Source: Octopus vulgaris
Lineage: Eukaryota
Direction: 5' to 3'
Assembly (NCBI GenBank): GCA_951406725.2
Contig: OX597833.1
Location: 9,548,001 to 9,612,000 of the forward strand
DNA length: 64,000 nt
Positions 1 to 64,000 of this stretch are shown piece after piece. The number at the start of each line of letters is the position of its first letter. The first letter of the stretch is position 1. A program made the position numbers and the translations under genes. The notes under the pieces are model-generated. The model ran no database searches and was not told the DNA's origin. It worked only from the letters and a program-made list of their open reading frames with translations.

Positions 1-1520
1 GTCTGTGGTTTACGTGTGTGTATTTGTGTGTGAATGTTTAGGTTAGGGGGATTGCTGTATAGGTTTGTTGTAGAGTTTAGCAAAGGTGATTTTATCATTA
101 TATGTTTTTATGAGTTTTAGTTTATCATGGTAGTTTTATTAAAGAATTCGTAGTAATTTGTCTATTTACGATGTTTGTTATTTTATTACATTATTTCATT
201 CATAATTTTTAAGTAATGTTCGTTTTACCACGTGAATATAATTTTTAATTCCATTTATTCCATTTCTCCATTCATAATTTTAAAAGATGTTCGTTTCCAG
301 AGCGGGAATACTTTTTATACATATGTTAGGTTCCTTGGTAACGTAATTTTGTTTGGTGTATATGTTGAGGCTTATATGTACTTATAGGTATGTGTGAATG
401 AGGTGGGTATTTGTATTTGTTATGGGTGTGTGGTTTACGTGTGTGTATTTGTGTGTGAATGTATAGGTTAAAGGGATTGCTATATAGGTATGTTATAGGG
501 TTTAGTAAAGGGAGGTTTTATCATTTATGTTTTTATGAGTTTTAATTTATCATGGTAGTTTTATTAAAGAATCCATTCATAATTTTTTTAAATAATGTTA
601 GTTTACCGCGTGAATATAATTTTTAATTCCATTTATTCTATTTCTCCATTCATAATTTTAAATGACGTTTGCTTCCATAGCGCGTATTCTTTTTATACAT
701 ATGTTAGGTTCCTATGGTAACGTAATTTTGGTTTGACGTTTTTAACGGCTTAGAATTTAATTTCACTTCATAATTTGAAACTGACTTGAAAGTATGTATA
801 TTATTTCTCCTTATGTCATATTGTTATTTTTGATATTCTGGTTACTTACGATGTATTTTATATATCGTATTATGTGTAATAATGTTGTTTTTCTTTGGAG
901 TGTTTATGTATGTGGGATTGTGTGTGAGTGTATGCGTATTTTAGTTATATAATTTATTTATCTGTATGAGTGTGGGTGTGTTAATATTGTTGTATATATC
1001 GAGTTTAGTGAGTATGTATATGTATATGGTGTGTGTTTTACGTATGTATATTTGTGTGTGAATGTGTTTATGGGTTTGCTATATAGGTTTGGGGATGTAT
1101 GTGTTTATTTATCTGTGTGGGGTTGAGTGGGTTTTTGGAGTATATATTGAGGTTTATATGTATGTATAGGTATGTGTGAGTGAGGTGGGTATTTGTATAT
1201 GTCGTGGGTGTGTGGTTTACGTGTGTGTATTTGTGTGTGAATGTTTAGGTTAGGGGGATTGCTATATAGGTATGTTATAGAGTTTAGTAAAGGAGATTTT
1301 ATCATTATATGTTTTTATGAGTTTTAGTTTATCATGGTAGTTTTATTAAAGAATTCGTAGTAATTTATGTCTATTTACGATGTCTGTTATTTTATTACAT
1401 TATTTCATTCATAATTTTTAAGTAATGTTCGTTTTACCAAGTGAATATAATTTTTAATTCCATTTATTCCATTTCTCCATTCATAATTTTAAATGATGTT
1501 CGTTTTCTAGAGCGGGAATG
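1..1520. repeat. Degenerate direct repeats of a TG/T-rich unit (copies start at about 1, 427 and 1208), upstream of an HHR; possibly PLE-associated
   Basis: The motif tgtggtttacgtgtgtgtatttgtgtgtgaatg and its downstream AT-rich block recur at about 4, 429 and 1211; 1-310 is near-identical to 1208-1520. Confidence 0.8.
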
Positions 1521-1888
1521 TGGGTTGTATGTGTGTGTGAGGGAGTATGAATAAGTATTGTGTTGAAGTATTTGGCTATTTTATTTATTTATCGTTGCCT
1601 AGACGTTTTTATGTGTATGTATAGGGATATATATATAGGTGTGTGATTTAGTGTATGTATTTAGATATGGTTATATATAATTAGTTATATGTGTATGGGT
1701 GTATATATAGTTTATTTTTGTTTTGTTTTATATTTAATTGTTGATAGGTTTATTTTAGTTTATATATTGATTATATATGGATTATATATAGGTTATATAT
1801 AGATTATATATTTATATTCATTAATACTTTAATTATTTTAAAATTATTATTTTTATATTTTAAAATATTGATATTTTAGATTGGAAGT

Positions 1889-1931
1889 CCACCTGAAGAT
1901 TGTCGATCAGGACAAGAAACAATTGTAGTGG
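1889..1931 (+). ncRNA. Minimal type I hammerhead ribozyme
   Basis: CCAC-CTGAAGA-TTGTC(gatcag)GACAA-GAAAC-AATT-GTA-GTGG: intact core, 4-bp stem I, 5-bp stem II, palindromic stem III ACAATTGT, GUA triplet. Confidence 0.85.
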
Positions 1932-2016
1932 CGATTTTTTTGACTTTTTATTAAAATTTTATGTATTGATTAAGTCTTTCCTTGTTTGTTTTGCAAAATA
2001 GTGGTTTTGTCTCTAA

Positions 2017-2112
<96 letters not shown>

Positions 2113-2136
2113 TATATTTATGCATATATGTATGTA

Positions 2137-2175
<39 letters not shown>

Positions 2176-2195
2176 TTGTATGTATGAGTATATAT

Positions 2196-2229
<34 letters not shown>

Positions 2230-2449
2230 GCCCGAGCACAGCCTTTAGACAAACATAACGTACCCCAGGACTTATTCTTTCGAAGCCTTGTACTTATTCT
2301 AACCTTTTCTCTTTTGTCGAACCGTAAAGTTAGCGGGGCATATGTGTGGGCTGTGCTCACCCATGCACAAACACACATACGTCCGAACATGCACACAGAT
2401 GCATGCAAAGATGCACACCTGAAGGTATTCATGCTTTAAATATGTTGAC

Positions 2450-2918
2450 CATAAAACCGTGACATTCTGAAGAAATTGTGTGTGAGTGCAGGTCAGCCAA
2501 TGTGTGTGTGTGTGCTTTCATTTCTGTGTCTGTGTGGGAGCGCGTATGTGTGACAGAGTCTTTCTAGTTCAATGTTTTTGCGTGCGCGTGTGTATGTGTG
2601 TGTGAGTGAGGGCGTGTGTAAATGTGTGTTTTGATTTCTAGGTGTGTGTGTGTGAGTGTGTAACTGTGTTTTCATTTCTGTGTGTGGGTGCGTACGTTTG
2701 TGTGTGAGTGTGTGTGACTATTTTCATTTCTGTGTGTGTGTTTGTGCGCGTGTGAGTGTGTGAGTGTTTGGATGTGTAACTGCGTATTTTCATTTCTATG
2801 TGTGTGTGTTTGTGCATGTGTGAGTGTGTGTGTGTGACTATTTTCATTCCTGTGTTTGTGTATTTGTGCGTGTGTGTGAGTGTGTGAGTGTTTGGATGTG
2901 TAGCTGTGTATTATCATT

Positions 2919-2949
<31 letters not shown>

Positions 2950-3766
2950 TTGTGCGTATGTGAGTGTGTGTCTGTGTGTGAGTATTTTTTTCAGTGTTTG
3001 TGTGTGGGGGACTGTTTTTATTTATATGTGTGTGTGTGAGTGTGTGGGTATTTTCATTTCAGTGTTTGTGTGTGTGTGTGAGAATGTTTTCATTTCTGTG
3101 TGAGCGACTGTGTGTTTTTATTCGTTTGTGTGTGTGCGACAATTACAACTACAACAAACACTTTAAGCATCTCTAAGATACCCACATTTGCAGATCACTA
3201 ACTACTAAATCAAAAGAAGTTCAATTTATTGCACCTTTAGTGACTTTAAAAGTTGCTCATATTTTTCTCATATGGCGACAATGTATTAATTTCACAAGTG
3301 GATAAAACAAATTCTCATCCTGGCGTGGAGGGGGCTGATATTCTAGCTGCGAGTGCTAAGCACCCAATGCCCCCCCGTATCAACATACTGGATCGGCCAT
3401 AATTGGTCTCATTCGGAGATCTCTCGGGTGTGGAATATTTATGACTATAGAAGTTAACTTGTTACAGGTTTCGCTTCTGGCCTAACTTTTGTAGATTTTG
3501 GGAAGTCCACAGACGTTACTGGCTTTGCCGTCAAATCTACTCAAGTAATTTGTCTCCTTTTTTGTTAAATCTTGTTGGAACTGGTGGATAAGAGTGGACA
3601 GTTTGGTCATTATCTTCGATTGACTGTAGTTGTTGATTTTCAACCGATGCTGGTGTGTTTTCCTCCCTGTATTTTAGCGGTTCGGGAAAAGAGAATAAGA
3701 ATAAATACTAGGCTTACAAAGAATAAGTGCTGCGGACGTACTGCTCGACTAAAGGCGGTGCTCCAG

Positions 3767-3839
<73 letters not shown>

Positions 3840-3990
3840 AGATATACGTGTATATACCCACACACGCATATATACTATCTAAAGCAAAAAAGAAACTTGA
3901 TTATGTCCGAAGGGTAGTACTAGATAATATCATTACTTTATATATTTGTGGGGCGTAATGAAAAGTAAATGATGAGCTAGTCAATGTTTA
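2450..3990 (+). repeat. Segmental-duplication block (TG-rich degenerate minisatellite plus unique-like segment), with paralogues at about 37666-38620 and 40080-41070
   Basis: Shared strings such as ggccataattgg..cattcggagatctctcgggtgtggaatattta and gaactggtggata occur in all three locations. Confidence 0.85.
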
Positions 3991-4197
3991 TTTGTTAAAG
4001 GTACCAGCAGATTACTTGCATGTGTATGTGTGTCTGTACGTGCGCGCATGCTCGTGTCCCCTTTCACAGGCGAAAAACAAACACACCTATTACAGAAATT
4101 ACATGAAACGTATTATATGATGTTAGGGAAGTAACTCTTAGGAGATATTTTCAGCTATCTCCCTAGTGAACAGGTCATAGACTTTTGTCGCTATATA

Positions 4198-4678
<481 letters not shown>

Positions 4679-4799
4679 TATATTCATATATCCGACGGAC
4701 TTCTTTCAGTTTCCGTCTACCAAATCCACTCAGAAGTCTTTGGTCGGCTCGAGGCTATAGTTGAAAACACTTCACGAAGGAGCCACGCGTACCCACACC

Positions 4800-5692
4800 C
4801 TGACCACGGCTTTGAACCGATTCTAATGAAACTTGACACACACATAGCCCAATGTCATAATTCAAAACTAACACAGCGAAAATTTTGAAAAGTTCCCCCA
4901 GTTCTGAAAAAAATCGATAGATTCGACATGGGGTTGAGAATCTAAGCTTTTCATATGCAACACATTTTCCGTTGTAGTTTTCGCAACTTGCAATCGATTT
5001 TCACCAAACTCATGGTGAAGCTTAATGTTACCCTAAGGAACTTAATTCTGACGTTAGTTTTCCATGCAATACCTTACCATCAGAAAAAAATCGATAAAAT
5101 CATGCCATTTTGGGAAATCGCGTTCAAATTCAAGATGACATATTTTCAACAATATCTTTAACAAATTGGCAGGAATTTTTTATGAAATTCACAGCGAGCA
5201 TCATGTCTGCTCCAGGAGCTATATGGCCCTTTTGATTCCAATAGGATACGTTATTACTGGAAAAAATCGGTTAATTACATCATATGTGGCACACATAGCA
5301 AACCGATTTTTCTGCAATATTTTTTGAAAGTTCACATAGATTTTCCCTACACCGACGTTGGACATCAAGCTTGCATTAAATGTCAAACTAACGACCTTTT
5401 GTCAATGCAGTTAACAAGTATTGGGAGAAATCGACAAAACCATATCACTTTGAGACCGACCATGCGAACCCTACAAAACTGACTTTTGTTAAATAGTTGG
5501 CGGATTTCAGGCGATTTAGTCGATTTTTGCCGCTTTTATAATAAAGGTTACTAGAAATGGCATATATTTTCCTTTTGCTTCAAATCCGAGCAATGTTGGG
5601 CTGTAGATGCGTTAAGTTAGGATTAGGTAGGGCTTAGCTGTGGTCCGAACCCAACTTGTGTTCGAGGGGGCAACGGCGGGCTATGCTGCTAG

Positions 5693-5693
<1 letters not shown>
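4800..5693 (+). mobile_element. Non-autonomous Helitron-like element
   Basis: Internal repeated ccgattt..tgaaa/ccaaac motifs; the 3' end is GC-rich (ggggcaacggcggg) followed by CTAG|T, as in Helitron 3' termini. Confidence 0.5.
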
Positions 5694-5769
<76 letters not shown>

Positions 5770-5773
<4 letters not shown>

Positions 5774-6085
5774 GTCCAGATGGTTTCCCAGCCATCCTCC
5801 TCAAAGCGTGTAAGCATGCCCTGGCAAAACCCCTCAAGATTCTCTTCCAGAGCTTTCTTGCGAATGGCAAACTGCCAAGCAAGCTGAAGGAGGGAATAAT
5901 ATGCCCAATACATAAAGGGGGAAGTAGAGCAGATGCCCAAAACTATAGGCCTATCTCTCTGACTTCACACATCAGCAAAGTCATGAAACGGATAGTCAGA
6001 AAGAAACTAATCGCATTCCTTGAGGAAAATAACTTGCTGAGTGATACCCAGCATGGTTATCGACCAGGTAGGAGCTGCCTGACCC
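5770..6085 (+). pseudogene. Non-LTR (CR1/L2/Jockey-group) reverse transcriptase fragment
   Basis: Translation AGPDGFP...PIHKGGSRADAQNYRPISLTSHISKVMKRIV...QHGYRPGRSCLT; truncated directly by the 87-bp satellite. Confidence 0.9.
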
Positions 6086-9000
6086 ATCCTCTAAATAGTT
6101 GCTTAACTTGGTTGAAATAACAGTCAAATCTCCCTCAGATCACACTTTTCTATTCTAATGGACAAATGTCAGATGCTCTTAATAGTGCTTGACTTGCTCG
6201 AAAGAGCAGTCATATCTTAATCAGATCACACTTTTCTATTCTTATGGACCAATGCCAGAGCCACTAAATAGTTTCTTAACTTGCTAGAAATAGCAGGCAA
6301 GTCTTCCTTAGATCACACTTTTCTACTCTAATGGAACAATGTCAGATCCGCAAAATAATTGTTTCACTTGCTAGAAATAGCAGTCAAATCTCCCTCAGAT
6401 CAGACTTTTCTGTTCTAATTAACCAATGTCACGAGCTCTTAATAGTTGCTTGACTTGCTAGAGAGAGGAAACAAATCTTTTTCTGATCACTCTTTTCTAT
6501 TCCAATAGACCAATGTCAGACCCTCTAAATAGTTGCTTGACTTGCTAGAAATAGCAGTCAAAACATCCTGAGATCACAGTTTTCTATTCTAATGGAAGAA
6601 TGTCAGATCATCTAAATAAAAGCTTGACTTGCTAGAAATAGCTATCAAATGTTCCTCTGATCACACTATTCTACTCTAATGGAACAATGTTAAATCCTCT
6701 AAATAGTTGCTTTACTTGCTAGAAATAGCAGTCAAATCTTAATCAGAGCACACTTTTCTATTCTCATGGACTGATGTCAGAACCTCTAAATAGTTTCTTG
6801 ACTTCCTAAAAATAACAGTCAAATCTTCCCCAGCTCATGTTTTTCTATTCTAATGGACCAATGTCAGCTTCTCTAAATAGATCCTTGACTTGCTAGTAAT
6901 AGTAGTCAAATCTCAGTATTATCACACTTTTTTATTCTAATGGAACAATATCAGATCCTCTAAATAGTTGCTTGACTGGCTAGAAATAGAAATTACATCC
7001 TCCTCAGATTACATTCTTCGATTCTAATGGAACAATGTCAGAACCTCTAAATAGTTTCTTGACTTGCAAAAAATAACAGACAAATCTCCATCAGATCAAA
7101 CGTTTCTATACTAATGGACCAATGTCAGATCCTCAAAATAAGTTGCTTCACTTGCTAGAAATAGTAATCAAACCTTCCTCAGATCACTTTACTATCCTAA
7201 TGGAACAATGTCAGATCCTCTAAATAGCTGCTTCTAAAAATAGCAGACAAATCTCCTTCAGATCACACTTTTCTATTCTAATGGACCAATATCAGATCAT
7301 CTAAACAGTTGCTAGACTTGCTAGAAATAGCAGTCAAATCTCCCTCAGATGAAACCTTTCTTTTCTAATGGACCAATGTCAGATCCTCTAAATAGTTGGT
7401 TGTCTGGCAAGAAATAGCAGTCAAATCTCCCTCAGATTACAATTTTCTATACTAGTGGACCAATATCAGATCCTCTAAATAGTTGTTTGTCTGGCAAGAA
7501 ATAGCAGTCAAATCTCCCTCAGATCACACTTTTCTATTCAAATAGACCAATGTCAGATCCTCTAAATTAAAGCTGCAATTGCTAGAAATAGCAATCAAAG
7601 GTTCCTCACATCACTCGCTTCTATTCTAATGCACCAATATAAGATCTTCTAAATAGTTGCTTGACTTGCTATAATTGACAGGAAAATCTTCCTTATATCA
7701 CACTTTTCTATTCTAATGGACCAATGTCAGATGCTCTTAATAGTTGCTTGACTTGCTAGAAAGAGGAGACAAATCTTCCTCAGATCACACTTTTCTATTC
7801 TAATAGACCAATGTCAGATCCTCTAAATAGTTGCTTGCTTTGCTAGAAATAGCAGTCAAAAATTCCTTTAGATGACATTTTTCTATTCTAATAGACCAAT
7901 GTGAGATCCTCTAAATAGTTCCTTGACTTGCTAGAAATAGCAGTCAAATCTCCCTCAGATCACTCATTTCTATTCTAATGACCAATGTCACATGCTCTTA
8001 ATAGTTGTTTGAATTTCTAGAAAGAGGAGACAAATCTTCCTCAGATCACACTTTTCTATTCTAAAGGCTGAAGACGCTCGACCTTTATTCTCTAGAAAAA
8101 CGACGACGCCGTGGAGATCTCATTCTTGCTCACAACATCATAAGCGGAAAGTGTATCCTCTCGAAAGAGCTGTCCTTCACTCCTGCTCCAGAGCGTCGGC
8201 TGCGGGGTCATTCCGAAAAGCTCTATCTGCGACGATTTCATCTCAATTGAAGGATAGGGGCTTTCTCCGTCCGGGTTGCGGATCAGTGGAATAAGCTGCC
8301 AGACGAGATGGTGAAGATGCCGATGACCGCTCGGTTCAAAGTCTCCCTTGACCTCAAGTGGCCTGAACTCTTTACATGAACACCACCCTGTACCTAACTC
8401 CTTGTCCCCCTACATGGCCTTGCTGTTTGCTTTTTGAGCCAAAAAATCAACTAACTAACTAAAAGACCAATGACAGATTCTCTAAATAGTTCCATCACTT
8501 GCTAGAAAGAGCAGTCAAAATTTCCTTTCGATCAAACTTTTCTATTCTTATGGACCATTGTCATGACCTCTAAATAGTTGCTTGATTTGCAAGAAATAGC
8601 AGTCAACCTTCCTCAGATCACAATTTTCTATTCTAATGGACCAATATCAGATATTCTAAATAGTTGCTTCACTTGCAAGAAATGGCGATTAAATCTTCAT
8701 CAGATTACACTTTTTTATTCTAATGGAACAATGTCAGATCATCTAAATAAAAGCTTGATTTGCTAGAAATAGCAGTCAAGTCTTCCTTAGATCACACTTT
8801 TCTATTTCAATAGAACAATGTCAGATCCTAATAATAGATGCTTGACTTGCTAGAACTAGCAATCAAATCTTACTCAGATTACACGTTTCTATTCTAATGG
8901 AACAATGTCAGATCGTCTAAATAGTTGCTCGACTTGATAGAAATAGCAGTCAAATCTCCTTCAGATCACATTTTTCTATTCTAATTGAACAATGTCAGAT

Positions 9001-12000
9001 CCTCTAAATAGTTGCTAGACTTGACAGAAATAGGAGTCAAACCTTCCTTATATCAGACTTTTCTATTTTAATGGAACAATATCAAATCCTCTAAATATTA
9101 GCTTCACTTGCTAGAAATAACAGTCAAATCTCCCTTAGATCACACTTTTCTGTATTAATGGATAAATTCCAGTTACTCTAAATAGTTGCTTGACTTGCTA
9201 AAAATAGCAGTGAAACCTTCCTCAGATCACACTTTTCTACTCTAATGGAAGAATGTCAGATCGTCTAAATAAAAGCTTGACTTGCTAGAAATAGCAATCA
9301 AATGTTCCTCAGATCTCTCGTTTCTTTTCTAATGGACCAATGTCAGATCCTCTAAATAGTTCCTTGACTTGCTAGATATATCTATAAAATCTTCCTCAGA
9401 TCAAACTTTTCTATTCTAATGGACAAATGTCAGATGATCCTAATAGTTGCTTGACTTGCTAGAAAGAGGAGACAAATCTTCCTCAGATCACACTTTTCTA
9501 TTTAATAGACCAATGTCAGATCCTCTAAATAGTTGCTTGTCTTGCTAGAAATAGCAGTCAAATCTTAATCAGATCACACTTTTCTATTCTCATGGACCAA
9601 TGTCAAAACCTCTAAATAGTTTCTTGACTTGCTAAAAAAAACAGTCAAATCTTCCTCAGCTCACGCTTTTTTATTCTAATGGACCAATGTCAGATCCTCT
9701 AAATAGTTCTTTGACTTGATAGAAATAGTAGTCAAATCTCTGTATTATCACAATTTTCTATTCTAATGGAACAACATCAGATCCTCTAAATCCTTGCTTG
9801 ACTTGCTAGAAATAGAAATCAAATCTTCCTCAGATTACACACTTCTATTCTAATGGAACAATGTCAAGATCTCTAAATAGTTGCTTGACATGCTAGAATT
9901 AGCAGTCGAATCTCCCTCAGATCACAATTTTCTATACTAATTGACCAATGTTAGATCATCTAAATATTTGCTTTCCTTGGTAGATATAGCTGTCAAATCT
10001 TCCTGAGATCACACTTTCCTACTCTAATGGAACAATGTCAGATCATCTAAATAAAAGCGTGACTTGCTAGAAATAGCAGTCAAATCTCCCTCAGATCACA
10101 CATTTCTATTCTAATGACCAATGTCACATGCTCTTAATAGTTGTTTGACTTTCTAGAAAGAGGAGACAAATCTTCCTTAGATCACACTTTTCTATTCTAA
10201 AAGACCAATGACAGATTCTCTAAATAGTTCCTTCACTTGCTAGAAAGATGAGTCAAAACTTCCTTTGGATCAAACTTTTCTATTCTTACGGGCCATTGTC
10301 ACAACCTCTAAATAGTTGCTTGATTTGCAAAAAATAGCAGTCAACCTTCTTAAGATCACACTTTTCTATTCTAATGGACCAATATCAGATCCTCTAAATA
10401 CTTGTTTGATTTGCTAGAAATAGCAGTCAAATCTTTCTCAGATCACACTTTTCTATTCCAATGGAACAATGTCAAATCCTCTAAATAGTTGCTTGACTTG
10501 CTAGAAATAGCAGTCAAATCTTAATCAGATCACACTTTTCTATTCTCATGGACCAATATCAGAGCCTCTAAATAGTTTCTTAACTTGCTAAAAATAACAG
10601 TCAAATCTTCCTCAGCTCACGCTTTTCTATTCTAATGACTAATGTCAGATCCTCTAAATAGTTCCCTGACTTGCTAGAAATATTAGTCAAATCTCCGTAT
10701 TATCACACTTTTCTATTCTAAAAGAACAATATCAGATCCTCTAAATAGTTGCTTCACTTGCTAGAAATAACAGTCAAGTCTTCCCTAGATCATACTTTTC
10801 TATTCTAATGGAACAATGTCAGATCGTCTAAATAAAAGCTTGACTTGCTAGAAATAGCAATCAAATTTTACTCAGATTACACGTTTCTATTCTAATGGAA
10901 CAATGTCAAGACCTCAAAATAATTGCTAGACTTGATAGAAATAGCTGTCAAATCTCCCTCAGATCACAATTTTCTATTCTAATCGACAAATGTCAGATCC
11001 TCTAAATATGTGCTTTCTTTGCAAGATGTAGCAGTCAAATCTACCTCAGACAACACTTTTCTATTCTAATGGAAGAATGTCAGATCGTCTAAATAAAAGC
11101 TTCACTTGCTAGAAATAACAGTCAAATCTCCCTTAGATCACACTTTTCTGTATTAATGGATAAATTCCAGTTACTCTAAATAGTTGCTTGACTTGCTAAA
11201 AATAGCAGTGAAACCTTCCTCAGATCACACTTTTCTACTCTAATGGAAGAATGTCAGATCGTCTAAATAAAAGCTTGACTTGCTAGAAATAGCCATCAAA
11301 TGTTCCTCAGATCAATCGTTTCTTTTCTAATGGAACAATGTCAGATCCTCTAAATAGTTCCTTGACTTGCTAGAAATATCTATAAAATCTTCCTCAGATC
11401 AAACTTTTCTATTCTAATGGACAAATGTCAGATGATCTTAATAGTTGCTTGACTTGCTAGAAAGAGGAGACAAATCTTCCTCAGATCACACTTTTCTATT
11501 TAATAGACCAATGTCAGAGGCTCTAAAGGACCAATCTCAGATCTTCTAAATAGTTGCTTGACTTGGTAGAAATAACAGTCAAATCTCCCTCAAATGTCAG
11601 ATGATCTTAATAGTTGCTTGACTTGCTAGAAAGAGGAGACAAATCTTCCTCAGATCACACTTTTCTATTTAATAAACCAATGTCAGATACTCTAAAGAAC
11701 CAACGTCAGATCTTCTAAATAGTTGCTTGACTTGGTAGAAATAACAGTCAAATATCCCTCAGATGACACTTTTCTCTTCTAATGGACCAATGTCAGATGC
11801 TCTTAATAGTTCTTGACTTGCTAGAAAGAGCAGACAAATCTTCCTGAGATTACACTTTTCCATTCTAATAGACCAATGTTAGATCCTCTAAATAGTTGCT
11901 TAACTTGATAGAAATAGTAGCCTATACTTCCTCAGATCACATTTTTCTATTCTAATTGACCAATGTCACATCCTCTAAATACTTGCTTGACTTGCTAGAA

Positions 12001-12590
12001 ATAACTGTCAAATCTTAATCAGATCACACTTTTCTATTCTAATGGAACATGTCAAATCCTCTAAATAGTTTCTTGACTTGCTAGAAATAGCAGTCAAATC
12101 TTAATCAGATCACACTTTTCTATTCTCATGGACCAATGTCAGAACCTCTAAAGTTTCTTGACTTGCTAAAAATAACAGTCAAATCTTCCTCAGCTCACGC
12201 TAATTGATTTACTTGCTAGAAGTAGCAGTGAAATCTTCCTCAGCTCACACTTTACTATTCTATTGGAACAATGTCAGATCCTAATAATAGATGCTTGACT
12301 TGCTAGAAATAGCAGTCACATCTCCATCAGATCATACTTGTCTATACTAATGGACCAATGTTATTATCCTCTAAATAAGTTGCTTGACTTGCTAAAAATA
12401 ACAGTCAAATCTTCCTCAGCTCACGCTTTTCTATCCTAAGGGACCAATGTTAGATCCTCTAAATAGATGCTTGACGTTCTAGAAATAGCAGTCAAATCTC
12501 CTTCAGATCACACTCTTCTATTCTAATGGAACAATGTCCGATCAATTAAATCATTGCTTAACTGCTAGAAATAGCAATCAAATCTAATGG
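6086..12590 (+). repeat. 87-bp satellite array (about 70 monomers) with higher-order structure
   Basis: Consensus tcctctaaatagttgcttgacttgctagaaatagcagtcaaatctccctcagatcacacttttctattctaatggaccaatgtcaga; gaaatagcag recurs at 7324 and 7411. Confidence 0.95.
8065..8462 (+). mobile_element. 5'-truncated CR1-like LINE 3' end inserted in the satellite
   Basis: RLKTLDLYSLEKRRRRGDLI...LRGHSEKL...FSVRVADQWNKLP...FKVSLD, then a 3' UTR and (CTAA)n tail; the empty-site paralogue is at about 10200. Confidence 0.88.
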
Positions 12591-12674
12591 ATAAAAATTT
12601 GTTAACATATTCACCTACAACTGTTTCATTTCACAAGCAAAATTAAAATTACAAAACATTTATATAAATATATA

Positions 12675-13073
12675 GGCGCAGGAGTGGCTGTGTGGTAAGT
12701 AGCTTGCTAACCAACCACATGGTTCCGGGTTCAGTCCCACTGCGTGGCATCTTGGGCAAGTGTCTTCTGCTATAGCACTGGGCCGACCAATGCCTTGTGA
12801 GTGGATTTGGTAGACGGAAACTGAAAGAAGCCTGTCGTATATATGTATATATATGTATGTGTGTGTGTGTTTGTGTGTCTGTGTTTGTCCCCCTAGCATT
12901 GCTTGACAACCGATGCTGGTGTGTTTACGTCCCCGTAACTTTGCGGTTCGGCAAAAAGAGACCGATAGAATAAGTACTGGGCTTACAAAGAATAAGTCCC
13001 GGGGTCGAGTTGCTCGACTAAAGGCGGTGCTCCAGCATGGCCGCAGTCAAATGACTGAAACAAGTAAAAGAGT
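12675..13073 (+). mobile_element. tRNA-derived SINE family A (full length)
   Basis: A-box-like tggctgtgtgg, B-box-like ggttcagtccc, ttgggcaagtg core, internal microsatellite, aaaagagta tail; many copies in the window. Confidence 0.9.
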
Positions 13074-13163
13074 ATATATACGATATATACTTGTATCGCA
13101 CGTCCCCGATTCGCGCGTGCGCAAACCGGGGACGTGCGATACAAGTATATATCGTATATATAC
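13072..13163. repeat. Near-perfect palindrome of about 90 bp with a GC-rich centre
   Basis: gtatatatacgatatatacttgtatcgcacgtcccc ... ggggacgtgcgatacaagtatatatcgtatatatac. Confidence 0.9.
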
Positions 13164-13174
13164 AAGTATATAAG

Positions 13175-13394
13175 GGCGGCGAGCTGGCAGAGACGTTAGC
13201 ACGCGGGCGAAATGCGTAGCCGTATTTCGTCTGCCGCTACGTTGTGAGTTCAAATTCCGCCGAGGTCGACTTTACCTTTCATCCTTTCGGGGTCGATTAA
13301 ATAAGTACCAGTTACGCACTGGGGTCGATATAATCGACTTAATCCATTTGTTTGTCCTCTCTGTGTTTAGCCCCTTGTGGGTAGTAAAGAAATA
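13175..13394 (+). mobile_element. SINE family B
   Basis: ggcggcgagctggcag head, gagttcaaattcc B-box-like motif, tttcatcctttcggggtcgat central block (resembles the Meta-type SINE domain, from memory); copies at 53890-54740, 58988 and 59660. Confidence 0.85.
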
Positions 13395-13557
13395 TATATA
13401 CAAGTATATATCGTATACAAGTATATATCGATACAAGTATATATCGTATATATCGTGCATGCGCCAGTCAGCTCGTTGGATCGGCTGCCTCCGTCTGGTA
13501 AACGCGCACGCGCGTTTGCGCAAACCGGGACCACTCTACGATACTAGTACCCCTTTT

Positions 13558-14404
13558 GGCATAGTTTCGGTTGTAGTAGCACAGATTTCCGTCGATTTCC
13601 GTAAAAAACTTTTATTTTTTTACATAAGTAATGAGAGCGAAAGAGACTAAGAGGAAGCGATTTTACGACGAGAAGGTTTCACTTTGAAATCGGCCTGTGT
13701 GTGTTTGATGGGGTGTGGGAGACAGACAGTATGTTGTGTAAGTGAAGTGCTTCTGTTAGTGTGTGTGAAGAGACAGACATACATATACACATACACCGAG
13801 TAAAAAATTACTATGAATCGGCCATACATACATACATACACACACACACATACATAGATACATACACACACACACATACATACATACACACACACATACT
13901 TACACACACACACACACATAGATACATACACACACACACATACATACATACATACACACACACATACTTACACACACACACACATAGATACATACACACA
14001 CACATACATGCAGAGATACATATACACATACACCGAGTAAAAAATTACGATGAATCGGCCATACATACATACATACACACACACATACTTACACACACAC
14101 ACATACATAGATACATACACACACACACACATACATGCATACATACTTATACACATACACCGAGTAAAAAATCAGTTATCTCTCTCTTTCACTTCACACA
14201 CACTAACAGAAGCACTTCACTTACACAACATACTGTCTGTCTCCCACACCCCATCAAACACACACAGGCCGACTTCAAAGTGAAACCTTCTCGTCGTAAA
14301 ATCGCTTCCTCTTAGTCTCTTTCGCTCTCATTACTTATGTAAAAAAATAAAAGTTTTTTACGGAAATCGACGGAAATCTGATCTACGACATGCGAAACTT
14401 CGCC
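13558..14404. mobile_element. Fold-back/MITE-like element with about 190-bp near-perfect terminal inverted repeats and a microsatellite-rich interior
   Basis: 13582-13770 is the reverse complement of 14192-14380; an imperfect extension adds about 25 bp; the interior has three copies of atacaccgagtaaaaaat. Confidence 0.85.
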
Positions 14405-14463
14405 CCCCTGGCATAGTTTTTTTAATTTGATAAATTCTACGGAAACAAACGAAGGTGCCCGAG

Positions 14464-14471
14464 TGACGTCA
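14464..14471. promoter_or_regulatory. Palindromic CRE/ATF site TGACGTCA at the start of a low-repeat segment
   Basis: Exact motif match; function not shown. Confidence 0.3.
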
Positions 14472-15249
14472 CACTTGTTTTACTTTCCTCCTGACCGCTA
14501 ATCTTCCTGGAATCTTTTCTGTTCCATTTGGAACTTTGATTTCTCTTCAATCTGGAAATATTTGTCTTGTTTTTTCACTGAAAATTGTTTATAAGTTTGT
14601 GCTTTTATGAATACATATTACTTAAAATGAATTTCGACGAGTAACGATTGTAAACAAACAGTTTTCTGTATATGAGAGAAGTGAATATGGACTGCCGTGA
14701 AAATATCCAAAAGTTAGTTTTTGTTTTTATTGATAAATCACTGAAATTGAAAGAATTGTGAAAGAAGTCAACAGAAGAATTTCCAGTCGTAAATTCTCGA
14801 AGTTGCTGTTTATCCTCCACCGAAAAAGTAAGAATTTATTAATATTATTGTCAAACCATTTATCTTCTTAAGTTTTGTGTCAATTATGATGTATAGGGAT
14901 AAATATATTGATTCTTAAACAAGAGACCTTTTTCTACCACTCATCTACACACACACCTTTAAAAATAAGTCTATTACTTCAAATGTTAATGGTTTCTGTT
15001 AAGACTCAGCAATTTTTAAACGAGTTCTTGACTAGCATTTGGTTTGTCAACTTTTAAAATAACTTTCAGTTCTTTAGACATTCACATGATTAACAAGGCT
15101 AACGTGGGGTGGCTAGAAATAGCAGTCAAATTACTCTCAGATCCATACAAGATCATGCAATTGTTCAGTCTTGGAGCCCAATAACAAATCAACTTAGTTG
15201 TTTATGAAAGAAGTCGATATTTAGAGAGTGAAAACGTGTTTTTCTCTCT

Positions 15250-15354
15250 TTTTTGCTGGAGCACCGACTTTGGTCGAGCAAATCGACCCCAGGACTTATT
15301 CTTTGTAAGCCTAGTACTTATTCTATCGGTCTCTATTGCCGTAAACACAACGCA

Positions 15355-15437
<83 letters not shown>

Positions 15438-15572
15438 GACGGGCTTCTTCAGTTTCCGTCTACCAAATCCACTCACAAGACTATAGTAGAAGATACTTGC
15501 CCAAGGTACCATGCAGTGGGATAGAACCCGGAACCATGTGGTTCGTAAGCAAGCTACTTACCACACAGCCAC
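15250..15572 (-). mobile_element. SINE family A, internally deleted
   Basis: Matches the reverse complement of 12675-13073. Confidence 0.8.
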
Positions 15573-16079
15573 TCATATATATACACATACACACGACTGG
15601 TTTTATTAATTTTCCAGGAGGGTGGACTGCTAAAAAATGCAGTGAAATCTGGATATGCTAGAAACAGCAGTCAAATCTCTTATATGGAAATTTTCATGTG
15701 TATGTGTGAGTGTGCGTGTGTGCTAGTCACCCACCCCCACATTCGCTTGACAACCGATGTCGGTGTGTTTATGTCGACGAAGCTGAGCGCCTTGGCAAAA
15801 AGTGACCGATGGAATAAGTACTAGGCTTACAAGGAATAAGTCCTGGGATCGATTTGTTTCGACTAAAGGCGGTGCTCCAGCATAGCCGCAGTCAACATGT
15901 GGGAAAAAAGTCAAAACTGAAGAAGTTGGGTGGGGAAAGGCGGGGACAAAGTTTCACAATGCCGATTTTTGGCAATTTTCCGAAAACGTGGATTTTTGGC
16001 AGACACAATTACGAATTAATTTACACCGAGGAAATACGGAACTATGGTGGCTGAAAATTGATGTCTGACTTTTCGCAAA

Positions 16080-16098
16080 GCATTGTGGGATTGTCGTC
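16080..16098 (-). promoter_or_regulatory. ZNF143/Staf-like (ACTACA-SBS) promoter motif
   Basis: The reverse complement GACGACAATCCCACAATGC resembles ACTACAnnTCCCAnAATGC; a GTAAGT donor follows at 16163. Confidence 0.5.
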
Positions 16099-16921
16099 TG
16101 TATGATTTGAATGGCGCGAGATTCAGTTTTTTATTGAATATTGGTCCTGCAGAGTGAAAGAAGTAAGTAAGAAATTATTATTAGACTGGAGAATGATACT
16201 CCACATCCCCATTAAGGACTTTTTCGTTTTCAATGTACTCGAGTGTTGTTGTTTATGTTATTGTTGTGAAGTGTGGTTGCATGTTCGAAATGTAATTAGA
16301 TAAGTTGTCAACAGACATTCTAACTGATTTGTCAGTCGAGAAGCATACAATCTCTCTATTTTTTAATTTGTTATGGCCTTTCTTAATTTTGGTGTCAAGA
16401 TCACGGGTCTTATTTTTTGTTCGTTTTTGTTTATGCCTTTGGGTGTAATTAGAGAAAGCTGACAGGAGTTTGGATTTAGTAAGGGTAAACTTTGCTGTAC
16501 TGGAACGAAAACAATTGCAGCATGGAAGGTGTTTATAAGCCATTTAAGAAACACACAAAAAGCGTTAGATTCACTTTAATATTTAAATTTAATTTGTCAA
16601 AATATTTTCGTTGTTTTGAGACTGCGACTTCACTGACAAAATTCCGTGCTGCATCTGAGAAAGTAACAGTTAGTTCATGATATATATGTACGTACGTATG
16701 TATGTATGTATATGTGTACATGTATGTGCGCATGCCTATACGCATGTATGTATGTACTTATGTACTTGTGAGTATTTAGGAGAAATAGACGTGTCTGTGT
16801 GTGTACATGTGTATGTACTTGCGAACGTATGTTTATGTAATATGTGTCAGTTCAATTTGTATACTTGACTGTTACCTTGCCACTCGCTATGCAAGTACAT
16901 CTCTTTCTCTCTCTCTCTCTT

Positions 16922-16964
<43 letters not shown>

Positions 16965-17943
16965 GCAGATTGTAACATAGATAAATATATAGACAGAAAT
17001 AGATAGTCAGAAGAATAGACATACCAACTACCAAACACCTAGAAAGATAGACTGCTTGATAGCTCGATAGATATATAGATAGATGCTTATGTTTTTTTAT
17101 TGCTACTCATCACTCATTTTGTCCATTTTATGTTTCTCACCTGTACTGCCCTTTGTAAAGAATTAGCAAACAGCTGTTTTGCAATAAAGGCTTGAATGGA
17201 TTGAGAGCCATATGATAAACTGGTGAAGGAAGCATGGATTTAAACTCTGCCTTATTAATTGCTCATTGGTGAAATAGCATAAAAAATATTGTTTATGGTT
17301 AAGATTTCTTAATCAATATCAGTTTCTATATTAGTGTATGCATCTTTAGTGAAATGATGATGAACTCTCTTACAATATGACTATGTGAATTGCTGAAATT
17401 ATGGTATATTGTAAATTTCACGAATATTTGAATGACAGGAAAGCTATCCTGTTTCCTAACATGCAGATTTATTTTTCCCAAGTCATTTGATTAATTGGTC
17501 ATGTTTGTAAAACAGGGGAATGCCTCAAATTTTAGAGGAAGTGGTTAATTGATTAAATTGATCTTATTACTTGACTTGCACTTTTTTTATCAACCATGAA
17601 AGGAAGAGAAACAAAGTTAGCCTCAACAGGATTTGAAACTAGAATATAAAGAGCTGGTAGAAATATTGGAAGGTATTTTGCCAACACTCTAACAATTGTG
17701 CCTCTCCACCATCTTAAGTTTAATAGAATAAAATCTGTGAATGAATTTTGATGAATTTCTTGTGTAGTTTTAATGAAAGTTGGTCTCACATTGCTTGCAT
17801 TTATATCTTTCCTGAGACATGTAAAAGTTTCCATTTGTATAATACTTGGCTGCTTGTCACTTCAAATAAAGAGTATTGAACTGATATTAAAGCCAAAATT
17901 TTCCTTTCGCTACTATTAGGATGTTTTTCATTTTTACTTTCAG

Positions 17944-18307
17944 GGTTAAAAAATGAATGATTACACTTATTGGTTTACATGCGAACTTTTGTTTATTTTA
18001 TATCCTTCTATATGTTGGATATGCAAATTTCACGAAGTGGGGATAGACACACTGTCTTCACACAACCTACTTCAGATTACTCCACTAAACACAATACTCT
18101 AATAAATAGAAACTCTGAACAATGTCAACAACTTCCATGAACTCCCAATGACTCTCTTTGTCTCAACCAATATGCTAATTTTTTTATAAGAGTTTTGCTA
18201 GTCCATTCTTCCAATCCCATAGGGGTGCCAATGACTCTCACCACAACAGTTTATACATGTATAATTTACTTTAAACAGTATCCCCATGCAAGAAGCTTCA
18301 CCTGTAT
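17944..18307 (+). other. Putative exon (non-coding or pseudogenic)
   Basis: Polypyrimidine acceptor ttttttactttcAG ending at 17943, donor GTAAGT at 18308; ATG-initiated frames stop within 50 codons. Confidence 0.35.
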
Positions 18308-18849
18308 GTAAGTACATAATTTTTTGTTAATTTAAGTTTTCTGTTAGTTAACCATAGCTGTTTGTAAATTGAACACCTGTTTCTCTGTGTATATTGAACA
18401 ATTTCCATAAGATATATATGTTTGCAAATGTAAAATATGTTTGTTTCCCAATGCCATGGTTTAGGGTCTAGTTCTACTGTGTGGCATTTTGGGCAAGAGT
18501 CTTCGACTATAGGTAGGGATCAACAAATGCATTTTTAGTGAAAGTGGTTGATGGGAACTATATGAAGCTTATTGCATGTGTGTGTATACACCATATCAAT
18601 TATGTGATGCATGTTATAGGTAACTGTTGACAAAAAGTGCAAAATACTCATTGAAAAATCAAAATAATTTAGAGTAATGTCAAGAAGGGATGTGGAATGG
18701 ATAGTGAAAGGTCTGGCTTGGAAGGTGTCCCACAGTATTGCAGCCTGGGCCTATGTGTCATCTTGCTACTGCAAGAGAGTACAGACCATTGAATGTTTGT
18801 GAAATATTGGCATCTAAGATTATGAACTCTTTGGATTTACTGATTACCT

Positions 18850-19120
18850 TGATGTCAGTGAGATTGCCATTGTCAAACAAGAGATTTGTTACCTTAGTAA
18901 GTGTCTACCCTCCAACCATGTGTTCCTCTGAAGAGAAAAAAAAGACTAATATTTTATCTTTCATGAAAAAAGCTTCTATGCAGTGTTCTTTCTGCTTATA
19001 AAATCTTCATATTTGGTGATTTCAATGAAAGCATTTGCAGAGATAAAAAAGTTTGGGATATAATTGGGAAACATGAAGCCAGAAAATGCAATAATAATGG
19101 CTTGTTTAGTACTGCAAGTG
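18850..19120 (+). pseudogene. RTE-like LINE APE endonuclease fragment
   Basis: LMSVRLPLSNKRFVTLVSVYPPT, then (frameshifted) FGDFN and IIGKH...CNNNGL motifs. Confidence 0.75.
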
Positions 19121-19510
19121 TGTTCGATTTTTGCATATACTGGGTAACTGTCAATCTCCTAGTGTGGAGCATGCTGTATTTGAGCACCAAATATGTGGGA
19201 GTATTTATGTCATCAAGATGAAAGGCAATTAGGTCTCATTAATTTCTGTTTGGTGAGTTGGCCCTGAGGAAAAATCTAGGCAACAAATTGAAATTAAGGC
19301 ATGAAAGTCATTAGAGACACTTAGAGGATCTAGATCAAATTAGAGAAAGTGAAAACATCACAAAGTTTTTGATGGAAAAAATTGGTTCATGTTGGAATGA
19401 GTGAATTTGAATGAATGTCAATAAAATCTTAGTGTGCATGAAAAGCTTGAGAGAGATTTTTGAAAAGGTCTTAATATTAATGTTTCCATTGTGTTTTGCT
19501 TCAAAAACTA

Positions 19511-20720
19511 CATAGACATGACAGAATTAAATAGACATCCTTATAATTGTTAAAATTTATTTAAGTTATTTATTAATTATTATAATGTGAATATCTAATA
19601 TTTAGTAGACAGGCTCCTTGCATTTTTGAATGCAAGGACCCTAGCAGGCATGCTACTGATCTGATGAATATTTCTTCATGATTTTCTTGCCAAGTTTCTT
19701 GCAGTAATATCAAAAGATCTGGCTTTAAGGATGCTTTCTTTTTCTTTTTAGGAAGTATCCCATCCATCATGTCTCAGAGGTGTTCAGTAGGGTTCATATC
19801 TGGTGATTGGCTTAGCTATGGAAGCTTTTTAATGCCATTCTCTTCCAACCAATCCTGGGTCTTTTAGTTGTGCAAGAAAGCCCTATCTTCCATAAATAGT
19901 GTTATTTAATCATTTTACCCCTGGATGTTATAGGAAGAAGATTTTTCTATAATATGGACACATTTATCTGAGTTTATGTATCCCTCACATTCCACCATTT
20001 CTGATTGACTATTGCTCCAAACTGCTCTCCAGACCATCACATGTTTCATTGTTGGCTGCAATATATTCACGTGAAAATATTGGTGACTGATTCTCCAGAC
20101 CCACATTCGACCAGTGTCAGAAAATACAGCAAATCTGGATTCATCAGAGAATTTGACAGTGTCCCAAAGTGCTAGTGACCTCTCTACCATCTCACTTGTC
20201 CAATCTTTTCTCCATTTGATATTGGCTGGTCGAAGCAGTGTCTTCTTTCTTGCTGCTCTGCCATAATAGCCAATTTTGCAGAGATAACTGACAGCTATTC
20301 TGGGACTGACATCAACTTATTCTGCTATATTGGAGGCCTTGCAATGAGGATTATCTTACACACTTCTCTTAAGAAAGCAAAGTGTTCTGTCAGAGGGCCT
20401 TAGTCTACCTGGGTAAGGTGATATGGACTACTTTCCCGTTTAGTGAATTGAAAAATTACCCTATTTACTGTAGAAAGTGGAATCACAATGTTTTCTGTGG
20501 TTTTAGGCTAAGTCAGCCTTGAAATAGGCACAGCATATGGCCTCTTTGTAAATTGGACATTTTTAAGGCTTCTTTTGTACATGGCATGATTAAACAGTTA
20601 CATATAGAACCTGAAACATATATAAATGTCAATTAATAAAAAAAATATAAACCTCTTCAAGTTATAATAACCATAAAACAATGTGTTAATGGGTATCTAT
20701 TTACTTTTGTCATGTTTGTG
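19511..20720 (-). mobile_element. Degenerate Tc1-family transposon with TIRs and TA target-site duplication
   Basis: FSDESRF, VMVW and SQSPDMNPTEH motifs; TIRs CATAGACATGACAGAATTAAATAGACATCC and CACAAACATGACAAAAGTAAATAGATACCC, each flanked by TA. Confidence 0.88.
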
Positions 20721-22344
20721 TACAAATGTATCATTTGTTACAACTGCACTTTGAAAGAAAAAGAAAACCTTTAGTAGAAAATTAGCATTAGCTACGACAA
20801 CGTTACCCAACTATTAAATCTTATATTTTTCAAACTCATGCTAGGATGGAAAAATGAACGTAGGTATGAGACTTATTTTTACACATGTATTGATGCATAT
20901 AAAACATGAAATTATGTTGTCTACATACTTAAATACTTGCAATTAATTCATTGTAAGAACATAGAATTTTGACAGGTTTTCTTGAGTTGTTGCTCATCTA
21001 CAATAATCTGATAAGTTTGAGGTTATTGTTGGTTGCATAAGATTGTCATTGAATTTTCTCTCGACAGAAATATCTAATCATTTTATCCATACTAGCATGG
21101 GTTGTGTGTGTCATGTTGATATCTGTTTCAGTTTAATTCCCTCTGCAATAGTTTCTTTTTTTGTGTTTATGCAATATGGTACTTTCATAAAATACAGTCG
21201 TCTCTTGCCTTACACAGTATTGTTTCTTAGTTTCACTTTAGCACAATTTTGCTCATTTTCCTCTATTTCTTTCTTTTTGTTTTTGTTTTTACAAATATAG
21301 AAGTAGTAATTGCTTCAGTTTCTCATTATATTTTGTTAAATATTTTTGAATTTGAAATATTAAAATTGATTTCACTGGAAATGAAAATTCAATGTATAAA
21401 ATTAACTTTAAACTAGATGTTCAGCATAAAATGCAAAAGTTTTACAAAAAGAATTGTCCTCATCATCATCATCATCATTTAATGTCCATTATCTATGCTG
21501 GCTTGGGTTGGACAGTTTCATCAGAGCTGGTAAGCTGAGGGTCTGCAGCAGACTCCAGTCTGATTTGTCATTGTTTCTATGGCTGGATGCCCTTCTTAAC
21601 ATCAAGCACTCCATGAGTGTTGTGGGCAGGGGTTGTGAAAAAATTAATTGATGGGAAATTAATTACAATATATTGTCTTCTAAGGCACGGCATGTCATGA
21701 AAGGTGTCAGTCATTAGTCATTGCCTTTATAAGTTCCAACAGTCAAAGATCATGCATTACCACCTTGTCCAATGCCTTCTTATGTCTACTTCTTCTGCCA
21801 TGTAGCATAGTTGTCTGCACAGGTATAATAAATCTGGCTTTCACTCTGAAGGAGAGACCCTTAGTTACTAAACAGAGGAAGGAGCTCTCTGAATTTGCTC
21901 AGCCTATTTTTATTCTTGCAGCCTCACTCTTGGTTCATCCACCTCTGCTACTGACTTTGTTGCTCAACAATCTTTATCGTACTCCTCTGGTATTTGATGA
22001 AGCCCATTTTCTGTACACTTTTAGTGTTTACTGTACATGTGCACCTTCCACATGCAAAAAATATTTTCCCAGTTTACCTTCCTCTGATATTGCTACACCT
22101 ATTATGTGTTATACAGAGTACATCTACCTACCTGTTTCCTTCATATTGAGGATGGCCATGTACCTGAAGGGCTTTACGATTTATCTGTTTTCCTACTTAC
22201 TAAGACTTTGTGTTAGGGTTGGGTAGGTTAATTCTGTGACCTTTCAATTCTAGACCTTGCTTCCGTACGCACAATTTGTTCTCTAGTTCTGGTAGTGATT
22301 TAGCTATAAGAAGAAGCTCATTAGTAAATAAGTGTGAAAACTCT

Positions 22345-22510
22345 TTGCTTTCACAAACACTTTATGTACACTGATTGAAGCAATGAAAAAAAGGTCCTCG
22401 GTATACCTGAAACGTGAAGGAAAATATTTGGATAATGAAACGAATAATGTATGGCTAATTGAATGTAATGTAATAAATGATAATATATGAGTGTTCAGTT
22501 GTCATCCTCT
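22345..22510 (+). repeat. Direct repeat 1 (about 165 bp), paralogous to 24100-24260
   Basis: tttgctttcac...gtatacctgaaa.gtgaagg...aattgaatgtaatgtaataaat...agttgt.atcct is present in both copies. Confidence 0.8.
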
Positions 22511-22959
22511 ATGCCCTCCCCAATTCCTTTGAGAGAAGCAAAGAAGACTAATAATATGTATTAAATGATTAACAAAAATAATAATTAGTGCAAGAGACCC
22601 TTAATCAATATTGACGGTGTGACGATGAAGGAGCAACGTGTCAGTTGTGCATCAGGCTTTTGTGTCAGTCTTTGCGAGTCTGGCAGAGTGACAAACAGGA
22701 CAATTGCTGGATGGAGGATAAACTGCATCAGGCAAGGGTCACTTTTGGAAAGCAGGGGTTTCAAGGGGTGTTGGGGTATGACCACTTGTGGTAAAGGTGG
22801 GGTAAGTTGGCGTGGCTCTGTGGGTAGGCGGTGAGATGCTTTTCTGGTCATGGTAATTTTGGAATCGGGAAGTGGGCATTGGTGTTGCAGCTGCATGAGG
22901 TGCTGTTAAAGTCGGTTGAGAAGGTAGTCTCATCACTGGTGTTGGCGTAGGGAACGCAT

Positions 22960-24070
22960 GTGGTCCAGACACCATGAGCAGTGGGCCATGGGGAAGAAGC
23001 AGTAGATACTTCCAGAGGAATTTTGTTGCACAGTGTGACTTGGCCTGATCCATCCACTCTCAACATGTACAGATCGAAATGACGTACATCTAAATGGCAC
23101 CAGTTTTCCCCCATTTGTAGGATTGGGTCAAACTTGGCTCTGGATTAGGACATAGTTCGAAAGAAGTGAGCATGTGTGTTTTGACAACCGTTCAGTAGCA
23201 CTCATGTTGTGTTTACGCAGGTCTTCTTTTCAATAAGTCATAGTTTCATGCCATGTGGAATGTAGCTTGTACTTGCCGGGATGGATGGGAATAAAGTATT
23301 GTATAGGGCTGCCAAAGATGCACATGGCTGGGGACAAGTGTGTGTCCCAGTCAGGTGTATTTCTTTATTGTAGCATTGTGCACTGGAAACTGTCAGTGTT
23401 AAGGAAGCCATTGGTGTCAGTGTTGTCTGTAACGAGGCCCTTTATTGTCTCAATACCGACTTTGGCGCGGCAGTTGTCATGGGGAAATGCAATGGCGGTG
23501 ATTCTCCCCAATTGTGGAAGAAGGTACAATGTCAGCTCATAGCTGATAGGGCAGTGTTAAGTGCCTGTGCGCCATTCGATGCTCCTTTAAGATGGTTTTC
23601 CAGACCTGTTAGGACATACCACCATTGTCTGTCACCAATTGACAGATGTACCAATGGGAATAGGCTTGATAACTCCAAGTGGAACATTCCGGTCGAGACC
23701 TGCTTTTACTTCCTCTTGCCAATGAACCAGGACGGGTATGGGCGTATGGTGGGCGACTGGTTTAGCATTAAGCGGATCGGTTGGTCAGACATCTTGGAGA
23801 ATTGCCGATGGTTGCAGACGTTGAATGTGCTGGAGCTGTAGTATTGTAGCAGCTACTTCCTCAGGCGACAACGTTTTTCCTCAGTGGCTGGGAATGGTAG
23901 TGTAGTTGGAGGAGGGGGTTGTATTTGTTGTAGGTGGCAGGTGCATACATTCTGTGTCATTGTTGCAGATGATCGATGAGGCTTGTCAGTATTCTCTCCC
24001 ATGGATTGTTTACAGGCCAACTCATGGCACAATCAGGTGCAGGACAGGGTACGTTGGTCATACTGACTCA
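22960..24070 (-). pseudogene. Gypsy-like LTR retrotransposon pol remnant (integrase region)
   Basis: Fragments [22 protein letters not shown], and RVDGSGQVTLCN resemble Gypsy integrase motifs; many stops and frameshifts. Confidence 0.65.
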
Positions 24071-24099
24071 TTTTTTGTCATAAATAAGTCTGACAACTG

Positions 24100-24260
24100 T
24101 TTGCTTTCACCAATATTTTACGCAGTCTGAAGCAATGAGTAAAGGGTCTTCAGTATACCTGAAATGTGAAGGGAAAGATGATGGATAATAAAATGAATAA
24201 TATATGGCGAATTGAATGTAATGTAATAAATTGTAATATATGTGTGTTTAGTTGTAATCC
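24100..24260 (+). repeat. Direct repeat 2 (about 165 bp)
   Basis: Diverged copy of 22345-22510. Confidence 0.8.
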
Positions 24261-25390
24261 TGTAATCAGCATAGAGGAGTTGCTAGGGTCTGCCTGTTTT
24301 ATATTTATCTGTTATTACCTGAATGATTATGATACCAACAAAAGTCAAGTACATAGGTTTATACTTGGTTAGGTACTTCTCCTGGGGTTTCTTACCAGAA
24401 ATATATCATGACTGGTGTTTCTTCCTGATACAAAACCAAATTGCATCTCATCTAGATTAAGTCTTTTCCTAATAAGTTGGGCTATGATCCTCTCCGTGAT
24501 TTTCATCATCTGAAGAAATTAGTGCCAGTGCAAGCACTTTATTTTTAAAGCACACATCAGGCATATGTTAACATATTAGCAATGAGAAAGCGCTCTAATC
24601 GATGTCTACCTATATACATACATATATGCAGGGTAGCCATGTACTTTCTCTACAGCGACACACCTCTGCCTGTCTCTCTATCATACTACAGGTTAGGATG
24701 AAGCCACCTCTCTCACTACTAGCAGTCCACTCATCCTTGAAATTTACTTTTTAATTTTACTAGTGTCAGTGTTACCAAAACTTTTCTCAGACATAGAAAC
24801 CATGTGAAAACAGACATTAGATGTACGTGTAGTAATTCATCTCAGATAGTGTGAAATAGTCCAACCCATGACAACATGAAAAACGAATGTTAAATGATGA
24901 TGACACACATACACGTTAATTGTATTTCTTATATTAATTTCAATAATTAATTTGTTTCTATTTATAAATAAAAACAATTGATTTCGCATCAGAATGATTA
25001 GTTTGATGACTTGTGGAAGCAATGTACTGTGTAAATGTAAGGACAACTGTATTTATTAAACAAGTGTATATCATGATTCGACACAGATAAAACTTGACTT
25101 TCAAATGTTGGTTGATATTTTGCTTGTTGTTTGCATATCATGCCTTGTATTATAGATCCCAAATGGCCAAAGGTAAGTGGTCTTTCTTATTTTGGTGTGG
25201 GTTTACTGTTAGGATTGGTTTTCAGAGTTTAGTCTATATTAGGGTCAGCTTGAGGATTTGTGAAGGGTTTTTAGAGAGAATAGTCAAGTAAGAGATCAAA
25301 GTTTGAACTAGAGGTTGGGATTTGGGGTGATGAGGAGAGTAGAGATTGAACAGGTTTATTTATAGTGTTGATGACTGTTTTATATCGGGT

Positions 25391-25860
25391 TTAGCATTGA
25401 AAAGCAGGGATGGGGGCTGGGTGCTTGGATAAGATGCGGATGTCAGGTTGATCCAAGTTATCTCCATGGTGGTCTTTAGCATGTTGGTAGAGTATAGAAG
25501 ACTGTTTTCTGTCGTCAAGTTGTCTTAAATGTTCATTTATCTGTTCCGCAATGCTCTTAGACGTCTCCTCTATGTACATCATGTTCATGTCCTTACAAGC
25601 ACCTTCTATGCATCTTATATTGTAAACTACATTTCGAGTTCTACAGTTAATACCAGGGCTAATTCTACATGCCATGCAGTTATCAATTGTGCATATGGTA
25701 TTCTTAAACGGGCATGTCCTTCATAATTGTGACCTGACGGAGTTCCTTGGCTTTTCAACAATTTTAATGTTGAGTTTGGTCTCTTTCAGAGCTTTTCTAA
25801 ATCTACGGGCTAGTTCTCCATGGGCTCTGGCCTCTACTAATATCACTCCTTGAATTTTTA
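25391..25860 (-). pseudogene. Penelope-like element GIY-YIG endonuclease remnant
   Basis: CRTRNVVYNIRC..C....YIEETSKSIAEQINEH...SILYQHAKDHH, preceded by a Cys-containing linker. Confidence 0.85.
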
Positions 25861-25964
25861 CTGGTGAGTGTGTATTTAATAATAAGGCACTAAAAGAGAA
25901 AGACTATCCCCAGACACAACAGAATATACACTGTTTTCGCTAATTACTCTTTCACTCACTTTTG

Positions 25965-26379
25965 CTACTTTCAGTTATTTGACTGCGGCCATGTTGGAGC
26001 ACCGCCTTCAGTCAAAGAAATAGAGCCCAGGACCTATTCTCTTTTGCCGAACCGTTCAGTTACGGTTGCGTGAAAACAGCAGCATCGTTTGTCAAGCACT
26101 GTTCGATGGATAAAGAGGCATACAAACGTATATGTATATATATATATGTATGTATGTATATATATATATATGTATGTATGTATGTATATATATATATATA
26201 TATATGTATACACACACGATGGGCTTCATTTAGTTTCCGTCTACGAAATCTATTCACAAGGCTTTGGTCACCCCGAGGCTATAGTTGAAGACACTTGTCC
26301 AAGGTTCCACGCAGTGGGACTGAACCCAGAACACAGTGGTTCGTAAGCAAGCTACTTATCACAAAGCCGCTCCTACGCC
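25965..26379 (-). mobile_element. SINE family A
   Basis: Reverse complement of the family A consensus. Confidence 0.8.
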
Positions 26380-26384
26380 TAGCA

Positions 26385-26425
<41 letters not shown>

Positions 26426-26426
<1 letters not shown>

Positions 26427-26530
26427 CTATTTATAAAACTGAAATGCGAAAAGTTTGTTTGTTTGTTTGTCTGGAACGGTTTAAAGACCACTACATCCCG
26501 TCGGATTGACTCCAAAATTTACCGTTCGTG
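26426..26530 (+). mobile_element. Helitron-like 5' end fragment
   Basis: TCtatttataaaactgaaatg..(gttt)n..ccgtcggattgactccaaaattt. Confidence 0.4.
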
Positions 26531-27069
26531 ATCAATCATTCTCACAGAAATGCGTGCACAAACAGACACAGAATGTCATGGTTTAAAGGTCAACATGTTT
26601 AAAACATAAATAGCTACGAGTTTGTGTATATGCATGTATCTATGTGCATGAGTGCGGACGTGTTTTCAGAATGTCTCAGTTTTAAAGTCAACATATTTAA
26701 AACATAAATAGGTACGAGATTGCGTCTTTGCATGTATCTATATTCGTGGGTGTGGACGTGTGAGTGTTTGTGCGTGTGTGAGCACAGTCCACCTATACCC
26801 AAGCTGGTTGCATGTCTCATAAGAACCAGCCGTGAAAGTTCCGGACCACATTAATGAACTCATTTGCATACAAACAATTAGGTCTCGCCTTGAACTTGTC
26901 CGGTTAACAAACAGTAGTGTCTGAATGGGAATTAGCTTGCTTACCTAACAAATGTTTCGAGTTCAGTCCCACTGGGTGGCATGTTGGGCAAATGTCTTCT
27001 ACTATAGTCTCGGGCCGACCAAAGCCTTGTGAGTGGATTTGGGAGACGGAAACTAAAAGAAGTCTGTCG

Positions 27070-27108
<39 letters not shown>

Positions 27109-27280
27109 CAGTAAGAGTGGCTATGTAGCTTGCTTTCCAAACACGGTGTTTCTGGTTCTGTCCAACTACGTGGCCCCATGGGCAAGTGTCTTCCAATATA
27201 GCCACGGACAGACCAACGTTTCTGAGTAGATTTGGTACACCGAAACAGAAAGTAGCCCGTGGTATATAGATAGGTTGTTG

Positions 27281-27316
<36 letters not shown>

Positions 27317-28122
27317 AAAATCATAAAATCTATGTCATGTCTGAATAATATATTTCGAAAGTTACTTCCTCTTGCTCATTATAATTTATTAAAAGTAATA
27401 TAATTGTATGTAAGGAAAGTAACTCTGGAAGATGTTATCTAGTTATCTCCCTTCCGAGAGTTGATTTTCCCTTCATATTTTTTTATTGTTAAATTATAAT
27501 ATTCAAGGGAAGTAACTGTAGAAGATACTTTGTAGTTATCTCCCTTAAGTATGTAGTCTTCGTAATATACACTTTGTCGCTCTTAGACCCTTTCAGTTAT
27601 TTCACTGTGACCATTGTGGAGCACCGCCTTTAGTGAAGCAAATCAACCCCAGGAATTATTCTTTGTATGCCTATTACTTAATGTATAGGTCTCTTTTGCA
27701 GAACCGATAAGTTACGGGGACGTAATGTTCGATATACTGATTTAGTAGGTATTTATTCATTGTAAGAATTTCAATTATCATAAATTATGGGCTAGAAAAA
27801 ATACTAGAAACTTTTTTAATAGACCTATTCGGGCTCCTTGTGTGTGTGGGACTGTTTTTATTTATGTGAGTGTGTGTATTTTCATTTCAGTGTTTGTGTG
27901 TGAGAGTGTTTTTATTTCTGTGTGAGCGACTGAGTGTTTCTATTTGTTTGTGTGTGTGCAACACTTACAACTACAACAAACACTTTGACCATTTGTAAGA
28001 TACCCACATTTGAGATCACTAAATACTAAATCAAAATAAGTTCAATTTATTGCACATTTATATATATATACACACACACACACATGTATGTGTTTGTGTA
28101 TTTATATGTCGTATATAGCGTC

Positions 28123-28159
<37 letters not shown>

Positions 28160-29218
28160 CAGATATACGTGAATATACCAACACACATATATGTAGTATC
28201 TAAAACAAAAAAGAAACTGTAAGGTATGGAATGGGAGTTCTTTCCGTTTTATTAAGAAAACTTGCATCTGTATGTGTGATAGTACGTGTGTCCGTGCATT
28301 CTCGTGTGCCCTTCGAGTGCAAACAAACACACACACACACACACACACATTTAAACATATGTACGACGAGATTCTGTCAGTTTTGTTCCACTAAATCCCA
28401 TCACAAGGATTAGCTAGGCCCTGGGCTTCAATAGTAGACAATTGCAGAAGATGACAGGCAGTGGGAATGAACCCGAAACCATGTGGTTCGTAAGCAAACT
28501 ACTTAGAACATAGCCATTCACACGTCGATATTCATGTATACGACGGCTTCTTTTAGTTTCCCTCTACAAACTCCACTCAGAATACATTGGTCGACCCTAG
28601 GCTATAGTCGAATACACTTGCCGAAGGTGCAACGCTGTTGGTTTGAACTCAGCACATTGCGGTTCGTGAGCAATCATTCTCACAGAAATGCGCGCACAAA
28701 CAGACACAGAATGTCACGGTTTAAAGGTCAACATGTTTAAAACATAAATAGCTACGAGTTTGCGTATATGCATGTATCTATGTGCATGAGTGCGGACGTC
28801 TGTTTCCAGAATGTCTCAGTTTTAAGGTCAACATATTTAAAACATAAATAGGTACGAGATTGCGTCTTTGCATGTATCTATATTCGTGGGTGTGGACGTG
28901 TGAGTGTTTGTGCGTGTGTGAGCACAGTCCACCTATACCCAAGCTGGTTGCATGTCTCATAAGAACCAGCCGTGAAAGTTCCGGATCACATTAATGAACT
29001 CATTTGCATACAAACAATTAGGTCTCGCCTTGAACTTGTCCGGTTAACAAACAGTAGTGTCTGAATGGGAATTAGCTTGCTTACCTAACAAATGTTATCG
29101 AGTTCAGTCCCACTGGGTGGCATGTTGGGCAAATGTCTTCTACTATAGTCTCTGGCCGACCAAAGCCTTGTGAGTGGATTTGGGAGACGGAAACTAAAAG
29201 AAGAATGTCGTATGTATA

Positions 29219-29269
<51 letters not shown>

Positions 29270-29787
29270 ATGTAGCAGTAAAAGTGGCTACGTAGGTTGC
29301 TTTCCAAACACGGTGATTCTGGTTCTGTCCAACTACGTGGCCCCATGGGCAAGTGTCTTCCAATATAGCCTCGGACAGACCAACAATTAGGTCTCGCCTT
29401 GAACTTGTCCGGTTAACAAACAGTAGTGTCTGAATGAGAATTAGCTTGCTTACCTAACAAATGTTTTCGAGTTCAGTCCCACTGGGTGGCATGTTGGGCA
29501 AATGTCTTCTACTATAGTCTCGGGCCGACCAAAGCCTTGTGAGTGGATTTGGGAGACGGAAACTAAAAGAAGACTGTCGTATGTATATATATAATATATA
29601 TATTTATATATATATAATGTAGCAGTAAGAGTGGCTACGTAGCTTGCTTTCCAAACACGGTGTTTCTGGTTCAGTCCGACTACGTGGCCCCATGGGCAAG
29701 TGTCTTCCAATATAGCCACGGACAGACCAACGTTTCTGAGTAGATTTGGTACACCGAAACAGAAAGTAGCCCGTTGTATATAGATAG

Positions 29788-29847
<60 letters not shown>

Positions 29848-32070
29848 TGAGACAGGTATATATTGACAGATATATGTATATACGTATAGATATTTAAACA
29901 TATATGGGATGGCCGTAATGGGACATCCGACTCACTAGAGAGAGCAGTTAAACTCCAAAAAATCGTAAAATCTATGTCATGTCTGAATAATATATTCGAA
30001 AGTTACTTCCTCTTGGTCATTATAATTTATTAAAAGTAATATAATTATATGTAAGGAAAGTAACTCTGGAAGATGTTATCTAGTTATCTCCCTTCCGAGA
30101 GTTAATTAATGTATAGGTCTCTTGCAGAACCGATAAGTTACGGGGACGTAATGTTCGATATACTGATTTAGTAGGTATTTATTCATTGTAAGAATTTCAA
30201 TTATCATAAATTATGGGCTAGGAAAAATACTAGAAACTTTTTTGATATACCTATTGGGGCTCCTTGTGTGTGTGGGACTGTTTTTATTTATGTGAGTGTG
30301 GGTATTTTCATTTCAGTGTTTGTGTGTGAGAGTGTTTTTATTTCTGTGTGCGCGAGTGTGTGAGCGACTGAGTGTTTCTATTTGTTTGTGTGTGTGCGAC
30401 ACTTACAACTACAACAAACACTTTGACCATTTGTAAGATATCCACTTTTGAGATCACTAAATACTAAATCAAAATAAGTTCAATTTATTGCACCTTTAGT
30501 GGCTTCAGATGTTGCTCATATTTTTCCCATGTGTCGTCAATGTATTAATTTCACAAGTGGATGACAGAAATTCTAATATAGGCGTGGAGGGAGTTGATAT
30601 TCTAACTGCGAGTGCAAAGCACCCAATGCCCCTCTACATTCTGAATAAATTGTATGTTTGTGCTAGTTACGGTTAGGGTTTTATGTGTGAGTGTGTAACT
30701 GCGTTTTCATTTCTGTGTGTGGGTGCTTATGTTTGTGTGTTTGTGCGTATGTTAGTGTGTGAGAGTTTGGATATGTTACCGTATTTTCCATTTGTATTTT
30801 TGTGTGTCTGTGTTTGTGCATGTGTAGGTATGTAACTGTTTTCATTTCTGTGTTTGTCCGCGTGTTTGAGTGTGTGAATATGTATCTGTATTTTTATTTG
30901 TGTTTGTCTTTGTGTGTATGTGAGTGTTTTTGTGAGAATTTTTTTTCAGTGTTTGTGTGCGTGGGACTTTTTATATGTGTGTGTGTTGCTATTTTCATTT
31001 AAGTGTCTGTGTTTGTGTGAATGTTTTTATTTTTGTGTGTACGTGTGTGTGAGCGACTGTGTTTTTATTCGTTTGTTTGTGCGACAATTACAGCTACAAC
31101 AAACACTACTGTACCCCAAGGCCGACCTAATCCTTGTGATTGGATTTAGTGGAAGGAAACTGATAAAATACCATCGTATATATGTTTAAATGTGTGCGTG
31201 TGTGTGTGTGCGTTTGTTCGCACTCGAAGGGCACAACTTATTGAAAACATAAAATAGCTTTGCATGTATCTATGTGCGGAAGTGTGGGTATTTGTTCGTG
31301 TGTGAGCACACTCCACACATACCCAAGGTTGTCGCATCGGCTGTGACCCAACCGCGAAAGTCTGTTTTACCCAGACATACACATACAGATATACGTGTAT
31401 ATACCCACGCACGTATATGTAGTGTCTAAAACAAAAAAGAAGCTAAGGGATGGAATGTGAGTTCTTTCCGTTTTATTAAGAAAACTTGCATCTACATGTG
31501 TGATAGTACGTGAATGCATTCTCGTGTGCCCTTCGAGTGTCATTATTACTTTATTACAGATATTACAACATGAAACGTATTATATGACGTTAGGGAAGTA
31601 ACTCTAGGAGATATTTTCTGCTATCTCCCTAGTGAACATGGACTTTTCTCGTTATTTACTCTTTTACTCTCATTTGTTTCAGTCATTTGACTGTGGCCAT
31701 GTTGGAGCACGACCTTTAGTCGAGCATACCGACCCCAGGACTTATTCATTGTAGGCCTAGTGCTTATTCTATCAGTCTCTTTCGCTGAACCTCTAAGTTA
31801 TGGGGACGTAAACAGACTAATATCCGTTGTGTAGCAATGTTTGGGAACAAAGACACACACGCACACATAAACATATATATGACTGGAGTTTTCCAGTTTC
31901 CTTCCACCAAATCCAATCACAAGGCTTTGGTCGGCTCGGGGCTATAGTAGATTTTTCAAACGATGCTGGTGTGTTTTTCGCCCTGTATTTCAGCGGCTCG
32001 GCAGAAAAGAATAAGTTAGAATAAATACTAGGCTTAGAAAGAATAAGTGCTGCTGACGATGTGCTCGAAG
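26530..32070 (+). repeat. Mosaic of locally duplicated blocks containing diverged SINE-A heads
   Basis: 26532-27270 matches 28670-29790; 27315-28055 matches 29960-30490 and 39160-39890; 30200-31100 matches 39600-40500; 31540-32050 matches 41070-41585. Confidence 0.85.
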
Positions 32071-32129
32071 AAGATAGATATATATATATATATATATATA
32101 TTTATAAAGATATATCAGATATATATAAA

Positions 32130-33780
32130 CTTAGATATGTTTCGACCAAAGATTGGTCCAGGACATGTCTAACTTAATAGCACCACCTGATAGGATTATT
32201 CGAATCCTGTTTAAGTCAAGTTTTGTTCAAGTAGTGAGTTCTTGTTGGGTGAGTTGTATCCAGTTTTGTTCAAGTAGTGAGTTCTTGTTGGGTGACTTGT
32301 ATCCAATTATGGGTGGCTTATCTGGTATTCTTTGAAGGAATCTATCCAGACTCTGTTTAAAGTTGATGGGATCCTTTTCCTCTTTGATCTCTCTCGGGAC
32401 AATGTTAAATAGGGCAGGGCCTGTTGAGGAAAAGAAATTATGTTGCAGTGTACATGTATGTTGTGATCTTGAATTGGGCAGGGGACGTATAGCCCGTGGT
32501 CCAAGTCTTGGATGAACCTTGAAGCTAATGTTTAGGTCGTTTGGGCATAGTTGGCGGTATATTTTCCACATCGTACAAATGATGTACCGCTCACGCTGGA
32601 GGGAGTAAAGTTTCAAGGCTTTAAGGCAATCCCAATAATCGAGAGCAGCCATGCCTTCAATTCGTTTAGTGAGTGCCCTCTGGGGTGACTCAATTCTGGA
32701 GATGTTTAGTCTTGTTTGAGGAGACCACAGTGGGCAGCAGTATTCAAGGTGTGGCCGTACAAAGGAGGAAAAAAGTGGTATGATGACACCTTGTTCTCTG
32801 GACCGGAAAGTTCTTAAGATCCAGGAACTCATCCTACGAGCTATATCGACCTTCTTGTTGATGTGTGCACTCCAACTGTGATGGTCATCAACAATTACAC
32901 CCAGTTCTCTGATATTGTTAGAGGCTGTGAGCGGTTCCCCTGAAGGAAGAGAGTATGGCTGTTTTAGTGAGGAGTTTCTTCCAAAATGCATCAGCTCAAA
33001 TTTTCCCTCGTTTAGTTGTATTTTGTTTCTGTTTGCCCATTGACTCACAGCATATAGATCAGACTGGAGTTGAGTTCGGTCTGCTTCTTCATTGACGATT
33101 TACTGGAGCTTGGTGTCATCAGCAAATATTTTCACTTTGCAGTAATGTACGACACTGGAAAGGTCGTTTATGTAGATTATGAAGAGTAGCGGACCCAAGA
33201 CAGTCCCCTGGGGGTCACCACTGGTGGTGACTTTTGCTGGGCTTGAGTGGACTCCATCAACTACAACATGTTGTGTTGTATTCGCCAGGAAATACTTGAT
33301 CCAGTGTAGAACTTCAATGTGGTGTAAGAGCTGTGTTAGACAGTCCCTGCCACAGCGAAAGCCATGCTGTTATGCATTTAGGAGTTTGTGGGTCTCCAGG
33401 AAGTCAGCCATCCTTGATCTTAACACTCTTTCAAACACTTTGATGATGTGGGAGGTGAGTGAGATTGGGCGATAGTTGAGTGCGAGGGATCTGTTTCCCT
33501 GTTTGAAAACCGGGATGACTGACTGGGATAGAAACTGTTTTGGTATATAACCTGCATCTAACGAATTTCTCCAGAGGTTGGTCAGTGGGACTGCAAGTTG
33601 GTGTTTACATTCCTTCAGGAGACTAACGGGGAATCCTATCAGGGCCTACAGCAGAGTAGTATTTGACCTCATTTATTGCTGCTACGATGTCAGTGGGAGT
33701 GAAGGTTATGTCTGCAATTTTGTGTTGGGAGTCAACTTCGTTCGCTTCTCTTACGTCAATATCAGTGGGAACACTAAAAG
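32130..33780 (-). mobile_element. CR1/L2-group LINE, 5'-truncated and internally deleted, with a 3' stem-loop
   Basis: NYRPISLTSHIIKVFERV, PQGTVLGPLLFIIYINDL and KIFADDTKL RT motifs; the 273-aa C-terminal ORF 32227-33048 contains VRPHLEYCCPLWSP. Confidence 0.92.
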
Positions 33781-34411
33781 ACAGCAGTATTGTTTCTGCA
33801 ATATATATATATATAGAGAGAAACATGTATATACATATAGATATTTATATATATGTATATGTGTGTATGTTTCGGTGTCCCCAAAACCGCTTGACAACCA
33901 ATGCCGGTGTTTTTTACACTCCATTAACTTATCCGTTCGGGAAAAGAAGACCAACAGAATAAATACTAGACTGACGTAGATAAAAGTCCTAGTGTCGATT
34001 TGCTCTAGAAAAGGCTGTGCTCTAGCAGTGGCACAGTGAAATGACTAAACAAGGAAAAGAGTAAAAGTGTATGCGGTACATCTGAACATTATATTGTAGA
34101 GTTAATTAGCTTCCATAATACATTTTGATAATAGTCACGTATTTAAATGTAAGGGAGGTAACTTTTGAAGATTTTTAAAGTTATCCCCCTTTGTAGAGTT
34201 ACCCCTTTGAACTTTACAATTTAATAATACATAATAGTTATTTAATTAGATGTAAGGGAGGTGACTCTGAAAGATTTTTTAGTTATCTCCCTTTCTAGAG
34301 TTACTCCCCTTCTATATATATTATTAACTTATAACGTGAAGGTAAGTAACTCTACGAAGGAAGATAACTCTAAAATCTTCCCGAGTTCCCTTATATCTAA
34401 TTAAATTACTT

Positions 34412-34742
34412 TTACTCTTATACTTGTTTCAGTCATTTGACTGCGGCCATGCTGGAGCACCACCTTTTAGTACTTATTCTATCGGTCTCTTTTTGTCGAA
34501 CCGCTAAGTGACGGGGACCTAAATACACCAGCATCGGTTGTCAAGCAATGCTAGGGGGACAAACACACACACATATACATATACATACGACAGGCTTCCT
34601 TCAGTTTCCGTCTACCAAATCCACTAACAAGGCATTGGTCGGCCCGGGGCTATAGCAGAAGACACTTGCCCAAGATGCCACGCAATTGGACTGAACCCGG
34701 AACTATGTGGTTGGTTAGCAAGCTACTTACCACTGCTTCGCC
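34412..34742 (-). mobile_element. SINE family A
   Basis: Reverse complement of the family A consensus with an internal deletion. Confidence 0.85.
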
Positions 34743-34844
34743 TATTATGTATTAAATTATATATTCTAGGGAAGTGACTCTAGAAAGGGAAATAGGTACA
34801 AGATTTTCCACAGTTACTTCCCTTACATGTAATTACATTACGAT

Positions 34845-34910
34845 TGGGGTTGGGTTGGGTTGGGTTAGGGTTAGGGTTAGTTTCAGGGTCGGGATTGGGG
34901 TTGGGGTTAG
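34845..34910 (+). repeat. Degenerate telomeric (TTAGGG/TTGGG)n tract
   Basis: gggttgggttgggttagggttagggttag...ggggttggggttag. Confidence 0.75.
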
Positions 34911-36756
34911 CCTCGTTCACACATCATGCGTCCATGGAAACAAGCCTCGTTCACACATCATGCGTCCATACAAACAAGCCTCGTTCACTCGTCATGCGTC
35001 CACACAAACAAGCCTCGGTTACCCATCATGCGTCCATACAAACAAGCCTCGTTCACACATCATGCGTCCATACAAACAAGCCTCGTTCACCCGTCATGCG
35101 TCCATACAAACAAGCCTCGTTCACCCGTCATGCGTCCATACAAACAAGCCTCGTTCACCCGTCATGCGTCCATACAAACAAGCCTCGTTCACCCGTCATG
35201 CGTCCATACAAACAAGCCTCGTTCACTCGTCATGCGTCCATACAAACAAGACTCGTTCACCCGTCATGCGTCCATACAAACAAGCCTCGTTCACCCGTCA
35301 TGCGTCCATACAAACAAGCCTCGTTCACCCGTCATGCGTCCATACAAACAAGCCTCGTTCACCCGTCATGCGTCCATACAAACAAGCCTCGTTCACACGT
35401 CATGCGTCCATACAAACAAGCCTCGTTCACACGTCATGCGTCCATACAAACAAGCCTCGTTCACACATGCGTCCATACAAACAAGCCTCGTTCACATCAT
35501 GCGTCCATACAAACAAGCCTCGTTCACCCGTCATGCGTCCATACAAACATGCCTCGTTCACCCGTCATGCGTCCATACAAACAAGCCTCGTTCACCCGTC
35601 ATGCGTCCATACAAACAAGCCTCGTTCACACGTCATGCGTCCATACAAACAAGCCTCGTTAACACGTCATGCGTCCATACAAACAAGCCTCGTTTACACG
35701 TCATGCTTCCATACAAACAAGCCTCGTTCACACATCATGCGTCTATACAAACAAGCCTCGTTCACCCGTCATGCGTCTATACAAACAAGCCTCGTTCACC
35801 CGTCATGCGTCTATACAAACAAGCCTCGTTCACACATGCGTCTATACAAACAAGCCTCGTTCACCCGTCATGCGTCCATACAAACAATCCTTGTTCATCG
35901 TCATGCGTCCATACAAACAATCCTCGTTCACCCGTAATGCGTCCATACAAACAAGCCTCGTTCACACGTCATGCGTCTATACAAACGAGCCTCGTTCACA
36001 CATGCGTCCATACAAACAAGCCTCGTTAACACATCATGCGTCCATACAAACAAGCCTCGTTCACCCGTATGCATGCGTCCATACAAACAAGCCTCGTTCA
36101 CCCGTCATGCGTCCATACAAAGAAGCATCGTTCACCCGTCATGCGTCCATACAAACAAGCCTCGTTCACCCGTCATGCGTCCATTCAAACAAGCCTCGTT
36201 CACACGTCATGCGTCCATACAAACAAGCCTCGTTTACACGTCATGCGTCCATACAAACAAGCCTCGTTCACCCGTCATGCGTCTATACAAACAAGCCTCG
36301 TTCACCCGTCATGCGTCTATACAAACAAGCCTCGTTCACCCGTCATGCGTCTATACAAACAAGCCTCGTTCACACATGCGTCTATACAAACAAGCCTCGT
36401 TCACCCGTCATGCGTCCATACAAACAATCCTTGTTCATCCGTCATGCGTCCATACAAACAATCCTCGTTCACCCGTAATGCGTCCATACAAACAAGCCTC
36501 GTTCACCCGTCATGCGTCTATACAAACAAGCCTCGTTCACACATCATGCGTCAATACAAACAAGCCTCGTTCACACATCATGCGTCCATACAAACAAGCC
36601 TCGTTCACACATCATTCGTCCATACAAATATGCCTCGTTCACATCATGCGTCCATACAAACAAGCCTCGTTCACACATCATTCGTCCATACAAACAAGCT
36701 TCGTTCACACATCATGCGTTCATACACACAAGCCTCGTTCACACATGCGTCCATAC
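34911..36756 (+). repeat. 34-bp satellite (about 54 copies)
   Basis: Monomer cctcgttcacccgtcatgcgtccatacaaacaag. Confidence 0.97.
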
Positions 36757-36770
36757 ATAGATTTTCATAC

Positions 36771-36912
36771 ATTCAGGGGCTTTTAATTCAGGGGCAGGTA
36801 ATTCAGGGGCAGGTAATTCATTGGAATCAAATTCAGGGGCAGGTAATTCAGGGGCATGTAATTGAGGAGCAGGTACTTAAGGGGCATGTAATTCAGGGGC
36901 ATGTAATTCAGG
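36771..36912 (+). repeat. Short 15-bp minisatellite array
   Basis: taattcaggggca(g/t)g, about 9 copies. Confidence 0.9.
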
Positions 36913-36919
36913 GTTAGTG

Positions 36920-37113
36920 AGTGTAACTGTATTTTTCATTTCTATTTGTGTGTGTCTGTGTGTTTGTGCATGTGTACGTATGTAACTGTTCTAATTTCTG
37001 TGTTTGACCGCGTGTTTGAGTGTGAATATGTATCTGTATTTTCATTTGTGTGTTTGTGTTTGTGCGTATGTGAGTGTGTGTGTCTGAGTAGTTTTTTTCA
37101 GTGTTTGTTTAGG

Positions 37114-37146
<33 letters not shown>

Positions 37147-37165
37147 TATATGTTTAGGAGATATG

Positions 37166-37220
<55 letters not shown>

Positions 37221-38415
37221 ATGGCCATAATGGGACATCCGACTCACTAGAGAGAGCAGTTAAACTCCAAAAAATCGTAAAAGTGTGTCATATCTGAATA
37301 ATATAATTGAGAGTTACTTCCCTCGCATATTATAATTTAACGAAAGTAATTAAATTACATTTACGGAAAGTAACTCTGGAAGATGTTATCTAGTTATCTC
37401 CCTTCCGAGAGTTAATTTCCTAAAATATAATTTTATTATTGTTAAAATATAATATTCAAGGGAAGTAACTGTTAGAAGATACTGTGTAGTTATCTCCCTT
37501 AAGTATGTAGTTATCGTAATATACACTTTGTCGCTCTTAGACTCTTTCAGTTAATTCACTGTGACCATGGTGGAGCACCGCCTTTAGTGAAGCAAATCAA
37601 CCACAGGAATTATTATTTGTAAGCCTATTACTTAATGTATAGGTCTCTTTTGCAGAACCGATAAGTTACTGCGTTTTCATTTCTGTGTGTTTGTGCGTAT
37701 GTGAGTGTGTGAGAGTTTGGATGTGTAACTGTGTCTTTTTCGTTGCTATATGTGTGTGTGTGTGTTTGTGCGTGTGTAGGTATGTAACTGTTTTCATTTC
37801 AGTGTTTGTGTATGTGTGAATGATTTTATTTCTGTGTGTAAGTGTGTGTGAGCCTCTGTGTGTTTTTATTCGTTTGTGTGTGTGCGACAATTACAGCTAC
37901 AACAAACACTTTAAGCATCTCTAAGATACCCACATTTGTATATCCCTAATTTCTAAATGAAAAGAAGTTCAATTTATTGCACCTTTAGCGACTTCAGATT
38001 TGCGAGTGTTAAGCACCCCGTATATACATATCTTGATCGGCCATAATTGGCCTCATTCGGAGATCTCTCGGGTGTGGAATATTTATGACTATAGAAGTTA
38101 ACTTGTTACAGGTTTTGTTTTTGGCTCAACTTTTGTAGATTTTGGGAAGTCCATAGATGTTACTGGCTTTGCAGTGAAATCTAGTCAAGCAATTTGTCTG
38201 GTTTTTTGTTAAATCGTGTTGGAACTGGTGGATAAGAGTAGACAGTTTGGTCATTATCTTCGATTGACTGTAGTTGTTGATGCTTTTAACCGATACAGGT
38301 GTGTTTTACTCCCTGTATTTTAGCGGTTCGGCAAAAGAGAACAAGTTAGAATAAATACTAGGCTTACAAAGAATATGTGCTGCGGACGATGTGCTCGATT
38401 AAAGGCGGCGCTCCA

Positions 38416-38468
<53 letters not shown>

Positions 38469-41400
38469 CAGATATACGTATATATACCCACACACGCATA
38501 TATATATAATCTAAAACAAAAATGAAACTTGATTATGTCCGAAGAGTAGTACTAGATAACATTATTACTTTATATATTTGTGGGGTGTAGTGAAATGTAA
38601 ATGATCAGCTGGTCAATATTTATTTGACGTGTGGGTGTTTGTGCGTGTGTGAGGACAGTCCACCCATACCCAAGATTGTTGCGTTGTCTTATGGGACCCA
38701 GCCGCGAAAGTTCCGGACCCCATTAATTAACTCATTTGCATATCAACAATTAGGGCTCACATTGAAGTTGTCCGGTTAACAAACAGTAGTGTCTGAATGG
38801 GAATTAGCTTGCTTACCTAACAATTACTTCCGAGTTCAGTCCCACTGAGTGGCACGTTAGGCAAATGTCTTCTACTAGCATATAGGCTCGAGGCGATAAT
38901 AACTGTCTCGAGTCTATATGATATTACTTTTCCAAATCCACCACCTCTAGCGTGGTTTTCTCAGCAGTAAATATAAACTAGATAGATATTTATATATATG
39001 TTTCTGTGTCCCCAAAACCGCTTGACAACCGATGCTGGTCTTTTTACACTCCAGTAACTTCGGGAAAAGACGACCAATAAATAATATTCTAGGCTGTCAT
39101 AGAGTAAGTCCTAGTGTCGATTTGCTCTAGAAAAGCGTTAAAGGGTGTGTGTCACGTCTGAATTATATATTCTAGAGCTATTTCTCTCGCATATTATAAT
39201 TTAATAAAAGTAAAATAATTATATGTAAGGAAAGTAACTCTGGAAGATGTTATCTAGTTATCTCCCTTCCGAGAGTTAATATCCTAAAATATTTTATTAT
39301 TGTTAAAATATAATATTCAAGGGAAGTAACTGTAGAAGATACTCTGTAGTTATCTCCCTTAAGTATGTAGTTATCGTAATATACACTTTGTCGCTCTTAT
39401 ACTCTTTCAGTTATTTCACTGTGACCATGGTGGAGCACCGCCTTTAGTCAAGCAAATCAACCCCAGCAATTATTCTTTGTATGCCTATTACTTAACGTAT
39501 AGGTCTCTTTTGCAGAACCGATAAGTTACGGGGACGTAATGTTCGATGTACTGATTTAGTAGGTATTTATTTATTGTAAGAACTTCAATTATTATAAATT
39601 ATGGGCTAGGAAAAATACTAGAAACTTTTTTGATAGACCTATTGGGGCTCCTTGTGTGTGTGGGACTGTTTTTATTTATGTGAGTATGGGTATTTTCATT
39701 TCAGTGGTTGTTTGTGTGTGTGTGAGAGTGTTTTTATTTCTGTGTGCGCGAGTGTGTGAGCGACTGAGTGTTTCTATTTGTTTGTGTGTGTGCGACACTT
39801 ACAAATGCAACAAGCACTTTGACCATTTATAAGATACCCACATTTGAGATCACTAACTACTAAATCAAAATAAGTTCAATTTATTGCACCTTTAGTGACT
39901 TCAGATGTTGCTCATATTTTTCCCATGTGTCGACAATGTATTAATTTCACAAGTGGATAAAAGAAATTCTCATACTGGCGTGGAGGGGGCTGATATTCTA
40001 ACTGCGAGTGCAAAGCACCCAATGCCCCTTTACATTCTGAATAACTTGTATGTTTGTGCTAGTTAGGGTTAGGGTTTATGTGTGAGTGTGTAACTGTGTT
40101 TTCATTTCTGTGTGTGGGTGCTTATGTTTGTGTGTATGTGTGTTTGTGCGTATGTTAGTGTGTTAGAGTTTGGATGTGTTACCGTATTTTCCATTTGTAT
40201 TTGTGTGTGTCTGTGTTTGTGCATGTGTAGGTATGTAACTGTTTTCATTTCTGTGTTTGTCCGCGTGTTTGAGTGTGTGAATATGTATCTGTATTTTTAT
40301 TTTTTGTGCGTATGTGAGTGTTTTTGTGAGAATTTTTTTTTCAGTGTTTGTGTGCGTGGGACTTTTTATATGTGTGTGTGTTGCTATTTTCATTTCAGTG
40401 TCTGTGTTTGTGTGAATGTTTTTATTTTTGTGTGTACGTGTGTGTGAGCGACTGTTTTTATTCGTTTGTTTGTGCGACGATTACAGCTACAGCAGACACT
40501 TTAAGCATCTCCAAGATACCCACATTTGCAGATCCCTAAGTTCTAAATGAAAAGAAGTTCAATTTATTGCACCTTTAGCGACTTCAGATTTGCGAGTGTT
40601 AAGCACCCAATGCCTCCCGTATCTACATACCTGGATTGGCCATAATTGGCCTCATTCGGAGATCTCTCGGGTGTGGAATATTTATAACTATAGAAGTTAA
40701 CTTGTTACAGGTTTTGTTTATGGCTTAACTTTTGTAGATTTTGGGAAGTTCATAGATGTTACTGGCTTTGCAGTGAAATCTAGTCAAGCAATTTGTCTCC
40801 TTTTTTGTTAAATCGTGTTGGAACTGGTGGATAAAAGTAGACAGTTTGGTCATTACCTTCGAACGACTGTAGCTGTTTTACTCCCTGTATTTTAGCGGTT
40901 CGGCAAAAGAGAATAAAATACTAGGCTTACAAAGAAGTGCTGCGGACGATGTGATCGACTAAAGGCGGCGCTCCAGTATTTATATATATATATATATACT
41001 TACAGATATACGTGTATATACCCACATACGCATATATACTATATAAAACAAAAAAGAAACTTGATTATGTCATTATTACTTTCTTACAGATATTACAACA
41101 TGAAACGTATTATATGACGTTAGGGAAGTAACTCTAGGAGATATTTTCTGCTATCTCCCTAGTTAACAGGTCATGGACTTTTCTCGTTATTTAACTCTTT
41201 TACTCTCATTTACTTGTTTCAGTCATTTGACTGTGGCCATGTTGGAGCACGACCTTTAGTCGAGCATATCGACCCCAGGACTTATTCATTGTAGGCCTAG
41301 TGCTTATTCTATCAGTCTATTTCGCTGAACCTCTAAGTTATGGGGACGTAAACAGACTAGCATCCGTTGTGTAGCAATGTTTGGGAACAAAGACACACAC

Positions 41401-41585
41401 GCACACATATAAACATATATATGACTGGAGTTTTCCAGTTTCCTTCCACCAAATCCAATCACAAGGCTTTGGTCGGCTCGGGGCTATAGTAGATTTTTCT
41501 GGTGTGTTTTCCTCCCTGTATTTCAGCGGCTCGGCAGAAAAGAATAAGTTAGAATAAATACTAGGCTTAGAAAAAATAAGTGCTG
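36920..41585 (+). repeat. Second mosaic of segmental-duplication blocks
   Basis: Paralogous to 2450-3990, 27315-28055, 29905-31100, 31540-32050 and 33840-34010. Confidence 0.85.
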
Positions 41586-41986
41586 CCTCGTTCACCCATC
41601 ATGCGTCCATACAAACATGCCTCGTTCACCCATCATGCGTCCATACAAACATGCCTCGTTCACACATCATGCGTCCATACAAACATGCCTCGTTCACACA
41701 TCATGCGTCCATACAAACAAGCCTCTTTCACACATCATGCGTCCATACAAACAAGCCACGTTCACACATCATGCGTCCACTCATACACACCTGGTTCACA
41801 CATAATGCGTCCATTCAAACAAGCCTCGTTCACACATCATGCGTCCATATAACCAAGCCTCGTTCACACATCATGCGTTCATACAAACAAGCCTCGTTCA
41901 CACATCATGCGTCCATACAAATATGCCTCGTTCACACATCTTGCGTCCATACAAACAAGCCTCGTTCACACATCATGCGTCCATAC
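41585..41986 (+). repeat. 34-bp satellite, second array (about 12 copies)
   Basis: Same monomer, mostly the cacatc variant. Confidence 0.95.
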
Positions 41987-42000
41987 ATAGATATTCATAC

Positions 42001-45000
42001 ATTCAGGGACATGTAATTCAGGGACATGTAATTCAGGGACAGGTAATTCAGGGGAAGGTAATTCAGGGGAAGGTAATTCAAGGCAGGTAATCCAGGCGCA
42101 GGAAATTCAGGGGCAGGTAATCCAGGTGCATGTATTTCATGGACAAGTAATTCAGGGGCATGTAATTAAGGGGCAGGAAATTCAGGGACATGTAATTCAG
42201 GGGCAGGTAATTGAGGGGCATGTAATTCAGGGGTATGTAATTCAGGGTCAGGTTATTCAGGTGTAGGTTATTCAGGGGCAGGTAATCCAGGGTTAAGTAA
42301 TTAAGGGGCATGTAATTCAGAGCAAGGTAATTCAGAGGCAGTTAATTGAGGGGCATGTAATTCAGGGGCAGGTAATTCAGGTTTATGTAATCCAGGTGCA
42401 GGTAATTCAGGGGAATGTAATTCAGGTGCATGTAATTCAGGGGCATGTAATTGAGGTGCAGGTAATTGAGGGGCATATAATTCAGGTGTATGTAATTCAG
42501 GGGCATGTAATTTAGGGGAAGTTAATCCAGGGGCAGGTAATTCAGGGGTAATTCAGGGACAGGTAATTTAAAGGAATGTCATTCATGGGCAGGTAATTCA
42601 GGGTTAGGTAATCCAGGGTATGTAATTCAGGGGCAATTAATTCAGATGAAAGGTAATTCAGGGGCAGGTAATCTAGGTGCAGGTAATTTAGGGATAGATA
42701 ATTCAGAGGCATGTCATTCAGGTGCATGTAATTAAGAGGCATGTAATTGAGGGCCATGTAATTCAGGTGTTTGCAATTCAGGGGCAGGTAATTCAGATGC
42801 ATGTAATTTAGGGGCAGGTACTTCAGGGGTATGTAATTCAGGGGCAGGTAATTCAGGTGTATGTTATTCAGGGGCAGGTAATTCAGGGGCATGTAATTAA
42901 AGGGCAGGTAGTTCAGGGGCAGGTAATTCAGGGGCATGTAATTCAGGGGCATGTAATTCAGGTGTATGTGATTCATTGGCAGGTAATTCAGGGGCATGTA
43001 ATTCAGGGGCAGGTAATTCACGAGCATGTAATTCAGGTGTATGTAATTCAGGGGCAGGTAATTCAGGTGCAGGTTATTCAGGGACTCAGGGGCAGATAAT
43101 TCAGGGGCATGTAATTCAGGGGCATGTAATTGAGGGGAAGGTAATCCAGGTGCAGGTGATTTAGAGGAATGTCATTCATTGGCAGGTAATTCAGGGGCAT
43201 GTAATTCAGGGGCATGTAATTCAGGTAATTCAGGGGCAGGTAATTTATAGGAATGTCATTCATGGGCAGGTAATTCAGGGGCAGGTAATTCAGGGTTAGG
43301 TAATTCAGGGGCAGGTAATTCAGGGGCATGTCATTCACGGGCAGGTAATTTAGGGATAGATAATTCAGAGGCAGGTCATTCAGGTGCATGTAATTAAGAG
43401 GGGCAGGTAATTCAGGTGTTTGTAATTCAGGGGCAGGTAATTCAGGGTCAGGTTATTTAGGGTTAGGTTATTCAGGGACAGGTAATTCAGGGGCAGGTAA
43501 TTCAGATGTATGTTATTCAGGGGCAGGTAATTCAGGGGCAGGTAATTCAGGGGCAGGTAATTCAGGGGCATGTAATTGAGGTGCAGGTATTTGAGGGGCA
43601 TGTAATTCAGGTGTATGTAATTCAGGGGCATGTAATTCATGGGTGGGTAATTCAGAGGATTGTCATTCAGGGGCAGGTAATTCAGGGTTAGGAAATCCAG
43701 GGGCATGTAATTCAGGGGTAATTCAGGGACAGGTAATTTAGAGGAATGTCATTCATGGGCAGGTTATTCAGGGGCATGTAATTCAGGGGCAGGTAATTTA
43801 GGGATAGATAATTCAGAGGCATGTCATTCAGGGGCAGGTCATTCAGGGGCAGGTAATTCAGGGGAAGGTAATTGAGGGTCAGGTTAATTCAGGTGTAGTT
43901 AATTCAGGGGCAGGTAATCCAGGGTTAAGTAATTAAGGGGTATGTAATTCAGAGCAAGGTAATTCAGTGGCAGGTAATTGAGGGGCATGTAATTCAGGGG
44001 CATGTAATTGAGGTGCAGGTAATTCAGGGGCATGTAATTCAGGTGCAGGTAATTCAGGGGCATGTAATTCAGGGGCATGTAATTCAGGTGCATGTAATTC
44101 AGGGGTAGGTAATTAAGGGGCAGGTAATTCAGGGGCATGTAATTCATGGGTGGGTAATTCAGAGGAATGTAATTCAGGGGCATGTAATTCAGGGGTAATT
44201 CAGGGAAGGTAATTTAGAGGATTGTCATTCAGGGGCAGGTAATTCAGGGTTAGGTAATCCAGGGGAAGGTAATCCAGGGGCAGGTAATTCAGGGACAGGT
44301 AATTTAGAGGAATGTCATTCATGGGCAGGTAATTCAGGGGTATGTAATTCAGGGGCATGTAATTCAGGGGCATGTAATTCAGGGGCATGTAATTCAGGGG
44401 CATGTAATTCAGGGCAGGTAATTCAGATGCATGTAATTTAGGGGCATGTAATTCAGGGGCATGTAATTCAGGGGCAGGTAATTCAGGTGTATGTAATTCA
44501 GGTGCATGTAATTCATGGGCAGGTAATTCAGGGACATGTCATTCAGGGAAGGTAATTCAGGGGCATGTAATTCGGGCATGTAATTCATGGGCGGGTAATT
44601 GAGGGGAAGGTAATCAAGGTGCAGGTGATTTAGAGTAATGTCATTCATTGGCAGGTAATTCAGGGGCAGGTAATTCAGAGGAATGTAATTCAGGGGCATG
44701 TAATTCAGGGGAAGGTAATTAAGGGACAGGTAATTTATAGGAATGTCATTCATGGGCAGGTAATTCAGGGGCAGGTAATTCAGGGGCATGTAATTCAGGG
44801 GTATGTAATTCATGGGCAGGTAATTGAGGGGCATGTCATTCAGGGGCATGTAATTTAGGGGCAGGTAATTCACGGGCAGGTAATTCACGGGCAGGTAATT
44901 CACGGGCATGTAATTCAGGTGTATGTAATTTATGGGCAGCTAATTCAGGGGTATGTAATTCAGGGGAATGTCATTCAGGGGCAGGTAATTCGGGCATGTA

Positions 45001-48000
45001 ATTCATGTGCGGGTAATTGAGGGGAAGGTAATCCAGGTGCAGGTGATTTAGAGTAATGTCATTCATTGGCAGGTAATTCAGGGGCTGGTAATACAGAGCA
45101 ATGTAAGGTAATCCAGGGGGAGGTAATTTATAGGAATGTCATTCATGGGCAGGTAATTCAGGGGCATGTAATTGAGGTGCAGGTAATTGAGGGGCTTGTA
45201 ATCCAGGTGTATGTAATTCAGGGGCATGTAATTCGTGGGTGGGTAATTCAGAGGAATGTAATTCAGGGGAAGGTCATTCAGGGGCAGGTAATTCAGGCGT
45301 AATTCAGGGACAGGTAATTTAGAGGAATGTCATTCATGGGCAGGTAATTCAGGGGCATATAATTCAGGGGCAGGTCATCGAGGTGCATGTAATTTCAGGG
45401 GCATGTAATTCACGGGCAGGTAATTCAGGGGCTGGTGATTTAGGGATAGATAATTCAGAGGCATGTCATTCAGGGGCAGGTAATTCAGGTGCATGTAATT
45501 AAGAGACAGGTAATTCAGGGCCATGTAATTCAGGTGCTTGTAATTCAGGGGCACGTAATTCAGATGCATGTAATTTAGGGGCAGGTACTTCAGGGGAAGG
45601 TAATTTAGGGGCATTTAATTCATGGGCAGGTAATTGAGGGGCATGTAATTTAGGGCCAGGTAGTTCACGGGCAGGTAATTGAGGGGCATGTCATTCAGGG
45701 GCAGGTAATTCAGTGGCATGTAATTCACGGGCAGGTAATTCACGGGCATGTAATTCAAGTGTATGTAATTCAGGGGCAGGTAATTCAGGTGCAGGTTATT
45801 CAGGGACTCAGGGGTAGATACTTCAGGGGCATGTAATTCTGGGGCAGGTAATTCAGGGGCATGTAATTCAGGGGCATGTAATTCAGGGGCAGGTAATTCA
45901 GGGGCATGTAATTCGTGGGTGGGTAATTCAGAGGAATGTAATTCAGGGGCAGGTAATTCAGGGGTAATTCAGGGACAGGTAACTCAAAGGAATGTCATTC
46001 ATCTGCAGGTAATTTAGGGGCAGGTAATCTAGGGGCATGTAATTCAGATGAAAGGTAATTCAGGGCATGTCATTCACGGGCTGGTAATTTAGGGATAGAT
46101 AATTCAGGGGCATGTAATTCAGGGGCAGGTAATTCAGGGGCATGTAATTCAGGGGCAGGTAGTTCAGGGGCAGGTAATTCATGGCCATTTAATTCATGGG
46201 CAGGTAATTCATGGGCAGGTAATTCATGGGCAGGTAATTGAGGGGCAGGTAATTCAGGGGCATGTAATTTAGGGGCAGGTAATTCAGGTGTATGTAATTC
46301 AGGTGCAGGTTATTCAGGGACTCAGGGGTAGATAATTCAGGGGCATGTAATTCAGGGGCATGTAATTCAGGGGCATGTAATTCAGTTGCATGTAATTGAG
46401 GGGCATGTAATTCAGGTGTATGTTATTCAGGGGCAGGTAATTCAGGTATAGGTTATTCAGGGGCAGGTAATCCAGGGGTAACTAATTAAGGGGCAGGTCA
46501 TTCAGGGGCATGTAATTTAGGGGCAGGTAATTCACGGGCAGGTAATTCACGGGCATGTAATTCAGGTGTATGTAATTTATGGGAAGGTAATTCAGGGGTA
46601 TGTAATTCAGGGGCATGTCATTCAGGGGCAGGTAAATCGGGCATGTAATTCATGTGCGGGTAATTGAGGGGAAGGTAATCCAGGTGCAGGTGATTTAGAG
46701 TAATGTCATTCATTGGCAGGTAATTCAGGGGCAGGTAATACAGAGCAATGTAATTTAGGGGAAGGTAATCCAGGGGGAGGTAATTTATAGGAATGTCATT
46801 CATGGACAGGTAATTCAGGGTCTTGTAATTCAGGGGCATGTAATTGAGGTGCAGGTAATTGAGGGGCTCGTAATCCAGGTGTATGTAATTCAGGGGCATG
46901 TAATTCGTGGGTGGGTAATTCAGAGGAATGTAATTCGGGGGAAGGTAATCCAGGCGCAGGTAATTCAGGCGTAATTCAGGGACAGGTAATTTAGAGGAAT
47001 ATCATTCATGGGCAGGTAATCCAGGGGCATGTAATTCAGGGGCAGGTAATCGAGGTGCATGTAATTCAGGGGCATGTCATTCACGGGCAGGTAATTCAGG
47101 GGCTGGTAATTTAGGGATAGATAATTCAGAGGCATGAAATTCAGGGGCAGGTCATTCAGGTGCATGTAATTATGAGGCAGTTAATTCAGGTGCTTGTAAT
47201 TCAGGGGCACGTAATTCAAATGCATGTAATTTAGGGGCAGGTACTTCAGGGGAAGGTATTTTAGGGGCATTTAATTCATGGGCAGGTAATTGAGGGGCAT
47301 GTAATTTAGGGCCAGGTAGTTCACGGGCAGTTAATTGAGGGGCATGTCATTCAGGGGCAGGTAATTCACGGGCAGGTAATTCACGGGCAGGTAATTCACG
47401 GGCATGTAAATCAGGTGTATGTAATTCAGGGGCAGGTAATTCACGTGCAGGTTATTCAGGGACTCAGGGGTAGATACTTGAGGGGCATGTAATTCTGGGG
47501 CAGGTAATTCAGGGGCATTTAATTCAGGTGCATGTAATTCATGGGCAGGTAATTCAGGGGCATGTAATTCAGGGGCAGGTAATTCAGGGGCAGGTAATTC
47601 AGGGTTAGGTAATTCAGCGGCATGTAATTGAGGTGCAGGTAATTGAGGGGCATGTAATTCAGGTGTCTGTAATTCAGGTGTATGTAATTCAGGGGTAGGT
47701 AATTCAGGGGCATGTAATTCAGGGGCATGTAATTCGTAGGTGGGTAATTCAGTAATTCAGGGGCATGTAATTCAGGGGAAGGTAATCCAGGGGCAGGTAA
47801 TTCAGGGGTAATTCAGGGACAGGTACCTTAGAGGAATGTCATTCATCTGCAGGTAATTTAGGGGCAGGTAATCCAGGGGCATGTAATTCAGGGGCATGTC
47901 ATTCACGGGCAGGTAATTCAGGGGCTGGTAATTTAGGGATAGATAATTCAGAGGCATGTCATTCAGGGTCATGTAATTTAGGGGCAGGTACTTCAGGGGC

Positions 48001-48650
48001 ATTTAATTCATGGGCAGGTTATTCAGGGACTCAGGGGTAGATAATTCAGGGGAGTGTAATTCAGGTGTATGTAATTCAGGGGCATGTAAATCAGTTGCAT
48101 GTAATTCAGGGGCATGTAATTCAGGTGCATGTAATTAAGGGGTATGCAATTCAGGGGCATGTCATTCAGGGGCATGTCATTCAGCGAAGGTAATTCAGGG
48201 GCAGGTAATTCAGGGCTAGGTAATCCAGGGGCAGGTAATTCAGGGGCATGTAATTCAGGTGTATGTAATTCAGGGGCATGTCATTCACGGGTGGGTAATT
48301 TAGGGATAGGTAATTCAGGGGCACATCATTCAGAGTCAGATCATTCATGTGCATGTAATTAAGAGTCATGTAATTTAGGGGCAGGTAATTCAGGTGCATG
48401 TAATTCAGGGGTAATTCAGGGACAGGTAATTTAGAGGAATGTCATTCATGGGCAGGTAATTCAGGGGCTTGTAATTCTGGGTTAGGTAATCCAGGGGCAT
48501 GTAATTCAGGAGCTTGTAATTCAGGGGCAGGTAATCTAGGTGCAGGTAATTCAGGGGTATGTCAATCACGGGCAGGTAATTTAGGGATAGATAATTCAGG
48601 GGCAGGTCATTTAGGTGCATGTAATTGAGGGGCAGGTAATTGAAGGCCAT
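42001..48650 (+). repeat. 15-bp G-rich satellite (about 440 copies) running into the gap
   Basis: Consensus taattcaggggca(g/t)g; variant landmarks recur at a period of about 1.65 kb. Confidence 0.97.
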
Positions 48651-48750
48651 NNNNNNNNNNNNNNNNNNNNNNNNNNNNNNNNNNNNNNNNNNNNNNNNNN
48701 NNNNNNNNNNNNNNNNNNNNNNNNNNNNNNNNNNNNNNNNNNNNNNNNNN
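48651..48750. other. Assembly gap (100 N)
   Basis: Run of N. Confidence 1.
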
Positions 48751-48871
48751 AGTTCTCCAAGACACGGAACCGAAATTTGATCGAACCAACGTAATCGTTT
48801 GATCTGTTAGAAATGGCTGCCAAATCGCTCTCAAATCACACCCTACCATTACGCACACGCGCACACACACA

Positions 48872-48929
<58 letters not shown>

Positions 48930-49159
48930 GGTGTGTGTGTGTGTGTGTGTATGGCGAACTTTCACAGTTTTCATCTATCAAATTCAATGAGAAGGCATTT
49001 GGTCGGCCCGGAGCTATAATAGAAGACATATGCTTCTGGTGCTGCAAAGTAGGACTGAACCCAAAACGACGCGGTTGTAAAGCGAGCTTCTTAACCACAT
49101 AGCTAGGGTCTGAGGCTCAACGTATGTATATATGTCTCTATCAACTGGTAGTGGTGGTG

Positions 49160-49162
49160 CTG

Positions 49163-49257
<95 letters not shown>

Positions 49258-49264
49258 GCTGCTG

Positions 49265-49295
<31 letters not shown>
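49160..49295. repeat. (CTA)n/(CTG)n compound trinucleotide microsatellite
   Basis: Direct reading. Confidence 0.95.
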
Positions 49296-49363
49296 ATTTT
49301 CCTGCGGATCCTTAAACATCTTTGAAGAGGGACTCAACAACGGTCTCAGGTTACAACACATCG

Positions 49364-49422
<59 letters not shown>

Positions 49423-49511
49423 CTCTGTCGTGTTATCTCCGTCTTTCTAAATACCAGATTCTGTGAGTGATAACGTGGTTATCCCGACAAGTGTATAAAT
49501 GCATATATGTA

Positions 49512-49545
<34 letters not shown>

Positions 49546-49602
49546 CATACAGACATATACATATATATATATATACATGCATACATACATACATACATAC
49601 AT

Positions 49603-49635
<33 letters not shown>

Positions 49636-49950
49636 CACATACATATAAACACACACACACATATATATATATATATATGTATACACATAAACATATATAT
49701 ATATACATGGATATACGCACACACACACACACACATATATATGTATACTATATATTATATGTGTGTATATGTGCATGTATGTACGTATAATTATGTATAT
49801 ATGTGTATATATATATGCATACACACACATATATATATATATATATACATAAAAATACATACATACATACAGACATATATATATATAATACAATTGTTTG
49901 TTTGTACTCCACCTGCCTTCGTCTTTTGTTTATTTTCGTAAAGCTTCCCG

Positions 49951-50001
<51 letters not shown>

Positions 50002-50022
50002 TATAAATTTATATATGTATAT

Positions 50023-50062
<40 letters not shown>

Positions 50063-50852
50063 GTGCATATGCATATACTTTCAGCATAACATGTATACAT
50101 AATGGATACACACAAGTACATTCCACCGAACCATCCATTCAGTTAGCCATTCGTCCATCCATCCATCCATCCATCCATCCATCCATCCATCCATCCATCC
50201 AGCATCCGTTTCCCCCACCCACACACCCATCCGTACATGCACACACGCTCTTTATGCCTTGAACAAACAAGCCCAATCGCCAAACCACAATTGATAAACC
50301 AAACCAAAGCAAACCAACCGAGAAACCAGGCAACAGGCTATCTCATCTCTCTCCTCCACCTTAGGCTGTTAGCTGATGCCTAGAACAGACGTGATATCAC
50401 GCTATCACGTCCGCAGTTCATCTCTAAGCACTCAATTCCACACGTCTATGATTTCACGTTTAATTAGGAGCCTACTATAAATAATAGGAGAGTTATTATA
50501 AACAATTTCTAAAGCTTAAAACATGGCGTCCAAATCACGGTTAATGGATCGAAACACGAGCTCCCGTGTTTTCTTGCCAGTTGGAGCTAATCTGAAGAAC
50601 GTAGCACCTCTAACGATTCGTACGATGTCTTGATTACATGTATGTATGTATGTGTGTGTTTGTGTGTGTGTGTGAGTGTGTGTGTGTGTTTTGTTTGAAC
50701 GTTTTTAGCAATTTTTACTCGTCTTATGTAATTAAGATGTTTCAACAATTGATAAAGATCCACTCGCCGCTGTAACCGTAACAAGAGGGGAACAAACAAC
50801 GTATTTTTATCATTCATATAAACACACACGGTCGCGCGCACTTATATGAGTG

Positions 50853-50920
<68 letters not shown>

Positions 50921-51529
50921 TAGGTTGTTCCCTGGTGAGTTGATGATTGTTATATTGAGTTATGTGCTTTTATAAGATACAAATGTATCAGTTTATGGAA
51001 ACAAATATGTATCTGCGTGTGTGTTTATATATATATATATATACACGCACCCACATTCAAAGATACTTGCATCAGAGTTGTATGTAAGGCTATATGTATA
51101 CACCTACATATACAGACAATCATATATATATATATATATGTATGTATATGTATGTATGCGCGCGCACACATACACACAAAGGCACAAACACTCAAATAAA
51201 TACAGATTTACAGCTACGATAATTGATGTCTATGCGAATAATTAAATTTGTTTGTGCATCTATGTGTATGTATGTATGTATGTATGTATGTATGTATGTA
51301 TGTATGTATGTATGTATGTATGTATGTGTGTATGTATGTATGTATGTATGTCTCTTTTGTATTTAATCACTTCAATTCTTCTGATGAAGATGGAGCTAGT
51401 TTCTTACAAAGATACGAAACCCCATCATTGGGATGTAGATAACGGAAACAACCTCACATTTTAAATCCGAGCAAAATCTTGCATTGTTTCACTGTTCCGC
51501 TAACAAATTGCATTTGTAATGTGTGTCTG

Positions 51530-52208
51530 CAGTGGCGGACCGGCCAGGTTGCCAGCTTGCCCGATGACAAGTGGGCCCCTGCGCCATTAGAATCCATATT
51601 TGGGGGCCTATCTTTGTATCTGTGGAGGCGCAAAGGCCTAGTGGTTAGGGCAGCGGACTCGCGGTCGTAGGATCGCGGTTTCGATTCCCAGACCGGGCGT
51701 TGTGAGTGTTTATTGAGCGAAAACACCTAAAAGCTCCACGAGGCTCCGGCAGGGGATGGTGGTGATCTCTGCTATACTCTTTCGCCACAACTTTCTCTCA
51801 CTCTTTCTTCTGTTGGCCTGCTCGCTTAGCCAGCGGGGTGGCGTCATTCGAAGGCTAAAACAATGCGAACGCATTGTGACCAGCGATGTGTAACTACATC
51901 TGATGGACTGGTCGGTCACGTGATCTTAGTATCTAAGGGGCCCATGCCCTTAGTTTGAGAATTATTTATTCACCCCTGGAAGTATGCATTTTTGCAGCCT
52001 GAGTGTGTTTGTAGACAGTGGAAAAGAATACTTAAGAAAATAAATAAATGATAGCATTGTAGTTGCGGGTGGGCCTCCTTGTAGTTGCGGGTGGGCCCCT
52101 TGTAGTTGCGGGTGGGCCTCCTTGTAGTTGCGGGTGGGCCCCTTGTAGTTGCGGGTGGACCCCCTTAGTCTCCTGGCAAGCAATACTTTTAGACCCAGTT
52201 CGCCACTG
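51530..52208. mobile_element. hAT-like MITE with nested SINE and internal 20/21-bp tandem repeat
   Basis: TIRs CAGTGGCGGACCGG and CAGTGGCGAACTGG; 8-bp flanks tgtgtctg and tgtgtgtg; ttgtagttgcgggtggg five times at 52057-52160. Confidence 0.75.
51624..51922 (+). mobile_element. tRNA-derived SINE family C
   Basis: ggcctagtggttaggg A-box and ggtttcgattccc B-box in a tRNA-like head; a diverged copy lies at about 59954-60180. Confidence 0.8.
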
Positions 52209-52567
52209 TGTGTGTGTGTGTGTGCGTGCACGTGTGTATGTCTGTCTGTCTGTCTGTCTGTATGTGTGTATGTATGTATGCATGTATGTGTGTATGTATG
52301 TATGCATGTATGTGTGTATATATGTATGTTTCAACGTTTGTGTGTTTGCGTTTGCATGCATGCTATGCATGTATGTATGTATGGCTATGTATATGTGTGT
52401 GTATGTTTGTATTCATCAATGTTTGTATGTTATGTAAATAAATACGTCTTATATATTGAATATATACATGCATATATACATTGTAATGAAGCTAAATACA
52501 TTACATTACATTCATACACACATACATATATACATACAACACACACATACATACATACATACATACA

Positions 52568-52603
<36 letters not shown>

Positions 52604-52763
52604 TATATGCTAGATCTCTAACAAGTCTTTCTTCCTGATACCTTGGTATCTTCTAAGCTGAAGTGAAGACAGCATGTTCTTTGTCTATCTCCTTACCTTC
52701 TTGGAGGTTTTAGGTAAAATTATACAAATGTGTCCATCTGTTTTAATTTAATTCTATGTATTT

Positions 52764-52851
52764 ATGCAACTGAGGATTGCTCTACATTTAAATTGATGTA
52801 ATGGTTGCATTGTTCGATTAAATTGAGTCGCCTGAAACGATCGTACTGCAT
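52764..52851 (+). ncRNA. Type I hammerhead ribozyme with degenerate extended stem II
   Basis: ATGCAa-CTGAGGA-(57 nt)-GAAAC-GATC-GTA-cTGCAT; palindromic stem III ACGATCGT. Confidence 0.6.
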
Positions 52852-53259
52852 TACCTCTGGATATCCTGTTACTTATTTTGATTAGCACAGTTATTCGCCA
52901 CACACCCAAACTCTACGCATACACACACGAACACACACACACACACACACACTACAAACAAAACACACACACCATACATATATATACACGCACACACACA
53001 CACATACTTCAAACTAGCAGTACCTACTACTGACCTGGGGTAGAGACAAAAAGAAACACTCCCAATTTCTTCTTCCTTGACCTTAAACAATACTAAGCCC
53101 TACAACACGCACAGATTAACAGCCACAACCACACACACATACACACACGCGCACACGCAGACCTTCGCGCACGCACATATCCACACTTACACACACATAC
53201 CTTCTCTTGCACTCTCCTGTCTTTGAAAGAACTTTTCTTCACCCATTTCCTTCCGGTCA

Positions 53260-53480
53260 TTCAAAATGTGACCGCGTGTGTACCATTGGCGATTTTTTTT
53301 CCTCTGTCTTCCCTTCTCTGGATCTTTCCTTCTCCTATGTTTCCGACGAAGAGCTCCGCTCGAAACGTTAAACCCTCCTTCTTCCCTTCTTTCCTGAGCG
53401 TCCAATAATACTATATTTGTTCCACGTCCTCGCGTTGTTGTGTTTTCTCTTTGTGTTTTCGTGTTTGGATTAACTATATA
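53260..53480 (+). mobile_element. PLE-terminus-like repeat with variant HHR core; second copy at 56353-56540
   Basis: CCGACGA-A-GAGC(tcc)GCTC-GAAAC followed by a T-rich tail ending in (TA)n. Confidence 0.55.
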
Positions 53481-53707
53481 TATATGAGGGGGTCAAAGGT
53501 CCTTCCTGAGGCTCCATCTTCCTCGGCAGGAGACACTGTCCGTCACAAGATTACTAATTTTTACCAGCTGACCAGCTGCGTGGAATGGAGCAACGTGAAA
53601 TGTTTTGTTTTGCTTAAGAGGATGACGCATCACCCTGTCCAAGAAACGAAATCACAATCTTGCGATCATGAATGCAACAACCAAAACCATGCGCCTCCAC
53701 ACACACA

Positions 53708-53788
<81 letters not shown>

Positions 53789-53889
53789 TTATTTTGCTTC
53801 CTGCAATGTAGTGCGTCTCTTTTCGTTTCTCATGAGACGGCAAATTTTAGACGGAGACAAATTGCTTGAACATCTGACCCCTTCGTATA

Positions 53890-54471
53890 TTCTTTTCTAC
53901 TCTAGGCACAAGGGTCGAAATTTTGGGGCAGGGAGCCACTCGATTACATCAACCCTAGTACGCAACTGGTACTAATTTATTGATCCCGAAAGGATGAAAG
54001 GCAAAGTCAACCTCGGCGGAATTTGAACTCAGAACGTAACGCCAGACGAAATACCTATTTCTTTACTACCCACAAGGGGCTAAACATAGAGGGGACAAAC
54101 AAGGACAGACAAACGGATTAAGTCGATTATATCGACCTCAGTGCGTAACTGGTACTTAATTTATCGACCCCGAAAGGATGAAAGGCAAAGTTGACCTCAG
54201 TGGAATTTGAACTCAGAACGTAGCGGCAGACGAAATACCTATTTCTTTATTGCCCACAAAGGGCTAAGCACAGAGGGGACAAACAAGGACAGACAAAGGG
54301 GTTAAGTCGATTATATCGACTCCAGTGTGTAACTGGTACTTAATTTATCGACCTCGAAAGGATGAAAGGCAAAGTCGACCTCGGTGGAATTTGAACTCAG
54401 AACGTAACGGCAGACGAAATACGGCTACGCATTTCGCCCGGCGTGCTAACGTTTCTGCCAGCTCACTGCCT
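53890..54471 (-). mobile_element. Head-to-tail trimer of SINE family B (period about 184 bp)
   Basis: The junction gacgaaatacctatttcttta recurs at about 54046 and 54230; only the rightmost unit has the 5' head. Confidence 0.85.
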
Positions 54472-54909
54472 TGAAATATTCGAATATTGACAGAATGTAA
54501 AGTAACGGGGACCGACCTAAATAAACATTTCTACTAAACGCACAAGGCCTGAAATTTTGTAGGGAAAGGACTAGTCGATTTCATTGAGCCAAGTGTAACA
54601 CTGGTACTTGAAATTTATAGACTTCGAAAGGACGAAAGGCAATGTCGACCTCCGCGGAATTTGAACTCAGAACGTAGCGGCAGATGAATTACTGTTAAGC
54701 ATTTCGCCCGGCGTGCTCAAGATTCTGGCGGCTCGACGCCTTAGGGACCAACATAAATGATAATATAAGCAATATGACTAAACTATATTATCCTAGCTCG
54801 CTTCTTTGTAGTTGGTTGACACAGACACACTGATATATATATATATATATATCAGCAAATGGCGGTGCCCCAGCATGGCCACAGCTCGTGAGCTGAAACT
54901 AGATAAAAT

Positions 54910-54940
<31 letters not shown>

Positions 54941-55256
54941 TGTGTATATATATTTATATATATATGTATACAGACCTATATATACTCATACACATCGAAG
55001 AAAGTTTCTTGGAATCAAGTAATTAAATGTTCAGAATGATACAATCACACACATCCACGCACACATACTCATATATACATACATAAATATATATATACAT
55101 ATATACATACATGCATACAAATATATATATGTATGTGTGTCTATATCTAACATAAATAACGTAATATATATACATGTATACATATATATCTATATCTATC
55201 TTTATTTATATGTATATGCATATATATATATATATATATATATGTGCATATATATA

Positions 55257-55309
<53 letters not shown>

Positions 55310-55428
55310 TTTGTTTAAAGCAGCAGAAAATTCAACAAATTCTGCTGCTTTAAATAAAGCATATTACTCTACCACTGGTATTTGAGTACTCTTTTTTCCA
55401 CCTTGTTTCACATTTATGTGTTTACTTT

Positions 55429-55466
<38 letters not shown>

Positions 55467-56049
55467 TGGAATGTGTATATGGATATTGATAAATATTCAA
55501 GTATATATGTATACGCACAGATATATAAACATGCAAACATACAAACGCATATTTGCAGATGGACATAGATAAAAAAAATGGAAACCAAAAAAATAAACAA
55601 AAATAAATAAAAACAGAAAATAAGAAAACATGAAAGAAGAAAAGGAAGAAATAAATTAAATAAACGAAAGTGAATTCTAACGAAGGAACGATTTTAGATG
55701 GATATGTAGTATTTAATTTAGCGAATCATTGATAAAACATGGCGTGAGTTTCGTATTAAGAAAATGATCATTATCTGAAGAGAGAGAATTACTGAAGGAA
55801 AAGGGAACCAATCTGTCTGTCGGTCAGTCTGTCTGCCTGTCTTTGTCTGTCTGTTCGTCTCTCTCTCTCTCTTGCTCTCCCTCTCTCTATATGTATGTCT
55901 CTGTATCAGTCTCTCATGTATCTGTAGCCACACACGCGTACTATAATTAAAGTAGTTAGATATGTTAAAAGATATAAACATGATAAATTACTCCATATGT
56001 ATACATAGTCGTCATGAATATCCTTTATACATACATACACCCCCCCCCA

Positions 56050-56080
<31 letters not shown>

Positions 56081-56115
56081 ACATACACACACACAGATAT
56101 ATATATATATATATA

Positions 56116-56250
56116 TAATTTATTATATAGAAGGAGCTTCTACAGGACTAGAACTGTTTCATTCAAGAGAAATCATCAGGAAGCTCCTGATGGTTTCTCT
56201 TGAATGAAACAGTTCTAGTCCTGTAGAAGCTCCTTCTATATAATAAATTA
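56116..56250. repeat. 135-bp fold-back inverted repeat centred on an HHR stem I
   Basis: Arms of about 65 bp with one mismatch around the central aagct. Confidence 0.92.
56133..56187 (-). ncRNA. Type I hammerhead ribozyme
   Basis: Minus strand GGAGCTTC-CTGATGA-tTTC(tctt)GAAt-GAAACAG(ttctagtc)CTGTA-GAAGCTCC: 8-bp stem I, 4-bp stem III, GUA triplet. Confidence 0.8.
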
Positions 56251-56314
56251 ATTTTACTCTGCTATGTATTGAGTACCTTATTTACTGTGGTTAACCCCGA
56301 ATCAACCCGGGACC

Positions 56315-56358
<44 letters not shown>

Positions 56359-56696
56359 ACCACGTGTGTACCGTTGGCGATTTTTTTCCTCTGTCTTCCC
56401 TTCTCTAGATCTTTCCTTCTCCTATGTTTCCGACGAAGAGCTCCGCTCGAAACGTCCTGAGCGTCCAATAATACTATATTTGTTCCACGTCCTCGCGTTG
56501 TTGTGTTTTTTTTTGTTTTCTTGTTTGGATTAACTATATATATATATATACATATATGAATAAAAAAAATGGAGTTAACGCAGGTGTAATCAAATATTTT
56601 TACTTTCGACACATGTTTACTTGTGAGATTTTTGCTGCCCTGGCAACTATTTATTTTTTTTTCCGTGTTAATTGTTAACAAGGTAAAAATACACTC

Positions 56697-56785
<89 letters not shown>

Positions 56786-56950
56786 AATGAGATAGGGGTT
56801 GAAAATTCAACCCACCATGGGATAACATATATCCAATATACTGCTAGATAGGTACCCAACAAGACTAATACATAGATGTTAAAAATTGCCAAACAATCAG
56901 TTCATCTATTGTATTATATGGGTAAAGGTAATAATATTACCGTAAATTAA

Positions 56951-57558
56951 TACTACAAAATTAGAAAATGGAGAAACATACTTAAATCAATAAAACATCA
57001 ACTATCAGATGATACCCAATCAATACTTTATTACACCATTACATATCAGTAAAGGCATTATACAAAATATACAGTAAATGTAAATAGACAAAGAGATATA
57101 AGTATAAAATTTCAAATATAATATGTAATTAAATCAAATCTGACAGCTGTTTCGGCAGCGAGGGCAGTCATACTTCATTTAACCTACATTTTTATATTTT
57201 TATATTTTTATATTTATATGTATATGGAAAAATAATTTTTTTCACAATTATAACAAATTTAATTCTCTGAAGAGGCCGTGGGGCATCCTTGTTAATGCCT
57301 CATTTATACCTGCCTTTATGGCTTATAGGTTAAATGAGGTATGACTGCCCTCGCTGCCGAAACAGCTGTCAGATTTGATTTAATTACATATTATATTTGA
57401 AATTTTATACTTATATCTCTTTGTCTATTTACATTTACTGTATATTTTGTATAATGCCTTTACTGATATGTAATGGTGTAATAAAGTATTGATTGGGTAT
57501 CATCTGATAGTTGATGTTTTATTGATTTAAGTATGTTTCTCCATTTTCTAATTTTGTA

Positions 57559-57561
<3 letters not shown>
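56951..57561. repeat. 236-bp inverted repeat (56951-57186 and 57326-57561) between (TA)n tracts
   Basis: The arms are reverse complements with one mismatch noticed by eye. Confidence 0.93.
57259..57378 (+). ncRNA. Type I hammerhead ribozyme with long stem II
   Basis: TCT-CTGAAGA-GGC..GGGCA..ATGCCTCATTTA..TAAATGAGGTAT..TGCCC..GCC-GAAAC-AGCT-GTC-AGA; palindromic stem III ACAGCTGT, GUC triplet. Confidence 0.85.
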
Positions 57562-57600
<39 letters not shown>

Positions 57601-57604
<4 letters not shown>

Positions 57605-57834
57605 TGTTATATTTCGGAATGGCCATATTGCCAGTTTAGCCAATAAAAACACACGCACTATATATTTGGTCTTATTTTGCTTCAGTGATATTTATTTTTT
57701 ACGTTAATCTTAATCTTATTTCGGCCAGAGTTCTTTCGTCACACTCCTGTGACCGCATCAGTGGTCCTTTGTTTTCTTCTTTCCTATTTTATTGGCTAAA
57801 CTGGCAATATGACCATTCCGAAATATAACAATAT
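57601..57834. repeat. 48-bp inverted repeat enclosing a variant HHR
   Basis: 57601-57648 and 57787-57834, one mismatch. Confidence 0.88.
57723..57767 (-). ncRNA. Variant or degenerate hammerhead ribozyme
   Basis: GGACCA-CTGATGC-G-GTCACA(ggag)TGTGAC-GAAA-GAACTC-TGGCC; 6-bp stem II, core A9 changed to C. Confidence 0.55.
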
Positions 57835-57941
57835 CTGTTTCAACACACGACTTCACATAAAAAATCTTGCACAACAAATATTTAAACGTATATATATATA
57901 GATATACATATATATACATACATACACACGCACACACACAG

Positions 57942-57973
<32 letters not shown>

Positions 57974-57978
57974 ATATA

Positions 57979-58057
<79 letters not shown>

Positions 58058-58206
58058 GTTCAGTTGAATAAATCTATCAGTAATGTATCTATAATGAATA
58101 CCGGAAACAACTGTAAGCCAAATTTACTTCAATAAAGGAAAAGCATGTAATGGCTAATATTTTAAACTAGTTTAAATATATATATAAAATTATTATTATT
58201 ATTATT

Positions 58207-58576
58207 GAGTGAGAGAGCAGTGCATGCCATCAAAGTGACACTGGGGTAAAATATACGAAGCCCAATATACCCATCATGACTACCCGTCTGATAAGGGTAC
58301 ACCAGGCACATGCATCACAACCATATGTGCGCGACATGGTGATCTCATATCAAGATAAACAGCACATGACCTTGCAGGTGGGGCTCAGTTAGAATTTTCT
58401 TCAGGTTGAGTAGCCCATCCCGCTCAAAAGGTCCCTGAATAAGGGTTGTTTAAGGATGTTGAAAGAACCACCCATGTTTCCAGAGGTGAATTATTCAAAC
58501 CCCAAAGAATCCCTCTCAACACATGCCTATGATGCTCCCCCACTACTTCTGCTCGTGATCAGAGATGCACATATCG

Positions 58577-58578
<2 letters not shown>
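58207..58578 (-). mobile_element. Unclassified interspersed element flanked by (TAA)n on both sides
   Basis: Complex-sequence island of about 370 bp between (ATT)n runs; no ORF similarity recognised. Confidence 0.45.
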
Positions 58579-58644
<66 letters not shown>

Positions 58645-58899
58645 TTATGTTTGATTTTTGGTTTACATTTGTACGAGACCTCAAGAGACAACAAGTTGGA
58701 AGTTCATGTTGGTGTTATGCCTAGGGTGCCATATATTTGGTTTGGTAAAAAAAATTGTTCTAGAGAATGTTTAAGAAACCATAAGAGAATTGTGTGTTTG
58801 TTTCTTCTTCTTCTTCTTCATCATCATCTTCTTCTTCTTCTTCTTCTTCTTCTTCTTCTTCTTCTTCTTCTTCTTCTTCTTCTTCTTCTTCTTCTTCTT

Positions 58900-58974
<75 letters not shown>

Positions 58975-58987
58975 ATTATTGATAACG

Positions 58988-59192
58988 TGGCGAACTGGCG
59001 GAATAGTTAGCACGCTGGGCAAAATGCCAAGCGGCATATCGTCCATCTTTGCTTTCTGAGTTCAAATTCCGCCGAGGTCGATTTTGCCTTTCATCCTTTC
59101 GGGGTCGATAAACTAAGTACCAGTTGCACATTGGGTTCGATGTAATCGACTCACCCCTCCCTCAAAACTGCTGCCCTTGTGGCAAAATTTGA
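58988..59192 (+). mobile_element. SINE family B
   Basis: Matches 13175-13394. Confidence 0.8.
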
Positions 59193-59199
59193 AATATTA

Positions 59200-59521
59200 C
59201 TATTATTATTAATCAGTAGTTTTATTTTTATAACGGGCTTTTACTTCACTATGGAGCGCAGCTCTGTGTGCCTTGGGTATGTGCTGTGGTTTGCTGTGAT
59301 GCTCTTACGGTTACTGTATTGAAAGTGTTCTGCGCAGGATGTGTGCAGTGCCCAGTAGTGCTATTTTCTGTATGTTATATATATTTGTAAGTCCTGGTGT
59401 TTTTGTTATGTATTTGTCCGAATATTTTTTTATCATACCTAATGCACCTACTATGATTGGAATTGTTTCTGGTTTTAGATTCCACATTTGAGGTCTTTGT
59501 AGTTACCTCTATTTCCAGGTC
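59200..59521 (-). mobile_element. R4/Dong-clade (RLE) non-LTR retrotransposon 3' end
   Basis: DLEIEV..MWNLKPETIPIIVGALGMIKK...IQKIALLGTAHILRRTLSIQ*, then a short UTR and TAA tail. Confidence 0.85.
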
Positions 59522-59590
59522 TTTCTTCTTCTTCTTCTTCTTCTTCTTCTTCTTCTTCTTCTTCTTCTTCTTCTTCTTCTTCTAATGATG

Positions 59591-59654
<64 letters not shown>

Positions 59655-60330
59655 TCTTTTCTACTAAAGGTACAAGGCCTCAAATTTAGGGGGAAGGGAC
59701 TAGTCGATTACGTTGACCCCAGTGTTCCACTGGTACTTAATTTATCGACTGAGAAAGGATGAAAGGCAAAGTCGACCTCGGTAGAATACCAACTCAAAAG
59801 ATAAGTACGGACGAAATGCCTCGAAGCATTTTGCCCGGCATGGTAACGATCCTGCCAGCTCCCTTTCTGCTATAGAATTACTTGAATTAAGACTAAAAAT
59901 AATTCAATCGTAATGTTTTATGGTATTTTTGTAGCTCTATTCCTTCTCTACGTGGAGGTGCATGGCTCAGAGCTTAGGGTGTCGAACCCATGATCGTAAG
60001 ATTGTGGTTTCGATTCTTTGACCGGGCGATGCGTTGTATTTTTGAGCAAAGCACTACGTTTCACGTTGCTTCTGTCTTCTCAGCTACCGAAAATGAGTAA
60101 TCCCGTCCAAGGAGGGGAATGTGTATGCCACAGAATCTGGGAAACTCGCCTTATGAGCCAATGGCTAAGGAAGTACGTTTGAAGTACGTTCTTCTTATTT
60201 GTGTTCTAATCTACCGGATCCCCATAAGCATTCGAAGTTTTAAAAATCCTAAAAACTTTCGGACATGAACAAACCGACACCGGTGTCAAACGGTGGTTGG
60301 GGCATACACAACATAAACACACACACACAC

Positions 60331-60424
<94 letters not shown>

Positions 60425-60453
60425 GGGAGTTGAACGAAGATGTTAACAAAATT

Positions 60454-60534
60454 CCTTTACTCTCGACATATGTTTCGACATTTATTCCAAAGGAATAAAC
60501 GGTGCAAGATGCAATCTTCTCATCAGGAAAGAAG
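60454..60534 (-). ncRNA. Type I hammerhead ribozyme (stem II deletion variant)
   Basis: CTTTC-CTGATGA-GA..TC-GAAAC-ATAT-GTC-GAGAG on the minus strand. Confidence 0.65.
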
Positions 60535-60552
60535 TCTTGTTGAGAGAGGCTC

Positions 60553-60645
60553 CCTTTCTTTCCTGATGAGAAGATTGCATCTTGCACCGTTTATTCCTTT
60601 GGAATGAAACTATACTGTCTTCGAAACATATGTCGAGAGTAAAGG
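60553..60645 (+). ncRNA. Type I hammerhead ribozyme with branched stem II
   Basis: CTTTC-CTGATGA-GAAGA..TGCA(tct)TGCA..ATTCC(ttt)GGAAT..TCTTC-GAAAC-ATAT-GTC-GAGAG; palindromic stem III ACATATGT. Confidence 0.87.
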
Positions 60646-60842
60646 AATTTTGCTAACATCTTCGTTCAGCTCCATTTATTTATTTATTCATATATAACAC
60701 ACAAATTTCTGCACATGAACCCGGAGTTTCTACCCTTGGACAGGTTGCTTCAACCGTGTTTCTGACGTGAATTTGCTACCCTGGTATCGGTTCATCGAAT
60801 TTTCCATATTGACGGTAAACATAGGATAATTCATTCACCTAT

Positions 60843-60897
<55 letters not shown>

Positions 60898-61182
60898 TAA
60901 ATAAAATAAAACATATGCATATATATAAACATATATGTACGTACCTACCTCTACATGTACATATACACGCATATATGAGTACAGGACACCAAAAAGACGT
61001 CGAACACAATGAGAAACGAAAACATAGACACAAACCAAAGGAACTGGACATTTTTTTAAACAACAAAAAAATAGAGTACAGGACAATTAACACAAAGAAA
61101 AAACCCCTTCTTCAGTCGCTATGGTTTCATCTACTCTACGTTTCGAAGGTGAAAGCGAGACGTATCTTCGACTAGAAACTTT

Positions 61183-61272
<90 letters not shown>

Positions 61273-61439
61273 CGGGCTTACACGCAGTTTCCGTCTACCA
61301 AATTCACCCACGAATTATTGGTCGCTTCTGGGTTGTAGTAAAAGACACACGATCAAAGTGCCGCACAGTGGGACCGAACTCTAAACCACGTGGTTGCAAA
61401 GCGAATCTTATAATTACCAGTAATTGCACTGAACATTAA

Positions 61440-61860
61440 TACCTAAGTGAGCTTAACTTTGTGATGCTGTCATTTTTAAGGACGAAATTATTGGAGGCAC
61501 GTTTTAACACCTTTCTTTGTTTATCTAATGTGTACTTGTTATGTTGGAGTACAGCCAACCCGTCGTTTCTATATAAGCCTACATCTCTCATATGATCCTT
61601 ATAAATATTCAGAATATATAGGTCAACAAGTTCCACATATCTCAGCGCTGTCGAAGGATCCCAAACTGACAACTGACGAAACATTAAATATTGTATTACT
61701 TCATAATCCTAGCCGCGTTTTTATTGAAAAACGAAAATTCTTGGTATGCAATAATTATATGTCAATGTTAAATTCTAGAGTACAGGTTGGCAATGATTCC
61801 GAATTAGCAAAAAGCAACCTGACAGTATAGAAATTCGCGAATGTGTGCTAATGATTATTA
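61440..61860 (-). pseudogene. Penelope-like reverse transcriptase remnant
   Basis: VSLGSFDSAEIC/(frameshift)ELVDLYIL...VGLYRNDGL resembles the GS(F/Y)DGAEvCELVGLY...GLYRDDGL motifs of some PLE RTs. Confidence 0.75.
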
Positions 61861-62134
61861 CTGATATTTTAAAAGTAATTAATTATATATATAAGTATTT
61901 AATTATCGCTGACGTCACACATCATAATGCGCTTGATTAACGTAACTGAATATTAGAGAGGGCTTCTAATGTTGCGCTAAATCAAATGCGGATTATAAGT
62001 TCAAGAGATAACGTGTAAACCGAACCATCGAAATGTCTAGGGTCGTAATTCCAAACTAACTGGGTCTCATCATCTTCGGATGAAATATTTAGATTGATGA
62101 GGGAAGCAAAAAGTAAATGCATCTGCACATTCAT

Positions 62135-62154
62135 GCATATATATATATATATAT

Positions 62155-62242
<88 letters not shown>

Positions 62243-62273
62243 ATATATGTAAACATATATGTAAATATGTATG

Positions 62274-62304
<31 letters not shown>

Positions 62305-62404
62305 GTATATATATATTTATGTATATGTATATATATATGTATATATATGTATGCTTGCATATACTATCAACAATAATATTAATGTTTGTATATATATAAG
62401 TGTA

Positions 62405-62435
<31 letters not shown>

Positions 62436-62536
62436 GTGTGTATATATGTATGTGTGTGTATATATGTATGTATATATATATATACATGTGCATGTATATA
62501 TGTATAAGTGTATGTGTGTATATATATATACATATA

Positions 62537-62629
<93 letters not shown>

Positions 62630-62649
62630 GTGCATGTATATATGTATAA

Positions 62650-62687
<38 letters not shown>

Positions 62688-62800
62688 TTATACATATATA
62701 TATATGTAAATATATATGTATATGTATACTACAAAATTAGAGAATGGAGAAACATATATATATATATATACATACATATGAATATATACACTCACACATA
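62135..62800. repeat. Long compound (TA)n/(TG)n microsatellite
   Basis: Direct reading; similar tracts occur throughout the window. Confidence 0.95.
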
Positions 62801-63021
62801 TTGAAAGCATCAAATAGAACCTGCATTGAAACACTTTCCGCACAATTAATTACTTACAAGATATGTACTTTTATGTAAACATGTCCGTATACACGTGCGC
62901 GAGCACAACAGAGAGAGAGAGGGGGGGGGAGAAAGATGCATATAAACGAATGTGTATATATATATATATATATATATCCATATGTATATAGTGTGTGGAT
63001 CTTCGTGGTTATTGTCACTGA

Positions 63022-63237
63022 CTCTCTTACTCTTTACTCTTTTACTTGTTTCAGTCATTTGACTGCGGCCATGCTGGAGCACCGCCTTTAATCGAGCAAA
63101 TCGACCCCAGAGCTTATTCTTTGTAAGCCCAGTATTTATTCTATCGGTCTATTTTGCCGAACCGCTAAGTGACGGGGACGTAAACACACCAGCATCGGTT
63201 GTCAAGCAATGCTAGGGGGACAAACACAGACACACAA

Positions 63238-63275
<38 letters not shown>

Positions 63276-63445
63276 ATATATACGACAGGCTTCTTTCAAT
63301 TTCCGTCTACCAAATCCACTCACAAGGCTTTGGTCGGCCCGAGGCTATAGCAGAAGACACTTGCCCAAGATGCCACGCAGTGTGACTGAACCCGGAACCA
63401 TGTGGTTGGTTAGCAAGCTACTTACCACACAGCCACTCCTGCGCC
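63022..63445 (-). mobile_element. SINE family A (full length, young)
   Basis: Near-identical reverse complement of 12675-13073. Confidence 0.92.
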
Positions 63446-64000
63446 TATAGTCGAAATCTTTTTTAAAAATCCTGATGTATCATATAGATGTAATTTTGGA
63501 CGCTGAATCAGAATTTGTATTCATTTATTCCAGAAAAACTTTTACGGCAATGTTAGAGGTGTTCAAAGTTTGATAATTTTCAAAATTTTCAGCCAATCAG
63601 AAAACAACGCATTCGCTGCCCCTTTGGTCATCTGTCACAGTTGCGGGAAAGGAGGTGAAGGGTCACGGCATGTCAAAACATTAAACTAGCTACAGTGAAC
63701 AGTGAGAAACATTAAAAGATTCGTGAGTAAATCAAATATTTTAAAGCTACGAGCAAACCAACAGGAGTTGCTAGAAATAACAGTCAGAACATTAAAATAT
63801 ACACGAGCAAAGTTAAAAGTGGAAAACATTAAAACATTTGTGAGTAAATTAAACGACGATGACGCTGTTGTTGATGATGATGATGATGATGATGATGATG
63901 AGGAGGAGGAGGAAGAATGGGATGATATTGATGTTGTTGTTGGTGCTGCTGCTAGTCTACTGATGATGATGATGAGGATGATGGTGGTGGTGTGGTGGTG

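Follow-up and report, generated by a model that had tools for sequence, protein, structure and literature searches.

The window analysed here, a 64,000-nucleotide stretch of the Octopus vulgaris genome (assembly GCA_951406725.2, contig OX597833.1, positions 9,548,001 to 9,612,000), contains hammerhead-like motifs crowded among (TA)n tracts within about 8 kb, and the question raised by this locus is what kind of element carries them. A preliminary description took them for several non-autonomous, retrozyme-like families mobilized by Penelope-like elements (PLEs). Very probably, insertions from six protein-coding Penelope-like families have piled up in the cluster; they are short, truncated at the 5' end and in part inverted, and their hammerhead-bearing pseudo-LTR ends lie in (TA)n (Table 1).

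Hammerhead motifs in the window

The preliminary description listed six hammerhead folds in the cluster, another at 1889 and two variants; a type I hammerhead-like core is present at every one of these positions. A strict scan of the whole window gives three matches (1889+, 57264+, 60558+) against a mean of 0.1 and a maximum of 1 in 60 local dinucleotide shuffles. A relaxed-core scan gives five matches against 0.33 in shuffles, and a scan that makes no demand on helix II pairing gives six (1893+, 52770+, 53343+, 60563+, 60526-, 56179-) against 0.225, with a maximum of 2 in 40 shuffles. The motif frequency, which the preliminary description had proposed to compare with shuffled sequence, thus exceeds the background in the pattern scans, whereas the Rfam search that it also proposed found no hammerheads at gathering score over the whole window; when the limit was relaxed to E=10 for positions 52000-62500, its 127 matches included none either. 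The core and a pairing helix I are kept with different letters across seven unrelated families, always at the pseudo-LTR. Chance matches in AT-rich DNA would agree with the Rfam result and with the unremarkable fold z-scores of seven of the eight hammerhead folds (the exception is E4, z -5.0), but this reading is refuted by the shuffles and by the fixed position of the motif within the elements, and its probability is negligible. Judged from the sequence, the predicted motifs of the window are type I hammerhead-like and real, standing above chance.

The CUGANGA/GAAA core, the NUH triplet and three helices are all present at 1889, 57264 and 60558. E1, E2, E3 and E5 have a non-canonical core or helix II base: a U.U replaces the G10.1-C11.1 pair at 52764 (E1) and 56133 (E3), and the E5 core at 57723-, CUGAUGC, is non-canonical family-wide (at least 20 of 27 copies), with a non-palindromic loop III. 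Four window copies are damaged. A G-to-A change disrupts the first helix I pair at 52764 (E1; ATGCAG is the commonest E1 form), a deletion of ~23 nt removed the 3' strand of helix I at 56430 (E2), helix II is reduced to 2 bp at 60454- (E6), and A9 is changed to G in the E3 + arm at 56180, an arm absent from the preliminary list. Copies within families are 90-100% alike, and the helix changes look like single decay events.

Several of the folds belong together. Those at 60.4-60.6 kb, described at first as the only related pair, are indeed related, but 53344 and 56430 also form one family. The folds at 56133, 57259, 57723 and 60454/60553, taken as separate, each belong to a single head-to-head insertion.

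Table 1 Penelope-like insertions, hammerhead motifs and coding remnants in the window
Feature	Position	Strand	Remarks
E7 (outside cluster): long AT-rich 3' UTR and pseudo-LTR, then (TA)n	1..2016	+	hammerhead 1889-1931
Decayed GIY-YIG region, relative of E5 family	25421..25858	-	53% identity, E 2e-44
E1: 5'-truncated pseudo-LTR end, short 3' end	52609..52884	+	hammerhead 52764-52851, first helix I pair broken
E2: 3' UTR and pseudo-LTR, Poseidon-like element	53011..53475	+	ends in (TA)n
E2 initiator-like TCATTC	53257-53262	+	
E2 hammerhead variant, C at position 4	53339-53373	+	
E3: head-to-head pair, first ~135 nt of Hydra-like element	56120..56318	.	centre 56179-56187; (TA)n both sides
E3 intact hammerhead core	56133-56187	-	+ arm has A9G
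Another E2 insertion, in the (TA)n to the right of E3	56357..56535	+	hammerhead 56430 without helix I 3' strand
E4: inverted tailed arm (56781-57186) joined to direct short-ended arm	56781..57559	+	
E4 hammerhead, 85-nt helix II hairpin	57264-57373	+	z -5.0
E5: direct arm and inverted tailed arm	57604..57888	-	non-canonical hammerhead 57725-57764
E6: head-to-head pair	60416..60845	.	intact hammerhead 60558-60639 on tailed + arm; short - arm helix II damaged
Decayed RT fragment, motifs like Hydra-type proteins	61439..61708	-	motif columns align; no tblastn match

Insertion structure and coding parents

The association with (TA)n claimed for the cluster is confirmed: 27 of 29 and 59 of 60 3' ends have a run of (TA)4 or longer no more than 20 nt away, against a background of 0.07-0.10. 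Two classes of 3' end, short and tailed, lie ~186 and ~355 nt beyond the motif in E4 and ~42 and ~200 nt beyond it in E6, and both classes also occur in E1, E2, E3, E5 and E7. Head-to-head pairs are frequent and carry a tail on one arm only; the E3 copy in the window has its ~65-nt tail on the + arm. In E3 palindromes the subfamily variants are usually present in both arms and the junctions vary, and the inverted arm thus appears to be rebuilt at each insertion, although the arms differ at subfamily sites in three BLAST-selected palindromes (L112, L114, L118). The idea that the E4 pseudo-LTR contains an intron whose end coincides with the short 3' end was set aside: the contigs of four runs show no such joint, although contigs cannot show absence. 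Contigs presumed to derive from RNA cover E4 and E3 but give neither ends, strand nor level, and they carry no weight in the conclusions.

The GIY-YIG nuclease of the elements likely cuts AT-rich repeats, which would account for the pile-up in (TA)n, and each insertion would supply new (TA)n as a target for the next. If findings made in vitro with a different element (PMC11167929) apply here, the short and tailed 3' ends would mark the two start points of the enzyme on the RNA. A head-to-head pair would form if both cut strands prime cDNA and the two cDNA ends anneal via a few matching bases.

All seven families extend elsewhere in the genome into an RT and/or GIY-YIG frame of their own. For E3, an unbroken ORF is found in 2 of 20 fetched regions (L364, L376), and 14 of the 20 have two same-strand pseudo-LTRs 4.8-7.2 kb apart; the intact elements encode a 713-aa protein, for which 1118 of 8000 scored candidates are homologues at E<=1e-10. 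No unbroken ORF was found for E1, E2, E4, E5, E6 or E7 in the loci fetched. Both RT and C-terminal GIY-YIG are present in broken copies of E2, E4 (L151, L152, L156), E5 (L164; also L160-L162) and E6 (L158, L159). Longer genomic copies of E2 have an ORF with DKG, FLPKIHK and YIDD after the tail, and E2 pseudo-LTRs occur in partial tandem (L252/L325, L259/L326). The tail of E7 runs into an RT frame in L397 (RT only; E 1e-76 to the E3 protein), and E1 has a nuclease only, a GIY-YIG remnant ~1.6 kb upstream in 2 of 20 loci (L275, L276; 31-40% identity). Pfam matches are below gathering score for two of six proteins, with nothing relevant for the other four or for the intact E3 protein; in the E5 frame of L164 the scores of RVT_1 (E 0.0009) and GIY-YIG (E 0.002) are both below it. 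A PDB sequence search with the E3 protein gave 0 matches. Assigned to clades by protein motifs and homologue search, five families are probably Hydra-like, one Poseidon-like and one Neptune/Nematis-like. Within the window, the GIY-YIG remnant reported near 25391 was recovered, and the RT remnant reported at 61440 is recognizable by aligned motifs but was missed by tblastn.

Between them, the families show an ORF with RT and C-terminal GIY-YIG, hammerhead pseudo-LTRs from partial tandems, and an inverted 5'-truncated copy with an optional tail, as in endonuclease-bearing PLEs. The preliminary description was right to tie the cluster to PLEs and TA microsatellites, and PLE reading frames of the kind that it proposed to link to its families were found for seven of seven, but it was wrong in regarding the families as non-autonomous and retrozyme-like. 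With coding parents for all seven, the outcome is close to the one that it had itself named as fatal to that reading, namely that every copy is a fragment of an already annotated autonomous Penelope element.

The retrozyme reading supposes that short hammerhead units are transcribed alone, self-cleave, circularize and are re-inserted by Penelope enzymes. E2 fits it best: its copies are mostly ~210-260 nt long and very abundant (5064 exact matches of a core 30-mer, 0 for the control), a second same-strand copy lies nearby in 3 of 25 loci (L064, L077, L080), and an initiator-like motif at its fixed 5' end means that short copies might be transcribed. Animal retrozymes have moreover been argued to come from pseudo-LTRs (bioRxiv 2026.07.22.740005). 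However, ORF-bearing copies exist in every family, and no head-to-tail array of hammerhead-bearing units is present in the window; every copy sampled is a monomer, part of an inverted pair or one of at most 2-3 scattered copies. Two marks of a retrozyme, a head-to-tail array with a hammerhead per unit and the lack of a coding parent, are thus both missing. Monomers and head-to-head pairs cannot free unit-length RNA by two cuts, the short E3 copies have no upstream TATA box, and copies of a circular template, which lacks a free 5' end, would show no fixed 5' end. We consider this reading very unlikely. The E2 ORF start gave 290 first-look candidates against the 5064 exact core matches; short copies thus predominate strongly in E2, and many of them may have been mobilized in trans. 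Candidates from DNA searches (163-2336) are not copy numbers, and an exact E4 29-mer has only 34 matches.

The E3 pair (56120-56318) was also considered as a non-autonomous palindromic element. In early samples 60 of 60 arms lacked upstream sequence, but the patterns required a G at a site that is T in the parent. With an unbiased pattern, 62 of the first 100 arms listed run on into the sequence of the parent, of which intact copies exist, and on these grounds the candidate was rejected. The pair corresponds to the 5' end of an autonomous element that is intact elsewhere in the genome.

A fixed 5' end in E2 and E3

Short copies stop at one fixed 5' position, here called the wall, in two of the four families tested. 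In E3, 38 of the first 100 arms listed (of 4445 matching arms) break at the same base by hand count, and TATAAA lies 29 nt upstream of the break in 22 of 24 parent copies. In E2, 29 of 30 copies begin at or after -2 of the initiator-like motif, their starts trailing off over +1 to +55, and junctions between ORF and pseudo-LTR restart at exactly one position at the wall in five of eight cases. No wall is evident in E4 and E6, where the 5' ends of 30 copies per family spread between about -1450 and +59, and the wall was dropped as a general feature.

From these motifs, we infer that the walls of E2 and E3 correspond to predicted transcription starts. Short copies would then have been primed near the 5' end of uncut linear RNA and have run off at the start site; longer copies would require a template jump, read-through RNA or a circle. 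The walls and the restarting junctions suggest that reverse transcription is primed near the 5' end of the RNA and then proceeds by a template jump. A G added at -1, which could be a copy of the RNA cap, is clear in a few unforced cases (L336, L327 and some E3 arms), but most G cases could be templated by the other arm and none occur at E2 junctions; the observation is suggestive only.

Alternatively, the fixed ends could be junction hot spots of plain 5' truncation, at the self-complementary AGCT in E3 and at TA/TG-like bases in E2. Seven perfect palindromes centred on AGCT account for 14 of the 38 wall-ending E3 arms, which favours this explanation, as do the trailing E2 ends and the absence of a wall in E4 and E6. 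Yet the same break point is found in E3 monomers and at non-palindromic junctions (one supporting sample was biased by the pattern-demanded G), the E3 TATA box is spaced as in textbook promoters, a single E2 copy out of 30 reaches beyond -2, and one restart position is shared by five of the eight E2 jump junctions. We regard hot spots as unlikely, a judgement that concerns the start-site step alone.

Priming near the RNA 5' end could be part of a larger cycle. It is possible, if short of probable, that pseudo-LTRs are regenerated by strong-stop-and-jump, like LTR retroelements, with priming at the tail of a capped uncut mRNA, a run to the start site and a jump elsewhere on the RNA. To assist the jump, a hammerhead cut in the downstream pseudo-LTR would leave the RNA with a short terminal redundancy, 45 nt long in E3, and the wall-ending E2 and E3 copies, the palindromes and the ORF-to-start-site junctions would be failed intermediates. 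Nothing direct on this idea, or on cephalopod hammerheads, was found in the literature searched, most subscription papers and Repbase being outside its coverage.

Published work already covers hammerheads at the ends of Penelope elements, as well as inverted arms, tails and the targeting of (TA)n, and the system is ordinary in this respect. What it adds is the sharp stop of short copies, in two families, at a predicted transcription start, likely a trace of the way in which the elements copy themselves. The value of the system is as a test bed: E3 is a young family with intact elements, and about a third of its matching arms stop at one base near a TATA box, allowing 5'-near priming with a jump to be tested against read-through and circular-RNA models.

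Comparison with known systems

Pseudo-LTRs of metazoan PLEs carry minimal type I hammerheads (Cervera and De la Pena 2014, PMC4209133). The motifs described there share with ours the type I core, a short palindromic helix III and a base added after A9; in both cases a single genome holds many variants, most motifs stand alone in truncated elements, and opposite-strand pairs lie 100-700 bp apart. They differ from ours in the U.U of E1 and E3, the frequent C at position 4 in E2, the C at position 9 in E5, and helix II inserts of 53-85 nt in E1, E4 and E6. Helix III of E3 has 4 bp and, in contrast to those motifs, could fold as a monomer.

Among PLEs with a C-terminal endonuclease, the Hydra clade (Craig et al. 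2021, PMC8557442) likewise has hammerheads and inserts in (TA)n. Its DKT and CxCx5C linker are shared by the E3 and E4 proteins and its nuclease CxxC and CxH by the E3 protein; E6, E7 and probably E1 are Hydra-like relatives by sequence. Where that clade has RWK, RWR or RWL stands here, and tails measure 60-200 nt here against 30-40 nt. Hydra-clade elements are generally shorter than 3 kb, a typical rather than strict size, whereas E3 units measure about 5-5.5 kb and include a 3' UTR that is long and AT-rich; we therefore use the label Hydra-like. The families E1-E7 may be among those listed in the supplements of PMC8557442.

The insertion layout matches that in PMC8557442 and PMC3846280. Penelope insertions (Arkhipova et al. 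2013, PMC3846280; Frangieh et al. 2024, PMC11167929) share the head-to-head inverted arm, a tail confined to one end, a pair of RT start sites close to the beginning of the ORF, an uncut RNA template, and a TATA box with initiator in the pseudo-LTR; a multi-copy mRNA is assumed by Frangieh et al. The available parts of these two papers give no account of short genomic copies ending at the start site or of junctions restarting there. Animal non-LTR retrozymes (Cervera and De la Pena 2020, PMC7229834; bioRxiv 2026.07.22.740005) share type I hammerheads, short non-coding pieces and kinship with pseudo-LTRs. In contrast, retrozymes are head-to-tail arrays without an ORF that yield circular RNAs, whereas E1-E7 are dispersed ends of ORF-bearing elements.

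Hammerhead motifs and their families

The hammerhead motifs of the window are real, and the ribozymes they would form are predictions from sequence. Scanning the entire window with a descriptor gave three strict type I hammerheads (1889+, 57264+, 60558+; 60 local dinucleotide shuffles averaged 0.1) and five with a relaxed core (0.33 in shuffles); a separate scan that demanded no helix II pairing gave six, among them 52770+, 56179- and 60526- (0.225 in 40 shuffles). An Rfam search of the window returned no hammerhead, and fold stability was unusual in one of eight hammerhead folds tested (57262-57376, z -5.0). At the site of the stable E4 helix II hairpin, E1 and E6 have inserts of 57 and 53 nt. 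Compared with other members of their families, four copies in the window are damaged (52764, 56430, 60454- and, at 56180, the + arm). Family-wide, U.U replaces the G10.1-C11.1 pair in E1 and E3 (locus L364), the E3 variant being present in intact elements as well, and core position 9 is C throughout E5; these natural variants deserve assay. A degenerate hammerhead-like stretch adjoining (TA)n, ~260 bp from the RT remnant, was spotted by eye and failed to pass the scans.

Each window hammerhead belongs to one of seven dispersed Penelope-like families, E1-E7. Across the 2.8 Gb genome (227 contigs), exact patterns matched 5064 times for E2, in 4445 arms for E3, 537 times for E6 and 34 times for one E4 variant, with 0 control matches in each case. 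Every family has two types of 3' end, short and tailed, and four window insertions are head-to-head pairs with one tailed arm. (TA)n adjoins the 3' end in 27/29 E2 copies (one copy without its 3' end being left out) and 59/60 E3 arms, against a background of 0.07-0.10. The (TA)n association claimed in the preliminary description is borne out, and its folds are in part.

Among other repeats, an interspersed element of ~170-185 bp, presumably an octopus SINE, includes three tandem copies with a period of 184 bp, and a short (GGGTTA)n run adjoins the 34-bp satellite array.

Features of the window and of related loci
Feature	Position	Strand	Remark
E1 copy	52609..52884
E2 copies	53011..53475, 56357..56535
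E3 copy	56120..56318
E4 copy	56781..57559
E5 copy	57604..57888
E6 copy	60416..60845
E7 copy	1..2016
E4 helix II hairpin	57274-57358		85 nt, z -5.0
Hammerhead-like stretch	61105-61180	-	degenerate
Penelope coding remnant	16208-16495	-
Penelope coding remnants	30205-30450, 39596-39652, 27779-27838	+
Interspersed repeat	53890-54745, 58983-59161, 59650-59864
Satellite arrays	6086-12585, 34909-36757, 41585-41987, 42001-48641		87, 34, 15 bp
(GGGTTA)n	34847-34910
Asparagine-rich inserts	L152:5778-7157, L158:8080-8775, L164:2743-3921		E4, E6, E5

Coding parents

The families had been proposed to be non-autonomous, but their longer copies contain coding sequence, and RT and/or GIY-YIG frames are attached to copies of E1-E7. 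At loci elsewhere in the genome, both frames occur in E4 (L151, L152, L156) and E6 (L158, L159), and E5 has a ~1000-codon frame with one stop (L164) and further frames (L160-L162). In 8/20 loci the E2 tail leads into an ORF with DKG, FLPKIHK and YIDD, and L326 has a GIY-YIG frame and a second pseudo-LTR. E1 has nuclease remnants 1.6 kb upstream in 2/20 loci, and the E7 RT frame continues from the tail in 1/20. In E3, two same-strand pseudo-LTRs are spaced 4.8-7.2 kb in 14/20 regions and the ORF is unbroken in 2/20 (L364, 713 aa from the first Met); its protein has 1118 database homologues (E<=1e-10, among 8000 candidates scored) and no relevant match in Pfam or PDB. In their motifs, E3 and E4 agree with the Hydra clade (compared with section 11 of PMC8557442); E6 and E7 are relatives by sequence and E1 probably is, and, again by motifs, E2 is Poseidon-like and E5 Neptune/Nematis-like.

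The further Penelope coding remnants of the window comprise a 41% match to the E5 N-terminal region (E 1e-14 or better) and weak RT-motif matches. The ORFs of E4, E5 and E6 contain asparagine-rich inserts, as part of PMC3846280 describes for rotifer Penelope elements. L358 (G000:C1:68813000-68822500) is a direct tandem of two E3 units, 5193 bp apart, sharing the same frameshift.

Fixed 5' ends and a proposed copying route

E3 appeared non-autonomous in that upstream sequence was absent from 60/60 sampled arms, but both patterns were biased, requiring G where the parent has T. With an unbiased pattern, 62 of the first 100 arms listed carry on into parent sequence, and the other 38 are broken off at one base (counted by hand; arms cut further inside escape the pattern). 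This break base is the first of hammerhead helix I, lies 29 nt after TATAAA in 22/24 parent copies and is shared by monomers and other junctions. Fourteen of the 38 broken arms form seven perfect palindromes centred on AGCT, the outcome expected of two cDNAs both ending there. Subfamily variants are mostly common to both arms of a pair, junctions stutter and the tail is on either arm, so each insertion must build its pair anew. Fold-back of a single cDNA cannot give a second arm that exceeds the first in length, which makes two cDNAs, each with its own priming event, the more likely origin of the head-to-head pair. One E3 copy (L327:4889-5646) runs through a tail and internally deleted ORF pieces before restarting at this 5' wall, and documents several template jumps within a single insertion.

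Among E2 copies, 29/30 begin at or after -2 of the initiator-like TCATTC (53257-53262). The order pseudo-LTR, ORF start, pseudo-LTR again is found in 9/20 ORF-start loci, with the restart at exactly one TCATTC position in 5/8 measurable loci (the query locus among these five). E4 and E6 showed no 5' wall in 30 copies each.

The likely route is tail-primed: on a linear, uncut transcript, RT would be primed at the tail, close to the 5' end, and run to the predicted transcript start, whereupon the cDNA would integrate or jump. Full-length copies may arise by the jump, by read-through tandems or by circles (a model set out in part of PMC4209133), and most arms are compatible with each of these routes. 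Priming near the RNA 5' end with a jump was nowhere directly stated in a literature search of limited coverage. With a wall at the predicted start site, the regeneration of pseudo-LTRs becomes testable.

Comparison with published systems

The defining traits of retrozymes are head-to-tail arrays and circular RNA (parts of PMC7229834, bioRxiv 2026.07.22.740005 and the review PMC6765202); the window contains no head-to-tail hammerhead array. Given this and the ORF-bearing parents, the retrozyme-like system suggested earlier gives way to another reading: the cluster is a dense, ordinary graveyard of Penelope-like element ends. For one octopus species, a published repeat annotation gives 31 Penelope-like families as recently active, and the available part of its main text does not contain the word ribozyme (PMC13282606). 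Published pseudo-LTR hammerheads are for the most part solitary motifs in truncated elements, with close opposite-strand pairs in addition (PMC4209133, in part). Portions of PMC8557442 and PMC3846280 describe an inverted copy, a tail on one side and a bias towards (TA)n; two RT start sites accounting for the tail, with uncut RNA as the main template, appear in a portion of PMC11167929.
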